Below are positions 1 to 64,000 of a stretch of DNA of 64,000 nucleotides, one piece after another. The translations under genes were made by a program, and so were the position numbers. Source of the DNA: a virus. The DNA is taken from positions 70,297 through 134,296 of IMG/VR virus record IMGVR_UViG_3300016665_000824; one strand, 5' to 3'. How positions within the stretch are numbered: the stretch's first letter is position 1; each line of letters begins with the position of its first letter. The notes under the pieces are model-generated. The model made no database searches and was not told the origin of the DNA. It saw only the letters and a list, made by a program, of their open reading frames with translations.

Positions 1-297
1 CAAGCTTTCGCCGCAACATCTACCCTAGCGAATGTGGCTAGTAGTGCGACATCAGTTAGCTTGTTAGCTGCCAACAATAACCGCAAAACAGCAATCATTC
101 TAAATGATTCGACTTCAGATTTATACGTTACTCTCAACGCAAGCGCCGCCAGTACGACGAATTATTCATTATTTTTAGCCGCTAAAGTTGGTAACACGCC
201 ATCATTTTTAGCTATAAATGGTGATGATTATTCGGGCGAAATTCGTGGAATTTGGAGTAGTGCTAATGGTTTCGCAAGAATTACGGAGGTCGTGTAA
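1..297 (+). CDS. virion structural protein, C-terminal part (5' end lies outside the window); tail-fibre-like
   Basis: Reading frame is open from nt 1 (no stop before the GTG at 34); Ser/Thr/Ala/Asn-rich low-complexity sequence typical of fibre proteins; stop at 295-297 overlaps start of next gene. Confidence 0.35.
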   Translation, partial: QAFAATSTLANVASSATSVSLLAANNNRKTAIILNDSTSDLYVTLNASAASTTNYSLFLAAKVGNTPSFLAINGDDYSGEIRGIWSSANGFARITEVV

Positions 298-1202
298 TGA
301 TTATTGTTAATAATTCCACTAGTGCTGCTGGCATTGGGAAAAACTATTTTAAGAATCCCAATTTTCAAGTAATCCAAGGCACTGCATCAGGGACGCTCGC
401 CAATTCCACAGCATTACCCACAGCATCACTAGGATACCTAGGTGAGACTGAATGGGGTATTGCGGCGGCGGGTGGCACTCCTGCTTATGCTTTTAGCTCA
501 GCGAATGAATCTGTTACCTTTACGGGTGCAGCATCAACTACCGCTATTTATTTGCTTCAAAGACTTGAAAGCAGAGATATTACTACTCTAGCCAACAAAC
601 TGGCGACAATTACTTTTAGTGCTGAGATATCTAATTCGCTGCTTACTTCGGTAATTTGGGAAGTATTTCGCCCTACTACCACTGCTGACACTCATGGCAC
701 AATTGGCACACCTACGCAGACATTGATTGCTAGTGGAACGTTCACCGTAAACTCAACGCTGACAAAGTATAGCGCCACATTTACCCTTCCTGCATTAGCT
801 GCTAATGGACTGGAGGTAAGACTAAGAGTAGGGGCGCAAACTTCTGGAACTTGGGTGGTGTCAAGGTTGCAATTAGAAGAAGGTAGTGTTGCTACTAACT
901 TCATTTGTGATGATTATTTGACTGAATTGAATCAATGTCAAAGATACTTTAGAAGATTATCAGATTATCTATATGTTTATTTTGGTACTACTGGTGTATT
1001 AAATAGTGAACGAATGCATTTAAATATGTTTGGTACTACTAGAATTAGAAATTTAATAGCACAAAATTCAATAGGTGGAACTGGAGTTACTATATCAGCA
1101 GGACTTAATGAAGATTCAACTAGAGCTAATTATATAAATAATGCTGGAGCTGGTTACTATGGTGGCAATCCATTATATACAGTGTCAGCACACATCCCTT
1201 AA
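297..1202 (+). CDS. putative tail fibre / receptor-binding protein
   Basis: 301 aa, Gly/Ala/Ser/Thr-rich N-terminal part; C-terminal third (about nt 900-1200) is strongly AT-rich with different codon usage; ATG overlaps previous stop (TAATGA). Confidence 0.4.
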
Positions 1203-1219
1203 AAATACAAATAAAAACA

Positions 1220-1600
1220 ATGGAATTTACATATAAACTAATACAAAATCAACCAAACTCCATCATAAGACTTGAAGATGGAGCAATTATCCCAGAAGGG
1301 CATAATGGTGATTGGCAACTTTACGAGGCATGGTTAGCTGAAGGAAATACGCCTGAAGCCGCTGATGCGCTGCCTATTGTAGTGCGGGAAATCGATGCTC
1401 GTAAACTGCGATTAGCTTTGCTTCAATTAGGGCATCTATCTACCGTCACTAGCGCTATTTCTAGCCTTGGTGAGGCTGCAATCATTGATTGGGAATATGC
1501 CACAATCATTCGCGAAGATTACCCTTTGGTACTGGCTTTGGCAAGCAATTTAAATTTGGATATTAAAGCAATATTTGATTTAGCGAATTCATTGGTGTAA
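1220..1600 (+). CDS. hypothetical protein (positionally fibre-associated, possible assembly chaperone)
   Basis: 126-aa ORF directly downstream of fibre-like gene; no recognisable motif. Confidence 0.35.
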
Positions 1601-1602
1601 TT

Positions 1603-2148
1603 GTGGCAGGAGATCTAATCCCAATCTTAAAGAGCTATTTTGATTTTGCGGTGATCGCGCAAATATCGGACAATAGAGGTACGGTTGGGATACCTTCTCA
1701 ATCAAATCCCCCCGACAGCAGCATCAGCCAGATCAGCACTGCTGCTGTCGGTAGTGCTGTCGTTGTTACTGCTCTTTTTAAATTGTTTGAAAAATTTGGA
1801 ACAAATGTAATTGATGGGCAAAAAAGCAGGCTTAGCCTTGATTTAAAGGCTAAAGAGCTAGAGCTAGAATTTGAAAAGGCTGAAAAGTTGGCAGCCAGAA
1901 AAGAGGAAGAGCGCAAAACTGAACTAATCGAACAAATACTGAATAACGCACTGTCACACGTTTACAGCACAGCCAAAGAAAACAAAGAAATTTACCATGA
2001 ATTGCTTGAAAAATTCCAAAAAAGTAACGAAATTAACGAGAAAGCTTGGAGCAAAATAGAAGAACAAAGCCAAGAAATCCATTTGTTAAACCAAACTTTA
2101 AAAGATGTTTTAGCGACGCTAAGTTTGAAAGATCGTCAAAAAACCTAA
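1603..2148 (+). CDS. hypothetical membrane-anchored coiled-coil protein
   Basis: One hydrophobic segment (AAVGSAVVVTALFKLF) followed by Lys/Glu-rich coiled-coil region. Confidence 0.35.
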   Translation: MAGDLIPILKSYFDFAVIAQISDNRGTVGIPSQSNPPDSSISQISTAAVGSAVVVTALFKLFEKFGTNVIDGQKSRLSLDLKAKELELEFEKAEKLAARKEEERKTELIEQILNNALSHVYSTAKENKEIYHELLEKFQKSNEINEKAWSKIEEQSQEIHLLNQTLKDVLATLSLKDRQKT

Positions 2149-2214
2149 AACAAAAGCCCAACTCAAGCTATGGCAAGAATTGGGCGTAGGTTACGGACAG
2201 GGGTGGCTATGGGG

Positions 2215-2634
2215 TCAGGCCATTCCTACTTGATCTTGACCAGATAACGTAGCGATCGCCAACCACTCCGCTAGTCCATCGGCAAATCCTTTGTCACTGT
2301 ATTCGTCAAGGCTGTAGATAGAGTCGATGCGATCACGCACCTCTTCTAGCGTCAAACCTTCTTTTTGCCATTGTTTTAGCTTTCGCCCAATCACTTGATT
2401 GAACTTCTCGATTTGTGGCGCTAGATTTTCTCTCGCCAACTCAGAAATGCGATCGCGCAAATCATTCTCTTCGATTTCGGAGATCTCATCGTCAAACCGT
2501 TGCAGATATTCGGGATTTTCTTGAGCAATGCGAACGCGGAGTAGCTGTATCGCATCATCGAACAGGATGTCGATTTCGTTAGGTGCGATCGCGTCAGTCC
2601 TATAGCCAAGCTTTTCTAATACTTCGAGTTTCAT
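2215..2634 (-). CDS. hypothetical protein
   Basis: 139-aa ORF, last gene of minus-strand structural block; stop overlaps start of upstream gene. Confidence 0.4.
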   Translation of the reverse strand: MKLEVLEKLGYRTDAIAPNEIDILFDDAIQLLRVRIAQENPEYLQRFDDEISEIEENDLRDRISELARENLAPQIEKFNQVIGRKLKQWQKEGLTLEEVRDRIDSIYSLDEYSDKGFADGLAEWLAIATLSGQDQVGMA

Positions 2635-3041
2635 ACCTCTACCGCCTTAACACCATAATCGAAACTGAGAAGCTTGATCAAAAAGCTTGGCAACTCATCT
2701 TCAAGTCTAGTAAATCCAGTCTCTGACTGCCCTTCAAGATACGTGTAAACGTAGTAGGGAGCTTCTTCTTGGAGTAAGAAATAAAATTGATATCCTTGAT
2801 GATCGTAAAAAACAATAGCTTCGTCAGGAAGTTCCTTTAAAAACCCATCCTCTTTGAGCAAAGATTTAAAAGCTGCTTTTACTTCGGAGCAAGAGTGAAC
2901 AAGCAGGGCTATCAACTTGTTGTTCTCGCCTAGTAGTAGTTCTGTACTCATAGACTGATGGAGTCGCTCAAACTCTTCGGTAGGAGCGTCGGAAAAATTT
3001 ATTCTTAGGAGATCCTGAACCTTATCGAAAACTATATACAT
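2631..3041 (-). CDS. hypothetical protein
   Basis: ORF 2631..3146; N-terminal 35 codons look non-coding (Arg/Gly-rich), so start moved to ATG at 3041 (MYIVFDK...). Confidence 0.4.
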   Translation of the reverse strand: MYIVFDKVQDLLRINFSDAPTEEFERLHQSMSTELLLGENNKLIALLVHSCSEVKAAFKSLLKEDGFLKELPDEAIVFYDHQGYQFYFLLQEEAPYYVYTYLEGQSETGFTRLEDELPSFLIKLLSFDYGVKAVEV

Positions 3042-3256
3042 TTTAATCCTAAATCCTTGGTGGCTTTGATAGCGTCCTTTTCTGAGTCGGCGGCGTACAG
3101 GCAAAACTTGTCGGCGATCGCCTGTACCTTCCATAGCCCTGCCCATCCCTGCTCGATCTCAACTGGTTCCTGTGTATTCACAATGTTGGTGGCACGAATC
3201 AAGGTGTTGCTGAGCAGGTGGGAGTTTTGAATATCTTCGAGTGTTAATTTTGCCAT
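3032..3256 (-). CDS. hypothetical small protein
   Basis: 74-aa ORF immediately downstream of putative portal gene; 10-nt overlap with next gene. Confidence 0.3.
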   Translation of the reverse strand: MAKLTLEDIQNSHLLSNTLIRATNIVNTQEPVEIEQGWAGLWKVQAIADKFCLYAADSEKDAIKATKDLGLKCI

Positions 3257-4912
3257 TTATTTGAGTCGTCCCTCAACCCACATCTTAGCAAAGGGAGAGT
3301 CCAAATCCTTAAACAACCGAGAAGCAATTTCTACAGCCGAAACGGAATCCTGTTTAACACCTTCTTCGGGAGGTGTATCTGCTTGACCCTGATCTGCACC
3401 TTGATCGCCAAAGTAGTCGCCACCTTGATCGCCGCCATATCCCTGTAGAGCTGCAAGCTCTTGTTGCTGCTTGGCTAATTCTTCATCCTGCTTCAGTTTT
3501 TCCCACGCTTCCTTATCGAGAGAGACCTCATAGGAGTACTCTGTTCCACCGTAGAGGCTAGCGCGAACTTCATCCTTAGTAATTGCTCCCGACTGGGTTT
3601 GCAGAGCGATAAGCATATTAGTGTGAGCAGTTTGGTTGGCTACTTCATCTTTGCGACTCTCTACATAGAGGGGTTTAAACTTATAAGACCATCCTTCAGG
3701 GATCTTACCCTTCGTAGGGCCATCTTGAGCGAGCCAAATATACTTGTAAAGCATATCCAACTTGCGGTGGCGATAATTCTGCTCTTGATAGGCAGCAACG
3801 GTCTTTGACCAAACCTGATCTTCGGTTTCTCCAGTACCACCTGCCGCTAACCCTTTTGGTCCACGCCCAAAGATCATTGTGTAAGGAATCCCCACCGCAG
3901 CAACCAAATCTTCTTGAAAGCTCGCTTTCATGTCGGACAAGCCTTGGTAGTTCCGCACTAGATAAGTAAGGTCATCTTCCGAGTCTACCGACACCGCCCC
4001 CAGCTTCCGCATCTGCATCTTCATGGCGCGAAACTGTTCTGAAAGAATGGTTAAAGCTTTTGGCACTCCATTGGTAGTGGCAGCTCCACCAGCAGCTTTT
4101 TCTTGGGCAAGATTTTGTTTGATCAGGTTTTGCAGGTTCTTCATCTTGTGGAGAAGAATCGTGTGATCTTGAATCATCTCCGCCATTGCGTCGGAGACTT
4201 TTGTGTAGCGAGCAATTTCTTTGAGTGCTGAGACGATTAGCGGATCGCCCCATCCACCCGTCGATCGCAACAATCTTGGAGGTAATCGAGAACCATCAAA
4301 TCGAATAATCCGCGATTTGTGAATTAAGTTGAACGAGGTGTAGTTTGAGCCTAACTTATCTATCTTGGATTTCGATTCTTGGGAGTAAAAGACCTGATAA
4401 AAGTCGGGGTCATCAGAGGGTGCATCAAGGTTTGGGAAATACGGGCGGATATCCTGCGGGTCAAGCTCGTAGATACCCTTGATGGTTTTAATTTTTGCCG
4501 TGTTAACTGGCTCGTTTGGGGGTAGCCCATCATCGATATTGACGAGAATAGCTGCGCCGCCATAAATATTCGCTAGCCAGTCAGCCTTATTAAATTTGTA
4601 TTTCGCTTCTATCCTTTCTTCGTACTGTTCAAAGGCTGTGGCAATCTTGCGATCAGTGTCCTTAACTAAGCTAATCTCAGTCCATTTTCTTGTTGCCTCG
4701 TCAGGAAACACCGAGACAATTTTCTTTCCTAGCCAGTCCCTAGATAGTTCTTCGAGGGCTTTGTAGCTTAGTCTGCGCCGATCGCCTGTGCTATTCATCC
4801 CCAGATCATTCTGAGCGAGCAGGTTGTTGTTGTACTCAGCCTCATAGAGCGCATCGATAATGGCTCCGTCTTGTCTCACATAGACTTCGGGATAATCTGT
4901 TTCTTTGGACAT
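3257..4912 (-). CDS. putative portal protein (large virion protein)
   Basis: 551 aa, acidic, C-terminal Gly/Asp/Gln-rich disordered tail, located in structural block; size and composition fit phage portals but no diagnostic motif verified. Confidence 0.4.
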   Translation of the reverse strand: MSKETDYPEVYVRQDGAIIDALYEAEYNNNLLAQNDLGMNSTGDRRRLSYKALEELSRDWLGKKIVSVFPDEATRKWTEISLVKDTDRKIATAFEQYEERIEAKYKFNKADWLANIYGGAAILVNIDDGLPPNEPVNTAKIKTIKGIYELDPQDIRPYFPNLDAPSDDPDFYQVFYSQESKSKIDKLGSNYTSFNLIHKSRIIRFDGSRLPPRLLRSTGGWGDPLIVSALKEIARYTKVSDAMAEMIQDHTILLHKMKNLQNLIKQNLAQEKAAGGAATTNGVPKALTILSEQFRAMKMQMRKLGAVSVDSEDDLTYLVRNYQGLSDMKASFQEDLVAAVGIPYTMIFGRGPKGLAAGGTGETEDQVWSKTVAAYQEQNYRHRKLDMLYKYIWLAQDGPTKGKIPEGWSYKFKPLYVESRKDEVANQTAHTNMLIALQTQSGAITKDEVRASLYGGTEYSYEVSLDKEAWEKLKQDEELAKQQQELAALQGYGGDQGGDYFGDQGADQGQADTPPEEGVKQDSVSAVEIASRLFKDLDSPFAKMWVEGRLK

Positions 4913-4961
4913 ATTCAGTGGCGATCGCGTATGTCCATCTGACAGGCGATCGCCACTGAAT
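4913..4961. repeat. perfect 16-bp inverted repeat (ATTCAGTG+HIP1 / HIP1+CACTGAAT) with 17-nt loop abutting the start codon of gene 3257..4912
   Basis: attcagtggcgatcgc ... gcgatcgccactgaat read directly from sequence. Confidence 0.6.
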
Positions 4962-4973
4962 CAGGAGTATTTG

Positions 4974-5013
4974 CTAAAAAAGCAAAACAGGACTGCGTTG
5001 GCAATCCTGTTTT
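4974..5013 (-). terminator. intrinsic terminator for minus-strand gene 5033..5767
   Basis: 9-bp perfect stem aaaacagga/tcctgtttt with 12-nt loop; on the minus strand it is followed by a U-run (plus-strand ctaaaaaag). Confidence 0.5.
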
Positions 5014-5032
5014 AGGTGATTCAGATCGGAAT

Positions 5033-5767
5033 CTATTCTGGGATGTCTATATCCCCAAGCGCTCTTATCTTCTCTCTAAACTCTATAAATGTCCTTACCA
5101 CGCCTATGTAGTCACTAAATCGAGTCTTAAGCTCAGAGACTTCTTTCTGGCTTAGCTGTAGAGACTCAATATAGTTTTGTTCTCGATCCTTGAGGTTCGC
5201 GTTCTCTTCCTTAAGATCCGCAATCTGTCTGCGTAGATCGGCGATCGCTATTAGGATCTGATCAATCTCCTCCTTTGTTATTGCGCTTGGAGGATCTTCA
5301 AACTCCCCATTCTGTAGGGCGATCGCGCCAATCTTCCGAATAGCTTCGCGGTACTGAAGTCTTTCTTTCTGGAGGTCGTAGGCACTTTTCTCGATCTTTG
5401 TATACTCTGCGTCAGTCACGTATGGAGGGGACTCCACTTCGACACACAGAAAGTTCGTGCCAATTCTTGCTAATCTATACCCAATCTCGGACTTAGCTCG
5501 ACGGATATGATTTATCTGGGATTCCAGCTTTGTATAGAACTCGTCGGTCTCAACGTCGGACGGAGAAAAACCTTCGTCTAGCAAGAGCCTGCCAAGATAA
5601 TCAATCTTTTTAGCGAATAGCTTCTTGGTTTCTACTGCTCGTTCGTAGTCTTCTAGCTGCTCAACATAGGTCTGTGCAAGCGTCTGAATACTCTCGTACT
5701 GCGATCGCGGAACGAACCACTTGGAAAGGATGTCGTTAATTAGATTCAAATCAATCCTCCAGCTCAT
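5033..5767 (-). CDS. hypothetical coiled-coil protein (possible scaffold/assembly protein)
   Basis: ORF 5033..5824; likely start at ATG 5767 (MSWRIDLN...); heptad-rich sequence. Confidence 0.4.
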   Translation of the reverse strand: MSWRIDLNLINDILSKWFVPRSQYESIQTLAQTYVEQLEDYERAVETKKLFAKKIDYLGRLLLDEGFSPSDVETDEFYTKLESQINHIRRAKSEIGYRLARIGTNFLCVEVESPPYVTDAEYTKIEKSAYDLQKERLQYREAIRKIGAIALQNGEFEDPPSAITKEEIDQILIAIADLRRQIADLKEENANLKDREQNYIESLQLSQKEVSELKTRFSDYIGVVRTFIEFREKIRALGDIDIPE

Positions 5768-6440
5768 CTGCGTCTGGGGGTGCGGGAGTGCTAACCACAG
5801 TAAGCCAATTAGCTTTTTGCTCAACTAAAGCCGCTTGATAGTCCTGCTCCTCAAGAGTGGAGAGATCGGGGCGCAACTCGGCTAGTTTTTCGTCAGGAAT
5901 GGCAATCAATTTTTCGGCAGTTTTGACTGCGGCGATTTCTTCGGGAGTTACTTGCTGCCCAGTGAGATCTTCTAGGGTTGGCGCTTCAGGAGTTTTTTCG
6001 CCGAAGCCTTTTTTCTTGCGAGATTTCTTTTCTGGTTGAGGCTCCTCCACTGCGGCTTCCGTATTTTGAGGTAACACCGCATTGATAAATTCAATCAGTT
6101 CAGTTGCACCCAAACTTGCTGGCAAGGTGGGGATTAGCTTTCTGAGATTATTCTCCAATGCTACGCGGGGATTCTTGGCGGGGTCTGGCTCGATTTCAGG
6201 GTCTAGGTTTAGAGAGAACAAGAAAGCCGAGTCGCGATCGCTAGATTGTGTTTCCACCATTAGATCCTGAAAGGCTTTTACGGGATCTTTGGTTGTTAGC
6301 GCCGACTCATAGGCTTTGGCGGACGAAATTTTTAAAAGCGACCAAATAATCTTGGTGGCAGGATCGATCGCGGCATCGCCAGAAACGAAGGGGTACTCAA
6401 CGCCGCGCACGGTGATAGTGTTACTCAACGAATTCTCCAT
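5751..6440 (-). CDS. hypothetical acidic protein
   Basis: 229-aa ORF, Glu/Pro-rich central region; tightly packed in structural block. Confidence 0.4.
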   Translation of the reverse strand: MENSLSNTITVRGVEYPFVSGDAAIDPATKIIWSLLKISSAKAYESALTTKDPVKAFQDLMVETQSSDRDSAFLFSLNLDPEIEPDPAKNPRVALENNLRKLIPTLPASLGATELIEFINAVLPQNTEAAVEEPQPEKKSRKKKGFGEKTPEAPTLEDLTGQQVTPEEIAAVKTAEKLIAIPDEKLAELRPDLSTLEEQDYQAALVEQKANWLTVVSTPAPPDADELED

Positions 6441-6951
6441 AAATATTTAGGTTTGACTGATATCGAAAAATCACGCCGAAGGGGATATCGACTATCCATG
6501 CAGGTGACTGCTCATACTGCGTCCTTATGGGCTGTCTTGGTACAGGGGTAATATCCCGTCCGTCCCATTCGACTCCTAAGAAGTTTTTGCTGGGGATTTT
6601 AAATCTGTTGTACTTCGCGATCGCGTGAGAGATGAACGCCAGTTCGACAGGAACTTTTTGTTTGTATTCAGTCTCGTTGGCATATCCTTTGATCGCCAAA
6701 ACCTCAATCCTTTGCATTCGATAAGCCCTGTTTGGGCTGTCGGGACGCTCAGAATCTTTGCCGTGGTCGCCAATTGAAGCTATGCCGACGGTCTCGCCTT
6801 CGATCACGTTGTAGTAATCCCCACTAGTGTCTAAGTGCAGCTCACTGATAATGTGTGCGACAAAGTGATTTATCGACTCGGTTATAAGCCCTTTGTAATA
6901 GTCTTCAAAGTTCATCGTGGCGATCGCAAAATATTGCCTTGATATTACCAC
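6421..6951 (-). CDS. hypothetical protein
   Basis: 176-aa ORF, overlaps downstream gene by 20 nt. Confidence 0.4.
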   Translation of the reverse strand: MVISRQYFAIATMNFEDYYKGLITESINHFVAHIISELHLDTSGDYYNVIEGETVGIASIGDHGKDSERPDSPNRAYRMQRIEVLAIKGYANETEYKQKVPVELAFISHAIAKYNRFKIPSKNFLGVEWDGRDITPVPRQPIRTQYEQSPAWIVDIPFGVIFRYQSNLNIYGEFVE

Positions 6952-7077
6952 AGAAATGCGTTATGGTTGTTATGCGATCGCCAAGTCTCAATTGGCAGGA
7001 AGAATGTCACTGGCGACAAACATAAGGATACGCGGCGAGATACTGGCGATCATCTTAAAAGAAATCGTAAAAACCAC

Positions 7078-7509
7078 ATGAAAGAACTTGAAAACAATAA
7101 AGATCTTGAATCTTTTCTAAAAGAGCTGCGAGAGCAGGCGGTTGCGGGTGACTTTGGTGTGGATGCTCTGCTTAACGAAGTAAGGAAAGCCGCAAAAAAG
7201 TGTGAAGAATTTAGGAATACAGAGTCTAGTCAGCCCAAGGATATTGAGTTTATTCAAGCTCTAATGCGATTTGCCGCTAACCAGCCCAGTCTTGCATTTC
7301 TAACCCCTTATTTTGGCAAACAAAAATCAGAAGAAGAAGTTCAGGCTATTTTTAAATCGTTGCTGCTTAGGGAGTTAGGAGAACTCAAACTCTCTGCTAA
7401 TCACCACAAAGCCAGTATTCAGTTCTATCAATATGAACTAAAAAGGAACGAGAGATATCGAGCAGACATAGAAGAAGCGATCTCCAGAAATTATCCAAAC
7501 CTAAAATAA
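7078..7509 (+). CDS. hypothetical protein
   Basis: ORF 6967..7509 begins at TTG; first ATG at 7078 (MKELENN...). Confidence 0.35.
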   Translation: MKELENNKDLESFLKELREQAVAGDFGVDALLNEVRKAAKKCEEFRNTESSQPKDIEFIQALMRFAANQPSLAFLTPYFGKQKSEEEVQAIFKSLLLRELGELKLSANHHKASIQFYQYELKRNERYRADIEEAISRNYPNLK

Positions 7510-7754
7510 TGAACTTGTATATTTCAATTCTGTCGTACCTATCCCTTGGAGTTGCCTATACTCTTCTGAGGTACAAATACCTTGAAGACAACTGTATTAG
7601 GGCTTTGCGAGACAATTTTTCTTATCTGGATTCACGAACTCAAAATCTTCTGCTAAAACAGGTTCTTTTCTCCGTCGTCTTGACTTATCCTCTGTTTATT
7701 CTTGGAGGCATTTGGGACTGGATATGCGATCGCTTTAATCCGCCCGAAGACTAA
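7509..7754 (+). CDS. small membrane protein
   Basis: 81 aa with two hydrophobic segments; ATG overlaps previous stop. Confidence 0.3.
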   Translation: MNLYISILSYLSLGVAYTLLRYKYLEDNCIRALRDNFSYLDSRTQNLLLKQVLFSVVLTYPLFILGGIWDWICDRFNPPED

Positions 7755-8485
7755 AACCCATCGGGGAAACAAACTCCCCGATCGCGCAGAATTCCCGCAA
7801 TATCATCCTTAACCCCTTCCCAGTATTCCCGATCAATCTTGCCGACTGCGACAGTCCGAGAAGTGGTCGGGAATTTTTGATCTTTCTCGGCATCTTTAGG
7901 ATCTCGCTGGAGGTTAGCAGCTTCCTCAAGAATATCCATGACCATGCCCATGCCAAAACTCTTAAGCACCGTATCGCCAGAGCCTTTGAAATTTAGATGT
8001 ACTGCGGCAATGATGCGAGCGTCCAAATTGCCTGTCGAGAGCGGTGCGGAAGGCTTGTCTTTGGACTGTTTGGGTTGACGACTTTGCTTGGCGGGATAGG
8101 TCAAACCCATCAACAATTGCAGTTGTGATAGACCAGGCATTTCCTGCTCGTAGCCAACGGGTTTAACTGGCTCGGTACAGAAGAAAAAGTTGTGGCGGGA
8201 CTTAGTGGTGAGATTGTCGATATTTAGGAGGCAGTCTGGCTGGGTGCGGCGAAATATCAGCGCGATCGCCTCTAAATGTTTGCGCGATCGATATACCAAG
8301 AACTGATGCACCGTAATTTCATCCTTTAATACTGCGTCGGGCGGATATACTGGTACACCCCTGATGAGTTCGAGCATGTCGTCGATAACAGGGATTAACT
8401 CGGAACGGGTATGAAAAGATGGTTCGCGAATAAATTCCCACGACTCGTCTTCATAGTTAATTTTCTGAGGATAAATTAAGGGCAC
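7751..8485 (-). CDS. hypothetical protein (structural block)
   Basis: 244-aa ORF. Confidence 0.4.
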   Translation of the reverse strand: MPLIYPQKINYEDESWEFIREPSFHTRSELIPVIDDMLELIRGVPVYPPDAVLKDEITVHQFLVYRSRKHLEAIALIFRRTQPDCLLNIDNLTTKSRHNFFFCTEPVKPVGYEQEMPGLSQLQLLMGLTYPAKQSRQPKQSKDKPSAPLSTGNLDARIIAAVHLNFKGSGDTVLKSFGMGMVMDILEEAANLQRDPKDAEKDQKFPTTSRTVAVGKIDREYWEGVKDDIAGILRDRGVCFPDGF

Positions 8486-9212
8486 TTACGGCTAAATTGT
8501 TGTTATCGAAAGCTAATCTCAAGGTGATGTTCTGCGCGTCGGCATCAAAAGCCTCAATTACGGGCAAAACATCCTTGATGACAACATGGTACGGCACTTC
8601 GCTTTTTATTGCCACAAGATTTAATTCGATGGGGGGTAAGGGCTGATTAGTGTTAACAACAACATCGTCCACCAAAACAACTGCCATTTGAGAGACGATC
8701 CGTTTGCCATAAAAGCTCCTGTTAACTTGAAAAGTACCATCGGGTGCGATCGCCACATCATTCCCATCGGTGTATTTGTCAGCAATCCGTAACGAAATAT
8801 TGTCGCAAAGAACTTTGGGCTGGTCGGTTGTATCGAGCTTATAGTTAGCCGTCAATCGCTGAGTTGGTTCTAGCCTGCCCGTACCATCTTGATTGACGTT
8901 GGCTTGAAACAAGTAGCGTTGGCGGTAGTTTTTGTGGACTTTGTAATCTGAGCCAGAGGCGATCGCCACAATCTCCGCGCTATTAACAGTCTCAAATGAC
9001 AATGCGACCACAGGCATTTTTACTGGCGTACTTTCCTGTGATCGCATCTTACCGAAAAACATTTTGTCCGAGCAGGCATCTCGAAAGATCTCCTGCTCGG
9101 AGATGGCGATCGCGCCCAAGGACGGATACGCCGAAACTACTCGGCTTGGCTCCAATACAAGCCAAGCGCGGTAGAACACCATATCGTCGAGACTAGACTC
9201 CACGGGCAGCAC
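8457..9212 (-). CDS. hypothetical protein (structural block)
   Basis: 251-aa ORF. Confidence 0.4.
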   Translation of the reverse strand: MLPVESSLDDMVFYRAWLVLEPSRVVSAYPSLGAIAISEQEIFRDACSDKMFFGKMRSQESTPVKMPVVALSFETVNSAEIVAIASGSDYKVHKNYRQRYLFQANVNQDGTGRLEPTQRLTANYKLDTTDQPKVLCDNISLRIADKYTDGNDVAIAPDGTFQVNRSFYGKRIVSQMAVVLVDDVVVNTNQPLPPIELNLVAIKSEVPYHVVIKDVLPVIEAFDADAQNITLRLAFDNNNLAVSALNLSSEN

Positions 9213-9906
9213 GTAAAGCCTTGATAGACTTGGCGTGTTTAGCAGGTGCTAGGGTAACAACACCACTAGCACTTGCGGCGGTGGGTTGAGCACCGTCGAA
9301 GGACTGGAAGTCCACGCTGACTTGGAAGTAAGCATCGGCATCACCAGAAACACCAGCATTGATATTGGTGGTAAAGATCTTGCCGTAGTTGGGTACACCG
9401 CTCGCAGCCGTCGCAACGGTCGTACTGGAAATTGTAAAAGATGTGCCAGTCTCGGTAACAGCGATCGTGTGGGCTTGACCAGGAACTACCGAGGTTACGG
9501 TAATCGTGTAAGGACTAGCGACAGAAGCGGTGCTGGCGTAGAGATAAGGATTGAGGTTGATTAGAGCCAAGACAATTTCGATTACATCAGCAAGGCTGTC
9601 GCCAGACTGAACCGTGTAAGTCAACTCGCGAGTCTTGGGAGATCCAGAACCGTCGGTTGCCGAGACAATAACAGTGTCGCCTGCGGTAGGAGATGTTGCG
9701 GCAATAGTAAAGGTGGAAACTTGAGCGATCGCGCTAGGGTTGAAAGATAGGTAGTGGTCAACTGTGTTGCGCTTGTTGGAGCCTACAAAGTTGACACTAG
9801 TTTGAGCGGTCAGAGGCAGTGTTGTAGGGGTCGAAGTGGTCGCGGTTTGACCGTAAGTAATCGAAGATACTGCTTGAGCCGAAGCTTCGGGGCTGTAGGA
9901 AGGCAT
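9193..9906 (-). CDS. Ser/Thr-rich virion surface protein (decoration or fibre-like)
   Basis: 237 aa, long Thr/Ser/Ala/Val tracts typical of beta-rich phage surface proteins; first gene of minus-strand block. Confidence 0.4.
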   Translation of the reverse strand: MPSYSPEASAQAVSSITYGQTATTSTPTTLPLTAQTSVNFVGSNKRNTVDHYLSFNPSAIAQVSTFTIAATSPTAGDTVIVSATDGSGSPKTRELTYTVQSGDSLADVIEIVLALINLNPYLYASTASVASPYTITVTSVVPGQAHTIAVTETGTSFTISSTTVATAASGVPNYGKIFTTNINAGVSGDADAYFQVSVDFQSFDGAQPTAASASGVVTLAPAKHAKSIKALRAARGV

Positions 9907-10055
9907 TGAAAGTAATCCTCATGAGGGAATCCCCCGATACTTTCAGTTAAATAAGAAGGCTGTTTTTTTTTAGAGGAATTAGCGAATGTTATTCCCTATT
10001 TACCCTCGTTCTTGAGGTAGAATTACTTCAATCGATAACAAGCAGGGGTCTTCAC

Positions 10056-10334
10056 TTGGTGATTACGCAACAACTACGGGGGCTAGAAAGCTTCCTGTCG
10101 GAACTATGCCCGTCACACGGATCTGGAATTGAATTAACTTCGATAGGCGATCGCGTCGTTAAAATTGCGTGTCAATACGAGGGTCACGCAAGAATTATTA
10201 GTGATCTGCTAAAGCTGCAAAAAAACATAGCCAAGCTCGAAGGGCTTGGCTATGAAAAAGCAATAATTGTCTTTGCCAGCGCGACAAAGAAAGAAGTTAT
10301 CTTGACCGTAGAGACCTGTGACTATCTTCCCTGA
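10056..10334 (+). CDS. hypothetical protein
   Basis: 92-aa ORF in divergent region; convergent overlap with 10297..11199. Confidence 0.3.
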   Translation: MVITQQLRGLESFLSELCPSHGSGIELTSIGDRVVKIACQYEGHARIISDLLKLQKNIAKLEGLGYEKAIIVFASATKKEVILTVETCDYLP

Positions 10335-11199
10335 TTGGCTCAAAGCCTAGTGGCGTTGCTAGCAGCTCCGCCACTGAATAGGGATCTCCATTCTCTTTCT
10401 TAAGGACTTCGAGCTTTGCTAGTTGCTTAACAATGCTCCTGATTTGTCCTAGATAAGAGCTTTCAGAGATTTTGTTTATGATCAGTTCTAGCTCCATCCT
10501 CACAAAGTTTTGTCCATCTTCGTTCATCTGATCGACTAGCGATCGCAGAACCCCGTCTTGAGTTATTCCTCTTAACGTCATTTGCTCTCTAACGTACTTA
10601 CTCAGCAAGTCAGAGATGGTTGTCTCGGATTCCATGCGGTTTTCTTTTGTAGGTATTGTCTTCGACTCTATAGCCTCGACCTTCTTCCGCGAGTCGGCGG
10701 AAGGCGCTTTACTGGCAACTATTAGCGGGATCTCCTTCCTTATCCACGCATTTTTGGGTAGTTTGCCATCATCATTCGTGTCTAAATAATCAAAAACGTT
10801 GTAATCCGAATCCACACTTCCCGTCATACAGAAGAGGAGGAATAATTTAGTCCAAGCTTCGTTCACTTTCGAGTCAGAATATCTTTGTTCTATTTCAAAT
10901 CCGCGAGCCATCTCAGTAAGCTCCCCCCGCAGCCTTTCCTGAGCGGAAAATCTGTCCTTAGCTGTCAAGTTTGTGCCGTCTAGTTTGAGCAGATAGATAA
11001 TAAACTGCTGCATGTAATTACCAAACTCCGCTTGGCTCATTACCATTACATCTTTACGATAGCGCGAGAACCATCTTGAAAATGCCTTAGATCGAATTTT
11101 TGTTCTAGGGTCGTCCTTCCCCTTCTTGAGACTGCCTTGCTTTTCTTTGTCTTTCACCATAGTTGCCGAAGGCATAATTTTCCTCTTGTTTTGCCACAA
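10297..11199 (-). CDS. hypothetical protein
   Basis: 300-aa ORF, Lys-rich N-terminus; isolated minus-strand gene between plus-strand blocks. Confidence 0.4.
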   Translation of the reverse strand: MWQNKRKIMPSATMVKDKEKQGSLKKGKDDPRTKIRSKAFSRWFSRYRKDVMVMSQAEFGNYMQQFIIYLLKLDGTNLTAKDRFSAQERLRGELTEMARGFEIEQRYSDSKVNEAWTKLFLLFCMTGSVDSDYNVFDYLDTNDDGKLPKNAWIRKEIPLIVASKAPSADSRKKVEAIESKTIPTKENRMESETTISDLLSKYVREQMTLRGITQDGVLRSLVDQMNEDGQNFVRMELELIINKISESSYLGQIRSIVKQLAKLEVLKKENGDPYSVAELLATPLGFEPIREDSHRSLRSR

Positions 11200-11226
11200 A
11201 ATTAAAACATTTTTACGTTATATATG

Positions 11227-11277
11227 GTATCCTTATGAGGTGTCCATATATTGGATCAAATCCTAGTATAAGGATAC
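11227..11277. promoter_or_regulatory. 10-bp perfect inverted repeat (gtatccttat / ataaggatac) in divergent intergenic region
   Basis: Read from sequence; lies between starts of 10297..11199 (-) and 11300.. (+), next to a TGCCACAAAATT motif at 11192. Confidence 0.4.
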
Positions 11278-11299
11278 ACCAAAAAACGGAAAAACGAGT

Positions 11300-11755
11300 A
11301 TGTCTAACTCTAGTTCTGCCACAAAATTGGCGATCGCAAGATTAAAAGGATCTGACCTGCCTATTTTTGTTCCAGTTTCAGTCTCTGAGAAAGTCGCAAC
11401 CCTAGTCAGGGAGTGTATTTTACAGTCCGACAGTTTAAAGATATTAAAAGTTACTACTACAGTTTACAACGAGCTTACTAAGCATTTAAAGCAGTACGAA
11501 AAGCCAAAATATACCATTCCTCAGTATCTTTTGATGCTCCTATATACGGTTTCTACTACTTCAGAATTGATCGAAAAACACAACAAGGGTTTAATTTCAG
11601 ATGACGAGTTTATTAACTGTATCAAAAACAACAAAAACGCAAACGGGACTAAAACCTCCCGCAAAATGGGTCGGAAGAAAGCAAGCGTTGATGCCAGCGA
11701 TCGCGCAGTACTTCCCCGCGAGGTTCACAAAAGAACCAGTTCCAAGGTTTCTTGA
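11300..11755 (+). CDS. hypothetical protein (3' end uncertain; overlaps MTase gene in another frame)
   Basis: 151-aa ORF; last ~40 codons look non-coding and overlap the Dam-like ORF. Confidence 0.3.
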   Translation: MSNSSSATKLAIARLKGSDLPIFVPVSVSEKVATLVRECILQSDSLKILKVTTTVYNELTKHLKQYEKPKYTIPQYLLMLLYTVSTTSELIEKHNKGLISDDEFINCIKNNKNANGTKTSRKMGRKKASVDASDRAVLPREVHKRTSSKVS

Positions 11756-12518
11756 TTTCAAAAAGGGTGTCGGCAATTTCCACGACCCTTTCGTTGGTAC
11801 TGGTAGTGCATTTTTGTATTTTGCGGATGGATTTCGAGGCGATCGCAAGATTTTTATTAGTGACAGTAATCCTGAACTCATTAATATTTGGCTGTGCATT
11901 CAAGCCGATCCTCTAAGGCTTTTAAGATCCTTGCTTGAATACAAGCGCCCTGTATTTAACAGCGCCGAATCGTACTATCACGAAAGGCAGATCTTCAATC
12001 AGCAGTTTAAAGGTTCTTACGACTACGAGCTAGCAGCAAGAATGATCTACTTAATTCAGGCTGGTTTCAATAGCCTATGGAGGGTTAACAGCGACGGTGA
12101 AATGAACACGCCTTTTGGCTCTCAGAAGCAAATTGCCCTTCTTACCGAGAATGATTTGACCGCGCTTTCGGTTCTCCTTCAAAAAGCGACAATCAAACAT
12201 CAGCCTTTTGAAGAGTCGCTAAAAGATGTACAACCCAATGATGTCGTCTATCTCGACCCGCCATACATTGAAGTCAAAAAGAATTCCTTCAATAAATACA
12301 CCACAAAAGGTTTTAGCAGAGAGCAGCAGATACTCCTCCGCCAAGAAGCCGATCGCCTGCACGATCTAGGCGCTTATGTATACGCCAGTAATAGCGATAC
12401 CCCCTTGAGTCGCGAAATTTGGTCGGGCTGGAAAATCGCAGAACTGACGAGATCGGGCTGCATGAACTCAGATGCAACCAAGCGTCAACGGGTTGGAGAG
12501 TTGTTATTTTATAAATAA
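11601..12518 (+). CDS. N6-adenine DNA methyltransferase, Dam family (D12 class)
   Basis: KWVGRK (cf. KWAGGK), FVGTGSAF SAM-binding motif, and DPPY catalytic motif (VVYLDPPYIE) in the translation. Confidence 0.8.
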   Translation: MTSLLTVSKTTKTQTGLKPPAKWVGRKQALMPAIAQYFPARFTKEPVPRFLDFKKGVGNFHDPFVGTGSAFLYFADGFRGDRKIFISDSNPELINIWLCIQADPLRLLRSLLEYKRPVFNSAESYYHERQIFNQQFKGSYDYELAARMIYLIQAGFNSLWRVNSDGEMNTPFGSQKQIALLTENDLTALSVLLQKATIKHQPFEESLKDVQPNDVVYLDPPYIEVKKNSFNKYTTKGFSREQQILLRQEADRLHDLGAYVYASNSDTPLSREIWSGWKIAELTRSGCMNSDATKRQRVGELLFYK

Positions 12519-12542
12519 AAAAAGCCAGTCGCGGGACTGGCT
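12516..12542 (-). terminator. hairpin with U-run on minus strand
   Basis: agccagtc-gcgg-gactggct preceded on plus strand by A7; would terminate minus-strand (antisense) transcripts inside a plus-strand gene block. Confidence 0.35.
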
Positions 12543-12618
12543 ACAGGTAAAACAACAAAAGACAACTAAGCGGAAATCAACATATACCGAGCATTTGTGG
12601 AGAACAGCTCAGGCACTT

Positions 12619-13122
12619 ATGGATATTAGCACAGAATTAAAACAAATCACTGTGAGATCGATGCGAGGAGGCAGCTTTTCGTTCGGTCCTCACGATATTC
12701 GAGTCGATCGCGGGTCGATCTTAGGCAATCCCTACGAGATGGCGAAAGATGAATCCAATCGCGATCGCGTATGCCTTGCCTACAAGCACTGGCTATTTGC
12801 AAATATTCGGTACTGGCTGGACATGAAAGAAAAAGGCATTGCAAAGGCTCTCTGGTGGCATATCGATCCAAAGAGCATAGCGATCGCCTCGGATTTAAGA
12901 ATTGCTCCGTCGTGGAAGCAGTTCACTGTTGCTCAGGTGGAGAGTGAATTTACTCGCCTCTGCTATGAAGCAACCCAGCACGATATCAACCTCATTTGCT
13001 GGTGCTTTCCAAAAGCTTGCCATGCGGATGTACTGCGAGCAGCCTTGATCTGGTACTACGAGGAGCATTACTTAAAGGAGTGCTCACGGATTGAAACGAC
13101 TATTAAAGAATTTTTTAGGTAA
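12619..13122 (+). CDS. DUF4326-family protein
   Basis: GNPY and CWCFPKACHADVL motifs resemble the DUF4326 signature as recalled (GNPF ... CWC.P..CH); start moved to ATG 12619 because upstream part of ORF 12472.. contains the hairpin. Confidence 0.45.
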   Translation: MDISTELKQITVRSMRGGSFSFGPHDIRVDRGSILGNPYEMAKDESNRDRVCLAYKHWLFANIRYWLDMKEKGIAKALWWHIDPKSIAIASDLRIAPSWKQFTVAQVESEFTRLCYEATQHDINLICWCFPKACHADVLRAALIWYYEEHYLKECSRIETTIKEFFR

Positions 13123-13127
13123 ACACT

Positions 13128-13394
13128 ATGAGAAAACAAGTCCACTATGCCGTTCGCGCCGTTAAAGCCTTGATGGATGGCGATGTTGTAACAATCGATG
13201 GGATGGATTATATCTATCAAGACGGGCAGATACTGATAAGGGCTACTCGCATTGAAGACGGCGTTGAGTCTGAAGTATGGCTGGGAGGAATGTGCTCCGA
13301 AATGAGTCTCGACTACTTTTTGAATTACTGCGCCAACAAAACTTTTGAAGATCAAGTTCTCGATTTTCCCGTAAAAATTCCATCACGGTACTAA
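13128..13394 (+). CDS. hypothetical protein
   Basis: 88-aa ORF. Confidence 0.4.
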   Translation: MRKQVHYAVRAVKALMDGDVVTIDGMDYIYQDGQILIRATRIEDGVESEVWLGGMCSEMSLDYFLNYCANKTFEDQVLDFPVKIPSRY

Positions 13395-13395
13395 T

Positions 13396-13605
13396 ATGAA
13401 TACACAAATTAAGCTCAGGCATTCCGTTGTTTTACCTACACCCCTAAAAGTTGGCGATCGCGTAGAAATCGCAGGTCCATCTCGCCACGTTGGAATTATT
13501 ACGGAGATTAAAGATAGTCCATATTCGGGGCTATCCTACAGCGTCAAGTTTGGCAGCAATATCCGTCTTGACCGTATCGCCCCAGAAGCCTTGACAAAGT
13601 TATGA
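13396..13605 (+). CDS. hypothetical protein
   Basis: 69-aa ORF, tightly spaced. Confidence 0.35.
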   Translation: MNTQIKLRHSVVLPTPLKVGDRVEIAGPSRHVGIITEIKDSPYSGLSYSVKFGSNIRLDRIAPEALTKL

Positions 13606-13934
13606 TTAAGAAGCGTCCAGCGATCGGGCGGCTAGTAAGGTTGCCAAGTAAAATCGTCACTGTTGTGGGGTATAAGGATGGGGTTTTTCTAGTCCGCGTC
13701 GGCACGGGAAAGACTCAGAAAATCACGGAATCGTTTCTTATGGCGCACGGCGTTCTTGTCGAGAAGGAGTGGCGCGAGGAGAAGAAGTCTGCACCCAAAC
13801 AGGAATACGTGAACCGAGAGTTTAAACGCTTCTTTGAGGAGCGAGCCGAAAGGGACTACCAAGAAAAAGTTCTTAAGGGCTTTAAGATTGAGGATGAAGT
13901 TATCGAAGGATTTGAGGCGATCGCGGAGGAATAA
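13602..13934 (+). CDS. hypothetical protein
   Basis: 110-aa Lys/Glu-rich ORF; ends in ...AIAEE with junction motif GCGATCGCGGAGGAATAAATG. Confidence 0.4.
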   Translation: MIKKRPAIGRLVRLPSKIVTVVGYKDGVFLVRVGTGKTQKITESFLMAHGVLVEKEWREEKKSAPKQEYVNREFKRFFEERAERDYQEKVLKGFKIEDEVIEGFEAIAEE

Positions 13935-14141
13935 ATGGATATCGAAGAACTTGTTGCCGCAGCATCCGTAAGTCGGCATATATATCTTGAGCGCGTCGGC
14001 AAAGGTAGGCTACCAAAAGGATTTCCCTGTGGTGAGCTAATGTGCGTTAATTCGGACGGCAACCGAACTTATTTATTTGATTCGGCGAAAGTCTTAAAGT
14101 GGTGTCGAAAGCAAAATAATCAGGCGATCGCGGAGGAATAA
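13935..14141 (+). CDS. hypothetical protein
   Basis: 68-aa ORF; ends ...AIAEE with same junction motif. Confidence 0.35.
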   Translation: MDIEELVAAASVSRHIYLERVGKGRLPKGFPCGELMCVNSDGNRTYLFDSAKVLKWCRKQNNQAIAEE

Positions 14142-14407
14142 TGCGAAAAATAGACAAGGACTACAGTTTTACAGAACGAGAGATTCAGGCGTTAATGTTG
14201 ATATGCACTATTGGACGAGAAGACTGGCTCACTAAAGAGGTGAAGGAGATATTGTCGCAATACATAAGCAGAAAGATGTATCACAGGACTGCTTCTCAAG
14301 TCTTTGCTCACAGAAAAAGAGTTCTGGGTTCTTTCCCTAGCAATGCGGGTAAATACTTACTTGAAAGGCGAACTAGCTTTATTGAGCGATCGCGGAGGAG
14401 TGAGTAA
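14141..14407 (+). CDS. hypothetical protein
   Basis: 88-aa ORF; ends ...RSRRSE within a third copy of GCGATCGCGGAGGA. Confidence 0.35.
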   Translation: MRKIDKDYSFTEREIQALMLICTIGREDWLTKEVKEILSQYISRKMYHRTASQVFAHRKRVLGSFPSNAGKYLLERRTSFIERSRRSE

Positions 14408-14413
14408 AAATAT

Positions 14414-14450
14414 AAAAAGACGATCCGACGTGAGATCGGATCGTCTTTTT
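14414..14450. terminator. bidirectional intrinsic terminator between convergent gene blocks
   Basis: Perfect 15-bp stem aaaaagacgatccga / tcggatcgtcttttt, 7-nt loop, A/T tracts on both sides. Confidence 0.7.
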
Positions 14451-14578
14451 ATATTTTGGTAGGCTGTGAAACAACTAATACAAAAGGGTTTTAGGGTATT
14501 GGAAGGAATTTTGGTAAGGTGTGAATCTCGCTGCTTTTTAATTACGCGAATACACGTAATTCATATTTACCAATACCT

Positions 14579-16336
14579 CTAGCTAGCGATCGCCATTAAT
14601 TTAGTCAACCCAGCCTTCCGCAACATCTCTTGCTGGAGCTTGGTTTGAAAATATGGCTTATCCTCAGCACTTGCTACTCGATACAGTTCCAGCCAGTATT
14701 TCTCCCGCTTCTCGCAGTGTATATGCTGAATCTTGGCGATCGCACGGTCAACCACTGCCTTGACATCGCCAGCGATCGCCTCTTGCATTGCGTAAGGTAT
14801 GTCCGAAAAGTCATCGTTCAGGAATTTATCCCACAGCGCACAGTGATCGTCATGGGCAAATTCGATCTCTTGAAGCAGGATATACCCCCGCAAATCGGGA
14901 TGATGGACAAAGGCTTTTAGTATCTGCATTTCGGCTAGTTGCAGAGCAGTATAACTGGGTTTTGCGGCAACCTGTGGTGATTCAGATCGGAATACCGATC
15001 GCGCAAGTCGATGTAAATCCTCCTCAATGCGTACGGCAAGGCGAGCATTTCCCTGAGCTAACTTCTGAGCACACTTATGGGTATAGTGGCTACGTCGGGC
15101 ATCCATCGGCAATGGGGCGAGTATTTGCGCGATCGCTTGATTAGCTCGCTGGAAGTCGGCAGAATTGTTAAGGTCTTTGCCCTTAATCTCAAGGTCAATT
15201 AACCAGTCAAGGTATAGCGGCGCTTCGCGGAGCAGCGATAAGTACGCTTCAGAACCATAAGTGGTTAGGTACTCGTCGGCATCTTTTTTGCCCTCAATGG
15301 TTAGTATCCGTAGATTTACCGTACCATCCAGAACTAGCTCTAGGACTTGACTTACGGCTTTTTTAGTTGCCGTAACACCTGCTTTGTCCGAGTCGAAGTT
15401 GCAAACTATACGCTTCGACTCAGTATGGCGTAAAACCTGTTTAATTTGAGCGGCGCTAAGCGCTGTGCCCATTGAGCCGACTGCATGGGTAATTCCATTT
15501 TGGTGCAGGGAAATCACGTCGAGGTGTCCTTCGACAATTACCGCCTCGTCGTTCTTGGCGATCGCCTCACAAGCTTTGTCTAGTCCAAACAGTAGTTCAC
15601 CCTTTTTGAACAACTCGGTTTCGGGCGAGTTGATATACTTTGCGCCGTCGTCCTCACCGCTTAGCGATCGCGCAGAAAATCCAACCACGCGACCACGGAT
15701 ATCGGCGATCGGGATAATCAGGCGATCGCGAAATCGGTCATAGTAGCCTTCGTTTTCTTTGCGAGGTATCGCCAACCCCAATTCTTCAAGAGTTTGAACG
15801 GGGATATTTAACTCGGCAAGGTTACTCCACCCCGCAGGCGCGTAACCGAGCTTGAACTTATTGCAGGTATCTCTGGTGATTTTGCGTTTTTCTAAGTAGG
15901 CAAGGGCTTTGGTGTTGAGCTGTTGCTGGTAGTAACGAGTGACTTTAGCTATTTGATCGAAGAGGTATTCCCTGTGCGATCGCTCCTTAACGATTTGCTC
16001 GGCATGTTCTGGCTCTTCGGTTCTTACTTCAACCCCGTAACGACCAGCCAAATCTAGTACGGCATCTGGGAACGATTTATGACCAATCTCCATCATAAAC
16101 TTGATCGCACCACCCGACGCACCGCAGTTATGGCAGTAATACATGCCTTTGCTGGGGTCTACCGAGAGGGCGCTGGGATTCGTGCCGTTGTGAAATGGGC
16201 AAGCGCCACGAAATGAGTGACCCGACCGCTTAAGTACGACGTTTTCGCTAACGACATCAACGATGTCGGCTTTGTCGTTTACTGCGGCGATCGTATCAGC
16301 ATGGATTCGGAATGATTTAGGTTTGGCGGATTGCAT
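14579..16336 (-). CDS. dnaG: DNA primase DnaG
   Basis: CHC2 zinc finger (CPFHNGTNPSALSV...YYCHNCGASGGAIKF) and TOPRIM-like EGHLDVISL segment. Confidence 0.85.
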   Translation of the reverse strand: MQSAKPKSFRIHADTIAAVNDKADIVDVVSENVVLKRSGHSFRGACPFHNGTNPSALSVDPSKGMYYCHNCGASGGAIKFMMEIGHKSFPDAVLDLAGRYGVEVRTEEPEHAEQIVKERSHREYLFDQIAKVTRYYQQQLNTKALAYLEKRKITRDTCNKFKLGYAPAGWSNLAELNIPVQTLEELGLAIPRKENEGYYDRFRDRLIIPIADIRGRVVGFSARSLSGEDDGAKYINSPETELFKKGELLFGLDKACEAIAKNDEAVIVEGHLDVISLHQNGITHAVGSMGTALSAAQIKQVLRHTESKRIVCNFDSDKAGVTATKKAVSQVLELVLDGTVNLRILTIEGKKDADEYLTTYGSEAYLSLLREAPLYLDWLIDLEIKGKDLNNSADFQRANQAIAQILAPLPMDARRSHYTHKCAQKLAQGNARLAVRIEEDLHRLARSVFRSESPQVAAKPSYTALQLAEMQILKAFVHHPDLRGYILLQEIEFAHDDHCALWDKFLNDDFSDIPYAMQEAIAGDVKAVVDRAIAKIQHIHCEKREKYWLELYRVASAEDKPYFQTKLQQEMLRKAGLTKLMAIAS

Positions 16337-16565
16337 CTTGATCTTCCCTATCTACGCGAGCTTCTCCCTCTAAAACTTTTTGCAGGTCTAAAACTCTGAA
16401 GCCGACTGGGTTGCACTGAGTTAACTTGGCTGCGTCATGGATGGCATGACCATACTCTTCGTAAATCTTTCCCTCTTCTACCCCCGCTTCGGCGCAGGCA
16501 GGGCCAGAATAAGGCTCGGAGGTGTAACGACTCGATTTATTGATGATGTACTTAGGCATATTCAC
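16317..16565 (-). CDS. hypothetical protein
   Basis: 82-aa ORF overlapping primase start by 20 nt. Confidence 0.35.
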   Translation of the reverse strand: MNMPKYIINKSSRYTSEPYSGPACAEAGVEEGKIYEEYGHAIHDAAKLTQCNPVGFRVLDLQKVLEGEARVDREDQDAIRQT

Positions 16566-16600
16566 CTCTTGAGAATCTTTTGTACGATCGCTTGTTGTCG

Positions 16601-16903
16601 TTAAACAAATAGGAAGGACTGAACTTCATCAGCCTTGGTTGCGACCAACGGCAAGTGCTGACGCAGTATCTTGTACCCTTGCATCTCCCAAGTCAAAGCA
16701 ATCCTCTCCGCTAGCTCTAAAGCGTCATAACAAGGATTTAATCGATGAAAAACACCGCTCAGTAATTCGTACCCACACTCAGGGGGGAGTTGCTCAAGAT
16801 CTTGGATTAGCTGAGTAATTTTAGTACTTACCGTGATACCACCTTGATTAACAAAAATAGTCGCGTCAAATGTTTTGCTTAGACCTTTCAAATTGATTGT
16901 CAT
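16601..16903 (-). CDS. hypothetical protein
   Basis: ORF 16601..16987; start moved to ATG 16903 (MTINLKG...). Confidence 0.35.
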   Translation of the reverse strand: MTINLKGLSKTFDATIFVNQGGITVSTKITQLIQDLEQLPPECGYELLSGVFHRLNPCYDALELAERIALTWEMQGYKILRQHLPLVATKADEVQSFLFV

Positions 16904-16913
16904 TTTGTTCTTC

Positions 16914-17378
16914 CTATATCTTTTGCGCGATCGCTTGCTTATGGATGCGATCGCTATGTGTTTGCACTGCCGCCAATTCCCGCTCAAGCTGATCGAATGT
17001 CACTCCATCCCTCTTGTCGCCGTCAACCACTGGGGTTAGTACGGGGTTGATAACTGGGGAGTAGACACACCAGCAGATAGCGATCATGTCGAACTCGGAA
17101 GACAATCCTTCAGCCTTAAAGACCTCTACCGAATCAACAACCCAATCGGACTTACGAGAATGTGTAGTCCCATCGTCACGCTGATGGGACTTGAGAGACT
17201 CGGTTACTGTTACTGGGTGGATAGGTCGATCGCCTTTCTTTGGCACGGGTTTTGATGAGTAGCTAAGAACCGTGTAGAGGATGTCGGTAAATAGATTGCA
17301 GTGAGTTAGCTTGCGATCGCTAGCACCCTCAGTTTGTCCCACTTTTGCCTTATAGATAATATATTTACTCACTGTCAT
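16914..17378 (-). CDS. hypothetical protein
   Basis: 154-aa ORF. Confidence 0.4.
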   Translation of the reverse strand: MTVSKYIIYKAKVGQTEGASDRKLTHCNLFTDILYTVLSYSSKPVPKKGDRPIHPVTVTESLKSHQRDDGTTHSRKSDWVVDSVEVFKAEGLSSEFDMIAICWCVYSPVINPVLTPVVDGDKRDGVTFDQLERELAAVQTHSDRIHKQAIAQKI

Positions 17379-17586
17379 TGTCTCCGTATGTTCTGGGGAA
17401 TTTTGCTTCGCCTTTGTAGAAGCAGTTGTGTGTCAGGATTGGATCTCTTGTCAGCTCGTAATGAGAGTAATCCCAATCGTATTTCTTAGCCATTTTTATA
17501 CATCTTTCTTCGCTTGACGCGCTGTGAGTTGTATAAAACTCCTGTTCTTCGTCGTCGTCATTCTGTGGCAAAATCTCGTTAGCCAT
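17365..17586 (-). CDS. hypothetical acidic protein
   Basis: 73-aa ORF, first gene of minus block divergent from XRE gene. Confidence 0.35.
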   Translation of the reverse strand: MANEILPQNDDDEEQEFYTTHSASSEERCIKMAKKYDWDYSHYELTRDPILTHNCFYKGEAKFPRTYGDNDSE

Positions 17587-17731
17587 TAGACCTCTCAGAT
17601 AGGTTTGTTTGGTTAGAGGTGATTGCTTGTTGAGAGCAGGCGATCGCCTCGATAGAAATATTATTGCAGAAGTATTGCCAAAACGTCAACTATTGTTTTA
17701 CACTTAGAGCATATTAATTCGGTGTAGCGAT

Positions 17732-17965
17732 ATGACTAGTTCTACTTTTGTTGTTGAAGTACCTGTAGAGGTCGGAGACCTACCCCAAAAAATATGGGAG
17801 GCTCGGAGACTTTGCCGACGCAATCATGTTGATTTGTGTAGGGATGCTGGCATAACCCGACAATATTGGACACAAATTGAGAAGGGGCAACGCAAATCAA
17901 TCCCTTTACACACACTAAGAAAAATAGAAAAAGCTTTAGGCGTTGATTTTGGTATTCAGGCTTAG
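17732..17965 (+). CDS. XRE-family helix-turn-helix transcriptional regulator (Cro/CI-like)
   Basis: ...LCRDAGITRQYWTQIEKGQRKSIPLHTLRKIEKALGV is a typical XRE HTH; divergent from minus-strand block. Confidence 0.6.
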   Translation: MTSSTFVVEVPVEVGDLPQKIWEARRLCRRNHVDLCRDAGITRQYWTQIEKGQRKSIPLHTLRKIEKALGVDFGIQA

Positions 17966-17970
17966 AAATT

Positions 17971-18327
17971 ATGAAAAAGTTAGACCCCGATGAAATTATC
18001 AACATCAGCTTTGGCTGGTGCTACTTACTTAAAAATGGCGATCGCGTCTGGGAGCAGGACGACGAAGCTATCTGGGCGCATGATGGTGAGGGTGAAATTC
18101 GGTGGGATCGTGTCAAGGATATTGAGGCGATCGCTGCTCAAGACCCCACCGCCAGATACTTGCTAGTTGTAGACGGAGCCATGTATTCGCGAATATACGA
18201 GCGCTTTGCAACTGGCTGGGTGCAGATTAGGCAGATGCTCGGATTTGCGGATGACTACAGCGCTGAGCTTTTTCAAGAAGAGTTGGAGCGGATTGTTCGT
18301 GAAAAGACATTGTGTTTTGTTGAATAG
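17971..18327 (+). CDS. hypothetical protein
   Basis: 118-aa ORF. Confidence 0.4.
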   Translation: MKKLDPDEIINISFGWCYLLKNGDRVWEQDDEAIWAHDGEGEIRWDRVKDIEAIAAQDPTARYLLVVDGAMYSRIYERFATGWVQIRQMLGFADDYSAELFQEELERIVREKTLCFVE

Positions 18328-18359
18328 GCTGCGATCGCATAAAAATCGAGGAGAAAACC

Positions 18360-18806
18360 ATGAGTTACGACGGGAACATTTACGAGGATGCTATGGAATC
18401 AATTTCACAGTTATCCTCAACGGAAAATCTTTTGTCTTGGGCTAAGAAACTGCGAGAGGCGGCTGAAGTCGAAACGTATCGCAGTCAGTTTTTGATAAAT
18501 ACAGCGTGGAATCTTGAGGAGTGCGCGTGGATGCCTGAGCTATTACAGCAGCTTGAGGATATGGGGATCAAAAGAAACACAATGTTTGGCGGCGCTCCGA
18601 CTGGGAGGGGGCAGACAGGATACTGGACCCATTTAGCCCCCAAGGACTGCGATTTCGATCCTTGTATCTCACCCGTGTTTGGTAAGACTGAGTATGAGTC
18701 ACTGAAAGAGGCGATCGCGCTGGAGGTACAAATCCGAGAGTATATGACTGGTTGGAGCAAAATACCCTTTGCTTGTTCTATACCTGCGGAAGTAGGCGAT
18801 CGCTAA
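18360..18806 (+). CDS. hypothetical protein
   Basis: 148-aa ORF. Confidence 0.4.
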   Translation: MSYDGNIYEDAMESISQLSSTENLLSWAKKLREAAEVETYRSQFLINTAWNLEECAWMPELLQQLEDMGIKRNTMFGGAPTGRGQTGYWTHLAPKDCDFDPCISPVFGKTEYESLKEAIALEVQIREYMTGWSKIPFACSIPAEVGDR

Positions 18807-19170
18807 TTTTTAATCCGCAACGTAATTTTGTTGTGCTATTGTTGTAATCACCAAAGAAGCAAATGAGAGACCCACCTGCTAAAAATAAGCAAAAAATAAA
18901 AGAGCCAACCGCCAAGTCGCTCTTTCATTCTTTGAAAATGATTGTTTGTTTCACTTCAGTTTCGGTTGTTCCTTCCACCTCGTCGTTTACACGCCTTGGC
19001 TGTTTGTGTTCAACACGACACTAATTTCCTGAATACTCTAACACATGGCGATCGCTTTGTGAAGGGGAATTTACGGAATTGGTGAAAAAACTGGAAGACA
19101 AGTGGTTTCTTGGGAATCTCAAGAACGCTTTGGTTGTTTTTTACACTTTAGTTTCGTAGGAAATTTAGTT

Positions 19171-19701
19171 ATGCTCTCAAGCGAAGAATACATACGCGAC
19201 AGACAAGACTTCGGTTGCTGGGAAGCCCGTATATTTTACTCCCCAGAATTAGATGCCGTTGTTGCGGCAGGTTTTATGGATGGGTTGATCTTCAACAAGG
19301 AAGAACTCTTCCAGCTAGGCTCATTACTCCTTGATGCCTCAATTAACGTTTCGGGTAAAGACATCTGCCACCTCAATAATCGGACATCGGCGAGAGGTCG
19401 TTCTGACAAGGATTTTTGGCTACAGCGCAAGAATAGATCTGGACTCGTGTATCTAATCAAGGCGATCGGGACTAACTACTACAAAATTGGTAGAACAAAA
19501 GATATTGAGACTAGATTAGAGACCCTGCAAAAGTCATCTCCATTCGACCTCTCGCTGATTCTTGCCATAGAAACATCAGACTCTTTGGCTCTAGAGAGGT
19601 ACTTCCACGATAAGTACAATGATTGTCGAGTTAGGGGTGAGTGGTTTGAGCTAGATGAGTATGCGATCGCTGAATTTATGAGCTACGAGGAGGTCGCGTG
19701 A
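19171..19701 (+). CDS. T5orf172-domain protein (GIY-YIG-like nuclease fold)
   Basis: C-terminal GLVYLIKAIGTNYYKIGRTKDIETRLETLQ ... ERYFHDKY...GEWFEL matches the T5orf172 pattern; start set at first ATG (ORF track starts at GTG 19102). Confidence 0.55.
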   Translation: MLSSEEYIRDRQDFGCWEARIFYSPELDAVVAAGFMDGLIFNKEELFQLGSLLLDASINVSGKDICHLNNRTSARGRSDKDFWLQRKNRSGLVYLIKAIGTNYYKIGRTKDIETRLETLQKSSPFDLSLILAIETSDSLALERYFHDKYNDCRVRGEWFELDEYAIAEFMSYEEVA

Positions 19702-20924
19702 TGAAAGGATACGAACAGACCTGCCCCAAAGTCGAAGCGATCGGGCAAATCAACTTTCACGGCGACGGTGTTTTTACGCCAAACAACTGGTATCACAACA
19801 TCTGTCACAAGAACGGTAAACCCTATCTCGAAGCAATAATTCTTCTTGCGGATATTGTTTCTTGGTATTTGCCCATCTACGAAAGAGATGAAGTCACTGG
19901 CAAGACGATTGGGGTCAGGAAAAAATTCAAGGCAGACAAACTCCAGCGAAACTACGACTCTTTTGCGGACCATTATGGCATGACCAAAGATCAAGCTAGA
20001 AATGCTCTGAAACACCTAGAAAGAGACGGACTCATAGACCTAGAGCTAAGAACAGTCGAAACTTCAGTACAAAAGCTTGGAAATGTTTTGTTTATCGGTG
20101 TTTACCCAGAAAAAATCAAGGATTACACTTTCACCCTCTCGCCAAAAGAACAGACCCCTGTGCTCACAGAAACCGATAGGGGTATCGACAGAAAAGCAGA
20201 GGGGTCTGCACAGAAACAGACAGCACTCCCCACAGAAGCCCAGACAAATACAGATCAATCTACAGATCTTTCTACTGATCAATCTACTAAAAATATAAGA
20301 GCGGATGAATTTTTTGCGATCGCTCCTTCGTCGCAAATCCAAGAAAATTCTTTTCCCGCACAAACAGAAAATCCGAGAATTGAAGAAACCCCAACACCCC
20401 CTACCCCCTCTTCCCCTTCCGCGCCCGAAAATATCGGCAAGGCGATCGCGCCCTCGGTAGCCACCTCAAAACAGGCAGAAGCGTATATGCAGTTTGAGCA
20501 GCGCTTTAGCCAACCAAAACCTCAAAACCGCCACGTACCCAAACTGCTTGTGGAGGCTGGCTATGCAGAATGGCACAACGGCAAACACCCGAACGACTGG
20601 CGCAAATCCTTGATAGATGTTTGCATCCAAAGGAAGAAAAAGCGTGGCGATGAAGCGACTGTAGGTGCAGCCACCGACTTTATTTTTAACGTAATGAAAG
20701 ACTGTATTTCCCTCGGATTCTGGGGTAAGTTCCAAGAGCTTGTTGATCAAGCCCTAAAGCTCGAAGCCGTCGAAGCGATCGCCGCACAACAAAAACAAAT
20801 TGAAGATCAGCGATTCGAGCAACAGCCAGTTGAATCTAACGCCCCCACAATGACTCTTGAACTTCGCAAGCAATATGCTGCCGAATTGAGACGTAAAGCC
20901 AACAACATGAGACTAATTGCTTAA
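19701..20924 (+). CDS. candidate replication initiation / helicase-loader protein
   Basis: 408 aa immediately upstream of and coupled to dnaB (TGATG overlap with previous stop); winged-helix-like N-terminus, low-complexity linker; function inferred from position only. Confidence 0.3.
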   Translation: MKGYEQTCPKVEAIGQINFHGDGVFTPNNWYHNICHKNGKPYLEAIILLADIVSWYLPIYERDEVTGKTIGVRKKFKADKLQRNYDSFADHYGMTKDQARNALKHLERDGLIDLELRTVETSVQKLGNVLFIGVYPEKIKDYTFTLSPKEQTPVLTETDRGIDRKAEGSAQKQTALPTEAQTNTDQSTDLSTDQSTKNIRADEFFAIAPSSQIQENSFPAQTENPRIEETPTPPTPSSPSAPENIGKAIAPSVATSKQAEAYMQFEQRFSQPKPQNRHVPKLLVEAGYAEWHNGKHPNDWRKSLIDVCIQRKKKRGDEATVGAATDFIFNVMKDCISLGFWGKFQELVDQALKLEAVEAIAAQQKQIEDQRFEQQPVESNAPTMTLELRKQYAAELRRKANNMRLIA

Positions 20925-20928
20925 AACT

Positions 20929-22656
20929 ATGAAAGACCCACAACAGATCCAAAGACTCAACGCTCAGATCGAACCTAGCAACGTTGAAGCCGAACAAACG
21001 ATCATTGCGGGGGTTTTTGAAGGTGGAAGCCTTCTTAGCCTAGTCGCCGACGCAATCACACCTGAGATGTTTTTTTCGAGCCTTCTAGGGGCATTTTTTA
21101 GGGCATCGTTGTTTTTGAGAAATAGCGATCGCGACATAAACACCCTAACCTTAGCCGCCGCGCTACAGGAGATGGGTTTTAAAGACTTTTACGGCTTTGA
21201 CAGTATCTCGGCGCTAGTCCACAACACCTATGCCGACATTATGGGCAGCACGTATATTCAAAGTCCAGCCCACTACGAATCTGCCGCCGCCCTAATCCGT
21301 GAAGCCTCCGTAAGGCGAGACCTGATTAAAGCTGGCAGAGCAGCGATCGCCGCAGCCTACGATCAAGAAATATCTGTGCTTGATGCCTGTACTAAAGCTC
21401 AAGATTTGATTGGGGATGCTATGACATCATCTCAGGTTCGTAGTACCGTGTTTGAGGTTGGTACAACCTACACAAACATGTGTGCGGAACTTCTCGATCC
21501 TCAAATTGGAGAGTTCAATCCCGTAATCCCCAGTGGTTATGCGGCGTGGGATGAAATGCTTGAAGGTGGTTTTCGGGGTGCTGAACTCGCGGTTATTGGT
21601 GGAGACTCGGCGATCGGTAAGTCGATGCTCTTGTTTGGTGCGGCATGGAATATGGCGAAATTCCTTTCGGATCAAGGTAGGGTGGGTTATATCGGCTCGA
21701 TGGAAATGTCCACTCGTAGCGTTGTGCATCGCTGGATTGCTTCCGAAGCGCAAGTGGCTTTATCTCGGATGCGTCGCCGAGAATTAAGCGAAGCCGATTG
21801 CGAAAGGATTATGAAGGCATCTAGCGCTGGCGAAATGTTGAATAACCTTGTAATTGACGAGGACAACAAGGCTACTATCCCCCAAATGCTTAACCGAGCC
21901 AAAGAATTTGCACGTAAACATGCTAGAAAATATGGCGGTAGCGGCGAGCTTGGCTTTATGGTTATCGACAACATCAAGATCGCCGAAAAAGGTGGTGACG
22001 ATTTCAACTTGGTTAACCGATACCTCAAAGATCTCAAGGGGATTGCAAAGGATTACAACATCCCGATAATCTCTTTGTCTCAGCTAACTAGAGAATCCCT
22101 GTTAAAAAGTTCTGACAAACGCCCTACTGTTGAGGGGTTGTATGGCGGCAAAGCGATTGAAGAAAATGCTGACGACATTTTTGGCTTGTATCGAGGTGTT
22201 AAGTACGACGATTTCTCTATCCCCACAAACCGAGCTGAGATTATTCGTCTGAAAGGTCGAAACTCAGACCAGTCAAAGGAAAATAGAACGATTTTGCTTG
22301 GCTTCAATGGCGCTCTTTCTACTTTTTACGACCTTGGCGAACCAAAACTAGCCCAAAAATCGGAGCAAAAACAAGCGATCGCCACACCAGTCACCGAAGA
22401 CATTAACTACTTCGGCGATCTCGAAGATGGATGTCAAGTTGTTCTGGATATTTCCTACTCAACACCTGAAGAAAAATCGGAGATCAGCGATCGTATCAAC
22501 GCAAAGCAGCTACCAAAGCCCAATGAAGTCTGTGGAGTAACCCGCCTAAGCGTTTGCGAAACTCCTGAAGTAGGTAAATTTGGGGTTGCCCACCTAATAC
22601 TGCCCGACAACTCCGAAATGAAGGTTGCAGTAGACGAATTGCGCCGAGTCAGTTAG
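20929..22656 (+). CDS. dnaB: replicative DNA helicase DnaB
   Basis: DnaB-like N-terminal domain (NVEAEQTIIAGVF), Walker A GGDSAIGKS, RecA-like core; start set at ATG 20929 (ORF track TTG 20917). Confidence 0.75.
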   Translation: MKDPQQIQRLNAQIEPSNVEAEQTIIAGVFEGGSLLSLVADAITPEMFFSSLLGAFFRASLFLRNSDRDINTLTLAAALQEMGFKDFYGFDSISALVHNTYADIMGSTYIQSPAHYESAAALIREASVRRDLIKAGRAAIAAAYDQEISVLDACTKAQDLIGDAMTSSQVRSTVFEVGTTYTNMCAELLDPQIGEFNPVIPSGYAAWDEMLEGGFRGAELAVIGGDSAIGKSMLLFGAAWNMAKFLSDQGRVGYIGSMEMSTRSVVHRWIASEAQVALSRMRRRELSEADCERIMKASSAGEMLNNLVIDEDNKATIPQMLNRAKEFARKHARKYGGSGELGFMVIDNIKIAEKGGDDFNLVNRYLKDLKGIAKDYNIPIISLSQLTRESLLKSSDKRPTVEGLYGGKAIEENADDIFGLYRGVKYDDFSIPTNRAEIIRLKGRNSDQSKENRTILLGFNGALSTFYDLGEPKLAQKSEQKQAIATPVTEDINYFGDLEDGCQVVLDISYSTPEEKSEISDRINAKQLPKPNEVCGVTRLSVCETPEVGKFGVAHLILPDNSEMKVAVDELRRVS

Positions 22657-22681
22657 TAAAAAGCCCACGAGACCCATTCTT

Positions 22682-23263
22682 GTGGGCAAAAACACACAAA
22701 ATTACAACAAAACTATGCAAGAAGAAATCTCACAACAGGAAATCGCTGCGATCGCAGCCGCAAAACTGAAAAGAATGCAGCGATCGCAACAACAAGAGCC
22801 GATAACGAAGGTCGAGCCAAAAACTCCAAGTCCCGCACCAGCAAAACAGTCAAAATCAGCAACAAACAGCTACTGGAACAAACCTCAAAGCAGCATCGAC
22901 ATCGTGAAAAACCCCAAGCACGTTGCCGATATTTACACCATGACCCCGTGGATACCCCAGCCACAGGTAGATGATATCTGCGCGATCGCCGAAAGACCCT
23001 ACGGCGACTGGATAGACCTCGAAGCGCAGCATATCGAAGGCAAGTGGGATAGGCAAAGATTCATTGAGTCAGCCTATAACTGGCCTTTCCGCGCCAAGAT
23101 GCGATGTGTTGAAATTTCTGAGGACGGACTGATGGCAACAGTATCCGTCTCAGGAGTCCGCAAACGATTACCACTAGTGTGTTTATGGGAGATGAATGAA
23201 ATAGTTGACACTATGACTAATAGTGAGTATGATGAATCTTGGTTTCAGGTAAGACAATTATGA
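22682..23263 (+). CDS. hypothetical protein
   Basis: 193-aa ORF; its 3' end contains an internal promoter-like element. Confidence 0.4.
   Translation: MGKNTQNYNKTMQEEISQQEIAAIAAAKLKRMQRSQQQEPITKVEPKTPSPAPAKQSKSATNSYWNKPQSSIDIVKNPKHVADIYTMTPWIPQPQVDDICAIAERPYGDWIDLEAQHIEGKWDRQRFIESAYNWPFRAKMRCVEISEDGLMATVSVSGVRKRLPLVCLWEMNEIVDTMTNSEYDESWFQVRQL
23205..23233 (+). promoter_or_regulatory. sigma70-type promoter (TTGACA-N17-TATGAT)
   Basis: Canonical -35 and -10 hexamers with 17-nt spacer about 27 nt upstream of ATG 23260. Confidence 0.45.
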
Positions 23264-23574
23264 CAAAGACTTTAATCTGTAGAGAGATTAAGTGCCTGTA
23301 TTTCGACGTTTCAGACCCAATGAGTTCTGGTTGTAAATTCTACGAAAGCGCTCGTCAATGTCACCTACTGTCTGGGATGCTTTCTACTGAAAAGACAGCA
23401 CTGGCGACTGACTACGAAATAATTGCTGAAGATTTGTATACGGCTGAAGACCTGATCAGGGTTGAAAACGATTTTTACATTAAATGTTCTGAAAAGTATT
23501 TACGCGATTGTGAGCTTCAGGGGCTTACACCTGAACCCGTAAGAGAAAATGTTCGAGCATGGTTTCGTAGATGA
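23260..23574 (+). CDS. hypothetical Cys-containing protein
   Basis: ORF 23239..23574; start at ATG 23260 downstream of promoter. Confidence 0.4.
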   Translation: MTKTLICREIKCLYFDVSDPMSSGCKFYESARQCHLLSGMLSTEKTALATDYEIIAEDLYTAEDLIRVENDFYIKCSEKYLRDCELQGLTPEPVRENVRAWFRR

Positions 23575-23661
23575 CTCCAGCAACTAAAGCAAGATTCACA
23601 AATAGGCGATCGCCTTCTCTGCCTCGTTTTTTAACATTTTGTGGCAGTTAAAAGAAAATGT

Positions 23662-23690
23662 TTGACAGTATGCCTAGTAGTGTGTATGAT
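23662..23690 (+). promoter_or_regulatory. sigma70-type promoter (TTGACA-N17-TATGAT), second copy
   Basis: Same hexamers and spacing as 23205-23233; about 80% identical 50-bp context; 26 nt upstream of ATG 23716. Confidence 0.45.
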
Positions 23691-23715
23691 GGTATTTAGT
23701 TTCAGGTAAAACAAT

Positions 23716-24234
23716 ATGACGAATAGCTTGGCTGTGACCTACCAATCGCTCCCACAGAAAGAACAGCTTGAGATACTAGCAGGAGTATCACACCTTATGA
23801 TAAAGGTAATGGCAGGTAAAATCCCAACAACAGAAGAGATGGACTTGGCTTCAAAAGCCCAGACCCATCCAAGCCTATTTTTAAAATGCTTCTCTGCCGA
23901 ACTTATGGGAGAGGAGTGGAGACCAAAGCTATTGCCTCAAGGCGGAGAAGGGTATATTATTCGCTGGAAATCCGATGAATACGAAGAGGTAGAGACCGAC
24001 TCCTATCCCTTTAAAAAGAGGGTTTACAAAGAAGAGGGCAATGGACTTGAAATCCAAAGCTACGAGCAGGCGATCGCCAATTGTGAATTTCTAAATAAGC
24101 AATACCCAGAGAGGACTTACTGGCACTTCTGGGTAAACCAAGACATCCTCAACAACGCAGAAAGCGAGGGTCTTCAACTCATAGACACTGTTGCTCAGCA
24201 TCTCTTTGAGGCTCTATCACAGGCTCATGGTTAG
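23716..24234 (+). CDS. hypothetical protein
   Basis: 172-aa ORF downstream of promoter copy 2. Confidence 0.4.
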   Translation: MTNSLAVTYQSLPQKEQLEILAGVSHLMIKVMAGKIPTTEEMDLASKAQTHPSLFLKCFSAELMGEEWRPKLLPQGGEGYIIRWKSDEYEEVETDSYPFKKRVYKEEGNGLEIQSYEQAIANCEFLNKQYPERTYWHFWVNQDILNNAESEGLQLIDTVAQHLFEALSQAHG

Positions 24235-24237
24235 TTT

Positions 24238-24528
24238 ATGACCCCAGAAACTAGAGCGCGATTCAAAGAATGGGCGATCGCCTACTGGAAGAAAAATCCA
24301 AAGTTACTGAAGCCACCCGATGACTTTCTCACGCAAGGACAGCAGTTGGCGATCGCTATCTACCATGCCATTCCCGCCGATGGGAAGTTTATTAAAGCTG
24401 ATGCGATCGCTACTAAGCTCAAACGCAAAACCAGACAAATAGAAGAGATTCTGGGGCTAATCAAAGAGCCGTGGCATCTCAAGTCAAGTAAAAACAACAA
24501 GGAAGGAGGATATACGAGAAATGAGTGA
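24238..24528 (+). CDS. hypothetical protein
   Basis: 96-aa ORF. Confidence 0.35.
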   Translation: MTPETRARFKEWAIAYWKKNPKLLKPPDDFLTQGQQLAIAIYHAIPADGKFIKADAIATKLKRKTRQIEEILGLIKEPWHLKSSKNNKEGGYTRNE

Positions 24529-24793
24529 CACAGTTGGTTTGATTTTTGGTAAGGAAGATAGCAGGACAGAGCAGGAAATCTCTGAGCTTGCGGAGGTCGT
24601 AAAAGCGGCTGGAATTAAGAGAAACCCTGCCATGTTTGCAAGATTTATTTACACACTCGACAAGACAAAAACCTGTCACCCGTCGATTGACCGTGAAGCC
24701 TTTCTGCTAACACTTCAAGAAGTATGGGAAGAGAAGGGACTCCAAGGACTTTCTCTCGCTGAAGAAATATATCAAAGAGGTTTTACAAGATGA
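24521..24793 (+). CDS. hypothetical protein
   Basis: 90-aa ORF. Confidence 0.35.
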   Translation: MSDTVGLIFGKEDSRTEQEISELAEVVKAAGIKRNPAMFARFIYTLDKTKTCHPSIDREAFLLTLQEVWEEKGLQGLSLAEEIYQRGFTR

Positions 24794-25527
24794 TTGAAAG
24801 GCAAGTTAAACTGCTGGTTCTAGACAAAGACGGTACACTCGTTCGCCCCAAATCTGGCAATACCTTCGTCCAGCACCCCGAAGATCAGGAGCTAATCGAA
24901 GGAGTGGCTGAAGCTATTCAGAGGTATGTTGCTGATGGATGGCAGTTGGCGATCGCGTCAAATCAGGGTGGATGCGAAGTGCGATGGTGTCACCCCGCCG
25001 AATTACCTGTAGGTAGTTACTGCAATGTAGATAACATTGCCATCAAGGTTGAATACCTTCAAGACACTGGTGAGTTTATACTCGTAAATGGGCATCACCC
25101 ACTACCAAAAACTAGGTTTGCGAAGTTCCAATACAAGACTCTCGGCATAGCGATCGCAGAGATGCAGTATGCGATGAAGCTGATCGGCATTCAGTATCAT
25201 GGTCTATTCTGTCCAGACATGCAAGGGAATGAATGCTACATGACTTCGGACTTTGCTGCTCCGCCATTACACAAGGTTGATAGATACAAACACTTAATAG
25301 GCTCGTTCCGTAAGCCCAGTGGTGGAATGTTGCTAGCATTAAAGCAGCACTTTGAAACACATCTTGATGATGTTGATCGGCTGCTCATGATCGGCGATCG
25401 TCCCGAAGATTTGGGATCGGCTCAAGCCGCAGGATTCGATTTTGTGTGGGCAGAAGACTGGCGAAATAACGAACTAGACAAAGTTCTGCCCTACAGGAGC
25501 GAAGAATGGATCGCTCTGAACTCCTAA
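24790..25527 (+). CDS. HAD-superfamily (subfamily IIIA-like) phosphatase
   Basis: Motif I LDKDGTL, motif II ASNQGG, conserved Lys in FRKPSGGML, motif IV MIGDRPED; same fold as polynucleotide 3'-phosphatases and GmhB. Confidence 0.6.
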   Translation: MIERQVKLLVLDKDGTLVRPKSGNTFVQHPEDQELIEGVAEAIQRYVADGWQLAIASNQGGCEVRWCHPAELPVGSYCNVDNIAIKVEYLQDTGEFILVNGHHPLPKTRFAKFQYKTLGIAIAEMQYAMKLIGIQYHGLFCPDMQGNECYMTSDFAAPPLHKVDRYKHLIGSFRKPSGGMLLALKQHFETHLDDVDRLLMIGDRPEDLGSAQAAGFDFVWAEDWRNNELDKVLPYRSEEWIALNS

Positions 25528-25805
25528 CTCGCATCCAAGTCCAGCGAATGTGGCTAGAGGACATCCGTGGCAAGTCTCTAGCTCCTCAGTTGGAGATTTG
25601 GAAGAACAAATACCTTGCCGCAAATAATCTCACGCATCTGGATGCTCAGGGGCTGGAGCAACTGCTTAAGGCTCTTGAGTCTATGACTAAGGCTACGGTG
25701 AGTAACGCCGAGGAATTGGATAGTCAGATGCGCGAGAGGATTAAGAGTGGCGACTACTCGATTCGATTTGTTGAAAAGATTGTTGAAGATGATGAATATT
25801 TTTAG
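25506..25805 (+). CDS. hypothetical protein
   Basis: 99-aa ORF; 3' end carries 29-bp repeat R1. Confidence 0.35.
   Translation: MDRSELLTRIQVQRMWLEDIRGKSLAPQLEIWKNKYLAANNLTHLDAQGLEQLLKALESMTKATVSNAEELDSQMRERIKSGDYSIRFVEKIVEDDEYF
25776..25804. repeat. 29-bp direct repeat R1 copy a (aagattgttgaagatgatgaatattttta)
   Basis: Identical copy at 26321-26349. Confidence 0.7.
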
Positions 25806-25824
25806 GAGGAGGTAAACCCCAACC

Positions 25825-26040
25825 ATGCGAAACGCCTACTTAACACTTTTTGTGATCAACACCCGTTCAGGACTCGCAGTTAATTATTCAATCAATACCG
25901 CAGCCGACCAGAAGGAGGCTAGAGCCGATGCTCTACTACTCATCGATGAGAGATATCGAGGTCAAAATATTCAGGTTCTAGAAACATCTATTATTCCAAA
26001 CGAAGTTATCGATCAGGTTTATGAGTCTCGACACGAGTAA
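25825..26040 (+). CDS. hypothetical protein
   Basis: 71-aa ORF. Confidence 0.35.
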   Translation: MRNAYLTLFVINTRSGLAVNYSINTAADQKEARADALLLIDERYRGQNIQVLETSIIPNEVIDQVYESRHE

Positions 26041-26059
26041 ACTCGATCGCCACTTTTTC

Positions 26060-26088
26060 AGATCTGAATTACCACAAAAGCACAATGA
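26060..26088. repeat. 29-bp direct repeat R2 copy a (agatctgaattaccacaaaagcacaatga)
   Basis: Identical copy at 26801-26829; both include a start codon. Confidence 0.7.
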
Positions 26089-26318
26089 TTTTAGAGGCCT
26101 ATTATGAAACGTGGGTATCTCGCCCCATTCAAAAGAGAGCTAAAGGTCGAGCCACCTATAGTAAGCCGCAGTGGGAGCATACCTCAGACACAGAAGAAGA
26201 GGCGATCGCTCACAACAAGATGCTTTCGGCTTACTACCCCGACTGGAAGATTGAAATCAGGGCTGTCGAACAAAAACGAGAATACTGGGATGTCAAGACT
26301 GCGGCAGTTCGAGATTAA
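26085..26318 (+). CDS. hypothetical protein
   Basis: 77-aa ORF starting inside R2 copy a. Confidence 0.35.
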   Translation: MILEAYYETWVSRPIQKRAKGRATYSKPQWEHTSDTEEEAIAHNKMLSAYYPDWKIEIRAVEQKREYWDVKTAAVRD

Positions 26319-26320
26319 AG

Positions 26321-26349
26321 AAGATTGTTGAAGATGATGAATATTTTTA
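26321..26349. repeat. 29-bp direct repeat R1 copy b
   Basis: Identical to 25776-25804. Confidence 0.7.
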
Positions 26350-26359
26350 AGAGGTTAAT

Positions 26360-26851
26360 ATGGCAAGTGTCAAGCATTATTTAAGTTGCCCAGCTAAGCC
26401 CTACGAAGAAGGGATACCCTTATACTCCGATCGCCTGAGAGAATGGTTTCACGATATCGGTGATGTCTGGGAATACTACGAAGATCAGATCGGAGAAGAT
26501 GAGGATATTGATCTTGAATGGGCGGAAGCCAAGCAATCGCCTCAAGGTATTTGTGAAATGGCTCGTCTTTTCTTAGGTAGACCAGTTTATTTGCCGTGGG
26601 CTGAGATTCCTGAATTTGATCTACCTGATGGTGTTGACGATATCTCGGAAATACTGCCGCCAAGCCACGAGATCAACATAAAACTTGCCGAGTTAAACAA
26701 GCTTATCGAAGAAACAAAGCTGGTTGTTTGCTACGAGGAGTCTAGCTACCGCCCAGATCCAGAAACCTTGGACTTTAAGTGCGCGATCGTCGCTTTTTTT
26801 AGATCTGAATTACCACAAAAGCACAATGAAAGCTCGACAGTTCGAGATTAA
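26360..26851 (+). CDS. hypothetical acidic protein
   Basis: 163-aa ORF; 3' end runs through R2 copy b. Confidence 0.35.
   Translation: MASVKHYLSCPAKPYEEGIPLYSDRLREWFHDIGDVWEYYEDQIGEDEDIDLEWAEAKQSPQGICEMARLFLGRPVYLPWAEIPEFDLPDGVDDISEILPPSHEINIKLAELNKLIEETKLVVCYEESSYRPDPETLDFKCAIVAFFRSELPQKHNESSTVRD
26801..26829. repeat. 29-bp direct repeat R2 copy b
   Basis: Identical to 26060-26088. Confidence 0.7.
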
Positions 26852-27080
26852 ATTTAGAAACCATCCAGAGTGCGATCGCCTAGTCGAAGCCACCAGTCAT
26901 GCCAAAGCCAAGATGAAGCTCGCCTACGAGTTGGTTGAGGCGGGAGTATTTAATACTTTTGGAGAGGCTTTACTGGCGATCGCCACCTGCCGAGTCTTAC
27001 AGCCAATGAAGCGAGGGAAACCCGAAGGGTGGTATCGGGTGAACCCTAAACGAAAAACAACAAGGAACAAAAAGCAGTGA
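26826..27080 (+). CDS. hypothetical basic protein
   Basis: ORF 26724..27080; start moved to ATG 26826 inside R2 copy b (MKARQFEIKF...). Confidence 0.35.
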   Translation: MKARQFEIKFRNHPECDRLVEATSHAKAKMKLAYELVEAGVFNTFGEALLAIATCRVLQPMKRGKPEGWYRVNPKRKTTRNKKQ

Positions 27081-27643
27081 TTGACAAAACAAGATTAGAA
27101 ATAGCGAACAAGGTCTTAGCAGTACTCAGTGAGTCTTATCGTAAGACTGAGTTTGTAGTTAGCGATCGCAACCGACTTTACCTGAACTGGTTCGATTATT
27201 ACGGCAAGGCATATAGTCGTCCTTGGGCAACAAGATGTGGCTCGGCGTATCCAAGCTGGAGCGACAAACTGTCTTGCGGCGGCACGATGATGACGGCGAT
27301 CGCGCAGTTGGCTTTATGGGTTCGCGGATTGCCTTGCTACCCCATTCAGACTTGGGAGTATTGGTGCGGAGAGACGGTTGGAATGAGAGGTGGGGAGAAA
27401 ATTCTTCCACTCTTAAGGGACAGTGGCTGTTATCCCGATGGACTTAGTTGTGCTTTTTGTGGGGCTAGGGATGTCGAGAGGGATTGGTATTGGTTCTCGC
27501 CTCACCCTAAGCACTCTGGGTTTGGATGCCAGCGCCCAGAATGCCAGCCAATTATAGATCTTAGGAATAGTTTGGACGTAAAACAACAAAATCGCGTCAA
27601 AAGAATTTTATCCTCGCAACGTATCCCTGCTTCCGTAAAATAG
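27077..27643 (+). CDS. hypothetical Cys/Trp-rich protein
   Basis: 188 aa with many Cys and Trp (CGSAYPSW, CAFCG, CQRPEC); GTG start. Confidence 0.4.
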   Translation: MIDKTRLEIANKVLAVLSESYRKTEFVVSDRNRLYLNWFDYYGKAYSRPWATRCGSAYPSWSDKLSCGGTMMTAIAQLALWVRGLPCYPIQTWEYWCGETVGMRGGEKILPLLRDSGCYPDGLSCAFCGARDVERDWYWFSPHPKHSGFGCQRPECQPIIDLRNSLDVKQQNRVKRILSSQRIPASVK

Positions 27644-27790
27644 TTTGATCGGTAACGTAAATTTGTGGCAATATTAACAGAAGCGTTTCAAGAACAATGA
27701 ACAAACTAATTGCCTATCTGGTAAACAAAATCGAATCTGCTTACCACACTGCAAGATTCCTGCTATCTATACTTAAATTGGAGTTTCCCC

Positions 27791-28105
27791 ATGCTAGACC
27801 CCATAGAGCTACAGGTCAGTATTTTCGAGATGGAGTTCACGCAGGCGATCGCGCACCAATCCCTCCCAGAAGCAAGAAAGGCAGTAGCCGATTATTTGCA
27901 GCTACTGGAGCACAAGAAGGACTCGACAATCAGGCTGAGACCCCAAGTGACATCCTTGGTTTCTGGGCTGGAGACCCTCTCGATAGATTTACTAATTCAA
28001 TCAACCGAAAGTCGGGAGGAACTCAAGGCGATCGCGGTAAGGATTTGCAGGATGTTGCTGAAACTAAACACGCTGCTCAAGGAAGCGGTGAGCGGGATCT
28101 GCTAA
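27791..28105 (+). CDS. hypothetical helical protein
   Basis: 104-aa ORF; overlapping 212-aa ORF 27697..28335 in another frame looks non-coding through this stretch. Confidence 0.35.
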   Translation: MLDPIELQVSIFEMEFTQAIAHQSLPEARKAVADYLQLLEHKKDSTIRLRPQVTSLVSGLETLSIDLLIQSTESREELKAIAVRICRMLLKLNTLLKEAVSGIC

Positions 28106-28331
28106 CCCAGCAGGACATTATCCTAGACAAGATGCGTCGGAAGCAATCGGAATTTGAAGACTACTACGTTTTTAGCACTCACGACATAGTGACCCTATGT
28201 GAGGACAGTCATCTGGACTGGGACTTGGCTTTTGACCAGCTAATAGCTTTAAACAAGAGGAATCTAGTTGCTATAAATCCGACATATTGCGATCGCACAG
28301 GCAAATTTATCGGATTGTTGTGGGGTTTAAA

Positions 28332-29276
28332 ATGAGTAAAACCGTAGCCACGATGTATTCTGGCTTTGGCGGAGTTGATCAGGGTTTCGTTTTGGCAGGG
28401 TATACGCCAGTCTTTGCGATCGATAACAATCCTGATGCAGTAGCGGTTTATATCGAGAATTTTGGCAACCACTGTCTAGAGAAGGACGTTTGTGAGTTTG
28501 ATTATTCAAGAGTTAAAGCAGATCACCTCCATGCTTCTCCAAGCTGCAAAGAGTTTAGTAGCGCCAATCACCGTAGTAGCGAAACCGATCTCGATATTCG
28601 ATGCGCCCAAGCTACGGTTAAGGCGATCGCACAGATAAACCCTCAAACATTTTCCCTCGAAAATGTAAAGCAGTACGCTAAGTCTAAGTCTTTTGATTTG
28701 ATTAGGCGATCGCTACGAGAAATGGGCTACGCCTGCAACGTAACCGTAGTCAACGCGAAGGATTTCGGTGTATCCCAATCACGAGAAAGGCTAATTCTTC
28801 GAGCATGGGTTAAATCCCGCAAACGCCCTAGACCTTTGGCGTTGTACAAACAGTGTTTAACAATGGGGTGGCATGACGCGATCGCCGATTTAATCCCCAC
28901 TCTCAAACCACAACCATTGAATAATTGGCAGCTAGCCTCTCTTGAGGAGCAGGGTATAGACCCCACCAACCTAACTGCACTGGTTAGCAAAGATGGGTCT
29001 CGCAAGAAAAAAGGCTTTAAAAATACTTTTGCCTTGGTAATCCCCTCGTCCAAGCCTTGCCCAACCCTCAAGGCAATGGGGCATAATCAGCACTGTCAGC
29101 AGTATTCGATTGTGGTTAACGGTGTTGGTTATCGGATTTCTACCGAGGCGATCGCGAGACTAATGAGCTTTCCCGACTCATTCAAATTCTCAGGAGTGAA
29201 TTATAAAGACTGTATGGGTTTAGGTAATGCAGTACCGCCATTATTGGTAAGAGCGATCGCGGAAAGTTTTGCTTAA
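28332..29276 (+). CDS. DNA (cytosine-5)-methyltransferase
   Basis: Motif I YSGFGG, motif IV PSCKEFS (Pro-Cys catalytic dipeptide), ENV, QSRER, GNAV; start at ATG 28332. Confidence 0.8.
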   Translation: MSKTVATMYSGFGGVDQGFVLAGYTPVFAIDNNPDAVAVYIENFGNHCLEKDVCEFDYSRVKADHLHASPSCKEFSSANHRSSETDLDIRCAQATVKAIAQINPQTFSLENVKQYAKSKSFDLIRRSLREMGYACNVTVVNAKDFGVSQSRERLILRAWVKSRKRPRPLALYKQCLTMGWHDAIADLIPTLKPQPLNNWQLASLEEQGIDPTNLTALVSKDGSRKKKGFKNTFALVIPSSKPCPTLKAMGHNQHCQQYSIVVNGVGYRISTEAIARLMSFPDSFKFSGVNYKDCMGLGNAVPPLLVRAIAESFA

Positions 29277-29309
29277 AAATCCATAAAACTACCACAAAAT
29301 CGAGTTATC

Positions 29310-29579
29310 ATGAAGGAATCTGATTTAGACAATGCGATCACGCAGGCAGAACAGTTTTTAATTCTCGCAAAAGAGCTAAAAGCTGGCTTTCAAGCTCAGA
29401 AGAAGGTGATCGCCGAGGCAGAAGCCGAGGTGATTCGCGAAAATCTATCTGAGACATACGCGGAAAATAAAATCTTTTTCGCCCGTTACAACAACAAGAT
29501 GGAGGGAACGAGACTAATGGGTGCAGTAAAGCATTCCTGTGTTACCCTCTCCCTCTTTTTAGCAAAGCTGAGGAAATAA
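29310..29579 (+). CDS. hypothetical protein
   Basis: 89-aa ORF. Confidence 0.35.
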   Translation: MKESDLDNAITQAEQFLILAKELKAGFQAQKKVIAEAEAEVIRENLSETYAENKIFFARYNNKMEGTRLMGAVKHSCVTLSLFLAKLRK

Positions 29580-29821
29580 TGACCCAGTATATACAGACCG
29601 AATTCTGCCTTGATTTAAGGCAAGGTGATACCGAATCACTGCCTACATGGATGAAAAGCGTAGGCGATCGCCCACCGATTCTCCCTTTAAAACCACTCTC
29701 AATTCAATTGCCACTATTCGATACAACACCCTATGCCTCAACCCAAGCTCCTGCTAAAACCAAAACCGCCAGAGGCGATCGCTATAAGCAAGTTGCTATT
29801 TCGACCCCGCAACACCTCTAG
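29579..29821 (+). CDS. hypothetical protein
   Basis: 80-aa ORF coupled to previous (stop/start overlap). Confidence 0.3.
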   Translation: MTQYIQTEFCLDLRQGDTESLPTWMKSVGDRPPILPLKPLSIQLPLFDTTPYASTQAPAKTKTARGDRYKQVAISTPQHL

Positions 29822-30179
29822 CCCCAACCAGTCCCGCAGATTGATGTCTGATGGTCTGGTTGCTCACTATCCCGTACACGCCGAAGCAAGCTTGGTAATT
29901 ACTGAATATACCTCCGAGATACTTCAGGAGCACCAGTCTTGCTTGGGTAAGGGTATTGATCACTTCGCGATCGCTATCTACTGGGGTAACAAAATCCGTA
30001 TTGAGGCTAAACCCCTTGAGTGATTGCGCTGGCTACAGGATTCTAATTGGCGTACTGCTTTTTGGAAAGAGTTAGGCGATCGGGCGGAGAGCTATAACCC
30101 CACCACCCATCTCAATATCGGGTACATCTCTGGAGATGGGTTGGGATGCACAAAATTACAGGCGATTTTGGAGGTGTGA

Positions 30180-30686
30180 TTGATACTTGTAGACAGGCAA
30201 ATAAGAAGGTTGTGCGAACAAGGAATGGTAACACCTTTCGACCCATCCCTTCTCAACTCTCACTCTATCGATGTCCGAATAGGCGATCGCGCCAAGATTG
30301 AAGACGGAGAAGATCTTAAGGATATTCACTTGGATTGGTACGACAAGGAGAACCCCTACAAGGTTAGACCCAACCAGTTCTTCCTATCCTGTACCCTAGA
30401 ACTTGTTGACATCCCCCCTAATATCGCGGCAGAGTTTCGACTCAAATCTACCAGAGCGAGAGAAGGTTGGGTTCATGCTCTGGCGGTATGGATAGATGGT
30501 GGGTTTAACGGCTCTATTACTCTTGAGTTGGGCAATGCTCGTCAACACAAAAGCCTACCCATATACACGGGTATGAAAATTGGTCAGTTGATATTTCACG
30601 AAACTGAGACCCCTGACGTTAGCTACGCAGAAGTCGGGAGGTATAACGGCTATACCACGGTGCAGGAGGCTAAGCCAGATGCCTAG
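30180..30686 (+). CDS. dcd: dCTP deaminase family protein (dUTPase superfamily)
   Basis: N-terminal LVDRQIRRL...VTPFDPSLLNSHSIDVRIG resembles Dcd; TTG start 6 nt after GGAGGT. Confidence 0.65.
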   Translation: MILVDRQIRRLCEQGMVTPFDPSLLNSHSIDVRIGDRAKIEDGEDLKDIHLDWYDKENPYKVRPNQFFLSCTLELVDIPPNIAAEFRLKSTRAREGWVHALAVWIDGGFNGSITLELGNARQHKSLPIYTGMKIGQLIFHETETPDVSYAEVGRYNGYTTVQEAKPDA

Positions 30687-31071
30687 ACGTAAAAACTACT
30701 CTGTTCCAGAACCACCACCGATCGCAACCGATGAACCCGCAATCATCGACCTAGCAATCGAGGATATTGAAACCTATGGTGGTGAATTTAAGATACTTAT
30801 TCCCCACCTGCGCGATCGCCTAGCTATGGGCATAGCTAAACATGGTACTCCCCTCCAGAAATCCAACGGGCGAAACCATAGGGTCGATGGATTTCAAGAG
30901 CTTGAAGACTTTATTGCTTACATGAAGCAAGGTCTTGAGCGAGGGGATGAGGAGATGAGGTGGTTTTATTATCAAGGGCTTATCCTTGCCACCGATTTCG
31001 CCAAGCTCCTAGAGGGCAAGCAATTTAACTACAACGTCAAGAAGAAAACCGTACTAAGACCAAACGAATAG
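30679..31071 (+). CDS. hypothetical protein
   Basis: 130-aa ORF. Confidence 0.4.
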   Translation: MPRRKNYSVPEPPPIATDEPAIIDLAIEDIETYGGEFKILIPHLRDRLAMGIAKHGTPLQKSNGRNHRVDGFQELEDFIAYMKQGLERGDEEMRWFYYQGLILATDFAKLLEGKQFNYNVKKKTVLRPNE

Positions 31072-31077
31072 GAGCCA

Positions 31078-31410
31078 GTGATGACCACAAAGAAGACAAT
31101 CCCGCAAGAGCCAAAGATTGATTTTGCCTTAATTGCAGAGGCGATCGCCTTTAAAACCCACGATGCTATACGAAGCGCCTTGAGATCTACCGATTCTCTA
31201 TATGTGGAGAAGGCTTCCGAGGTAGCGATCGGGGACTTGGTGGCAAATATTTCCGATCTAACCGTGGGTGCTAGCTGTCTAGATAGCGTCGGCACGGTAC
31301 TGGAGATTCGGGATGGCGAAATCGAAGTTCGCCGCATAGATGGAGTTACTTGGTGTGTGCTCCCTGCGATCGGTACTTATGTTGCGGCAAAAGGGGTTAG
31401 TAATGGTTGA
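31078..31410 (+). CDS. hypothetical protein
   Basis: 110-aa ORF. Confidence 0.4.
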   Translation: MMTTKKTIPQEPKIDFALIAEAIAFKTHDAIRSALRSTDSLYVEKASEVAIGDLVANISDLTVGASCLDSVGTVLEIRDGEIEVRRIDGVTWCVLPAIGTYVAAKGVSNG

Positions 31411-31615
31411 TTTTTTTGGCGTAGCGATCGGTAAATACTATCGCAATATTAAAACTGGAGACATATACCAAGTAGTTCTTCTTTCATTTTCATCTGAGTT
31501 GGGTACGGAACTTCTAGTTAGCTATAAGAAACAAGGAGACGCGCTTCCTTGGACTCGTCCCTTAGCTCTTTTTATTATTAAATTTGAGGAGGTCGGAAGT
31601 AATGTTCCAGCCTAA
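31403..31615 (+). CDS. DUF1653-like small protein
   Basis: GKYYRNIKTGDIYQVV ... LPWTRPLALF resembles the DUF1653 pattern; start at ATG 31403. Confidence 0.35.
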   Translation: MVDFFGVAIGKYYRNIKTGDIYQVVLLSFSSELGTELLVSYKKQGDALPWTRPLALFIIKFEEVGSNVPA

Positions 31616-32456
31616 AGTAACGATTATTGCCGACAGCGTAAATCCGTGGGGGACGAGGCTGACCTCCTTTGCTCTTACCTATCCACGGTTTATACATGCA
31701 GAAATGTTGCGGCACAGAGTCTTTTCTCGCTGTGTATCAAGTTCACGGGCTATTCCGATCGCCAAGATGATCAAAGCTGTCGAAGAAGCCGATCTGTATC
31801 CAGTCTTTTGGGGTGCAGCGCAAAAAGGCATGGCGGCTGACCACGAAATTAAAGAGGAAGATAAATGGTACGCGATCGCTATATGGGACGAACACAGAAA
31901 AGCGACCATAGAAGCGGTCAAAAAGCTCTCCGACTTGGAACTGCACAAGCAAATTCCGAATAGACTGCTAGAACCATTTGCGCCAGTAACCGAACTGGTC
32001 ACGGCAACTGAATATCAAAATTTCTTTGAGCTGCGAGATCACCCTGCGGCTCAGCCAGAAATTCAGGCGATCGCCAAGCTAATGCGTAAAGCATATACGG
32101 AAGGCAAACCCAAAGAGTGCGAGCTAGGTCAATGGCACATCCCGTTCATAGACCCAGAGAAAGACAAGGATTTAGATCCTGAAATTGTACTTAAGGTTGC
32201 GGTCGGTCGGTGCGCCAGAGTGAGCTATCTAACTCATGACGGCATTCGAGATCCACAGGAGGATGTCAGATTGTGCGATCGCCTATGGAATAGCAAGCCA
32301 AAGCACCTGTCTCCGTTTGAACACGTAGCAAGGGTCGCTCCTTGGAAAACCAAGAACGATAACTTTGATGAATGGGCTAGCCTACGCCATGAGCTAAAGG
32401 TTGGCGCATTAATTTATGAGAATGGAAAAATCAAGGAGGGTCGTCGTGCTAAATAA
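31602..32456 (+). CDS. thyX: FAD-dependent thymidylate synthase ThyX
   Basis: ThyX signature RHRxxSxxxxSxR present (LRHRVFSRCVSSSRAIP); GAGGAGG upstream of ATG 31602. Confidence 0.85.
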   Translation: MFQPKVTIIADSVNPWGTRLTSFALTYPRFIHAEMLRHRVFSRCVSSSRAIPIAKMIKAVEEADLYPVFWGAAQKGMAADHEIKEEDKWYAIAIWDEHRKATIEAVKKLSDLELHKQIPNRLLEPFAPVTELVTATEYQNFFELRDHPAAQPEIQAIAKLMRKAYTEGKPKECELGQWHIPFIDPEKDKDLDPEIVLKVAVGRCARVSYLTHDGIRDPQEDVRLCDRLWNSKPKHLSPFEHVARVAPWKTKNDNFDEWASLRHELKVGALIYENGKIKEGRRAK

Positions 32457-32895
32457 CGAACAGATTGAAGCGATCGCCGAATCTCTTTATTGTAAAACCA
32501 GTGACGGTTTTTGGGAAGACTCACCTCCCGAAAAGAAACAATCAGTCAAGGAGGGAATAGCTTTTATCGCAAACAGAGCGATCGCTATCCAATCAGAGCA
32601 AGACCGCCGCAGCTTCATCGCCGTCGGGAAGTATATCGGCGTTACATTCACCTCTGAGACCGACGTGGTTTCCGCAGTCTACGACAAGCTCGACGAAATC
32701 ATGACGGTGTTTAGAGAGCATAGTCAAGAGATTGCGATCGCGCAGCAAATTAAAACCTTGAACAATCTACTGGAGAAATATGTCAAGCAACAGGAAGCCT
32801 CGCCTATTTGTACAGGGGCAGTGGGTGAAGAAACGGGAAGATCCTTTTGTGCTGGAGAAGAGTGCGTCGGAGGCTCTGAGGATTCAAACCTCTAG
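32416..32895 (+). CDS. hypothetical protein
   Basis: 159-aa ORF; 3' portion overlaps next ORF. Confidence 0.3.
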   Translation: MRMEKSRRVVVLNNEQIEAIAESLYCKTSDGFWEDSPPEKKQSVKEGIAFIANRAIAIQSEQDRRSFIAVGKYIGVTFTSETDVVSAVYDKLDEIMTVFREHSQEIAIAQQIKTLNNLLEKYVKQQEASPICTGAVGEETGRSFCAGEECVGGSEDSNL

Positions 32896-33100
32896 GAGAG
32901 GTGAATCCAACTACGGCGTTGTTATTTCGTCAACAGAAAACAACAAAATTAACACAAAACTACGGATTTTATTTTACCCTCAAGGTAAGATAGAGGAGGT
33001 TGCAAAGAGTCGGCTAGACTTTGCGATCGCCCCTACTGATATCAATAGCGCTAGCCATAAATTTTTGGATACTTACAATGAACGAATTAGAACTGCTTAA
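32780..33100 (+). CDS. hypothetical protein
   Basis: 106-aa ORF, overlapping neighbours; true boundaries uncertain. Confidence 0.3.
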   Translation: MSSNRKPRLFVQGQWVKKREDPFVLEKSASEALRIQTSRRGESNYGVVISSTENNKINTKLRILFYPQGKIEEVAKSRLDFAIAPTDINSASHKFLDTYNERIRTA

Positions 33101-33515
33101 CCAAAAGGTCGCAGAAAAAGCTGGCTGGATTGACATTCACGAATGGAGTCCTAACCCTAAATACCCGCGTCCGCGAAAATCTTACAAAGGAACAAACCCT
33201 GCCCATCCTGAACTAGGGGCTTTTATCCCAAACTATGTCGAGGACTTGACCGCGATCGCAAAGGTATTCACCTCCCTAGGTATTGAATGGACTCTCTCCA
33301 GCATTGGACACGCAAACACCGTAGACCCAGAAGAGATAATAACTTCTGGACTGTGTGACAGTCCCGCGATCGCACTTTGCCAACTCCTAATAAACATTGA
33401 TCCCGAACCGATAAAACCCAAAGTCGAATGCGAAAAGTGTAAGACTGCTCCTAGAGACTTTCAGGCAGAAGCAGCGAAAAACAATTCTGGAGTTATCGAG
33501 GTGAGTTTTGGATGA
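33078..33515 (+). CDS. hypothetical protein
   Basis: ORF 33021..33515; start moved to ATG 33078 (MNELELLNQ...). Confidence 0.4.
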   Translation: MNELELLNQKVAEKAGWIDIHEWSPNPKYPRPRKSYKGTNPAHPELGAFIPNYVEDLTAIAKVFTSLGIEWTLSSIGHANTVDPEEIITSGLCDSPAIALCQLLINIDPEPIKPKVECEKCKTAPRDFQAEAAKNNSGVIEVSFG

Positions 33516-33769
33516 TGACTGTCGAGTATTCCATGCCCTGTCCACATTGCGGCGAACCTGCAACCCATAAGATTGGATTCACAAAGAAGACTGGTTATCG
33601 AAGATTCAGGTGTCCTACATGTGGCAAAAACTTTAGTAACTCTCCCCATCCCAAGGGTAGCCGCCCTCACGGAGAGGAGCCTAAGCCTAAGTCTGTAATT
33701 GCAATGCGATCGCGTCAAAAGAAAAAACAAGAAGCTCTGCTCGCAAAAGAAAATCATGAAATTAGCTAG
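33512..33769 (+). CDS. C4 zinc-ribbon protein
   Basis: CPHCGEPATH ... CPTCGKNF followed by basic tail. Confidence 0.4.
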   Translation: MMTVEYSMPCPHCGEPATHKIGFTKKTGYRRFRCPTCGKNFSNSPHPKGSRPHGEEPKPKSVIAMRSRQKKKQEALLAKENHEIS

Positions 33770-34043
33770 ACTACAAAAAATATTCGAGGAATTACAGACG
33801 GCTCAAAAGGAGGAGTGCGGGTTTGGGGATACCACTCCTTACTCACTCCTGATTGAGCGGATGCTTCAAGACGAAGATTCTGATTTCTGCCTAATGATTG
33901 TCGAGAGAGCGATCAACATCGGAAGAAAGAAAGAAGGGATCTTTGATCGCCAAAACCCTGAACCTGTTGTGCCAGTGATTGCTCCTGTTAAGAGAGGGCG
34001 GAAGCCCAAGGCTCAAGCAATATATGGAGCGACGGATGGCTAA
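33756..34043 (+). CDS. hypothetical protein
   Basis: ORF 33699..34043; start at ATG 33756. Confidence 0.35.
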   Translation: MKLARLQKIFEELQTAQKEECGFGDTTPYSLLIERMLQDEDSDFCLMIVERAINIGRKKEGIFDRQNPEPVVPVIAPVKRGRKPKAQAIYGATDG

Positions 34044-34503
34044 GCGATCGCAACCTCAACCACTTCTATCCGACGAAGAATTAAGGGACTATGCGATCGC
34101 CAAGTATATCGGGAACTTGCTTAAAGCGGAGAACGAGTCAATTGTTTTTCGCTTGCAAGGCTCGGTAGTACCCAAAGCACGACCAAGAGTGACTAAAACT
34201 GGTCAGGCATATATACCCCCGAACTATCGAGCATGGAAAGAAGAGGCGATCGCGTGTTTGAGAGGGATTAAGTTTCTCTACCCGCAGCACACTTTCCCGC
34301 TCGAACAAGCTAACGCCATGTTCACCCTTGACGGCAAGCATAGCCGAGGCAGTGACGGAGACAATATTTCTGGGGCATTAAATGATGCTCTAGTACAGGC
34401 AGGGATAATGAAGGAAGACAATCTACTCCATATTCCTGAGCAGGCGGTTATTTTGAATTATGACAAGACGCGATCGCCATCCACATTAATTGTTTTGTAC
34501 TAG
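34036..34503 (+). CDS. rusA: Holliday-junction resolvase RusA-like
   Basis: VPKARPRV ... DGDNISGALNDALVQAGIMKEDNLL resembles the RusA catalytic-core pattern (DxDN...K...D.L). Confidence 0.5.
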   Translation: MAKRSQPQPLLSDEELRDYAIAKYIGNLLKAENESIVFRLQGSVVPKARPRVTKTGQAYIPPNYRAWKEEAIACLRGIKFLYPQHTFPLEQANAMFTLDGKHSRGSDGDNISGALNDALVQAGIMKEDNLLHIPEQAVILNYDKTRSPSTLIVLY

Positions 34504-34507
34504 AACT

Positions 34508-34864
34508 ATGTCTATAAAAGTAAAAATCCTCCCAAAAGATGTTCTATGGCCACCCGAATTAGAGGGCTATGGTTTTGATGTTACTTCTGCCGACGTAGGT
34601 ATCTGTGGAAAGAATGCCTATTGCCGTCTTCGGCGCTCTAAAATGAAGGCTGTTGAAGCGCTGTTTAGGGCGATCAAAGGCCAACAGAATTGTTCCGCGA
34701 TATCAAGCGTGAATTTTGGCAGCTACTTTAGCGCTTCCTATAACGCGGACGGATCTATAACCTCAAGACCAAGAACAATGATGATCGATGGTGAGGAATA
34801 CCTTGAATCATACATAGAAATCAATTACAGCTATCCGATCGCGATCATTGATCCCGTCGATTAA
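34508..34864 (+). CDS. hypothetical protein
   Basis: ORF 34490..34864; start at ATG 34508. Confidence 0.35.
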   Translation: MSIKVKILPKDVLWPPELEGYGFDVTSADVGICGKNAYCRLRRSKMKAVEALFRAIKGQQNCSAISSVNFGSYFSASYNADGSITSRPRTMMIDGEEYLESYIEINYSYPIAIIDPVD

Positions 34865-34944
34865 CTGACGTATATTTGTGGTAGTATTATTTTATTAGGC
34901 GATCGCCACAAGAATCGCATTAAACTTTTATCAGGTGAATAAAT

Positions 34945-35301
34945 ATGAGTTATCCCCAAGACAGGGAGACTGCTAATGACTATCAAGAGTATGTCGTGAA
35001 GTATTCTAAGGGTTATGCTATCTATGGAACCGCAAATGCGTTGCCAGTCTATTCGCTCGGACTTGCTGGAGAAACTGGAGAAGTCTCAGAACTGTTGAAG
35101 CGGCATTTTAGAGGTGACGATGTTAGCCCTGAAGCCTTTAAGGAAAAACTAACGCTCGAACTGGGTGATGTAATTGCCTATGCAGCGCTAATTGCCCATT
35201 CTTTTGATATCCGCTTGGATGACGTGCTTCAGGCTAATCTGCACAAGGCGGCTAAACGAAACGCCGCAAATACTCAACTAGGATCGGGAAGCGATCGCTA
35301 A
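34945..35301 (+). CDS. MazG-like nucleotide pyrophosphohydrolase
   Basis: AGETGEVSELLKRH and ELGDVIAYAALIA motifs typical of the MazG/all-alpha NTP-PPase fold. Confidence 0.5.
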   Translation: MSYPQDRETANDYQEYVVKYSKGYAIYGTANALPVYSLGLAGETGEVSELLKRHFRGDDVSPEAFKEKLTLELGDVIAYAALIAHSFDIRLDDVLQANLHKAAKRNAANTQLGSGSDR

Positions 35302-35303
35302 CT

Positions 35304-35657
35304 ATGGCTACACAACTAGTCCACTATGAATATCTCTGTCACGGTAAGGCGTGGAAGATGCTCGCAGTAATTGGTGAACAGTTACTAAGCTACGATCAGC
35401 TATCAAGAAAGTACTTGGAGTTTGAGGGCGATTTCACTGGCGTTGTTACTACACCTGAAAAATGGGATATAGACACAACCTTGGAGGAGTTCACAAGGGC
35501 TGGAGCTATTTGTCAACGAAACACATTACTTGGAGTCAAATATTCACTCCCTCCTGAAGTCCTCGCCCTGAGCACTGACCCTCATTCTTACGAAGCTTGG
35601 GCGACCGTATTTAGCCGAGCCTCCTTTGACGACTGGAAGACGTTACCCAAAAACTAA
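35304..35657 (+). CDS. hypothetical protein
   Basis: 117-aa ORF. Confidence 0.4.
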   Translation: MATQLVHYEYLCHGKAWKMLAVIGEQLLSYDQLSRKYLEFEGDFTGVVTTPEKWDIDTTLEEFTRAGAICQRNTLLGVKYSLPPEVLALSTDPHSYEAWATVFSRASFDDWKTLPKN

Positions 35658-35663
35658 CTAACT

Positions 35664-36119
35664 ATGAACAAACTTATATTGTCGCCCCTGACGCTGTTGG
35701 AGGGGAGAGCATCTAACACTAAAGACTCTACCCGATTTGATGGCGTGGGGTCATTCCATGAAGCCTATGGCGATCGCGCAGTTCGCCAGATTCACATCCT
35801 TGCATTTGGCAAGACGGCTGAGCGATTGAAGGATATCGTGATCGGTAGCAAGCTGGAAACCTCTGGTGAATACCGTAGCGAGACAAGAGATCTTGGTAAT
35901 GGCAGAAAAGAATATCTGAATATATTCTTGATCAACAAAATCACTAGGGTTGGCAAACCATCTGAGGTTAGCGAAGCCATTGAAGTCGAACAAGAGGCGA
36001 TCGCGCCAGTAGTTGAGGCTAAGAAAGTGGCGCAGAAGACAAAGGTTGCTCCTGTTTATACACCACCCGCAGTAACAGACAGTACTGCCGACATAGATCT
36101 AGGGGACATCCCCTTTTAA
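35664..36119 (+). CDS. SSB-like protein (divergent OB-fold paralogue)
   Basis: Ends with the SSB-type C-terminal tail ...DLGDIPF; sits immediately upstream of canonical ssb. Confidence 0.4.
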   Translation: MNKLILSPLTLLEGRASNTKDSTRFDGVGSFHEAYGDRAVRQIHILAFGKTAERLKDIVIGSKLETSGEYRSETRDLGNGRKEYLNIFLINKITRVGKPSEVSEAIEVEQEAIAPVVEAKKVAQKTKVAPVYTPPAVTDSTADIDLGDIPF

Positions 36120-36133
36120 TTCAGGAGAATATA

Positions 36134-36496
36134 ATGATAAACGAAGCTATTTTTGTTGGCAGAGTAGGCAGAAATCCCGATATCAAATATTTTGAATCGG
36201 GCAAGTGTAACGCGACGTTATCGATCGCTGTTAATCGTAAAGGCAAAGACCTCCCTCCCGACTGGGTGAACCTTGTTGCATGGGAGAAGACCGCCGAAGT
36301 CTTTGCTCAGTACGTTCGTAAGGGCGACCTTATCGAGGTTGAAGCTAATCTAAAATTTGAGACATGGGAAGATCGCCAGACAGGGGAGCCTAGATCTAAA
36401 GCCGTGTTCCAAGTCGAGAGGTTAGGCTTGCTAGGTAAATCAAGAGGCAGTAGCCAGAATGATGCCGACTACGGAGACTATGACGACGACTTCTAG
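36134..36496 (+). CDS. ssb: single-stranded DNA-binding protein
   Basis: OB-fold N-terminus (AIFVGRVGRNPDIKYFESGK...), acidic tail ...DYGDYDDDF. Confidence 0.8.
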   Translation: MINEAIFVGRVGRNPDIKYFESGKCNATLSIAVNRKGKDLPPDWVNLVAWEKTAEVFAQYVRKGDLIEVEANLKFETWEDRQTGEPRSKAVFQVERLGLLGKSRGSSQNDADYGDYDDDF

Positions 36497-36677
36497 TCCA
36501 TGCGATCGCTGCCGACACAACAGCGATCGCTACTGCAAGATTCTTGATGTGGCGATCGCTGAATATCCTCCCTGCCAGTATTGGTATCACAAAGCCCCTC
36601 ATAGCAGGGGTATAGAATTACAACTAACAACAATTGAGGAGTTAATTAATGCACACAAAGCTAAAGCTCTCGCATGA
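36480..36677 (+). CDS. small Cys-rich protein
   Basis: ORF 36459..36677; CDRCRH...C...C pattern; overlaps ssb 3' end. Confidence 0.3.
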   Translation: MTTTSSPCDRCRHNSDRYCKILDVAIAEYPPCQYWYHKAPHSRGIELQLTTIEELINAHKAKALA

Positions 36678-36960
36678 TGAGATGGTGGTATTGGCGGCGA
36701 TCGCTGATCAGGAATTAATGTTCTCCGAAATAAAAGAAGAAATAGGCGAATCCTGTCAAGAGGTCTTTGGTGGCAGCAACCTAAATGGGATGGTTCTTCT
36801 TCAGGGATTGATTGACAAGGGACATGTACTAAGAACATCTCCATTCAGATCGTCTCTCTTCCGTCCCTACCCACACTATTACTATAAGATCGCACCAGAA
36901 ACCCTCTCGCTAAACCATCCGCCATATTCTTATGAAAGCTGGAGAAACTTAAGTGAGTAA
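36649..36960 (+). CDS. hypothetical protein
   Basis: 103-aa ORF. Confidence 0.35.
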   Translation: MHTKLKLSHDEMVVLAAIADQELMFSEIKEEIGESCQEVFGGSNLNGMVLLQGLIDKGHVLRTSPFRSSLFRPYPHYYYKIAPETLSLNHPPYSYESWRNLSE

Positions 36961-37183
36961 AAAGTCTGTCTACTGGCTAGATGAAGAATACTATCTTTAT
37001 GAACTGGAGGAGTGTGACTCTGACGAATATTTCGCCACTCTAGAAATAGACGAAGACTTTCTTCAAAAGTATCGTGACATCAAAAAGGAGTGTCTTGAGA
37101 TGCAAAACCAAATTTCAAGAATGATCTGCAAGCAACATCCGCAGGAATGCCCTATCGTGAATTACAAGCCCGAAGATGAATAA
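36953..37183 (+). CDS. hypothetical acidic protein
   Basis: 76-aa ORF. Confidence 0.35.
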   Translation: MSKKSVYWLDEEYYLYELEECDSDEYFATLEIDEDFLQKYRDIKKECLEMQNQISRMICKQHPQECPIVNYKPEDE

Positions 37184-38372
37184 AATTATTTGGAAAGGCG
37201 ATCGCTTTGAATGCAGTAGCCCCGAACTAGAAGGCGCAAAATGGCAAGTCCTAGCTTCTAACCATTTAAAGCTAAGGGATTTCATGGTTTGCTACGATTT
37301 GCGTCTCGACGAGTTTATATGCCACGCTGATCGCAGTATCACAATTCTTAAACTCAAGGAGGATCTGTCTTTTGCGGAGTTTCCGATCGCCGATGAAGGC
37401 GCAGGTTTTAATATTTGCTTTCACTTGGGAGCTTATGCGATCGCGTCAATGAATCTCGGTCAAAAGCTTGAGATCTGCGCGTACTCATTTAAGCCCTTAC
37501 TGCATCCAGTACTGTTTCAAGGTTTGGGTAAATGGTTTCGCGATCGCAGATCTTCTACTATTGATAGGAAATGTCCTTATTTTAGTGGCAGTTACGAGCT
37601 TAAGTGCGCGGTCAATCCTTCGTTGCCTTGTAATGAATGTGCCGAGGCTTCTGCAAGCTTCAGAGAGAATCTATTCGTATGGACTGCCGCCGATTTAGGC
37701 GATCGCATCCCTAGTGGCTTTGATTGGTTTAAAGCCATTGAGGATACCGTTAATCAAGGTCGAGGTTTCGACGAGATGAGACAAGCTTTTTGGGCAGCAC
37801 AAGAATCAATGCGATCGCAGATGGTAGAGATTCCTCGTATGGTCATAGGCGTAGATGAGGGTTCTGGGCAGGATACTACTGCGATCGCAATGGGACTCAC
37901 TACTGAAGATGGAACTATTCTTACTGACGGTCTTGAGATCCGAGCAAATATTTCCGAGGCTGAGGCAAAAATAGAGGTAGCGATTACCAAACTTCAAGTC
38001 GCGGCTCATAAACTTCTCGATCAAAGATTGTTGGATGTATGTCAGCACGGACTAAGCGATCACATTACACCTCTACCGCCCAGACTTGAGGAGGAACGTC
38101 AACGGTATACGGAGGAGAGGAAACGGGCGAGGATCTGGTCTCACTTTGAAGGAGTAGTGGTATATCCTCAGCCCCACAGAATGCCAACGCCTCAAGAACT
38201 TTATGGCTTGTCAACGAATACCGAGGAAGACCTCTCTAGTCGGCTAGGACTATCCCCAGAAGAGATGGCGGAGCATAAGGCTAACGGGACATTGTTTGCT
38301 GAATTGCATAGGCGATGGCTACTAAAAAGAAACAATAGGCTTGATATTCACGATGAAAATATTCAAGGATAA
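37176..38372 (+). CDS. hypothetical protein
   Basis: 398-aa ORF, Cys-containing N-terminal half; no motif recognised. Confidence 0.45.
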   Translation: MNKIIWKGDRFECSSPELEGAKWQVLASNHLKLRDFMVCYDLRLDEFICHADRSITILKLKEDLSFAEFPIADEGAGFNICFHLGAYAIASMNLGQKLEICAYSFKPLLHPVLFQGLGKWFRDRRSSTIDRKCPYFSGSYELKCAVNPSLPCNECAEASASFRENLFVWTAADLGDRIPSGFDWFKAIEDTVNQGRGFDEMRQAFWAAQESMRSQMVEIPRMVIGVDEGSGQDTTAIAMGLTTEDGTILTDGLEIRANISEAEAKIEVAITKLQVAAHKLLDQRLLDVCQHGLSDHITPLPPRLEEERQRYTEERKRARIWSHFEGVVVYPQPHRMPTPQELYGLSTNTEEDLSSRLGLSPEEMAEHKANGTLFAELHRRWLLKRNNRLDIHDENIQG

Positions 38373-38501
38373 AGAAACCTTTGGTGAACCTACGTGGATT
38401 TGTTTCCACGACTGTTACATGTACACAGATGCGACATTCTGGGGCTTGATCGCTCAGATGCTGCGTGAGTGGAATGACGGCAAAAATCTTATAGGGTAGA
38501 T

Positions 38502-38864
38502 ATGGGTACTTGGACTGCATTTGTATTTAACGCGGTAATCAAAGATGATTCTGCCGCTAGTAGTTGGTTCTTGATTGAGCTTGATAATAAATTAGAGCAA
38601 TTTCGCGATCGCCGAAGCTGTTACTTTCCTGCGGTAAAGCATTACGCCGTATTTAAGCAAGAGCCTACCGAGTGCTACGAAGTTGAGAATACTGTGTCGA
38701 TTTGCTGTTCGACTAAAAACTATCACAACAAAATTGAAGGCTTCTTGGATTGGATTAATCCCCATCTTGCGGAATGGCAAAAGCCGACTCAGTGTCTTGG
38801 CTATAAGCAGGTTATGGAGAACGAAAATCCGCCAGAGTTTATTTTTCGGAGGGTCTATGACTAG
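38502..38864 (+). CDS. hypothetical protein
   Basis: 120-aa ORF. Confidence 0.4.
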   Translation: MGTWTAFVFNAVIKDDSAASSWFLIELDNKLEQFRDRRSCYFPAVKHYAVFKQEPTECYEVENTVSICCSTKNYHNKIEGFLDWINPHLAEWQKPTQCLGYKQVMENENPPEFIFRRVYD

Positions 38865-39090
38865 AGAAGATGCTGAAGAATGCTTAGCTAAAAATCTAAA
38901 GGTTGTAACGCGCTATGGGCTAGGCGAAATTATTTCGATCGCCAAGAAAAGCGACCCAGTACAATGGGCAGAGATAAAACAACTTGACCGCGATCGCCAG
39001 TTTGAAGTACCCAGATGTCTATACCTATCGAGCATCAGCAGATATACTGCTGTTTTGGTTGAGCAAAGTGAAGTAGAAAGTATTTTTTAA
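38857..39090 (+). CDS. hypothetical protein
   Basis: ORF 38683..39090; start at ATG 38857 overlapping previous stop; last plus-strand gene before packaging block. Confidence 0.35.
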   Translation: MTREDAEECLAKNLKVVTRYGLGEIISIAKKSDPVQWAEIKQLDRDRQFEVPRCLYLSSISRYTAVLVEQSEVESIF

Positions 39091-40715
39091 TATCCCGATC
39101 GCCACACGATATCCATCAGAGTTTCCCTACCAGCGAAAGCAATAACACAAGCGTCACTACAATTAGGCGATCGCCCCAATCTACGAATAGTTTTAGAAGC
39201 CTTATCCTCAATGCGTAACTTCGCGTTGGGGGTTTCTTCGTAGTAGACGTTACTAAAGTCCGTCATCAGATATTCTTCCTCCTCTAGTGGTGCGATCGCC
39301 GATATATCGTCATTGCCATCGGCAGCAGCAAAGAATTCACGCAGTTTCCAATACCATTGAGCCTTCCAGTTCATATATAGCTGATCGAAGTCTTGGTTGG
39401 CATCTTCTTCTACCGCATCACCAAAGTTAGCTGCCCATACTTGCGCTCCCCATCCGCGATCGAGCAAGTAAGCTAATGTACCCGAACCAACACCCGTGGC
39501 ATCTATACCCACTTTACAGTTAGGATAGACGCGCAGATATTCTTCCTCAATGATTTGGGCAATACGAATAACGTCTTTGCGATCGCCTACACAGGGGATA
39601 ACCCTCGCGATCTTAAGCACATTACCTTGAAACCCACAAATAGCATGGTCATCACTCATGGAGCCGACATCTACACCAAAACTCCAAGGTGTATTGACAT
39701 TGATAATTGTTTCCCACAGATCGGGATTGAGATCGTATCTTGCCCGTGCCGCAACAAAGTAGCTCTTGGGAAGTATAGACGCGCCACCCGATTCCGAGAA
39801 CAAGCCCTCAATACGAGTCAGCCAGAAAGGTGAGTTTTCACCCTTCTTGATACGCATCCTTTCAATCCATGCGATCGAGATAGCACCCTTGATTACATCT
39901 CTGGGTAAGTCAGCATCCCATTCGGATTGAGGTTTGATTGGCTCGTCGCGAGAGTTGGGGTCATTAGGCGATCGCTTAATCTTTGCCTCGACCTCTGGTT
40001 TAAGTCGGTGCATCCCATCAAGATGCAGGTCGTAAGCCCATTCAACATTTGGGTGCTGCCATGCACTGCATCTGATATGGCTGAGGTTGCAAGCAGTATA
40101 GAAAGGGGAGTCACATCTGGTTGGGTTGCCAATACGAAGAATCTTATTTTGTTCCCCTGTAAGACAGCTTTCTAGGGAGGTATCTACGGCAGGACTGATA
40201 CCACAGGCTTCATCTTCAATAATAAGCATTCGTTCTGAGTGGATACCCTGCGCTGCCGAATCATTATGGTCACTACTGGAAAAGCCGTATGCCTCAACCC
40301 CTTCTTCGAGGAATACCCGCAGCTCATTTCTCTTGCCGCCGAGCTTCTTCTTGTGTTTGTCGTATAGACGACGGACAACGCCCCAAAGCAACTTAGTAAC
40401 CTGTCGGTGAGTTGGTGCGGTAGAGATAACAAGCGATCGCACAGCAAATACCGCCCAGAGGACTAACCACCCACTCAAGTATGTCTTGCCTAAACCGTGG
40501 CAGGCGGCAACATTGGTAACACGCTTGTTCTTGACCGATTCAAGAATGGTGATCTGTTGTCCCGTGATAACAATATCGGGTTCAAGGTATCGAATAAATC
40601 CTTCGGGGTCGTCGGCAAATCGGGTTAAGTCTTCACCGATCGCCACATCCCCCTCATTACCTGATACCAGCTTAATCTGCGTATTACAGCTCGTCTTCAG
40701 TCTCGCAAAGCCCAC
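39087..40715 (-). CDS. terminase large subunit
   Basis: Walker A ACHGLGKT, Walker B LIIEDEA, C-terminal RNase-H-like nuclease segment (FGVDVGSMSDD ... VGIDATGVGSG). Confidence 0.7.
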   Translation of the reverse strand: MGFARLKTSCNTQIKLVSGNEGDVAIGEDLTRFADDPEGFIRYLEPDIVITGQQITILESVKNKRVTNVAACHGLGKTYLSGWLVLWAVFAVRSLVISTAPTHRQVTKLLWGVVRRLYDKHKKKLGGKRNELRVFLEEGVEAYGFSSSDHNDSAAQGIHSERMLIIEDEACGISPAVDTSLESCLTGEQNKILRIGNPTRCDSPFYTACNLSHIRCSAWQHPNVEWAYDLHLDGMHRLKPEVEAKIKRSPNDPNSRDEPIKPQSEWDADLPRDVIKGAISIAWIERMRIKKGENSPFWLTRIEGLFSESGGASILPKSYFVAARARYDLNPDLWETIINVNTPWSFGVDVGSMSDDHAICGFQGNVLKIARVIPCVGDRKDVIRIAQIIEEEYLRVYPNCKVGIDATGVGSGTLAYLLDRGWGAQVWAANFGDAVEEDANQDFDQLYMNWKAQWYWKLREFFAAADGNDDISAIAPLEEEEYLMTDFSNVYYEETPNAKLRIEDKASKTIRRLGRSPNCSDACVIAFAGRETLMDIVWRSGY

Positions 40716-41271
40716 CGCTTAGTACCTCCCTGATAGTTGTTTGCGCTTGATCGGCGATCGCCATAATCGTCTCGGCTTTGGACTGCGGTAGTATTCCCTC
40801 GTTAGCCATTTGCGTCGCTAGTACATCGATTGTTGTCCGAGGTATCGCTGGCATAATCATCTCGATAATCTTGGGAGGGCAGCGCAGGATAACCTCGTTA
40901 GTAGTCTCTACCTCGTCAATGCAATCTAAGACTAATTCATCGGGCTTTTTCTTGTTTGGGACATACCGAGTCCTTTTAGTTCGAGAGGTGGTAGTCCTTG
41001 GAGACTTGTGGCAGGTTAAATAGTCTTCTACGCAAGCCTTAGCTAAGTTAATAAAGTAATCGGGCTGCGATCGCCTGTAGGCTAGTAGCGCGTCGTCAAT
41101 TTCTTCGCTCAGAGTTGGACACTCCTGTCTCAATCTGAGATACGTGTCTTTCGATAGAATACGAGGATCGTTTTTATAAATGGATTCGACCTCACCAGTT
41201 ATCCTGATGCGGTCTTTTATCTCCTTTATTAATGCGGGAGTTACCTGCTTGATTACGCCTTTCTTAGCCAT
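40684..41271 (-). CDS. candidate terminase small subunit
   Basis: 195-aa basic protein directly upstream of and overlapping the TerL gene; assignment by position only. Confidence 0.35.
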   Translation of the reverse strand: MAKKGVIKQVTPALIKEIKDRIRITGEVESIYKNDPRILSKDTYLRLRQECPTLSEEIDDALLAYRRSQPDYFINLAKACVEDYLTCHKSPRTTTSRTKRTRYVPNKKKPDELVLDCIDEVETTNEVILRCPPKIIEMIMPAIPRTTIDVLATQMANEGILPQSKAETIMAIADQAQTTIREVLSGGLCETEDEL

Positions 41272-41302
41272 TCATCGACGAAAGCATGTCCTAACGCAGA
41301 TT

Positions 41303-41551
41303 CTAGCCGATTTTGTGGTAATAGCGATCGCATTCTGCTAATTCTGACTCAATATACTTAAGATCGGACTCAAGATGAGGGGACAGAGGATTTAGATGGG
41401 CGTATCTCATCTCGGCGGAATATCTTCTATAGAGGATCTTAAGCTCTTCCTTTGTTGGCTCAGGTAGCGATCGCCTAGCTCTGTCCTTGATCATTACATC
41501 GGAATACTGTTCAAAAGCCAATTTATTCATTACTGATTCTGCTGATCGCAT
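41303..41551 (-). CDS. hypothetical protein
   Basis: 82-aa ORF. Confidence 0.35.
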   Translation of the reverse strand: MRSAESVMNKLAFEQYSDVMIKDRARRSLPEPTKEELKILYRRYSAEMRYAHLNPLSPHLESDLKYIESELAECDRYYHKIG

Positions 41552-41829
41552 AACACCACATTGTCAAAAGAAAATGGGACTAACTCCCCGTTGTCGAAGC
41601 GAATCCACACCCTCTCACAAGCGATCGCCACTGTCTCTACGGTTGCCTCAAGCCCATACTTGCCATTGCCAGGGTATAGGCATACTACGCGATCGCCTTC
41701 TTCGGGAGTATATCTTCCGAGGCGTTTTAGAACTGTCTTTAGCTTGTGTATCATATTTTGCTTATTACTAACGGCAAGCCTGTTAGGAGATCGCATATTA
41801 ACGACAAACTTCAAGCTATAGACTTTCAA
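41530..41829 (-). CDS. hypothetical protein
   Basis: 99-aa ORF. Confidence 0.35.
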   Translation of the reverse strand: MKVYSLKFVVNMRSPNRLAVSNKQNMIHKLKTVLKRLGRYTPEEGDRVVCLYPGNGKYGLEATVETVAIACERVWIRFDNGELVPFSFDNVVLCDQQNQ

Positions 41830-42169
41830 AAGTTACAGCTTGATTAGCAAACATCCTGATCTGCTGAATCAACATCATTTTGTTTTCAGGGTTCGATTCT
41901 GCTTTGAGTTGATCATGCAGATTTAAAATCCACTCAGTAACCTTGACTGTGGATTCTTTTGCGGGGCTATCAAACAACCCTATGATTTGTGCGATCGCCT
42001 CCTTAGAGATTTCGTCCCACCCCATAGAGTCAATACTGCTAGCCAAAACAAAACTCAGCCTATTAACCGCTTCGTGTTTAGCTTTTCTATCCTCGGTTGT
42101 GGGCGGATGATATTTAAACCAATCACTCAACGGGATACCTAGATATAGTGCTTCCATAATTCTCCTCAA
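41816..42169 (-). CDS. hypothetical protein
   Basis: 117-aa ORF; first gene after the 0.65-kb ORF-free region. Confidence 0.4.
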   Translation of the reverse strand: MRRIMEALYLGIPLSDWFKYHPPTTEDRKAKHEAVNRLSFVLASSIDSMGWDEISKEAIAQIIGLFDSPAKESTVKVTEWILNLHDQLKAESNPENKMMLIQQIRMFANQAVTFESL

Positions 42170-42186
42170 ATGCTTTATAAAGGTAG

Positions 42187-42287
42187 GTTAAAACCCATCA
42201 GTTAAACCTTCAAGCACTGCCTTCAACAATATACGCGGCGCGTGTATCTCTGGCTTAGCTCTATTGATTTAACTGATGGGTTTTGCA
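42187..42287. repeat. 17-bp perfect inverted repeat (AAAACCCATCAGTTAAA) with ~60-nt spacer in leader of minus-strand operon
   Basis: gttaaaacccatcagttaaacc at 42187-42208 and gatttaactgatgggttttgc at 42267-42287. Confidence 0.6.
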
Positions 42288-42826
42288 GAGAGTGGATTTT
42301 GCCTTTTTAGGAGCGCCAAGTAATTAGTTTTGGAAGAACAATTACTAACAAACTTTTATGCGATCGCACAACATGGCTTTTTCCTGATTCCTACATAGGC
42401 TTTTACCCTGTAATGCCATGAATTTATAGGTTCAGCGATCGCATGGTAGACAGATTACTCTGTCCGCACTTTCTCTGGACAAGAAAGTAGTGGGATAATC
42501 AACCGCCAGCACCATATCTGGCATTCGTCACCACGAGGGCTTAAGGTGTGTGTTGCCACAGTTGATTGTTTGCTAGCGTACTGGAAAGGCGATCACTATT
42601 GCCTCATGACCACCTAAAACTCGCTCATATATTAAGGTTAGGCTTCGAGCAAGGCTTAATCTCAGGTCTAGCACCCCCTGTTCGACACCTTACTGCCGCA
42701 GGGACGGTGCGATCGCCTACCAACTAGGGAAATTTATTCAATAACCACACGGAGAGACCCCGACGTTCATTGATAGTGCGATCGCAACATAATTCTAACA
42801 CAGTCTTGTGGTGGTTCAGATCGGAA

Positions 42827-43309
42827 TTAGTTGGCTGCTCGACCACCACATCTAGTACCATCTGCGGCAGTCTGCCATGAGTATTGACAGTTTCCAGAGT
42901 ATCCAGAAGTGTTTGAGGGTGGATTGTCTAGCAAATAAACAGGCTTTTGCTGACAAGTTAAAGAAGCACTATCAAAGGTTGAATCCGTCGGGCAGGGGGC
43001 AGTACAAAGAGTCCCATCCCCACGTCTGTCGATAGTTCCTTTTGGGCAAGCACTACCAACCAGAAACCCTTGACTTGGAGAAGTTTTTTGTGATGAGGTT
43101 GGGATGCTTCTTGATTCGCTAGTCGTATTGATAGAAGTCCCATTGTTGCCCGTACATAGATGGTCCAGATTTACCAGAACCCCTCGGCTGTTGACCATAT
43201 AACACAAGGGCAAGTTGCTGGGTAGCCCCTCAAAAGGATCTTTAGCGATCGCTAGTTGAGGCAAGGCAAAAATAGTAACAAGAGACAACAAGACACCGAT
43301 CTTTTTCAA
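42827..43309 (-). CDS. secreted Cys-rich protein
   Basis: N-terminal signal-peptide-like segment (MKKIGVLLSLVTIFALPQLAIA), many Cys; a 42-nt inverted repeat (gtggtggt / accaccac) spans its stop codon. Confidence 0.45.
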   Translation of the reverse strand: MKKIGVLLSLVTIFALPQLAIAKDPFEGLPSNLPLCYMVNSRGVLVNLDHLCTGNNGTSINTTSESRSIPTSSQKTSPSQGFLVGSACPKGTIDRRGDGTLCTAPCPTDSTFDSASLTCQQKPVYLLDNPPSNTSGYSGNCQYSWQTAADGTRCGGRAAN

Positions 43310-43375
43310 GATTTCTTCCTCTTTTTAGAATATATAAATGATTATTTCACTAAAGCCCGATCATTGGGTAGGCAT

Positions 43376-44035
43376 CTAGCCTCCGTAATAGTCAGCACAT
43401 AAATACTCAAGCGATCGCCCTATTTTAACCGAGTAATTCTCACCCTCGATACTAGCTTCCTGCATCACCTTTTCTAAAGCCGCTCTCACGATCTCCACAG
43501 CGTCCGTAGGAACACTAAAGATCATTCGAGTGAATTCATCACTGGCTTCGGGAGGAGCTTTCTCCTTGGCGGCTTCGAGCATCTTGGCGAGACTTTCCTT
43601 TGTGTGAGGTGTGGGGAGATAAGCGCGATCGCCTAATTTCTTTTCAACCCTTTTGAGGGAAACACTTAGCTTAACTGGATCTTCTTCGCCGTGAGCCTTG
43701 GATGCGGAGGTGTATAACTCGTATTCTTCATCCTGTAAGCCCGTAATGACATTGCAATAGTAGTATTCCAGCCCCTCTAAGTATCTATGTTCGCCATTTA
43801 CAATCTCGTACTCACCCTCAATATGCGGATGGGGGCGAACAACAAGCGGCTCAATTTGGGTAAACATCTTTAAGCTCTCCCCCAAAGCCTTTTGGTGGTG
43901 AGGCTGCAAAACGTTTGAGTTCCAAGAGTTCGGATGTATCTTTGAGGTCTCAATCTTTACATTCCACTCTTTCTGGATTCGTTGCGCGATCGGTAGCGAA
44001 TAATCAATCTTCTTCGTCATCTTCATCCTCTTCAA
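43376..44035 (-). CDS. ParB-like nuclease-domain protein
   Basis: N-terminal segment (IHPNSW ... QIEPLVVRP ... YEIVNGEHRY) resembles the ParB N-terminal domain. Confidence 0.4.
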   Translation of the reverse strand: MKRMKMTKKIDYSLPIAQRIQKEWNVKIETSKIHPNSWNSNVLQPHHQKALGESLKMFTQIEPLVVRPHPHIEGEYEIVNGEHRYLEGLEYYYCNVITGLQDEEYELYTSASKAHGEEDPVKLSVSLKRVEKKLGDRAYLPTPHTKESLAKMLEAAKEKAPPEASDEFTRMIFSVPTDAVEIVRAALEKVMQEASIEGENYSVKIGRSLEYLCADYYGG

Positions 44036-45185
44036 ATTTCTTGGGCATAATTACCGATGTCAGGAATGATTCCTGCTCTACTCCGTCGCAAGGGCTAACC
44101 ATTACTAGCGGTCGAGTTCCCTCGTATACCTCCAGCTTAATGTGTTTTGATTTTGTGGTATCCAAAATATGCTGCAAGTATTTTATGTTGAACCGAGCAG
44201 CAAATCCTGACACGCCAACATCGCATGGCAGTGATTCTTCCACCCTGCCAACACCCGCAACTTCAGCAACAAGTATCAACTCATCACCCTTGATAGTGAT
44301 GTCAACCAAGTAGCTAGTAATCTCACCCTCACACAACGAAGCAACGGTCTTCAAGCTGGTAATCAGCTCTTTGCGATCGCACTTTACCGACCCAGACATC
44401 TCTTTGAGCCGTACGTTAACGAGACTCGATCGTACTGGTGGAAATGGTTGAGCAATTAGTGGTGAGATGATGGTTAGCGCGTGGCTATAAAACCAAATAT
44501 GGTTACTGGCTAAACGCACTTCAGTCTCTGCTTGGGTGATGTGCAGAACCTCTTTGAGCGATCGCGCAGGTATTGTCGCATTAATCAGCTTTTCACTCAA
44601 TTCGGGGTGGACAAATCTGATACAAGATCCTCGACAGCCATCGGTTGCTGTGAAGGATAGGAATCTCGTCGGGTCATCTTCACCATCAATGATTTCGTCG
44701 TACTCCGCTAGGTTCACACCCGTAAGTGCAGGCTTAGTTTCGTCGTTAGATACGAGCTTTAAGGTAGCCACAATGCCGTCCCGCAGTATATCTGTGGCGA
44801 TCGCAAAGGTGTCAGCATCAGTAATCTTGGGGGTGCTTGGGTATGAGTCGGCGCTGATAGTTGGTAGTGAGATTTTACTCTTACCACACTTAATAGTGGC
44901 AATACCTTCGGATACCTTGATTAAAACCTCTTCACCGTTGAGGGACTTTACCGCGTCGGAGAATCGCTTGGCATTGAGCGCGATCGCGCCCTCTTCTTTG
45001 ATACTATCGGAATCCTCTCTGCGGATTAGCCAAAGCTTTAGGTCGGTAGCTGTGATGGTGAAGAGATCGTTCTTCGCTTCGAGTCGAAAGTTTGTTAAGA
45101 TTTCCTGCGGTGGAGACTTAGAAACAGCTTCCTTTACTGCGTCCACCATCGATTTCAACGTTTTGAGAGGGAGTGTTAGTTGCAT
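44004..45185 (-). CDS. dnaN: DNA polymerase III beta sliding clamp
   Basis: 393 aa; N-terminus (LKTLKSMVDAV ... FTITATDLKLWL) matches DnaN pattern and length. Confidence 0.75.
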   Translation of the reverse strand: MQLTLPLKTLKSMVDAVKEAVSKSPPQEILTNFRLEAKNDLFTITATDLKLWLIRREDSDSIKEEGAIALNAKRFSDAVKSLNGEEVLIKVSEGIATIKCGKSKISLPTISADSYPSTPKITDADTFAIATDILRDGIVATLKLVSNDETKPALTGVNLAEYDEIIDGEDDPTRFLSFTATDGCRGSCIRFVHPELSEKLINATIPARSLKEVLHITQAETEVRLASNHIWFYSHALTIISPLIAQPFPPVRSSLVNVRLKEMSGSVKCDRKELITSLKTVASLCEGEITSYLVDITIKGDELILVAEVAGVGRVEESLPCDVGVSGFAARFNIKYLQHILDTTKSKHIKLEVYEGTRPLVMVSPCDGVEQESFLTSVIMPKKFEEDEDDEED

Positions 45186-45210
45186 TTAGTATTATTACCA
45201 CAAGATTGCG

Positions 45211-45444
45211 TTACAAAAAGTTATCAATAACATTCTTCGCTCTGGCGATCGCCGCTCCAGAAGTTGTTTCTCCGCAGTCATGGGTATTGTCGCTGAGAAC
45301 CCCCTTAAAGGCGCGATCACATACAAACCAGAAGTAGTGCGGAGGGTATTGAGGTGAAGCCTGCTCCGTAATAACAATGCCTTTCTTTTTGTATTTTTCG
45401 ACGGCAACAACGTGGACGGATTTAAACAGGTCTGGCGGTTTCAT
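45211..45444 (-). CDS. hypothetical protein
   Basis: 77-aa ORF. Confidence 0.3.
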   Translation of the reverse strand: MKPPDLFKSVHVVAVEKYKKKGIVITEQASPQYPPHYFWFVCDRAFKGVLSDNTHDCGETTSGAAIARAKNVIDNFL

Positions 45445-45479
45445 TTTCTGCTCCTAAACTCTTTGGATGATTGTTATCG

Positions 45480-45983
45480 CTATTCAAAAACCGAGTGGCA
45501 AACGAGACATACATAAGCAGCGATCGCGTAGACATACTTATACTCCGATGGGAGGAATGTCGGTTGCAATAGGGCATATCCAAAGACTCCTGTGAAAACA
45601 AAGGCGATCGCTGCCACCATCTTTTTACCGATCAGTTTTGCCCATAGGTTGGCAAGACCTAAAACCAGCAACCAGAAAAGTAGTGACGGACGGAGCAACA
45701 GCCAGTTAACGAAGAATCTAACCGCATGGATGTCATGCCTGCGATGGAATAATCTAGAAACAGGGTGGACTATGCCGTGGTGAACGAAGTTACTTAAGGG
45801 TATGCAGTCTCGAAGTAGTAACTCGCGAGAAAGATTAGCGTAGGTCATGTGATGGGTCTGATTAGATTTTAGGAACGGGAATACAGCACACCTGTCGAAC
45901 ATAATGCTACGAAATTTTCGAGACTTCTGCTGCCAATCTTTTGAATGAATGTAGGCTTGATAATCTACTCTTACTTTTGTCAT
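45480..45983 (-). CDS. integral membrane protein with His-box-like motifs
   Basis: Hydrophobic C-terminal half; HHGIVH and HRRHDIH motifs; last gene of coupled operon. Confidence 0.4.
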   Translation of the reverse strand: MTKVRVDYQAYIHSKDWQQKSRKFRSIMFDRCAVFPFLKSNQTHHMTYANLSRELLLRDCIPLSNFVHHGIVHPVSRLFHRRHDIHAVRFFVNWLLLRPSLLFWLLVLGLANLWAKLIGKKMVAAIAFVFTGVFGYALLQPTFLPSEYKYVYAIAAYVCLVCHSVFE

Positions 45984-47128
45984 TGTTTTTTGAATCTCTT
46001 ATAAACAGTTTCTGTATACTCAGCAATACTGGGGTAGGAGTTTCCACCATAGGTTTGGGGACGAGTGTTGTTAAATAGAGCTGGATCTCCCGAATACCAA
46101 ATCGAAGCAGCCTTCCGAATTTGTTCTTCTTCGGATTTCGATGTTGGGGCGACCTGTTTTAGAGCTTCCTCTAACTTGCAGTCAATGATCTTGACCTGCT
46201 TAGTCTTGTCTTTAAGGAATTCCTGTTCGGTTAATGGAGAGCCGAGGCATTGAGTACTCCACGACTTGATGTTTTCAGGCATTATCTGCCCATAACCCAA
46301 TGCGCCGCTATCTGCATTGATAGCTTTATGGTCGTGGTTTGATTCTTGACCAGCGATCGCATTACGAAGTCTCTCAACGACAGGTTTGGCTGGAGCCTTG
46401 GTCGGCTCTGTCCCCTGCAATAACCACGAGACAATACCTCTTGGAGGATTAATCAACTCGCCCTTGAACTTAACTCCGACGTGCAGGTGTGGACCGCTAG
46501 ATGCTCCCGAATTTCCAGATTTGGCAATCATCGATCCGACGGGATGCCTACCTGAATAGCACTCGTTTAAGTGGAATAACTGGATTTCATATTCGGGTAG
46601 CAGAGGGCTGGTTACATAAGCTGCCACCCCTTCTGGCGGATTGAATGGGCTGAACGGGCAGGCAACATCTACAAAACCGTCATGAAATGCACTTTTAGAG
46701 CCTAATTTCCCGATCGCGTAAACAGGAGTTCCAACTGGAGTTGCGATGTCAACGCCTTTGTGGTCTTCGCTACATGATGGGCATGGTTTTTCTCTCTTAC
46801 CAAAGCCAGAAGTGACTTCATAGCCAAGTATTTTGTCCCCAACTTTAAGTGGCTCGTTAAAGTCCTCATCGGGCTTGAAGTTAACTTCAAGAGATGTCTT
46901 TGCGACTGTTGGTAGTCCCAGAAACCTGTAAGCCCACTTAACCGAATCGTTTGCTGGCTTGTAGAGGATCGCGATCGCAATTAACGCGATCGCGAATAAT
47001 TTACCGTTTCTCCAGCGAGTCTCCTTTGCTTCGAGCTTCTCGTGGTAAACGATCTGAAACTCTTTGCTGGTTTCCTCCAGTTTCGGTTTTGGTGGTAGAA
47101 GGGGTCTCTTCTGGTGGCTTAAAACCAT
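45980..47128 (-). CDS. membrane-anchored bifunctional peptidoglycan hydrolase (M23 peptidase + lytic transglycosylase)
   Basis: N-terminal TM segment (LFAIALIAIAILY); M23 motifs HKGVDIATPVGTPVYA and SGPHLHVGV; SLT-like segment GQESNHD ... GALGYGQIMPEN. Confidence 0.7.
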   Translation of the reverse strand: MVLSHQKRPLLPPKPKLEETSKEFQIVYHEKLEAKETRWRNGKLFAIALIAIAILYKPANDSVKWAYRFLGLPTVAKTSLEVNFKPDEDFNEPLKVGDKILGYEVTSGFGKREKPCPSCSEDHKGVDIATPVGTPVYAIGKLGSKSAFHDGFVDVACPFSPFNPPEGVAAYVTSPLLPEYEIQLFHLNECYSGRHPVGSMIAKSGNSGASSGPHLHVGVKFKGELINPPRGIVSWLLQGTEPTKAPAKPVVERLRNAIAGQESNHDHKAINADSGALGYGQIMPENIKSWSTQCLGSPLTEQEFLKDKTKQVKIIDCKLEEALKQVAPTSKSEEEQIRKAASIWYSGDPALFNNTRPQTYGGNSYPSIAEYTETVYKRFKKQ

Positions 47129-47567
47129 ATCTAATAGGCTCGTCTAGACCTTGATCGAGTTGCACGTAAAGTTGTTTGGTTGAGTTGGTAAGGAATTTAA
47201 GATAAGTAACCGATCCTTTCTTGCCTTCACAAAAATAGTTGGGGAATTCTTTGAGAACCTGTCTTGTTGTTTTACCTTCAAGCTTGAGGGCTTGACTCAT
47301 TGGTACAGGTATTGTCTGAGATGAAGTGGTAAGGCAATCTTCGGTGTTGCCATCGAGTACTTTTGCTAGCTGTGTCTCCGCGATCGGGCGGAGATCTACG
47401 AAGGCGAGATAGCCTTCTTCTGGAAGATTTAAAGAAATAGCGATAAGCGCACCTAGCAGCAATGCGTTTATCGCTATGTCACGTTTTTTCATTGGTTTAG
47501 CGACGCTCAGCCCTTGCTTGACGAGGAGAAAATGCCACATCGTCATTTTTTTTAGTGTTCTCGGCAA
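47001..47567 (-). CDS. hypothetical exported protein
   Basis: Signal/TM-like N-terminus; 3' part overlaps hydrolase gene in another frame (boundary uncertain). Confidence 0.35.
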   Translation of the reverse strand: MPRTLKKMTMWHFLLVKQGLSVAKPMKKRDIAINALLLGALIAISLNLPEEGYLAFVDLRPIAETQLAKVLDGNTEDCLTTSSQTIPVPMSQALKLEGKTTRQVLKEFPNYFCEGKKGSVTYLKFLTNSTKQLYVQLDQGLDEPIRYGFKPPEETPSTTKTETGGNQQRVSDRLPREARSKGDSLEKR

Positions 47568-48015
47568 CGATGTCGTTAACCTTTTTTTCTGCGATCACAC
47601 CAGTAAACTCTTTAACCGCAGAAACTCCGTTAAAAGCCCATGCGTTAGGCATTCCACCAGCTTCCGAGGTAGTGAGATAACGAGGCGTGGGATTGAAAAA
47701 ACTAAGAAGAGCCATAATGCCCATAGGAATAACCACGATCGCTGTGCATCCGTATAGAAGCGCCCATCGTTTGTTGCTCAAAACAGAGTCTATAAATGCT
47801 CTAGCGGAAACGATGATTGCCTGATGCTGATCTTTGTCGATCAAGTAAACTCTTTTACCTGATTCAAGTCCATCAACAAGACCATCACCGTTGATATCGC
47901 CACTAAAAGCCGTCTTACCTGCTTTCCCGTAAACAACAATATCGCATTCTGCTCGTTTCATTGTCATTGGTTTTCCTCCTCCACCGCCCTGTGGCGGCAT
48001 ATTTCCTGCGTTCAT
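47497..48015 (-). CDS. hypothetical membrane protein
   Basis: Gly-rich N-terminus and one TM segment (WALLYGCTAIVVIPMGIMALL). Confidence 0.4.
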   Translation of the reverse strand: MNAGNMPPQGGGGGKPMTMKRAECDIVVYGKAGKTAFSGDINGDGLVDGLESGKRVYLIDKDQHQAIIVSARAFIDSVLSNKRWALLYGCTAIVVIPMGIMALLSFFNPTPRYLTTSEAGGMPNAWAFNGVSAVKEFTGVIAEKKVNDIVAENTKKNDDVAFSPRQARAERR

Positions 48016-48018
48016 GTT

Positions 48019-49362
48019 TTAAGCCGTTCTTGGAAACAGCACTAGGTTGTCTTTACCGATCGCGAGGATTCTATCAAGAGCTTCCTCCACCGATTCTTCA
48101 GTGACTTCCGACTTCTCGGAATCAAACCTGAAGCCGTCCAGATGCTTGAGATCTGGCATTAATGCAATCTTGGGTATACCCATTGTGGTTAGCAATACTG
48201 GGCGATCGCCTTGCTTCTTAGCCATTGCGATCGCATCTCCAAGCATCCCCGCAAGAGATAATCTTTGCTGCTTATTAGGGAATAGTTTTGCATCGGCAAG
48301 AGCTGCTTCAATGGGCCTATAGCCAACATCATTCTTTTCACCCATGCGACCTAGCGCAAGAACTGAGAAGCAGCCTCGCACTGGGTCGCTGAAGCCAATT
48401 TGAGTACAAAGGTGAGTTTGCGCGACAAGAATAAGGCGAACACACATCTCTCTTCCCATAGCAACTATCTGATTGAGCATTCCAAAAAATTCTGCCTCTC
48501 TTTTTGAGGAAGCAATCATGTCTTGTAGTACCCACCACTCGTCAAGGATTAGATATTGAGGGGCAAAGACTGGGCGCTTCCCGCCTTCTCGTAATATCTT
48601 TTGTACTGCGCGAATCCTATTCTTCATGATCTTAAAGGCGCGGCTAATCTGCTCGGAAGCAGCATCAAGCTGCTCGTCTTGCGTGTCTTGATCTAAGTAG
48701 GTGACGATGCCATCTTCGCTTTGAAGCCCTAGCCAGTCCGTTGTCTTTGGATCGACAATACCGAATTTAGAAGCGGGGTTGATCTTCTTTATTCGCTGGA
48801 TAAGCGCCTTTAGCAAGGTAGACTTACCCGCGCCAGACTTGGTGGCAATCAGTACATGAAGATCTGTGTGAGCCACCTCGCCGATAATATCTCCAGTAAA
48901 CACTCCTTTCGAGTACTCGGTAACAGCTATAGGCTCTTCGTCCGTATAAGGCTCGTCATCAAACTGAGGAGGTCTAACTGCTGCTACTGGTTGAGGGCGA
49001 GGCGCGGATGTGCGCTGAACATTGGTATTGCGAATAATTACTGGGGCAGCAACTTGCTGTTGAGCGTGAGGCAGAGCTACTGGAGTCTCCTCGCCTTTGG
49101 GTTGTTCATCTTCAAGGTTGCTTGCCAAGCCGACACCTGACGCGATCGCCATGCCAAGAAAAGCCAAAGTAGCAATAGGATTATTGTAGGAACTGGGCTG
49201 AAGTACAGCCTGTTGCCCATGATCGTTAACACTTGAGTCTACCCTCCTGTATTCGTCTGCGGACTTAAATAGGACATCTCTCGGTAATACCGACCATCCA
49301 GCAGCTCCTAGCCATGCTGCACAGCTAATGCCTAATAGTAGGTTTACTGTTGACTTCTTCAT
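48019..49362 (-). CDS. membrane-anchored P-loop ATPase, FtsK/SpoIIIE/VirD4-like
   Basis: N-terminal TM segments, Pro/Gln-rich linker, Walker A TKSGAGKST, Walker B YLILDEWW. Confidence 0.55.
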   Translation of the reverse strand: MKKSTVNLLLGISCAAWLGAAGWSVLPRDVLFKSADEYRRVDSSVNDHGQQAVLQPSSYNNPIATLAFLGMAIASGVGLASNLEDEQPKGEETPVALPHAQQQVAAPVIIRNTNVQRTSAPRPQPVAAVRPPQFDDEPYTDEEPIAVTEYSKGVFTGDIIGEVAHTDLHVLIATKSGAGKSTLLKALIQRIKKINPASKFGIVDPKTTDWLGLQSEDGIVTYLDQDTQDEQLDAASEQISRAFKIMKNRIRAVQKILREGGKRPVFAPQYLILDEWWVLQDMIASSKREAEFFGMLNQIVAMGREMCVRLILVAQTHLCTQIGFSDPVRGCFSVLALGRMGEKNDVGYRPIEAALADAKLFPNKQQRLSLAGMLGDAIAMAKKQGDRPVLLTTMGIPKIALMPDLKHLDGFRFDSEKSEVTEESVEEALDRILAIGKDNLVLFPRTA

Positions 49363-50093
49363 AGCTTCTTGTTCAGTTTTCCAGCTTGGGCATTGGGGCT
49401 GGACTCGATTAGGTCTAGCCTTATTCTTTGAAGCTCGTCAAGATTGCTTCTTACTACTTCTGGAGCGGTTTCAACCAGTTCAACTCTTCCCTCGCGAGCC
49501 GCCTCAATAGCTAAAAGATTTGCGTTTGCGAGAATCATCTCCTTGGCATCTCTAGCGCGAGAAGCAGCTTGCTGGCGAGCTAGCCAAGCGTCTCGTTTTC
49601 TGTTTAGATCGCAGTCAATCCCTTTCTCGGATCGAAGGCAGTCTTTATCGTTTTTATCCTTGACCGCTTTGTTTGCGGCTTGGAGATAATCATTCGCTAG
49701 AATTTTTATTGCAGCGTCCGTGTCTTTGTCTAAGGCTGCTTTAGCACCAGCTTTCGCCTCGCTAAAACTAATCTTTTTGCCTTCTAAAGATTTTTGGAGC
49801 AACTCCTCGGATCTTTGGTCAAAGGATTTAGGAACGAAAGGATCTATTCTTTCTGCGGGTTTGGGTTGGCTGTTGACCACTGCCGCGATCGCAATAACAG
49901 TAGAGACAACGCCTAGCCCGATATATATTAAGTTTTTTGGAGTAGCCCAAGCGAGGTTCGACTGAGCGGGTGCTGTAGCTGCGGGTGTCGTGGGAGCAAG
50001 TCGGCTGGGCTGTCTTTCTGTGATTCGAGGGGTAGCGATTGGAGTATCCGCTACTTCCTCAAACTCATCTTGCATTGCGGCAGTGTCAAGCAT
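49359..50093 (-). CDS. membrane-anchored coiled-coil protein
   Basis: Pro-rich N-terminus, TM segment (IYIGLGVVSTVIAIAAVV), Lys/Ala-rich coiled coil. Confidence 0.4.
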   Translation of the reverse strand: MLDTAAMQDEFEEVADTPIATPRITERQPSRLAPTTPAATAPAQSNLAWATPKNLIYIGLGVVSTVIAIAAVVNSQPKPAERIDPFVPKSFDQRSEELLQKSLEGKKISFSEAKAGAKAALDKDTDAAIKILANDYLQAANKAVKDKNDKDCLRSEKGIDCDLNRKRDAWLARQQAASRARDAKEMILANANLLAIEAAREGRVELVETAPEVVRSNLDELQRIRLDLIESSPNAQAGKLNKKL

Positions 50094-50095
50094 AT

Positions 50096-50458
50096 CTACC
50101 TCCCCGCCGAAGGAAGAAATTGACTGATTGGGCGGTTCGTAGGAAGAAAAGGATTGTCTTCCGAGTTGTTCACGCCAGTAAAAAAATCACCGAGAACTTC
50201 TCCGCTATAGGCGATCGCGTCAGGGAGTTTTTGAATTACGTTGAGCGCAATCTGTTCTCCAACCGCAAAGGCGATCGTTCCTGCGATTTCATTGCCGACT
50301 TGAGTTCCGACTGTGCCAACCTGAGTGCGAACCTGCATTTGTACCTGTTCTGGGGTTAGAAGGGCGGACTGGGGAGCAGTAGCCCTAACATCTTCTACAG
50401 GAGTTACATCTAGCAAGGCTTGCTCTTCTTCGGTTAAATGAGCGTTATCTTTGGACAT
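50096..50458 (-). CDS. hypothetical protein
   Basis: 120-aa ORF, coupled. Confidence 0.35.
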   Translation of the reverse strand: MSKDNAHLTEEEQALLDVTPVEDVRATAPQSALLTPEQVQMQVRTQVGTVGTQVGNEIAGTIAFAVGEQIALNVIQKLPDAIAYSGEVLGDFFTGVNNSEDNPFLPTNRPISQFLPSAGR

Positions 50459-50720
50459 CTTCGTATGTACTCTCTAAAAAATCTGAACATTTTTGGTAAT
50501 TAGACAGGGCAGCTTTTTTTGTAAAACCTCTTGCTTTGAGGCTGGTCTCTTTTCCGATTGCGGCTATCTGTCTTGCAGTTTTAAGACCGCAAGGAGATTT
50601 GATTCTTACTCCTCTCTTCTTTAAAAGGCGGTATCCCCAATCCTTAAAAGTCCCAAAAGGTATGCCAATCTGCTCTGCCCACTCGTGAAGGTGGCGTTCT
50701 ACTTGGCTTGTTTGCGTCAT
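50445..50720 (-). CDS. hypothetical basic protein
   Basis: 91-aa ORF, coupled. Confidence 0.35.
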   Translation of the reverse strand: MTQTSQVERHLHEWAEQIGIPFGTFKDWGYRLLKKRGVRIKSPCGLKTARQIAAIGKETSLKARGFTKKAALSNYQKCSDFLESTYEDVQR

Positions 50721-50908
50721 AGGTCTTCAAAGTTTTCTGGAACAAGGTCGAACGAATCAAAGTTTGCGAGCTGAGATTCTACCTGTTCTAGTTCCAAGCT
50801 AAGATTCTGGGCATCTTCTCCTTGACTCTGTAACTCAGAGATAGACCTCTTAAGTTGATACTTTCTATTAAATAATGATCTAATCAACTCGTCTTGGGCG
50901 TTTTGCAT
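50717..50908 (-). CDS. hypothetical coiled-coil protein
   Basis: 63-aa ORF, first gene of coupled operon. Confidence 0.3.
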   Translation of the reverse strand: MQNAQDELIRSLFNRKYQLKRSISELQSQGEDAQNLSLELEQVESQLANFDSFDLVPENFEDL

Positions 50909-50930
50909 AAGCTTTATGGATAAATATTCG

Positions 50931-50986
50931 TCTGATTAGACTGTCCGATCACCTGTCCAATGGACATCTGATTAGACTGTCCGATC
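50931..50986. promoter_or_regulatory. two 20-bp direct repeats (TCTGATTAGACTGTCCGATC), candidate operator
   Basis: Copies at 50931-50950 and 50967-50986 in the divergent region between the operon start (50908) and RHH gene (51089). Confidence 0.45.
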
Positions 50987-51088
50987 AGAATAAAATTAGT
51001 GTACTTAAGTTATTCGCACTTGTCAACAAAATAGTAGAAACTCGTTTTGAATGCGCTAATATTGGGCAATTCAACCTATTAAGACCTT

Positions 51089-51352
51089 ATGAGCGTCACT
51101 CAGACTGCGCGTTTCCCCGATGATTTACATGCTGCATTGAAAGAACACTGCGATCGCACAGGAAATAGCGCCAACGCAGAAATAATCCTCGCAGTGCGAA
51201 AACATCTGGGTATGCCAACAGTCGAAGATCGTCTCGATAGTCTTGAAGAGGGATTGAGAAAATGTATTGATAGGTTGAATAGGCTAGAGGCTAGCGCGAT
51301 CGCCACTCAGCAATCTTCCGACACCGATATTCGGTCCAGTGCGGATGATTAG
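51089..51352 (+). CDS. ribbon-helix-helix (Arc/MetJ/CopG-type) transcriptional regulator
   Basis: N-terminal TARFPDDLHAALKEHCDRTGNSANAEIILAVRKHL fits beta-strand/helix/helix RHH pattern. Confidence 0.45.
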   Translation: MSVTQTARFPDDLHAALKEHCDRTGNSANAEIILAVRKHLGMPTVEDRLDSLEEGLRKCIDRLNRLEASAIATQQSSDTDIRSSADD

Positions 51353-51593
51353 TCGGCGTGTACCAATTTTCATATTTGTAAGTACCCTTTGACCTGTTGC
51401 AAGGCGTACAAGCTGGTACGGTATTTGCAAAGTCGTCGCTACCCGAATCATGGCGCGGAATGATATGGTCTAGTCCGTTTGCCTCGTTACCGCAGTAGGC
51501 ACATTTATAGTCAAACTCTTGGAACGTATAATCTCTAATCTTTTGCAAAACATCTTTTTTCCTAATGCAGTCAGATAGGGATATATAGAGCAT
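51291..51593 (-). CDS. HNH endonuclease
   Basis: CAYCG ... LDHIIP ... ACTPCNRSKG HNH motif; start set at ATG 51593 (ORF track 51638). Confidence 0.7.
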   Translation of the reverse strand: MLYISLSDCIRKKDVLQKIRDYTFQEFDYKCAYCGNEANGLDHIIPRHDSGSDDFANTVPACTPCNRSKGTYKYENWYTPTNHPHWTEYRCRKIAEWRSR

Positions 51594-51709
51594 ATTCAAT
51601 ACCCATGTTTTGACAATGCTGCCACAAAATTGAAACAAGTGCGGCGATCGCTACAGATTTGGCGAACCAAATATCGCTATACTGACACAAGAAGATTTTT
51701 AAAAACTAA

Positions 51710-51916
51710 ATGCTTAAGTACAAACAAGCTGAAGTGGCGATCGCTCCCAACGGTTCGTGCGAAATTCTTTGGGGAAATAACCACCCCACAATGGCTGGAA
51801 TGAAGCAAGATGTACATCTGCCTGAAGAGATCAAGGGCCACCTTGTTGCAGTAAATCAGTACGTCAGTCAGTACATTGATATCGTGACGGAGCCAGCAGA
51901 TGTCTTGGACTTATAG
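51710..51916 (+). CDS. hypothetical protein
   Basis: 68-aa ORF. Confidence 0.35.
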   Translation: MLKYKQAEVAIAPNGSCEILWGNNHPTMAGMKQDVHLPEEIKGHLVAVNQYVSQYIDIVTEPADVLDL

Positions 51917-52145
51917 AGTCTGCCGTGATTTTGAACCTAATGGGGAAGAGTTCCTCAGTATTCGCGAATGCTGGGTTAGAGAGGGCGCTTCCCCTCCCTA
52001 TAAAGACGAGGACTATACTTCTTGGTCTGCCGAGCCTATTTCTGTGGTCGGAGATAATCTTGAAGAGCTGGCATGGAAGCTAGAGAAGATGGCGATCGCT
52101 CTGAAGAAAAACATTCTTGATATACCACGCGATCGCCCTGAGTAA
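51900..52145 (+). CDS. hypothetical protein
   Basis: 81-aa ORF. Confidence 0.35.
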   Translation: MSWTYRVCRDFEPNGEEFLSIRECWVREGASPPYKDEDYTSWSAEPISVVGDNLEELAWKLEKMAIALKKNILDIPRDRPE

Positions 52146-52188
52146 ATGCACAAGAAATCCCGAAATCGTGTGCATGTTTATTCAATAT

Positions 52189-52241
52189 ACACAAGCAACC
52201 CGCCAAGCCTCTCTACGATGCTGAAACTGGCGGGTTGCTTG
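52189..52241. terminator. stem-loop between convergent genes
   Basis: cacaagcaacccgcc ... ggcgggttgcttgtg, ~14-bp stem with ~23-nt loop, followed by T-rich tgttgtg. Confidence 0.45.
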
Positions 52242-52249
52242 TGTTGTGA

Positions 52250-52633
52250 TTATACCTGAGTGGCGAAGTATTTAGAGGCGATCGCGATAAGCCTTAATTG
52301 TTCGCTGGGATAAATCCCTGAAGGTCCAACTGCCTCATATAGTCTCTTTAGCACCTCAGCTTTGCCGTACTCGGAAATCAGTAAAGCCCATCCAAGTACA
52401 TGTAGCTGGAACAAAAGCTCTTTCTGGAGCCGTTCCTTATGAGCTGTACTCTTACCCTTAAACGTCGGATGTCGAACCTCTCGTACTCGCAGCTTGTTTT
52501 TCGGGAAGGAAATGTAGAGACTTGAGGTTAGGTATTCATCTATCAGAACGAGAAGTTCTTGGCGATCTTTTTGTAAGAGTTCTGCTTGCATAGACATACT
52601 CAAAAACCTTTGTATTTCTGCCAAGAAGTCCAA
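52250..52633 (-). CDS. hypothetical protein
   Basis: 127-aa ORF. Confidence 0.4.
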   Translation of the reverse strand: MDFLAEIQRFLSMSMQAELLQKDRQELLVLIDEYLTSSLYISFPKNKLRVREVRHPTFKGKSTAHKERLQKELLFQLHVLGWALLISEYGKAEVLKRLYEAVGPSGIYPSEQLRLIAIASKYFATQV

Positions 52634-53190
52634 AGGTTTTTTACTTCAATACCCTTTTTCTTGGCATATTTCACACAGTTAGCCGTACCACCTCTCGACC
52701 CGTCCCATAGTGCGAGCATTCTGTTAGCCCGATCGCACATCCACTCATTCCTAATCTGCATCGCCGCAGCCGAGTATGGCACATCAGGGCAATGCACGGC
52801 GATCGCCTTGTCGCAGATATACTGCCATTGGTCTTGCTGCGACTGACTCCACTTAAATGAGTGGTTTAAGCAAGGTACTGCGGCGACGAGAGGTATTTCT
52901 AATTCGATCGCTGCTAATGCGATCGCGGTGTCCCATCCCAAAGCCATGCCAGAAATAACAATTACAGGTCTTTCTTGCATCAAGGCATTCTTAGCAAGGG
53001 TAGTAAGTCTGGGCAGGGTTAAGGATTCGTATTGACTCCACGTACTTTGCAGCTTCTGGGGGCGATGTCCTGTGCCAGCAACGACTAATTGCCCGTCGGT
53101 AAGATCGAGTTTAATGTCGGAGGAGTCTGATTCGCTACCTATAGGAATATTAACTTGGAGCCAGTGATCGGTGATTGATATTGTTTTCAT
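52600..53190 (-). CDS. SLOG-superfamily protein (DUF1273/YpsA- or DprA-like Rossmann fold)
   Basis: VVAGTGHRP, VIVISGMALGWDTAIALAA and GSRGGTANCV motifs. Confidence 0.4.
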   Translation of the reverse strand: MKTISITDHWLQVNIPIGSESDSSDIKLDLTDGQLVVAGTGHRPQKLQSTWSQYESLTLPRLTTLAKNALMQERPVIVISGMALGWDTAIALAAIELEIPLVAAVPCLNHSFKWSQSQQDQWQYICDKAIAVHCPDVPYSAAAMQIRNEWMCDRANRMLALWDGSRGGTANCVKYAKKKGIEVKNLWTSWQKYKGF

Positions 53191-53465
53191 TCTAAAATCC
53201 CTGCGCTTACTAGGTCTGGTTTTAGATCTCTGACGGCTTCGCTCATGGTTTTTACGATTTTATTTCGTTTCACCAAGAGGGATCTAATCTCGCCTGCTTT
53301 GGTTGTTGAGTCGTATAGAGCGAACCTCCCCCCTTGCAAGAGTTCGTCAGCGATCGCTTCAAATTCTGCGGACAAAACCCTGAAGTCCTCAGCTAAAAGC
53401 TTTGCCTCGGCAACAGCTTCTAGAAACTCGTCAAGTCTCTCAAGCCTCCAGTCTTTTTGTGTCAT
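53187..53465 (-). CDS. hypothetical protein
   Basis: 92-aa ORF. Confidence 0.35.
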   Translation of the reverse strand: MTQKDWRLERLDEFLEAVAEAKLLAEDFRVLSAEFEAIADELLQGGRFALYDSTTKAGEIRSLLVKRNKIVKTMSEAVRDLKPDLVSAGILE

Positions 53466-53836
53466 TGCTTCTTAAAACCTTCAAAAGGGATATAAGGCTC
53501 TTGCTCCATCCACTGCTTAAGGCGATCGCGGGCAAAAGCTTCTCGATATTGCGGTGGAACAAGACTAACTTCCTGTGCTGCTGCTTCGTACTTGTCTAAC
53601 TCGGCGATCGCATCATCAGCCGACATTCTCCCAAACAGTACTTCCTGATTAAGTAACGCATACTGAAGTTCGTACATTAATTCAGGATCTGTGGGCGTAT
53701 ATTCGGGAACAAGCTTGGACAGGTCTTCAATCGCACTGCACCAGTGTTGGTCGCTGGAGCAAGGTGCATCATCGGCTTTGACTCGTGACCATAACAAGTT
53801 GACAAGGATTAATTCGAGTTGTTTAGGATCTGCCAT
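53462..53836 (-). CDS. hypothetical protein
   Basis: 124-aa ORF. Confidence 0.4.
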   Translation of the reverse strand: MADPKQLELILVNLLWSRVKADDAPCSSDQHWCSAIEDLSKLVPEYTPTDPELMYELQYALLNQEVLFGRMSADDAIAELDKYEAAAQEVSLVPPQYREAFARDRLKQWMEQEPYIPFEGFKKQ

Positions 53837-54344
53837 GTGGGTAATACGAAAAACTATTGGGGAATATAGAACCTATTAGCAAGGAAATACCTGTATCGAC
53901 GTAGTTGCAAATAGCAAATACTTCTTTCTTATTTAGGTCTAAGAATGGCAAGTCTTCCTTGAGAAACGCCTCAATACGCTTGGTAAAGATTACGCAGTTA
54001 TCGGGGCAAAAACGCTCAATATTGCCTGCGTCTACTGCTATATATCTTTTATGGTCGGCAAAGAAGAAGCTTTGGGCGTTATAAGCGCTACCAAAGTCAA
54101 TAACCGTCCAGTGCGTCGGGATTATCTTGGATAAGTAGTAGTAAGTATCGACAAACCCAAGAAAGCTTGGTTCGATATCGACGTATTCTTGGTTGAACAC
54201 GCGATCGCCCTGCTCTTTAGGCAGCAAAGCCAACAGTTTGGCATTGATCGATTCAGCTTCTTGCCAGCGAAGGGCATTGTCATTAGGTATTATCATCGTC
54301 ATACTCCTCACGATCGCGTGCTTCTTGTTCTTGGTAGCCACCAA
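53823..54344 (-). CDS. hypothetical protein
   Basis: 173-aa ORF. Confidence 0.4.
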   Translation of the reverse strand: MVATKNKKHAIVRSMTMIIPNDNALRWQEAESINAKLLALLPKEQGDRVFNQEYVDIEPSFLGFVDTYYYLSKIIPTHWTVIDFGSAYNAQSFFFADHKRYIAVDAGNIERFCPDNCVIFTKRIEAFLKEDLPFLDLNKKEVFAICNYVDTGISLLIGSIFPNSFSYYPHGRS

Positions 54345-54522
54345 AAGTCAGCAACATCCCACGGATTACGGACAGATTAACTTCATTGGATGAATACTTT
54401 TTAGTCGGGAGGGATTCTTCTAAGTGATCAAGGGTGTCCCGAACCCTGTAAATTAGCCGCAGCCACTCAGGAATTTCTAGAATTATTGCTGACGCGATCG
54501 CGTAAAGGACTATTAGGTTCAT
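54283..54522 (-). CDS. hypothetical protein
   Basis: 79-aa ORF, overlaps neighbour. Confidence 0.3.
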   Translation of the reverse strand: MNLIVLYAIASAIILEIPEWLRLIYRVRDTLDHLEESLPTKKYSSNEVNLSVIRGMLLTFGGYQEQEARDREEYDDDNT

Positions 54523-54942
54523 TTACAGAAGCTCCTTAGAGAAGAAAGTTGTTTCTTTAGCCACGTCGATATCGACAGGATGAAGACCAACCGCCAACGA
54601 CTCTAAAGCCTCACTCGCGTTACTAGGATCTACTACCCACGTTTTTGCGTCAACTTCGGGCACTTGAGACCAGTATCTTTGCAACCACTTTAACCAGCCG
54701 TTGCGAGAAAACGGTTTAGGCGGATCGATTGCCGCCAATTTTTCAACAGCTTCTTTTACAAGGATCGCATCCTCTTCTAGGCTTGCTGAGTCAATCCAGA
54801 AACCGCATTTTTTGCAGTAAACAATATAGTTGCCACTGCGCTTTGAGATCTGAATCCCCAAAGAAATGGTCTTGCGAGCAAATCCTTGACTAACTTTTCC
54901 GTAGTTAGGATCGATCGCTTTCCGTCTTTTAGCTTCACCCAT
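54523..54942 (-). CDS. hypothetical protein
   Basis: 139-aa ORF with CKKCG pattern. Confidence 0.4.
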   Translation of the reverse strand: MGEAKRRKAIDPNYGKVSQGFARKTISLGIQISKRSGNYIVYCKKCGFWIDSASLEEDAILVKEAVEKLAAIDPPKPFSRNGWLKWLQRYWSQVPEVDAKTWVVDPSNASEALESLAVGLHPVDIDVAKETTFFSKELL

Positions 54943-55192
54943 TAAATTTCTCCCTTGATGTTAATTCGTATAGTCCCATCTCTTCAGTTATCCTAACCAA
55001 CTCACTCAAAGCGTCCATCCTCGCAACCTTCTCCTTGGCTCGCTCAACTTCTTCAAGCATTTCACCATAGGCGAATGGTTCGTATTGCTCAATCGCCTTT
55101 GCGAGGCGATCGCGATCTAATTCATCCAAGGCAGACTTAAATTTGAGATAGGCGATCGCCTCGTTTAGATTGCTTGGTAGTTGGGTTCTCAT
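54935..55192 (-). CDS. hypothetical protein
   Basis: 85-aa ORF. Confidence 0.35.
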   Translation of the reverse strand: MRTQLPSNLNEAIAYLKFKSALDELDRDRLAKAIEQYEPFAYGEMLEEVERAKEKVARMDALSELVRITEEMGLYELTSREKFNG

Positions 55193-55295
55193 TGCGATAC
55201 CACTTATTTATTATTAAAAAATACATAGAAGAAATGCGGCAATTCATATTAAATGAATTACGCTCAACTCCTGAAAAGTGCAAGATATTTCGTAG

Positions 55296-56387
55296 TTAAT
55301 TATGTGTTAAGGGGGTTATCTTGGAGGTTTTAGCACCCTCCTCAGAAAGCCTTGCTAGGTAAGCAGACACCCGCCGTCGCAAACTTTTTTTCGACAGTAA
55401 ATCATACTCTTTTTCAAAGATACAGCAAAGTGATTTGTAAAACAAGTTTTTATACTTGAAATAATGAGTATTCACCCTTTCTGCATCAGCAAAATGTCGA
55501 GACAGATAATAGGAATAGTTTACTTCCGCATTGGAGTCTGTTTGACAAATATGTACTCGTCTCAATCTACTGAGAGACCTGCGATCGCGTACTTCTTCGT
55601 CAATGGCTCGAATCGCATCAAGGATCTCAAGGTCATCGCTAAATGGTTCGGCGGCTTGATGGATCTCTTTTAAGTAGGAGTCCCATCGCCGAGTTAGCGA
55701 TCGCTCCTTGAGATGATTTGATATGGTTCGAGCTGTGACTCCCAATGACTTAGCTATTTCTAGCTGAGAAGCGCCATAAGGTACGAAGTTCTCGTTAGTA
55801 TAAATCCTGTCCTTAGATACTGCCTCAACACCCTCAATCCCCATAGAACATAATTCAGAGGCTTGGAGTTTTAGCAAGTCCTTTGCAGGTACTAACCTGA
55901 GTTTTTTCTTTACTTTGCGCTGCTTGTTTTTTTCTTTTTCTGCCAGTCCAGCAGCAAATTTAGAACGAGCTTGTTTTGCAAGTAATTCGGCGCGAGTACA
56001 GTGATACTTAACTTGAGTGATCTGAATCGGACTTAGTTCGACTATCGACCCAAGTTTGGCAACATCATGTTGTTTGCAGACCTTGCCAATACTTGTGTAT
56101 CGCACCCATGCTCGACCTTCTGGTAGCCACCGATAATCGATAAGCAATCCAGCTTTGTGAGACTCCCTAATCCATTTTTTGAGTGTGTCGGGTTTTACGC
56201 CGCAATCACTCGCCAAATGACTGATATTGAATTTAACCCAGCCTTTCCCGCGATCGCTTCTAGATGAAAACTGATCTAGCCCACGCACGACATGCCAAAT
56301 ATTTACTGCGCCGATCGCATGATTTTTGATCACGGCGTAGAGAATATTTGTGTAAGTTGTGGCAATTATGGGGTAATATAGTTTCAT
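55296..56387 (-). CDS. winged-helix/HTH DNA-binding protein, candidate plasmid-type replication initiator
   Basis: 363 aa with two HTH-like segments (IWHVVRGLDQFSS... and SQLEIAKSLGVTARTISNHL); Rep role inferred from neighbourhood (par genes, tandem repeats). Confidence 0.3.
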   Translation of the reverse strand: MKLYYPIIATTYTNILYAVIKNHAIGAVNIWHVVRGLDQFSSRSDRGKGWVKFNISHLASDCGVKPDTLKKWIRESHKAGLLIDYRWLPEGRAWVRYTSIGKVCKQHDVAKLGSIVELSPIQITQVKYHCTRAELLAKQARSKFAAGLAEKEKNKQRKVKKKLRLVPAKDLLKLQASELCSMGIEGVEAVSKDRIYTNENFVPYGASQLEIAKSLGVTARTISNHLKERSLTRRWDSYLKEIHQAAEPFSDDLEILDAIRAIDEEVRDRRSLSRLRRVHICQTDSNAEVNYSYYLSRHFADAERVNTHYFKYKNLFYKSLCCIFEKEYDLLSKKSLRRRVSAYLARLSEEGAKTSKITPLTHN

Positions 56388-56526
56388 CTGAGCGCTACTA
56401 TCGCTTGGGTCTGCATCTCATCAGGTTGATTAAGGAATTGAGCCTCCTTAGCCAACTGGCAGTAAAAACAATATAACACAAAACCCCCGCAAACAACTTA
56501 TTCTTGTGGGGGTTTTGTTGTAAAAT

Positions 56527-57237
56527 ATGTTTATGCGATCGCGTATCTCACTACCGATCGCTGACCATCCAACCATACTGGACAGTAAAAATATTATGTC
56601 ATACATAGACAGCCTGAAAGTAACTGCGAAGAAACATGCAATAATACAGGATATTATTTCTAGGTGCTGGAATTACTGTGTTCAACCACCCAAGAGACTC
56701 AATTCTGAGATACTTAACCATCCTGACATCATCAGCCTTATTGACCATAGCTGGGATAGCAGTATTGTTGGGCTAAACGAGTACCAAAAGCTTGTATTTT
56801 CCCTTGTCAGTGAAGGGGTAAGCGTTAGAAGCGAGTACCCTCTTTGTTTTCACGACATCTTTGTTAGGTTTCTATCGGAGATGTGCCCACTAAGCCAAAG
56901 GATTTCGATAGAGGAGAACTCTATCGACGAGATACACTTAAAATTTCCAGCCAAAAGAGGGATTTATTTTTGCTTGCGTACGGTTATTGGCTTTCGCCTT
57001 GACGGTTTTAAAAACGAAGTTTGGTATGTCGGGAAGTCGGGAAATTTTAGAGAGAGGTGGAAAAGTCACCACAAGTTTGAGGCTTTAAAGGCTATCAAGA
57101 ACGTTGCAGTGTGTTGGCTGCCCCTCGAAGATTACTCTGATGAGCAGCTAAGCTACGCAGAAGAAGTATATATTTACATGCTTCAACCCGTATTTAATGG
57201 CACTTCCAAGCCTGAAAGGTGTCTAGTGGTTAACTAA
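56527..57237 (+). CDS. GIY-YIG nuclease-domain protein
   Basis: C-terminal KRGIYFCL ... VWYVGKSGNFRERWKSHH ... EEVYIYMLQPVFN fits GIY-YIG. Confidence 0.5.
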   Translation: MFMRSRISLPIADHPTILDSKNIMSYIDSLKVTAKKHAIIQDIISRCWNYCVQPPKRLNSEILNHPDIISLIDHSWDSSIVGLNEYQKLVFSLVSEGVSVRSEYPLCFHDIFVRFLSEMCPLSQRISIEENSIDEIHLKFPAKRGIYFCLRTVIGFRLDGFKNEVWYVGKSGNFRERWKSHHKFEALKAIKNVAVCWLPLEDYSDEQLSYAEEVYIYMLQPVFNGTSKPERCLVVN

Positions 57238-57250
57238 CAAACAGTCTAAT

Positions 57251-57296
57251 AGCCAGACAAAAAAAGATCCGAAACTGGATCTTTTTTTGTCTGGCT
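57251..57296. terminator. bidirectional intrinsic terminator
   Basis: Perfect 20-bp stem agccagacaaaaaaagatcc / ggatctttttttgtctggct with 6-nt loop, between convergent genes. Confidence 0.7.
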
Positions 57297-57342
57297 TGGT
57301 TTTCAACAAAAAAGCACCCCGCCTAAACGAGATGCTTTTCAC

Positions 57343-57912
57343 TTACCTTGGCAGATCCCTCACGATCGCCCTAACAATCCCCTCGAACTCTCGTTCTATA
57401 AGCATGAAAGACTCCTGCCTCGACTCCGCTCGCCTAGCCATAACGGCATCAAATATCTCCGCGTCGCGTTGCTTCAATACTAATGCTGGCTCAGTATTCG
57501 GCGAGAAGCCCCTAACGTAATACGGGAAATAATCAACCCTCCAGTACCGCACTAAGCCATCGTCGGGATTGAGGAAATCTACAGGCGCGATCACCGTGTA
57601 AATAAAGTCCAAATTAATCCCGTCTAGCTCGACCTCCTCCTCGCATTGAGGGCAGATCCATCCCCGTTGAATGGTTGCATTGTCAGGTATTGAGGTGACT
57701 GGGGCTTCAGAACAGATGTGATAGACCAAATACTTGCGGGTAAACCTTCTAGGGTAATCCTTTACAAAGCTATCTAGTAATGCGATCGCCTCTACTCTTT
57801 TTAATCCCAATCTTTGGGCTGCGACATGCGGCTGAGTCCAATCTCCCACCGAACGGAAGATATCTTGGAGGGCGCTCCTCTGGCTATCGGTCAAGCTGGT
57901 TTCGATATACAT
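57343..57912 (-). CDS. hypothetical protein
   Basis: 189-aa ORF with CPQCEEE pattern. Confidence 0.4.
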   Translation of the reverse strand: MYIETSLTDSQRSALQDIFRSVGDWTQPHVAAQRLGLKRVEAIALLDSFVKDYPRRFTRKYLVYHICSEAPVTSIPDNATIQRGWICPQCEEEVELDGINLDFIYTVIAPVDFLNPDDGLVRYWRVDYFPYYVRGFSPNTEPALVLKQRDAEIFDAVMARRAESRQESFMLIEREFEGIVRAIVRDLPR

Positions 57913-57985
57913 AAAATTTTGCTACAGTGAATACATAAAATTGCCACAAATCTGCGATAATTCGACATCGTTTCAAAATAAACCC

Positions 57986-58195
57986 ATGTCAATTTGCGGA
58001 ATCTGTGGCGCGGAAGAAGATAACGGCAACATTTCTTTGGAGTTCGATCGCAAGCGAGGTCTCATCACCTCCAACAGAGATGTTCACTTTACGAAATGCT
58101 GCCAACACGCGATCGCCAAGGGTCGAACAGGATGCCCAAATAAAAAGGGCAAAGTCCTTGACCTGCCCTATCTACGTGTCCGACCTATTGTTTAG
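57986..58195 (+). CDS. small Cys-rich protein
   Basis: ORF 57941..58195 starts at TTG; first ATG at 57986 (MSICGICGAEED...); TGCCACAAA motif upstream. Confidence 0.35.
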   Translation: MSICGICGAEEDNGNISLEFDRKRGLITSNRDVHFTKCCQHAIAKGRTGCPNKKGKVLDLPYLRVRPIV

Positions 58196-58440
58196 CTCCA
58201 CGCCAGCTTGTAGCCACAACCCTTGGCGATCGCTCCAGCTTGGTCAAGAGTATCAAAGCCACAAACATTGCGAATGTTCAAATCTGTGTGACTGATCAAG
58301 CCGACTAAATAGTAGCGATCGTCTGGTCCTAGTTCGTAGTTCAAAGTCCCTTGCATAGCCTCCTCCTCGCGAATATCACGCGCTTTTGTGCTAAATTTAT
58401 GGCAATACTAACACAATAGGCGGAATACTGCCACAAAAAA

Positions 58441-58692
58441 ATGCCAAAAGGGATTAAGAAAATTAAAAGAGGGGTGGGGCAGCCTCGGAAGTACAGAAAG
58501 TCGAAGTGTCCACACTGCAAGTCGCACTGGCATACCAGTAATGGAGGCGGGCGCGAAAAGTGTAATGACTGCGGCAAGACATGGGCTAAGAGGAAGGGTG
58601 ATGACGAGCTATTGGCAGCACCACCCGCATCCGTCACCACAAAGAAAAAGGAAGCCCCCGTCAGTATCGCAGATCAAAGACCTGCTGCTTGA
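58441..58692 (+). CDS. C4 zinc-ribbon protein
   Basis: CPHCKSHW ... CNDCGKTW; CTGCCACAAAAAA directly before the ATG. Confidence 0.4.
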   Translation: MPKGIKKIKRGVGQPRKYRKSKCPHCKSHWHTSNGGGREKCNDCGKTWAKRKGDDELLAAPPASVTTKKKEAPVSIADQRPAA

Positions 58693-58757
58693 AAACCACG
58701 ATATTGTCGCTGAGGCGATCACACAAATAACTATTGAAGAAGGTCAAGTAAAAGGCT

Positions 58758-59033
58758 ATGTCAAGGAAGAAGGCAGGTGGTACAAGTTCACCATCTATAA
58801 GTGTTGATCCACTCCGCGCTGAGTTGGACGAGATTTTTAGCGAGTTTCCGAGCGGGGCGGCGATCGCCTATGGATTCCTAAAAACAGAAAGCTCTAGCCC
58901 GTTTATCCAGATTGGTGATGGGGTGAATGTCTGGAGGGTGCGAAGAAATGCCGTCGATTTCTATATTAATGGTGTTAGCGATCGCGTAGAACTCAAATGG
59001 ACGAAGAACAGCAACCAGAACATCGAACCATAA
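58758..59033 (+). CDS. hypothetical protein
   Basis: 91-aa ORF; overlaps next ORF. Confidence 0.3.
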   Translation: MSRKKAGGTSSPSISVDPLRAELDEIFSEFPSGAAIAYGFLKTESSSPFIQIGDGVNVWRVRRNAVDFYINGVSDRVELKWTKNSNQNIEP

Positions 59034-59575
59034 CGCAGATGTGGAATACCCTTCTTGAACAAGACCCAAGGTTCAAGATGGTAGTGGACTTAGCAACCCC
59101 ACGAGGTAATCGCAAAAATGTGATGCCCCTCACCCGCGAGAATGTTCGGATTGCCTTCGCCGCATTTAATGACGGTATTGCTGAGCAGTTAACCGACTTG
59201 GCGATCGCCTGTTTTAACCGTTCCCACTCTCCTCGATTCGTCACCACCGATGAAGGTGATGAATTTATTGAAACTAGCGAAGAAGAAATCTATTATCAAT
59301 GGGAGCCTGAAGCGGCTTTGAGGATCTGCAACCAACGCCTTGATGGGTTTCTAATTGAGATCAGCGATCGTGGCACTATTACCAAATTTAAGTACGAGCG
59401 ACCACCTTTCCTGTATCCTCACGGCTGGGCCTATCAACCAACCATGCCCGAAGTTCCCGACGATCCTGAATGCTGCACGTTATTTGATCGAAGAAGCCAT
59501 GCTCGTCGCCGTCGAAGATTTGGGAATGTCGGCGACAAGTATGACCTGCATGGTAAAGCGTGGAAGAAGGGTTAA
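58997..59575 (+). CDS. hypothetical protein
   Basis: 192-aa ORF. Confidence 0.35.
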   Translation: MDEEQQPEHRTITQMWNTLLEQDPRFKMVVDLATPRGNRKNVMPLTRENVRIAFAAFNDGIAEQLTDLAIACFNRSHSPRFVTTDEGDEFIETSEEEIYYQWEPEAALRICNQRLDGFLIEISDRGTITKFKYERPPFLYPHGWAYQPTMPEVPDDPECCTLFDRRSHARRRRRFGNVGDKYDLHGKAWKKG

Positions 59576-59823
59576 GGCAGTATCCTGTCCAGCAGGTAGA
59601 TAATTAAGTGCATAGCCTTAACATTCCTGTTCGCGCAGTATATCTTCAGGCGAGTATGCAGTGAAGCAGGTAGATCAACCGTGATCCGCACAGTCCGCTC
59701 CTTCTCCCCTTCCACGGGCAACCCATCCAAAATATTTCCCGCAGTATTGTTTGTGTTCAGATCGGAATTAGCCTTGATAAAATTCTGCTCAATTGTTTCG
59801 GTAAGAGGTATACGCTTAGACAC
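59572..59823 (-). CDS. ParG-like ribbon-helix-helix protein (candidate centromere-binding partner of ParA)
   Basis: C-terminal RITVDLPASLHTRLKIYCANRNVKAMHLIIYLLDRIL is RHH-like; immediately downstream of and overlapping parA. Confidence 0.45.
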   Translation of the reverse strand: MSKRIPLTETIEQNFIKANSDLNTNNTAGNILDGLPVEGEKERTVRITVDLPASLHTRLKIYCANRNVKAMHLIIYLLDRILP

Positions 59824-60448
59824 AGCTCAGCACCTCCTCAAATAAAGCTTCGTACTCTGCCGCCGAATCTTGGGCGGCTTTGCTGTTTAATCCCCAGACA
59901 GTTGTGCGTTGACCAGACGAGTCGGCGATCGCCTGTTTCTGGTGAATCACTGTTTCTAACAATGGGATAACCGATATGGCTTTTAAGGTGGCGATCGCCT
60001 CTTCCTTGAGCATGGTTCGAGGGACTGCGCGGTTTAAAAAGAATGCGGCTCTGGGTAAACCCCCTCGCACTGACTGAGCTTGCAGTATTAGCTTTACTGA
60101 GTCCATTGCCGAGTTGAGGTCTAACCTTGTTGGTTGACATGGAACAATTGCTAGATCAGTTCTTAGTAGGATTGCGCGAGTTACCTCCGACAAGTTGGCG
60201 GGACCATCGAGGATTAAGTAGTCGCTCTTTAGGGCTGGTATTTTGTCGAGAATGCTGTCGGAATCGGACATGATTGTATATGCGATCGGAGTGGCGATCG
60301 TGCCTGCCCATTTACTTGAAGATTGCTGACCATCGGCATCGACCAGGATTACGTCTTTATCGTGGCGGCGCAGATACTCTGCCAAGTGGACTGAAGTGGT
60401 GGACTTGCCACAACCACCTTTTTGATTGACCAACGAGATTACAGTCAT
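59816..60448 (-). CDS. parA: partition ATPase ParA (small, type Ib-like)
   Basis: Deviant Walker A NQKGGCGKST, 210 aa. Confidence 0.8.
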   Translation of the reverse strand: MTVISLVNQKGGCGKSTTSVHLAEYLRRHDKDVILVDADGQQSSSKWAGTIATPIAYTIMSDSDSILDKIPALKSDYLILDGPANLSEVTRAILLRTDLAIVPCQPTRLDLNSAMDSVKLILQAQSVRGGLPRAAFFLNRAVPRTMLKEEAIATLKAISVIPLLETVIHQKQAIADSSGQRTTVWGLNSKAAQDSAAEYEALFEEVLSCV

Positions 60449-60597
60449 AGTTATTCGTGGGAGTATTACCTCCGCGCATTAAACCATGATCGTTGCGATA
60501 CTGCAATCAGTAAGTACTGAAGGTGTCCGCGCAAACGTTATTTGTGATGCTGGAAGCTTTACTGGGAAAGGGTTTTAGAATGTCCTTGCAAATAAGA

Positions 60598-60798
60598 TTA
60601 GTTGACTGACCTTATTTTAAAATGCTTGCAATTCACTGGGCAGCGATCGCCTAACCAAGATGCTTCGGTATGGACGTGGAGATCGCTAGTTTTCCAGATT
60701 TGTGGGTTATAGCAATGGTCGGCGCAATCGGGGCTGTACGACTCCCACTTCGGATTAACCCCGTTCCAGTAACAGTCGAGTCGGGTTTCGGTGTGCAT
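60598..60798 (-). CDS. hypothetical Cys-rich protein
   Basis: 66-aa ORF. Confidence 0.3.
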   Translation of the reverse strand: MHTETRLDCYWNGVNPKWESYSPDCADHCYNPQIWKTSDLHVHTEASWLGDRCPVNCKHFKIRSVN

Positions 60799-60801
60799 GT
60801 C

Positions 60802-61050
60802 CTACCAGAACCAATTATCGTAGAAAGTTATAGTCAAGCAAAAAGCAAGTAGTTCAAGCCCAAACTGGATCTCTCCAGTATCGTCATAACAAAATATCCT
60901 AAGCCATGTCTCTGGATAGGAATGTGTGATTTGAAAATCTAGCTTAACCAACGGGATCTGACTAGGCTCAATCAGTATCCAAGCATTGTCCTGATATGGC
61001 AGCTCGTATGGATTGTTGTGGTCGTATTCAAATTTTTTGATTTTGAACAT
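60802..61050 (-). CDS. hypothetical protein
   Basis: 82-aa ORF. Confidence 0.3.
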   Translation of the reverse strand: MFKIKKFEYDHNNPYELPYQDNAWILIEPSQIPLVKLDFQITHSYPETWLRIFCYDDTGEIQFGLELLAFCLTITFYDNWFW

Positions 61051-61250
61051 AAATATTAAAAAGCGATCGCCAATAGGCTATGTGATTTTTACGATTCTAA
61101 ACTTGATATCTCGATATGTCCGACGCAAAGATGACAGCTCCACCTTGGCTTCTTTCTTGTCGTACTGATACTTATTTTGTCTAACCCATACGTTAGGCTG
61201 CTCAAACTTTGTTACTAACTTTTCAATTGCGTACATCGTTGTAACTGGTT

Positions 61251-61440
61251 TAAAAAGCGATCGCTATCCTGAAGAGAGGTGGATAGGCGATCGCAAAATG
61301 TACATCATGAAAAATCCTCTCCCCACAATCTTAACTTGGATTCGCATTAAAAAGCGATCGCTATCCTGAAGAGAGGTGGACAGGCGATCGCTAAAATGAT
61401 TATCTAACATGACCTCTCCCCACAATTTTAACTTGATTTT
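61251..61440. repeat. two tandem ~97-bp repeats, each with a pair of HIP1 sites
   Basis: taaaaagcgatcgctatcctgaagagaggtgga(t/c)aggcgatcgc ... cctctccccacaat(c/t)ttaacttg at 61251 and 61348; ORF-free region upstream of the par operon. Confidence 0.6.
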
Positions 61441-61594
61441 GTGGCAAAAAAATACCGACGTCCTGTGGAGTGGTGGACGACGGGCTATGTAATCTCGATG
61501 GTCTGGAAATATTCTACGCGGTTTTGTGGCGCTTTTATTATCGAATCCCGCATTTAATCGATAATAACGAGAAAATTATTCCTAGATATTATCA

Positions 61595-62068
61595 GTGCCA
61601 ATAACAACCACCATGACTCTCGACTACACCCTCGGATATCTCACGGCAACCTTTGACTCCAACGATTCCCACGGCAAGAGTAGCTCGCCCGAATATGCCG
61701 TGTGGAAATCAATGGTGAACCGATGTACCAATAAGTCGAATAACAACTACGTCAACTATGGCGGTAAGGGTGTCACGGTATCAAAGGAGTGGCGAGACTT
61801 CGAGCAGTTCTACAAGGACATGGGGAAGAAGCCTGCGGGGGCATCGCTGGATAGAATTGACCCGAAGAAGGGCTACAGCAAAGGTAATTGCCGATGGGCT
61901 GAAGCTGGCGATGCTGGCGCGAGGACAAACGATGTGTATATCAAGGTGGGCGGGAAGAAAAAACGGCTCAAGGATGTTGCTGCGGCGAAGGGGTTGAAGG
62001 AGGATACCCTGCGGAAGCGGGTTAATCGAGGGATGGACATGAAGACTGCGGTGACGAAGAAGGCGTAA
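61595..62068 (+). CDS. phage-family DNA-binding protein (HNH_3/AP2-like fold)
   Basis: YAVWKSMVNRC ... YGGKGVTVSKEW ... SLDRIDPKKGYSKGNCRWA motif common in phage genes; G-rich codon usage and no HIP1, unlike surroundings. Confidence 0.4.
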   Translation: MPITTTMTLDYTLGYLTATFDSNDSHGKSSSPEYAVWKSMVNRCTNKSNNNYVNYGGKGVTVSKEWRDFEQFYKDMGKKPAGASLDRIDPKKGYSKGNCRWAEAGDAGARTNDVYIKVGGKKKRLKDVAAAKGLKEDTLRKRVNRGMDMKTAVTKKA

Positions 62069-62892
62069 ATACGTTTTAAATCTCAAGAAAGCTCTCATTT
62101 GTTAACAGTAACTGGAAGATTTCTTTGTAAAAGACCTAATAAAAAAGACCTAGCTCGATCCGTGATCCAGAGATCCAAAATCTCCACGTCCAAAACAGTT
62201 AACTTTTTGAGTGATTCAGGGGGTTGCTATTGGGAATTTTCGCGCGTGTGCATAGAAATAGCAAATTTGACCGTCAAAAAAATAAGCTTTATAGTGTCAT
62301 CACTTAGCTGTGTGACAGGCATCTAAGTAAGGGCTTTACAGTTCTCTAGTCACTTATATATGGCTAGCAAGCGTAAACAAAGGAATAGTAAAGACAGCTA
62401 ACAAGCTGTTTGTAACTAGGGTAGAAATTCGGTTAAGTAGCTACGAAGAAACATAGCTACTTTGAACTTAAGAAAGAGTTTTTTGTTTGCGGGTTTTAAT
62501 GCCTCACTTGCAAGGTAGATAGGATGAACAAAGAGATTAAACAGTGAATTAACACGGTATAGGCTGTAACTAGTAGATAAAGCACTCTAAGCTCAAACAA
62601 CGATCGCACTAAGTTAAACGGTTACTTAGTAAAGCGATCGCACTCATTCCCATTGCTTACGAGATAGGCAAAAAGTGAGGGAATAAAGCGATCGGCGATC
62701 GGGTAGTTCGATCCCGTCATGGGTAAGGACTACAGCACTTAGGAATAGCTCTAAAGTAGCTAGGGTTAAGTGAGTTAGTAGCTATTTGCGAGTAATAGCT
62801 TAAGCGTAGGTACTAATCACTTCATACGCAAATTAGATCAAAGAGATAAACCGTTAAAACTATTCACACTATATTTTTTGAGGGTTAAAACC

Positions 62893-63405
62893 ATGTCTAA
62901 TCTTAATACTGAGTTTTCCGAATTGATTGCGATCGCTGATTTTCACGGTGTAAGCATTGATGAAGCAGTTGCGCTAAAAACTGCTAGCGAAAGCGCTAGT
63001 AAAAAGCTTACTCGTAATCTTTCTACAGCGATCGCTGATCGTCTTGTTGCGACAATCGAAAATGATTGGAGCGCTACTAACTCTAATTATCTTGATGTGC
63101 TAACTCGTAGAATGCAACGCGCTAACCGTAAAGAACGCTTAGCCGATCCTGTTGCAAAACTTGAAGCACCCGTTGAAGTAGTAGTTGAAGCACCCGTTGA
63201 GACTGAAAAAGTTACCGTTGAAGCACCCGTTGAAGTAGTAGTTGAAGCACCCGTTGAGACAGCTATCGACAGATCACCAACGCAGGCACGCCGCAAACGT
63301 GGCGCTACAGTTGCAACGGTTGAAGCACTCGCACCCGTTGAGACTGAAAAAGTTACCGTTGAAGCACCCGTTGCGAGAAAAACTAGATCACGTAGAGCTA
63401 AGTAA
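62893..63405 (+). CDS. protein with tandem EAPVE(V/T) peptide repeats
   Basis: ORF 62878..63405; start at ATG 62893; nucleotide tandem repeats at about 63166-63380 encode repeated EAPVEVVVEAPVETEKVTV units. Confidence 0.45.
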   Translation: MSNLNTEFSELIAIADFHGVSIDEAVALKTASESASKKLTRNLSTAIADRLVATIENDWSATNSNYLDVLTRRMQRANRKERLADPVAKLEAPVEVVVEAPVETEKVTVEAPVEVVVEAPVETAIDRSPTQARRKRGATVATVEALAPVETEKVTVEAPVARKTRSRRAK

Positions 63406-63414
63406 AGCTCTTAG

Positions 63415-63455
63415 CACCCCGATCGCTTATCCTATGGCGATCGGGGTGTTTTTTT
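63415..63455 (+). terminator. intrinsic terminator
   Basis: 12-bp stem caccccgatcgc / gcgatcggggtg, 10-nt loop, followed by T7. Confidence 0.75.
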
Positions 63456-63479
63456 GTTAGCCCCTACCCTATTAATCCA

Positions 63480-63980
63480 ATGAGAAACAAAGCAAAAGAA
63501 ATTAACTCTCTGAAGTCACAAGGCTTTACACTTCACACCGATCGCAAGTTTTCTAAACACCAGCTCCCCGATCGCTCTGATGTCTCTCTATCTCAAAACA
63601 GCAAAAAATCATCACACAATAAACCCGTCCATGCTAACGAAATTTCTACGGTAGTAGACAGCTTTAATACCTCCATAGGTCAGTTTGTGATCCTGCGATC
63701 AGGCAGGATCTCTTTCTATATCAAGGGGATATCTAGGGATGTAACAGTCATTATGTCATCTCTAAGAGATGAAGAAAGCGCTATTGCTGAATACAAAGGA
63801 TTGCCAATTACTCCTATACATATAGGAGGAAAACTTAGAATTAACCCTAGCAAGGTAGTAGAGCGTTACAACCACGCGATCGCTAGATGTCAAGAGTCAT
63901 ATTTCCTTTACTTAGCAAGTATAGGAAAACAAGTTAACCCAGAAAGGGAATTACTAAGATCTTTGATGAGATTAGGGTAA
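63480..63980 (+). CDS. hypothetical protein
   Basis: 166-aa ORF. Confidence 0.4.
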   Translation: MRNKAKEINSLKSQGFTLHTDRKFSKHQLPDRSDVSLSQNSKKSSHNKPVHANEISTVVDSFNTSIGQFVILRSGRISFYIKGISRDVTVIMSSLRDEESAIAEYKGLPITPIHIGGKLRINPSKVVERYNHAIARCQESYFLYLASIGKQVNPERELLRSLMRLG

Positions 63981-64000
63981 ACAAGGCAATAAAAAAAGCA

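What the first reader, a model, noticed from the sequence alone, without database searches (positions are those of the whole stretch)
55296..61440. Plasmid-type maintenance region inside a phage-like element (phage-plasmid signature)
A small deviant-Walker-A ParA (59816-60448) with an overlapping RHH ParG-like gene, two tandem ~97-bp repeats each containing paired HIP1 sites (61251-61440) upstream of the par operon, and a 363-aa winged-helix protein (55296-56387) lie together. With the self-encoded replisome (dnaG, dnaB, ssb, dnaN) and the absence of any recognisable integrase, this suggests the element is maintained as an extrachromosomal phage-plasmid.
Basis: inference. Interest (0 to 1): 0.6.

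Follow-up and report, generated by a model that had tools for sequence, protein, structure and literature searches.

The report
Plasmid partition cassette in a cyanophage
A roughly 134-kb virus of cyanobacteria carries a working-looking plasmid segregation gene pair taken from cyanobacterial plasmids, next to a plasmid-initiator-like protein and a conserved array of hairpin repeats, which suggests, but does not prove, that it can persist in its host as a plasmid.

Summary
The ParA gene (59816-60448) is a ParF-like deviant-Walker-A ATPase, and an 83-aa ParG-like RHH gene overlaps its end. Both are homologous to parA-RHH pairs on cyanobacterial plasmids (55-59% for ParA) and are the only genes shared with those plasmids. 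Both are under strong purifying selection (dN/dS 0.07-0.24) across four diverged lineages of one phage clade.

The element is a phage, extremely rich in HIP1 sites. No integrase was found in 92 kb of its 134.4-kb contig.

The 363-aa protein models confidently as two tandem winged-helix domains. Its best two-domain structural match is to the iteron-binding initiators pi and RepE. Distant relatives sit on cyanobacterial plasmids, and one is fused to a Prim-Pol domain. However, it has no adjacent iterons and is missing from one lineage.

The 97-bp repeats are real: two full copies plus a degenerate third. They are conserved in all four lineages, always upstream of par. They lack the CAGTA boxes that form the operator or centromere in this Par family; three such boxes lie at 60499-60519. 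Each repeat unit reads as a -10-like box, a hairpin with compensatory stem changes, and a U-run. I read these as small-RNA or terminator units rather than a centromere.

The phage-plasmid lifestyle is plausible but unproven.

The parts
59816..60448 (-). parA: small ParF-like deviant Walker-A partition ATPase (210 aa)
   Evidence: Walker A KGGCGKST. Pfam and PHROG hits. ParF 4dzz at 1.7e-18. 55-59% identical to ParA genes on cyanobacterial plasmids. dN/dS 0.07-0.13 among four phage lineages.
59572..59823 (-). ParG-like ribbon-helix-helix partner gene (83 aa), overlapping parA by 8 nt
   Evidence: Sub-threshold Pfam RHH hits. 35-50% identity to the CopG/RHH partner genes on plasmids, including the N-terminal K-R..L..Q.F tail and the invariant T-x-R-x-T-V-D-L strand. 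The family profile hits ParG 1p94 at E 0.022. dN/dS 0.08-0.24.
60499..60519 (-). Three CAGTA/TACTG boxes (TCAGTACT|TACTGATT|GCAGTATC): candidate RHH operator or minimal centromere
   Evidence: Plasmid relatives carry arrays of 8- or 12-bp-phased GCAGTAAT boxes at the same place. The boxes are conserved in four phage lineages, while the spacers vary.
60478..60486 (-). TGGTTTAAT, an extended -10-like element of the par promoter (inferred)
   Evidence: Invariant in four lineages and located immediately downstream of the boxes. Function is inferred only.
60598..60798 (-). 66-aa cysteine-rich ORF between the repeat array and parA
   Evidence: Conserved in the window, L012 and L239; absent in L238. 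No family hit.
60802..61236 (-). Two small ORFs (82 aa and 52 aa), a variable insertion between the array and the Cys-rich ORF
   Evidence: Replaced by unrelated ORFs in L012 and absent in L238 and L239.
61250..61484 (-). Array of three tandem units (hairpins at 61252-61294, 61349-61391 and 61446-61484). On the minus strand each unit is a TAnnAT box, about 30 nt, a hairpin and a T-run.
   Evidence: for the repeats themselves. Arrays are present in all four lineages, always upstream of par. All five variable stem pairs change on both sides, 95% of cells are paired, and 0 of 500 shuffles reach the observed values. Hairpin energies are -12.5 to -23 kcal/mol. These are the only HIP1-hairpin-plus-T-run elements in 84 kb. 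There are no CAGTA boxes in the units. No Rfam family matches.
61595..62068 (+). HNH endonuclease gene, transcribed away from the par side; the repeat array lies in the 358-bp divergent intergenic region
   Evidence: phrog_3377 at 2.6e-44. The same neighbour is present in L012 and L238.
55296..56387 (-). 363-aa double winged-helix protein, a Rep-like candidate
56463..56533 (.). Conserved GC-rich inverted repeat, with the palindrome ACTGCCAGT lying between it and the 363-aa gene, upstream of that gene's start codon
   Evidence: conserved in three lineages. Function unknown.
51847..51875 (.). Second cluster of phased CAGTA boxes (GCAGTAAA|TCAGTACG|TCAGTCAG), inside a small ORF
   Evidence: The TACTG boxes are invariant in four lineages while the spacers vary. 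Whether the RHH protein binds here is untested.
19698..20924 (+). 408-aa replication initiator (DnaD-like), with 12-bp GATC-containing repeats at 20249-20287; the phage's own origin candidate, next to dnaB (20917-22656)
   Evidence: phrog_270 at 2.2e-11. Tandem repeats. Sequence. DnaB Pfam hits.
43376..44035 (-). ParB_N-domain protein beside dnaN, 16 kb from parA
   Evidence: Weak Pfam ParB_N hit. PHROG ParB-like families at 1e-10. Not shown to be linked to the par cassette.

Best explanation
The region is the maintenance module of a large cyanophage that probably persists as an extrachromosomal prophage, that is, a phage-plasmid. The contig is 134.4 kb and extremely rich in HIP1 sites.

Shown:
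- A two-gene type Ib partition cassette was captured from cyanobacterial plasmids. It consists of a ParF-like ATPase and a ParG-like RHH protein.
- It has been kept under purifying selection in at least four diverged lineages of this phage clade.
- It keeps the family's CAGTA boxes at its promoter.

Inferred:
- The RHH dimer binds these boxes, and possibly similar box clusters at 51847-51875 and in the left flank. This would repress the operon and mark the DNA for ParA-driven segregation over the nucleoid.
- The neighbouring 363-aa double winged-helix protein is a plasmid-type initiator or regulator.
- The three tandem 97-bp units between the par side and the divergent HNH gene are not the centromere. 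They are small transcription units or attenuators: a -10 box, about 30 nt, a hairpin and a U-run.
- By analogy with parABS mycobacteriophages, these units could provide RNA-based replication or copy-number control in the plasmid state.
For: Phage identity:
- Portal, Mu-F, tail-S and Rha genes, and capsid and tail genes in relatives.
- Portal nearest to cyanosiphophages S-CBS4, CL131 and PaV-LD.
- 237 HIP1 sites in 83.7 kb.

The par cassette:
- Family and structure hits.
- Nearest relatives lie on cyanobacterial plasmids with the same overlapping RHH gene.
- Only these two genes are shared with those plasmids.
- dN/dS 0.07-0.24 with dS 0.5-1.5.

Boxes:
- Arrays in plasmids and three conserved boxes in the phage.
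- Further box clusters.

Integrase: no integrase or recombinase Pfam hit in contig positions 32184-124186.

Rep-like protein.

Array:
- Conserved position and hairpin covariation.
- 89% nucleotide identity between the window and L012, where synonymous sites differ at 40%.

Precedents: parABS mycobacteriophages replicate as plasmids using either a RepA-like protein or a par-proximal non-coding RNA region (PMC7157519). Microcystis phage Mic1 was proposed to be a plasmid prophage on the basis of ParA, ParB and an antirepressor (PMC7156551).
Against: - There is no direct evidence of an episomal state. The contig ends and 42 kb of the contig were not seen.
- No repressor gene was identified; only a small Cro/CI-type HTH gene and a Rha antirepressor were found.
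- There are only three operator boxes, against long arrays in the plasmids, so centromere function may be weak.
- The known relatives of the structural genes (CL131, PaV-LD, S-CBS4) were isolated as lytic phages, and none appeared among the 30 listed of the 249 phage records matching this ParA.
- The RNA reading of the array rests on sequence features alone. Strand asymmetry in G-U pairs is weak, there is no Rfam match, and there are no transcript data.
Confidence: 0.55

Rival explanations
1. One reading: the 97-bp repeats are the centromere or incompatibility determinant (or iterons), bound by the RHH protein or by the 363-aa protein.
For: - The array lies upstream of the par operon in all four lineages. 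In the most compact lineage (L238) it ends only about 170 bp from the parA start.
- It is more conserved than synonymous sites.
- Repeats next to par or rep genes are the classical arrangement.
- The octamer TTGTGGGG occurs both in some units and in the inverted repeat upstream of the 363-aa gene.
Against: - The family's RHH sites are phased CAGTA boxes. The DNA-contacting strand of the RHH protein is invariant between plasmids and phages. The units contain no such box, while three boxes sit at the par promoter.
- A 97-bp spacing and hairpin-plus-T-run units are unlike known type Ib centromeres or iterons.
- L012 keeps the array but lacks the 363-aa gene. L238 has the gene, yet two of its three units lack the TTGTGGGG motif.
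Confidence: 0.15
2. The phage is essentially lytic, or at most forms a transient carrier state. On this view the par cassette is a captured accessory gene pair. It might interfere with resident host plasmids that use the same CAGTA centromeres, or position phage DNA during infection. It would not maintain a stable plasmid prophage.
For: - The structural relatives CL131, PaV-LD and S-CBS4 are known as lytic isolates (their lifestyle is from my own knowledge).
- No clear repressor was identified.
- The phage has only three boxes.
- Its box type matches host-plasmid centromeres, so cross-talk is conceivable.
- Long runs of small early-type ORFs are typical of virulent phages.
Against: - Long-term purifying selection on both par genes in four lineages.
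- Rha/Bro antirepressor genes and a Cro/CI-type HTH gene are present.
- There is a beta clamp but no DNA polymerase gene in 92 kb, which suggests reliance on the host polymerase.
- A Rep-like gene lies nearby.
Confidence: 0.25
3. The element is an integrating prophage, or a piece of a larger replicon, and its integrase and attachment sites lie in the 42 kb of the contig that could not be read.
For: - Only contig positions 32184-124186 of 134398 were examined.
- Phages that carry both ParA/ParB and an integrase have been reported (PMC4490671).
Against: - The seen flanks are entirely phage-like.
- Relatives continue leftwards into capsid and tail genes, and the right flank continues into small phage ORFs.
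- Related contigs of 139-140 kb suggest that 134 kb is about a whole genome.
- No tRNA gene or host gene was seen.
Confidence: 0.1
4. The array is only a stack of three intrinsic terminators that insulate the par operon. The hairpins would be built from the abundant HIP1 palindromes, with no RNA product or replication role.
For: - All 12 units have a GC-rich stem followed by a T-run on the par strand.
- HIP1 sites are everywhere in this genome.
Against: - No gene on that strand lies upstream of the array for more than 10 kb, so there is nothing obvious to terminate.
- A TAnnAT box is conserved at a fixed distance before most hairpins.
- In 8 of 12 units the loop is complementary to a stretch 23-35 nt upstream, with co-variation.
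- No other such element exists in 84 kb.
Confidence: 0.25

Closest known systems
ParF-ParG-parH of plasmid TP228 (type Ib partition)
   Same: A small deviant-Walker-A ATPase, whose best solved-structure match is ParF. It is followed by a small RHH protein with a flexible N-terminal tail; ParG is the best profile hit. Short phased boxes lie upstream of the operon.
   Different: Sequence identity is low. The box sequence is CAGTA rather than ACTC. The phage has only three boxes. The ACTC motif and parH layout are from my own knowledge, not tested here.
parA-RHH cassettes of cyanobacterial plasmids (for example Crocosphaera plasmid A, Dolichospermum pDol_DET69_01, Planktothrix agardhii plasmids)
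   Same: ParA is 55-59% identical, with the same overlapping RHH gene and the same GCAGTAAT-type boxes upstream.
   Different: The plasmids have arrays of up to about 8 boxes and a longer RHH linker (104-130 aa against 83 aa). None has the hairpin array, and none shares any other gene with the phage.
Extrachromosomal parABS prophages of cluster A mycobacteriophages (RedRock, Miko; Wetzel et al. 2020, PMC7157519)
   Same: A phage without an integrase carries a par cassette. Some members have a RepA-like protein of 320-350 aa beside par, while close relatives lack it. A par-proximal non-coding region expressing RNA serves as the origin in those relatives. Here, three of four lineages have a 363-aa Rep-like gene near par, and all four have a structured non-coding array beside par.
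   Different: The par type differs (ParB/parS there, RHH here), as do host phylum and phage backbone. Plasmid replication was shown experimentally there and is untested here.
Phage P1 plasmid replicon (repA, iterons, parABS)
   Same: A plasmid initiator gene and a partition operon lie side by side inside a large phage that has a separate lytic replication system.
   Different: P1 uses type Ia ParA/ParB-parS, and its iterons flank repA. No iterons were found beside the 363-aa gene. The P1 comparison is from my own knowledge.
Microcystis phage Mic1 (PMC7156551)
   Same: A freshwater cyanophage with ParA, a separate ParB-domain gene and an antirepressor, for which a plasmid prophage was proposed.
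   Different: It is not related. Only the antirepressor, a methylase and ThyX are shared at E below 1e-4. Mic1's ParA has no RHH partner.
Iteron-binding initiators pi (R6K) and RepE (F)
   Same: The predicted tandem winged-helix architecture. Pi is the only solved structure that aligns over both domains.
   Different: There is no detectable sequence similarity and no Pfam Rep_3 hit. The protein has an extra C-terminal domain of about 110 residues. No iterons were found.

Membership tests
Type Ib ParA (ParF-like) | Deviant Walker A motif KGGxxK[ST] with the signature lysine | tested here: met
   NQKGGCGKST at residues 8-17.
Type Ib ParA (ParF-like) | Small size (about 200 aa) without an N-terminal DNA-binding domain, and homology to ParF | tested here: met
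   210 aa; ParF 4dzz at 1.7e-18 over residues 1-191.
Type Ib ParA (ParF-like) | ATP-dependent nucleoid binding or polymerisation, stimulated by the partner protein | not testable with these tools
   Needs biochemistry.
ParG-like RHH centromere-binding protein | Ribbon-helix-helix fold | tested here: inconclusive
   Pfam 56B_RHH scores 24.6 bits (cut-off 27.2) and RHH_10 scores 23.9 bits (cut-off 27). The family profile hits ParG 1p94 at E 0.022. Homologs are annotated as CopG/RHH.
ParG-like RHH centromere-binding protein | Gene immediately downstream of, and co-oriented with, parA | tested here: met
   8-nt overlap. Same layout in 4 phage lineages and in more than 10 plasmid or plasmid-like contigs.
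ParG-like RHH centromere-binding protein | Binds repeated boxes at or near the operon (centromere and operator) | tested here: inconclusive
   Three conserved CAGTA boxes at 60499-60519, matching the box arrays of plasmid relatives. Binding itself is untested.
Phage-plasmid | Phage structural and packaging genes together with plasmid partition or replication genes on one replicon | tested here: met
   portal, Mu-F, tail and capsid genes together with ParA/RHH on one 134-kb contig.
Phage-plasmid | Prophage maintained extrachromosomally | not testable with these tools
   No reads, contig ends or lysogens were available.
Phage-plasmid | No integration module | tested here: inconclusive
   None in 92 of 134.4 kb. 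42 kb were not seen.
Iteron-type plasmid initiator (Rep_3 / pi / RepE) | Two tandem winged-helix domains | tested here: met
   AlphaFold model with pLDDT 86. Pi 2nra is matched over 162-166 residues, with modest scores.
Iteron-type plasmid initiator (Rep_3 / pi / RepE) | Sequence membership in a Rep family | tested here: not met
   Only generic HTH Pfam hits. No significant PDB sequence hit.
Iteron-type plasmid initiator (Rep_3 / pi / RepE) | Iterons adjacent to the gene | tested here: not met
   No direct-repeat array in 55000-57400.
Intrinsic terminator / small RNA gene | GC-rich hairpin followed by a U-run on the transcribed strand | tested here: met
   All 12 units, -12.5 to -23 kcal/mol, with T5-T7 after the stem (one unit has TTTCT). 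The consensus scan missed them because their loops are 11 nt.
Intrinsic terminator / small RNA gene | A transcript is actually made and ends there | not testable with these tools
   No transcriptome data were available.
Any Rfam RNA family (for the array) | Covariance-model match | tested here: not met
   No match in 60400-61700 better than E 4.4.

The most novel reading that the evidence does not exclude
The tandem hairpin array would be an RNA-based plasmid-mode replication origin, copy-number control or immunity element. Its logic would be comparable to the RedRock-type non-coding-RNA origins of mycobacteriophages, or to P4 CI and P1 c4. It would be built from three small RNAs whose CU-rich loops pair with purine-rich stretches upstream. 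It would work alongside a ParF/ParG cassette whose binding boxes are dispersed in the genome. That would make this clade the first cyanobacterial phage-plasmids with an RNA-controlled replicon.
Probability: 0.2. Interest if true: 0.7.

Novelty: new member of a known kind. Interest (0 to 1): 0.5.

Why it matters
Phage-plasmids are well documented in Proteobacteria, Firmicutes and Actinobacteria, but hardly at all in cyanobacteria, where lysogeny itself is poorly understood.

A widespread clade of 134-140-kb cyanophages that has kept a plasmid-derived segregation system would be a concrete candidate for episomal lysogeny in bloom-forming or filamentous cyanobacteria.

The par cassette, the Rep-like gene and the hairpin array together form a compact segment of about 6 kb. 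It could be tested directly as a new low-copy replicon or stability module for cyanobacterial genetics.

The shared CAGTA box motif also predicts cross-talk, such as incompatibility or hitch-hiking, between the phage and resident host plasmids.

Tried and rejected
- DNA similarity of 55000-62200 to GenBank phages gave no match. Against plasmids, only parA matched.
- Searches for close relatives of ParA found one phage relative in IMG/VR (L012). JGI metagenomes and GTDB genomes gave only plasmid-type ParA genes at 59% identity or less (the best full-length match), so the source genome is not a GTDB representative.
- The 363-aa protein has no relative in IMG/VR by pattern scan.
- A first AlphaFold run with 4 sequences was unusable (pLDDT 46). 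I did not use it for fold search.
- The afdb50 fold library was unavailable.
- Rfam gave nothing for the array.
- Searches of IMG/VR for the array motifs found only L012's contig. Two of my patterns were mis-specified and returned nothing. A 16-mer returned only chance matches.
- I considered the idea that the array provides iterons for the 363-aa protein, based on the shared TTGTGGGG octamer. I rejected it because presence of the motif and presence of the gene are anti-correlated across lineages.
- Strand assignment of the hairpins from G-U pairs was not decisive: 8 against 6 G-U pairs, and -236.8 against -230.3 kcal/mol.
- Mic1 is not a relative.
Walking with homology searches extended coverage to 92 kb but did not reach the contig ends.
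- Accession numbers of the samples were not found in the paper library.

Full report
**What the window is.** The window is the reverse complement of a 134,398-bp metagenome contig (ENA ERZ27292652, k141_20893). The two are identical except for 57 bp in a 12-bp tandem array. Using window proteins and homology-search hits as handles, I read contig positions 32184-124186, which is 92 kb.

**Gene content is that of a large tailed phage.**
- Structural and lysogeny-type genes: a Phage_portal_3 portal at 3257-4912, and Mu-F, tail-S and Rha in the left flank.
- Replication genes: DnaG, DnaB, DnaN and SSB.
- Nucleotide and DNA-processing genes: ThyX, dCTP deaminase, MazG, RusA and methylases.
- The rest is long runs of small ORFs with no family.
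- Relatives continue leftwards into capsid and tail genes.
- The portal is about 30% identical to those of cyanosiphophages S-CBS4, Aphanizomenon CL131 and Planktothrix PaV-LD.
- The octamer GCGATCGC (HIP1) occurs 237 times in 83.7 kb, against about 1.3 expected. This indicates long adaptation to a HIP1-rich cyanobacterium.
- No tRNA gene was found. No integrase, resolvase or transposase Pfam hit occurs in the 92 kb.

**The partition cassette is real and of plasmid origin.**
- ORF 59816-60448 (-) has the deviant Walker A motif KGGCGKST. It hits ParA-type families, and its best solved-structure relative is ParF of TP228 (1.7e-18, full length).
- Its closest relatives by far are ParA genes on cyanobacterial plasmids, at 55-59% identity: Crocosphaera, Nostoc, Dolichospermum, Planktothrix, Scytonema and Tolypothrix.
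- In GTDB genomes the closest relatives lie on small contigs of filamentous cyanobacteria.
- Phage ParAs such as those of phiHAP-1, VP882, D6 and RedRock reach only about 30%.
- On the plasmids, parA is followed by an overlapping gene annotated as CopG/RHH.
- The window's 83-aa ORF (59572-59823) overlaps parA by 8 nt and is homologous to those partner genes. It shares both the C-terminal RHH segment and a conserved N-terminal K-R..L..Q.F tail.
- A profile of this RHH family finds ParG as its best PDB hit, at E 0.022.
- A tblastn search of all ORFs of the extended sequence against fifteen plasmid loci shows that only these two genes are shared.

**Relatives and selection.** Three further lineages of the same phage clade carry the cassette: L012 (IMG/VR, ParA 93%), L239 (86%) and L238 (77%).

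| Gene | dN/dS |
|---|---|
| ParA | 0.07-0.13 |
| RHH | 0.08-0.24 |
| 363-aa protein | 0.10-0.17 |

Synonymous divergence is 0.5-1.5. The cassette is therefore old in this clade and is functionally constrained.

**Where the RHH protein most likely binds.**
- In the plasmid relatives, the 30-200 bp before parA are filled with 8- or 12-bp-phased GCAGTAAT boxes. Examples are five copies of AAGTAATGCAGT in L078, and boxes running into the start codon in L156 and L010.
- The residues of the RHH beta-strand are invariant between plasmids and phages.
- The phage has three such boxes, TCAGTACT|TACTGATT|GCAGTATC, at 60499-60519. They lie just upstream of an invariant TGGTTTAAT. The boxes are conserved in four lineages while the spacers vary.
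- Clusters of at least three boxes within 40 bp occur six times in 84 kb, against 0.5 in shuffles.
- One cluster, at 51847-51875, keeps its boxes in all four lineages.
- Another, in the left flank (L006 5651-5682), shares 15 nt with the operator.
- Whether these extra clusters are additional partition sites is untested. Both lie in coding DNA.

**The 97-bp repeats.**
- The repeat is confirmed and has a third, degenerate unit.
- It lies in the 358-bp divergent region between the minus-strand par side and a plus-strand HNH endonuclease gene.
- All four lineages have three tandem units at this place. In L238 the array ends about 170 bp from the parA start. In L239 it abuts the 66-aa Cys-rich ORF.
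- The window and L012 have different small ORFs inserted in between.
- Read on the par strand, each unit consists of a TAnnAT box, about 28-33 nt, a hairpin whose outer stem is a pair of HIP1 sites and whose loop is CU-rich, and then T5-T7.
- The inner stems differ between units and lineages but stay complementary. All five variable pairs change on both sides, 95% of cells are paired, and 0 of 500 shuffles reach the observed values. Slid controls reach 23-40%. The units are related by descent, so this is not an independent sample.
- The array is 89% identical between the window and L012, where synonymous sites differ at 40%.
- No other HIP1-hairpin-plus-T-run element exists in 84 kb.
- The units contain no CAGTA box.
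- In 8 of 12 units the loop is complementary to a purine-rich stretch 23-35 nt upstream. The pairs co-vary: GAGAGG/CCTCTC, GAGAAG/CTTCTC and AGAGAG/CTCTCT. The shuffle P is about 0.007.
- Rfam has no match.
- I conclude that the array is a selected, structured element tied to the par locus, but that it is probably not the RHH centromere. Its anatomy fits tandem small transcription units or attenuators.

**The 363-aa protein.**
- It has only three close relatives, all in this phage clade. It is absent from L012, where about 3.5 kb including this gene and a GIY-YIG-like ORF is replaced by about 0.7 kb.
- An exhaustive profile search finds 117 distant relatives of about 300-350 aa that share its first 235 residues.
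- These relatives carry two HTH regions, and one is fused to an N-terminal Prim-Pol domain.
- Two relatives lie on cyanobacterial plasmids: Pseudanabaena pPg_02 and a 20.7-kb Tolypothrix plasmid.
- With 46 sequences, AlphaFold gives a confident model (pLDDT 86, pTM 0.82) with two winged-helix domains and a C-terminal alpha/beta domain.
- Foldseek's top hits are the iteron-binding initiators pi and RepE/Rep (probability 0.99, E 0.02-0.05).
- There are no iterons near the gene. A conserved GC-rich inverted repeat and a palindrome lie upstream.
- This is suggestive of a plasmid-type initiator, but a transcription regulator is equally possible.

**The phage's own replication module lies elsewhere.** A 408-aa DnaD-like initiator (phrog_270, 2e-11) overlaps the start of dnaB. 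In its linker region it contains three 12-bp GATC-bearing repeats followed by an AT-rich stretch, a layout like lambda O with its ori. No DNA polymerase gene was seen, although a beta clamp gene is present.

**Comparison with known systems.**
- The cassette works like, and by sequence belongs with, type Ib ParF/ParG systems.
- The overall arrangement is closest in logic to the extrachromosomal parABS prophages of cluster A mycobacteriophages. There the integrase is replaced by par. A few members have a RepA-like protein next to par, and the others use a par-proximal non-coding RNA region as the origin (PMC7157519).
- For cyanophages, a plasmid prophage has been proposed for Microcystis phage Mic1 from ParA, ParB and an antirepressor (PMC7156551). 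Mic1 is unrelated to this element.

**Verdict.**
- The phage-plasmid interpretation is reasonable and is strengthened by the plasmid ancestry and selective constraint of the par genes. It remains an inference, because the physical state of the genome could not be tested and 42 kb were not seen.
- The role assigned to the 97-bp repeats should change from centromere to a structured, probably transcribed, regulatory or replication element of unknown function.

Noticed in passing
window 52199-52235 (+): Rfam abiF RNA motif, 46.9 bits against a gathering score of 37. It lies just after two small plus-strand ORFs embedded in a minus-strand gene block, and no abiF-type gene is evident next to it.
   Followed up: no
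window 20249-20287, inside ORF 19698-20924 (+): Three 12-bp repeats (TACAGATCAATC) carrying GATC sites, followed by an AT-rich stretch, in the linker of the DnaD-like initiator gene upstream of dnaB. This is a lambda-O-like origin candidate.
   Followed up: partly
window 63161-63257, inside ORF 62878-63405 (+): A 12-bp coding tandem repeat (EAPVE.. motif) whose length differs by 57 bp between the window and the otherwise identical ENA contig.
   Followed up: partly
whole window plus flanks (83.7 kb): HIP1 (GCGATCGC) occurs 237 times, about one per 350 bp, against about 1.3 expected. This is an extreme case for a phage genome.
   Followed up: partly
L006 5651-5682 (window coordinates about -4053 to -4022), inside an 860-aa gene: Four phased CAGTA/TACTG boxes that share a 15-nt identity (CAGTACTTACTGATT) with the parA operator. 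This may be a remote RHH site.
   Followed up: partly
window 61250-61484 and the arrays in L012, L238 and L239: The hairpin loops are complementary to purine-rich stretches 23-35 nt upstream in 8 of 12 units, with co-varying pairs. This could be a pseudoknot or an intermolecular pairing.
   Followed up: partly
window 56463-56533, with the palindrome between it and the 363-aa gene start (56387): A conserved GC-rich inverted repeat and the palindrome ACTGCCAGT upstream of the 363-aa gene, both kept in three lineages.
   Followed up: partly
L239 1-1749: An IS607-like pair (a 190-aa serine recombinase plus a 395-aa protein) is inserted right beside the hairpin array in one relative, replacing the HNH side.
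   Followed up: no
window 43376-44035 (-): A ParB_N-domain protein is encoded directly after dnaN, 16 kb from parA. It could be a nuclease or sulfiredoxin-type ParB-like protein rather than a partition protein.
   Followed up: no
window 53818-57304 compared with L012 9619-10322: The 363-aa gene and a neighbouring 236-aa ORF with a weak GIY-YIG hit form a 3.5-kb block that is replaced by 0.7 kb in L012. This is an accessory-module boundary.
   Followed up: partly
L245-L249, about 3887-4198: A Tad2-like (anti-Thoeris) gene sits among the capsid and tail genes of related 35-139-kb contigs of this phage group. The group appears in dozens of assemblies.
   Followed up: no
contig positions 32184-124186: A beta clamp, helicase, primase, SSB and an initiator are present, but no DNA polymerase gene was seen in 92 kb.
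   Followed up: partly

What the first reader, a model, noticed from the sequence alone, without database searches (positions are those of the whole stretch)
61390..62877. Second HIP1-free patch: G-rich phage-type gene followed by an AT-rich 0.8-kb non-coding region
Gene 61595-62068 uses G-rich codons unlike its neighbours and lacks HIP1. The following 62069-62877 region has no ORF of 60 aa or more, is AT-rich and contains repeated AGTAGCTA/TAGCTACT octamers (for example near 62442, 62464, 62757, 62781). It may be a foreign insertion plus an origin-like or regulatory region.
Basis: seen in the sequence. Interest (0 to 1): 0.4.

Follow-up and report, generated by a model that had tools for sequence, protein, structure and literature searches.

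The report
Phage nuclease gene plus promoter-leader region
A small homing-endonuclease-type gene in a cyanobacterial phage genome is followed by a conserved promoter and a long, fast-evolving untranslated leader of a variable gene; this is an ordinary piece of phage gene organisation, and nothing marks it as a replication origin.

Summary
The window is part of a 134-kb cyanophage-like contig rich in the 8-base palindrome GCGATCGC (HIP1). It carries portal, DnaG, DnaB, beta-clamp and ParA genes. The flagged gene really starts at ATG 61613 and ends at 62068. It belongs to a widespread phage family labelled 'HNH endonuclease' (phrog_3377, E 2.6e-44). The usual catalytic His is Arg throughout the family, and the nearest solved structure is the Tyr-dependent HNH enzyme PacI, although that match is not significant. 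Its G-ending codon bias is real, the strongest of 75 ORFs. The gene sits at the same site with the same bias in four diverged lineages, so it is not a recent insertion. HIP1 depletion here is not significant, and one HIP1 lies inside the patch.

The 0.8-kb spacer has three parts:
- a decayed terminator;
- a roughly 200-bp conserved regulatory block ending in a sigma-70-type promoter, TTGACC-17-TATAGT at 62267-62295, kept in all four lineages;
- a lineage-specific, AT-rich, hairpin-rich leader of about 590 nt, which holds the AGTAGCTA octamers.

The leader runs to ATG 62893 of a tandem-repeat protein gene that ends at terminator 63413-63450. I found no origin features. Verdict: a new member of known kinds, of low interest.

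The parts
61219..61494 (-). About 2.7 tandem copies of a 97-bp unit. Each copy carries a HIP1-flanked hairpin followed by a U-run on the minus strand (hairpin plus tail at 61250-61294, 61346-61392 and 61445-61483). They look like terminators for leftward transcription, or could be operator or centromere sites. They sit upstream of the nuclease-like gene.
   Evidence: Tandem Repeats Finder gives period 97, 1.9-2.2 copies; repeat family D2. Minus-strand folds are -20, -20.9 and -13 kcal/mol with z -6.0, -4.8 and -2.9, each followed by a U-run. One to three such copies are also present in L035, L081, L005 and L083.
61613..62068 (+). Gene for a 151-aa protein with a PacI-like, HNH-superfamily core (LDRID...GYS..NCRW, with Arg where HNH enzymes have the catalytic His) and a C-terminal helix-turn-helix. 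It has G-ending codons and no HIP1.
   Evidence: phrog_3377 'HNH endonuclease' at E 2.6e-44; no Pfam or NCBIfam hit. AF2 model pLDDT 85. BFVD gives 108 viral matches at E<=1e-3. PacI is the top PDB hit by fold (E 0.88) and by profile (E 1.4). Orthologues at 87-93% aa identity occupy the same site in L005, L035 and L081.
62085..62125 (+). Decayed intrinsic terminator of the nuclease-like gene.
   Evidence: The orthologous hairpins fold at -34 kcal/mol (L081) and -30 kcal/mol (L005), with compensatory stem changes. In the window the fold is only -5.3 kcal/mol (z +0.85).
62131..62208 (+). Conserved operator-like motifs: AAGACCTA twice (62131, 62145), GATCC three times (62157, 62164, 62172) and the near-palindrome AAACAGTTAACTTTTT (62193-62208).
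   Evidence: Coordinates. AAAGACCT is kept in all four lineages: three copies in L081, and one direct plus one inverted in L035. The palindrome is kept only in the window and L005.
62242..62295 (+). Conserved promoter: an A/T-rich upstream block (GCGCGTGTGCATAGAAATAGCAAAT), -35 TTGACC (62267-62272), a 17-nt spacer and -10 TATAGT (62290-62295). The inferred transcription start is near 62302.
   Evidence: Scan match of 10 of 12. The same architecture is found independently at the orthologous site in L081 (TTGACG-17-TATAGT) and L035 (TTGACG-17-TATCGT), and is read from alignment A4 in L005 (TATCTT). In the 30 nt up to and including the first five bases of the -35 hexamer (62242-62271), 27 positions are invariant, while the 17-nt spacer varies in sequence but never in length.
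62296..62325 (+). Conserved initial transcribed region (TCACTTAG...GTGAC). Alignable homology to the relatives ends here.
   Evidence: Alignments A3 and A4. The blastn block between window and L081 ends at 62322.
62326..62878 (+). Lineage-specific AT-rich leader rich in TAG/TAA and in hairpins. It contains the AGTAGCTA/AGCTA motifs, one HIP1 (62634) and three HIP1-like sites.
   Evidence: No blastn or tblastx similarity to any relative. GC of the inferred transcribed stretch 62302-62892 is 0.387, and 0.34-0.36 in the relatives' leaders. The RNA fold of 62296-62895 has z -4.5 on both strands. Relatives give z -6.25 (L005), -3.5 (L081) and -0.95 (L035). AGCTA exceeds dinucleotide shuffles in 3 of 4 lineages. 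Inverted repeats are listed.
62879..63405 (+). Shine-Dalgarno GAGGG (62880-62884) and a gene for a 170-aa protein (ATG 62893) with tandem EAPVE-type peptide repeats. This is the first and only gene of the transcription unit.
   Evidence: ORF list and sequence; tandem DNA repeats at 63161-63257. The genes at this position in L035, L081 and L005 also encode tandem-repeat proteins but share no blastp similarity.
63413..63450 (+). Strong intrinsic terminator that closes the unit.
   Evidence: 15-bp stem, 9 G-C pairs and a T-run. It is 94.6% identical to L081 13918-13954. L035 has its own terminator at the same position.

Best explanation
The flagged stretch holds two ordinary phage features side by side.

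(1) Gene 61613-62068 is a free-standing homing-endonuclease-type gene. Its core is related to the HNH (His-Me finger) superfamily, with Arg where the catalytic His normally sits and conserved Asp, Tyr and Asn positions like those of PacI. A helix-turn-helix follows. It is an old, vertically kept resident of this phage clade, and its G-ending codon bias is maintained in every lineage.

(2) The 0.8-kb spacer is the control region and 5' untranslated leader of the next transcription unit.
- A decayed terminator comes first.
- A conserved roughly 200-bp block follows, with repeated short motifs that are probably binding sites for a regulator.
- The block ends in a host-type (sigma-70) promoter at 62267-62295.
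- Transcription is inferred to start near 62302. It would run through a roughly 590-nt AT-rich, hairpin-rich, non-coding leader to the ribosome-binding site and ATG 62893 of a tandem-repeat protein gene, and stop at terminator 63413-63450.

Between the conserved promoter and the terminator, the leader and gene differ completely between lineages. This is a hypervariable single-gene slot with conserved flanks.

Shown here: homology, composition, conservation pattern, motif and hairpin excess. Inferred: nuclease activity, promoter use, transcription start, and any role of the leader's hairpins, such as mRNA stability or control of translation.
For: Phage context:
- portal, DnaG, DnaB, beta clamp and ParA genes;
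- the window is identical to a 134,398-bp contig.

Gene family:
- phrog_3377 at E 2.6e-44;
- 108 BFVD structural matches, many named HNH or homing endonuclease or AP2 protein;
- invariant R37, C38, Y49, W60, F66, R81, Y88, N92 and W95;
- PacI is the top hit of two independent searches, with the local match VDRSDSFEGYSPQNARLA to LDRIDNKKGYSKGNCRWA;
- PacI uses Tyr instead of His, with Asp and Asn as metal ligands (PMC5714182, PMC4081073).

Old resident of the clade:
- same site in four lineages;
- dS 1.47 and dN/dS about 0.05;
- GC3 0.61-0.68 and no HIP1 in all four orthologues.

Regulatory block:
- 62130-62273 is 84% identical to L005, against 55% third-position identity in the gene;
- -35, -10 and the 17-nt spacing are kept in four lineages while the spacer sequence varies;
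- independent scan hits at the orthologous sites.

Leader and single-gene unit:
- homology stops at about 62325 and resumes at the terminator;
- terminators follow the first gene in three lineages;
- all four leaders are AT-rich (GC 0.34-0.39 against 0.46) and 3 of 4 fold better than shuffles.
Against: - There are no transcript data, so the promoter, transcription start and leader are inferred from sequence alone.
- The conserved block can also be read as a short ORF (FLRVCxExANLT is shared), and several variable positions fall on third codon positions.
- The excess of structure is equal on both strands in the window (z -4.54 and -4.61), so it does not show selection at the RNA level. L035's leader has no excess (z -0.95).
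- The link to PacI rests on matches that are not significant on their own (E 0.88 and 1.4).
- This protein lacks the N-terminal Cys4 motif present in most family members.
- Keeping 0.3-0.6 kb of non-coding DNA in a phage genome hints at a function that 'leader' does not fully explain.
Confidence: 0.6

Rival explanations
1. The AT-rich region is a replication origin. One version is a transcription-primed (R-loop) origin of the T4, T7 or ColE1 type, in which the conserved promoter feeds an AT-rich, structured non-coding stretch. Another is the plasmid-maintenance origin next to the partition genes.
For: - A conserved promoter is followed by 0.3-0.6 kb of AT-rich non-coding DNA in all four lineages.
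- Inverted repeats and short motifs are in excess.
- There are three GATC sites within 20 bp, in the GATCC repeats at 62157-62176.
- ParA and a ribbon-helix-helix gene lie 1.2-2.5 kb away.
Against: - No direct iterons of 12 nt or more.
- No DnaA-box-like site, even allowing one mismatch.
- The lowest-GC 100-bp windows are elsewhere.
- Cumulative GC and AT skew follow gene orientation, with no turn at 62 kb.
- The initiator-like gene and DnaB are at 19.7-22.7 kb.
- L005 keeps the region but lacks the partition genes at this locus.
- The sequence is not conserved between lineages.
Confidence: 0.1
2. The region encodes a stand-alone non-coding RNA rather than a mere leader. Candidates are a structured regulatory, antitermination or decoy RNA made from the conserved promoter.
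For: - Folding z-scores are -4.5 (window), -6.25 (L005) and -3.5 (L081).
- In L005 the plus strand folds better than the minus strand (-6.25 against -3.88).
- The promoter and the first roughly 30 transcribed bases are conserved.
- The non-coding part is about half of the predicted transcript.
Against: - No Rfam match, even at permissive thresholds, in the window or in the relatives.
- No alignable conservation, so covariation cannot be tested.
- No terminator between the promoter and the gene on the plus strand.
- Structure is equal on both strands in the window, and absent in L035.
Confidence: 0.1
3. The variable part has no function of its own. It would be drifting spacer DNA, left by repeated cassette exchange at a mosaic junction, that has become AT-rich and stop-rich because nothing constrains it.
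For: - No sequence conservation beyond about 62325.
- Length varies from about 315 to 590 nt.
- Dinucleotide composition explains most of the TAG/TAA excess.
- Other intergenic gaps of 140-560 nt exist just downstream.
- The adjacent genes are also AT-rich (GC3 0.28 and 0.37).
Against: - All four lineages keep a long spacer at the same place even though synonymous sites are saturated.
- Hairpin excess in 3 of 4 lineages, and AGCTA excess over dinucleotide shuffles in 3 of 4, are not expected from drift alone.
Confidence: 0.15
4. The conserved block 62190-62325 is a small protein-coding gene and not a promoter.
For: An open frame crosses the block in all four lineages, with the shared peptide FLRVC(I/T)E(I/K)ANLT. 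Several differences are synonymous in that frame (TGC/TGT, ATA/ATC, GTG/GTC, CTT/CTG).
Against: - There is no common start codon (TTG far upstream, ATG, TTG, TTG), and the N- and C-termini are unrelated.
- Upstream of the core, 6 of 7 differences between window and L005 change the amino acid (read).
- No ribosome-binding site is evident.
- The invariant positions are exactly TTGAC and TAT..T at 17-nt spacing.
Confidence: 0.05

Closest known systems
Free-standing phage homing-endonuclease genes of the HNH superfamily (PHROG 3377 and relatives; for example 'HTH homing endonuclease' of Alteromonas phage PT11-V22, Twort ORF076, and putative HNH endonucleases of Synechococcus phage ACG-2014f)
   Same: - Strong profile match (E 2.6e-44) and structural matches (TM up to 0.79).
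- Small stand-alone gene between unrelated phage genes, with a C-terminal helix-turn-helix.
- Relatives carry AP2 or HTH modules, as homing endonucleases do.
- A distant homologue sits between MazG and the Pol III alpha gene in another phage.
   Different: - No Pfam HNH model matches, and the catalytic His is Arg in the whole family.
- The N-terminal Cys4 ribbon of most members is missing here.
- No presence/absence polymorphism was found: the gene is fixed at one site in four lineages.
PacI restriction endonuclease (PDB 3LDY/3M7K; His-Me finger group 20 of Jablonska et al. 2017, PMC5714182)
   Same: - It is the top hit of both the fold search and the profile-against-PDB search.
- The segment (V/L)DR.D...GYS..N.R.A is shared, and the N-terminal CxxC...C..C region aligns with the family profile.
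- PacI also lacks the catalytic His and uses Tyr, with Asp and Asn binding the metal.
   Different: - The matches are not significant (E 0.88 and 1.4; TM 0.35).
- PacI is a bacterial restriction enzyme with two zinc sites and no C-terminal HTH.
- Which residues correspond is inferred from one short alignment.
Sigma-70-type phage or moron transcription units (promoter, single accessory gene, intrinsic terminator)
   Same: - TTGACC-17-TATAGT, with an A/T-rich upstream block.
- One gene, followed by a strong stem-loop with a T-run.
- The content of the slot differs between related phages while the flanks are conserved.
   Different: - The untranslated leader is unusually long (about 315-590 nt, roughly half of the transcript), AT-rich and hairpin-rich.
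- Its presence is conserved but its sequence is not.
Transcription-primed phage or plasmid origins (T4 oriF/oriG, the T7 primary origin, ColE1 RNA II). This comparison rests on my own knowledge.
   Same: A promoter is followed by an AT-rich or structured non-coding stretch.
   Different: No origin hallmark was found, and the replication genes are distant.

Membership tests
Canonical HNH endonuclease (Pfam HNH PF01844 / HNH_3 PF13392) | Match to a curated HNH domain model | tested here: not met
   No Pfam or NCBIfam family matches the protein. None of the 29 family members hits an HNH model, even at E<=1.
Canonical HNH endonuclease (Pfam HNH PF01844 / HNH_3 PF13392) | Catalytic histidine (general base) at the end of the first beta strand | tested here: not met
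   The corresponding position, in LDRID, is an invariant Arg (R81) in all 29 aligned members.
His-Me finger superfamily, PacI-like (group 20) | Beta-beta-alpha-metal core with Asp and Asn metal ligands, and a Tyr replacing the His | tested here: inconclusive
   The AF2 model has a beta hairpin at 77-81/93-97. D80, Y88 and N92 are conserved and align with PacI D92, Y100 and N104. However, Foldseek gives E 0.88 (TM 0.35) and the profile search gives E 1.4.
His-Me finger superfamily, PacI-like (group 20) | Structural Cys4 zinc motifs | tested here: not met
   Most family members have an N-terminal C.C...C.C ribbon. The window protein and its close orthologues lack it and keep only C38 and C93.
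PHROG 3377 (phage proteins annotated 'HNH endonuclease') | Significant full-length profile match | tested here: met
   E 2.6e-44, 152 bits, residues 23-156 of the 157-aa GTG-start translation used in that scan (about 17-150 of the 151-aa protein); phrog_8790, 374, 2081 and 953 also match.
Mobile free-standing homing endonuclease gene | Presence/absence polymorphism between otherwise collinear relatives (an empty target site) | tested here: not met
   The gene is present at the same site in all four lineages that have enough sequence. The only other lineage (L083) breaks off in a TnpB-like ORF. dS of 1.47 argues against recent transfer.
Mobile free-standing homing endonuclease gene | Site-specific cleavage of the allele that lacks the gene | not testable with these tools
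   This needs purified protein and target DNA.
Sigma-70-type bacterial promoter | -35 and -10 hexamers close to consensus at 16-18-nt spacing, kept in relatives | tested here: met
   TTGACC-17-TATAGT matches 10 of 12. L081 has TTGACG-17-TATAGT, L035 has TTGACG-17-TATCGT and L005 has TTGACG-17-TATCTT. The spacer sequence varies but its length is fixed.
Sigma-70-type bacterial promoter | Mapped transcription start | not testable with these tools
   No transcript data are available.
Replication origin (theta-type phage or plasmid ori) | Iterons or DnaA boxes, an AT-rich unwinding element, a skew switch, and an adjacent initiator gene | tested here: not met
   - No direct repeats of 12 nt or more apart from HIP1-related ones.
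- No DnaA-box hit with up to one mismatch in 60-64 kb.
- The lowest-GC 100-bp windows are elsewhere.
- No skew turn.
- The initiator and DnaB are at 19.7-22.7 kb.
Known RNA families (Rfam 15) and tRNA/tmRNA | Covariance-model or ARAGORN match | tested here: not met
   The only hit in 61200-63000 is a chance-level miRNA model at E 4.6. Nothing falls in the relatives' leaders. No tRNA or tmRNA was found.

The most novel reading that the evidence does not exclude
The conserved promoter and terminator could frame a hypervariable expression slot whose content is swapped between related roughly 135-140-kb cyanophage (or phage-plasmid) genomes. That content is a 0.3-0.6-kb AT-rich, hairpin-rich untranslated stretch plus a non-homologous tandem-repeat protein. 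In this reading the long structured stretch is itself the functional element, for example a regulatory or decoy RNA or an R-loop-forming replication or recombination site, and not a passive leader.
Probability: 0.12. Interest if true: 0.5.

Novelty: new member of a known kind. Interest (0 to 1): 0.2.

Why it matters
Mostly it helps annotation. The gene start is corrected to ATG 61613. A compositional outlier is explained as an old, selfish-type nuclease gene and not a fresh insertion. An 'origin-like' spacer is re-read as promoter plus leader.

Two modest points go beyond that:
- A large, uncurated phage protein family labelled 'HNH' has Arg in place of the catalytic His and resembles the Tyr-dependent enzyme PacI. 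It would be worth testing biochemically.
- This phage clade keeps a promoter-to-terminator slot whose long leader and repeat-protein gene are completely replaced between lineages. Rapidly evolving host-interaction or anti-defence genes often sit in loci of this kind.

Tried and rejected
- blastn of 60400-64000 against the GenBank phage and PLSDB plasmid collections gave no match.
- The downstream repeat protein in IMG/VR gave only low-complexity hits.
- A 16-mer from the conserved block in IMG/VR gave 15 loci, all chance matches with no blastn similarity.
- The 30-nt promoter core found only the L035 contig in IMG/VR and nothing in 185,579 reference genomes. The protein also found nothing in those genomes, so no prophage or host was identified.
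- A 28-nt leader hairpin in IMG/VR gave no match.
- A tRNA or attP-like reading of GTAGTTCGATCCCG (62703-62716): ARAGORN finds no tRNA and the T-arm pairing is poor. Dropped.
- Group I or II intron, riboswitch or known sRNA: no Rfam hits.
- Decayed gene remnants in the leader: tblastx and blastn (word size 7) against all fetched loci and the rest of the window found nothing.
- A shared motif as a general phage promoter: AGCTA, TAAGTGA and the promoter core cluster only here within 74 kb.
- Partition centromere: L005 keeps the region but has no partition genes at this locus.
- Recent horizontal transfer of the gene plus its 3' flank: rejected, because dS is 1.47.
- An empty-site allele, sought through homologues of the upstream 192-aa gene: the one candidate lineage (L083-L086) ends in a TnpB-like ORF.
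- The 18-nt imperfect inverted repeat that flanks the whole spacer (62073-62090 / 62874-62891) is low-complexity and within chance for this region.
Full report
CONTEXT

The window has 186 copies of GCGATCGC (HIP1) where about 1 is expected. It encodes the following:
- a phage portal (3257-4912);
- DnaG primase;
- a replication-initiator-like protein and DnaB (19.7-22.7 kb);
- a beta clamp;
- an M23/SLT peptidase;
- a small ParA with a ribbon-helix-helix partner (59572-60448, minus strand).

The window is 100% identical to part of a 134,398-bp metagenomic contig (ENA ERZ27292652 k141_20893), apart from one 57-bp tandem-repeat copy. It is therefore a large phage, or phage-plasmid, of a HIP1-rich cyanobacterium. 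It has no nucleotide match in the GenBank phage or PLSDB plasmid collections.

THE OBSERVATION

The gene is a true compositional outlier.
- GC3 is 0.67 and G3 is 0.39, the highest of 75 ORFs (z about 3.2).
- AAG outnumbers AAA 18 to 4. A sample of other genes in the window gives 61 to 95.

HIP1 depletion is not significant.
- The 1250-bp gap is the second largest, but about five such gaps are expected.
- One HIP1 (62634) and three near-HIP1 sites lie inside the 'HIP1-free' patch.

The spacer is AT-rich: GC 0.381, the 0.6th percentile of 809-bp windows.

The octamer is real and local.
- Four of its six copies in the window fall here, against 0.03 expected.
- Within 74 kb this is the only hot-spot for AGCTA and for AAGTGA/ACTTAG.
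- Most copies are arms of inverted repeats.

One ORF of 75 aa (TTG start, 62099-62326) does exist, but it is not conserved as a gene.

The gene starts at ATG 61613, as in all relatives. It does not start at GTG 61595.

THE GENE

It has no Pfam or NCBIfam match, but it matches phrog_3377 'HNH endonuclease' at E 2.6e-44, along with four related PHROGs.

An AlphaFold model built from 29 homologues reaches pLDDT 85. It matches 108 predicted viral structures at E<=1e-3. Many of these are annotated as HNH or homing endonucleases or AP2 proteins, in jumbo phages, Twort and Synechococcus phage ACG-2014f.

The family has these invariant residues: R37, C38, Y49, W60, F66, R81, Y88, N92 and W95. The core reads LDRID..GYS..NCRW. 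The His that defines HNH enzymes is Arg in every member, and no member hits a Pfam HNH model.

Two independent searches put the restriction enzyme PacI first:
- Foldseek against the PDB (E 0.88, TM 0.35);
- a family profile against PDB sequences (E 1.4), with the local match VDRSDSFEGYSPQNARLA to LDRIDNKKGYSKGNCRWA and alignment of the N-terminal Cys motif.

Neither match is significant alone. PacI is the known His-less member of the superfamily. It uses a tyrosine, with Asp and Asn holding the metal (PMC5714182, PMC4081073).

I therefore infer, without having shown it, a PacI-like nuclease core followed by a C-terminal helix-turn-helix. The window protein lacks the N-terminal zinc ribbon found in most relatives.

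IS IT A FOREIGN INSERTION?

Four lineages carry the gene at the same place:
- the window;
- L035, which is IMG/VR UViG_3300031951_000374 (93% aa identity);
- L080-82, including a 140,681-bp contig (91%);
- L005 (87%).

Between the window and L005, dS is 1.47 and dN/dS about 0.05. The neighbouring 192-aa gene is 71% identical in protein and saturated at synonymous sites.

All four orthologues keep GC3 0.61-0.68 and have no HIP1. More distant orthologues (63% aa) have GC3 0.49 and one HIP1 each.

So the gene is an old, selected resident with a maintained codon bias. No empty site was found. The one further lineage (L083-86) ends in a TnpB-like ORF directly after the HIP1 hairpin.

What does vary is the partition cassette together with three small minus-strand ORFs (59572-61240). 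This cassette lies between the 192-aa gene and the nuclease-like gene in the window and L035. L080-82 carries the partition genes at this site but not the small ORFs. L005 has none of it.

THE SPACER HAS THREE PARTS

(a) A terminator hairpin follows the stop codon. It is very stable in L081 (-34 kcal/mol) and L005 (-30 kcal/mol), with compensatory stem changes. It has decayed in the window (-5.3 kcal/mol) and in L035.

(b) A conserved block runs from about 62126 to 62325.
- After the terminator it is 84% identical between the window and L005. Third codon positions of the adjacent gene are only 55% identical, so the block is under constraint.
- It contains AAGACCTA twice (three copies in L081; one direct and one inverted in L035), GATCC three times, and a near-palindrome kept only in the window and L005.
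- It then carries a 30-nt stretch that is invariant at 27 positions, GCGCGTGTG(C/T)A(T/C)AGAAA(T/A)AGCAAATTTGAC (62242-62271; its last five bases, TTGAC, begin the -35 hexamer TTGACC at 62267-62272).
- Exactly 17 nt of variable sequence follow, and then TATAGT. The relatives have TATAGT, TATCGT and TATCTT.
- The promoter scan finds this site independently in the window, L081 and L035.
- About 30 further bases (TCACT..G.GAC) are conserved, and then all similarity stops.

(c) A lineage-specific stretch follows, running to the Shine-Dalgarno sequence (GAGGG, 62880) and ATG 62893.
- It shows no blastn or tblastx similarity to any relative or to the rest of the window.
- All four lineages have such a stretch, of about 315 to 590 nt.
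- GC is 0.34-0.39 against 0.46 for the background, and TAG and TAA are 2.5- to 3.8-fold enriched over the coding background.
- Three of the four fold significantly better than shuffles: z -4.5, -6.25 and -3.5, against -0.95 for L035.
- AGCTA exceeds dinucleotide shuffles in three of the four.
- In the window the structure excess is the same on both strands, so selection at the RNA level is not shown.

THE TRANSCRIPTION UNIT

Homology to L081 resumes at the strong terminator 63413-63450 (94.6% over 37 nt). L035 has its own terminator at the same relative position.

The gene between leader and terminator encodes a tandem-peptide-repeat protein in every lineage: EAPVE-type, TTVEAA, TPVIATPVAD or TAKNG. 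No pair shows blastp similarity.

The unit is therefore: conserved promoter, long leader, hypervariable repeat-protein gene, terminator. It is a single-gene slot with conserved flanks.

ORIGIN HYPOTHESIS

Nothing specific supports it.
- No iterons.
- No DnaA-box-like site, and no extreme AT-rich stretch.
- Cumulative skews simply follow gene orientation.
- The initiator and helicase module is 40 kb away.

A transcription-primed origin cannot be excluded from sequence alone. I give it about 0.1.

OTHER READINGS

A known RNA family or a tRNA is excluded.

The conserved block can be read as a short ORF (FLRVCxExANLT). However, it has no common start, its termini are unrelated and most upstream changes alter the amino acid. 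The invariant bases are exactly the promoter hexamers.

VERDICT

The compositional observations are largely right. 'HIP1-free' and 'no ORF of 60 aa or more' are not. It is unsupported on two points, the recent insertion and the origin.

This is a new member of known kinds and of low interest. A modest residual question remains: why does this clade keep a long, structured, sequence-hypervariable leader in front of a hypervariable repeat protein?

Noticed in passing
window 61219-61494 (also L035 5633-5870, L081 11625-11870): About 2.7 tandem copies of a 97-bp unit. Each carries a HIP1-flanked hairpin with a U-run on the minus strand, so they look like three leftward terminators in a row. They lie between the start of the leftward small-ORF and ParA operon and the rightward nuclease-like gene. 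The third copy keeps the hairpin with a different stem sequence. It is unclear which leftward transcript they would stop. They might instead be operator or centromere sites.
   Followed up: partly
window 61755-61784 (-); L081 12148-12177 (-): A promoter-like site (9 of 12) on the antisense strand inside the nuclease-like gene, at the same position in two lineages. Together with the three minus-strand terminators about 270-500 nt downstream, it could define an antisense RNA over the 5' end of the gene. It lies in conserved coding sequence and is within chance for the scan.
   Followed up: no
window 62893-63405; L035 7091-7804; L081 13131-13907; L005 11010-end: The first gene after the leader encodes, in each of four lineages, a different protein with short tandem peptide repeats (EAPVE-type, TTVEAA, TPVIATPVAD, TAKNG). 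No pair shows detectable similarity. The repeat copy number also differs by 57 bp between the window and the otherwise identical ENA contig. Several assemblies break in these repeats.
   Followed up: partly
window 59572-61240: A cassette of a ribbon-helix-helix gene, ParA and three small minus-strand ORFs lies between the 192-aa gene and the nuclease-like gene in the window and L035. L080-82 carries the RHH and ParA genes at this site but no small ORFs are called there. L005 has none of it and carries an unrelated 204-aa ORF elsewhere. This is an insertion/deletion difference in partition genes within the clade.
   Followed up: partly
window 60710-60798; L083 5623-5711: An 89-bp piece overlapping the start of the 66-aa minus-strand ORF is 91% identical to a lineage whose flanking genes are only 68% identical. 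In that lineage it sits directly next to the HIP1 hairpin, followed by a TnpB-like (IS200/IS605-type) ORF where the contig ends.
   Followed up: no
window 52199-52235 (+): The only Rfam match above the gathering score in the window is the abiF RNA motif (46.9 bits against a threshold of 37, E 1.7e-5). The neighbouring ORFs are on the opposite strand.
   Followed up: no
window 19102-19701 (+): A second, unrelated homing-endonuclease-like ORF (phrog_681 and phrog_18411) lies directly upstream of the replication-initiator-like gene and DnaB.
   Followed up: no
window 1-2250: Another stretch without HIP1: three plus-strand ORFs (297-2148) with GC3 0.25-0.36. It also holds the lowest-GC 100-bp windows of the whole window (about 880-1200).
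   Followed up: no
window 62491-62506 and 62879-62891: GGTTTTAATGCCTC, inside the leader, is nearly complementary to the ribosome-binding region GAGGGTTAAAACC. The two pair in the minimum-free-energy fold, so this is a possible long-range anti-Shine-Dalgarno pairing. I noticed it only after seeing the fold, and it is partly low-complexity.
   Followed up: no
L032 10502-20501 (beyond the window end): The contig continues with more than 25 small plus-strand ORFs that have no Pfam hits, mixed GC3 (0.36-0.68) and several further intergenic gaps of 140-560 nt. This part of the genome is loosely packed in general.
   Followed up: partly
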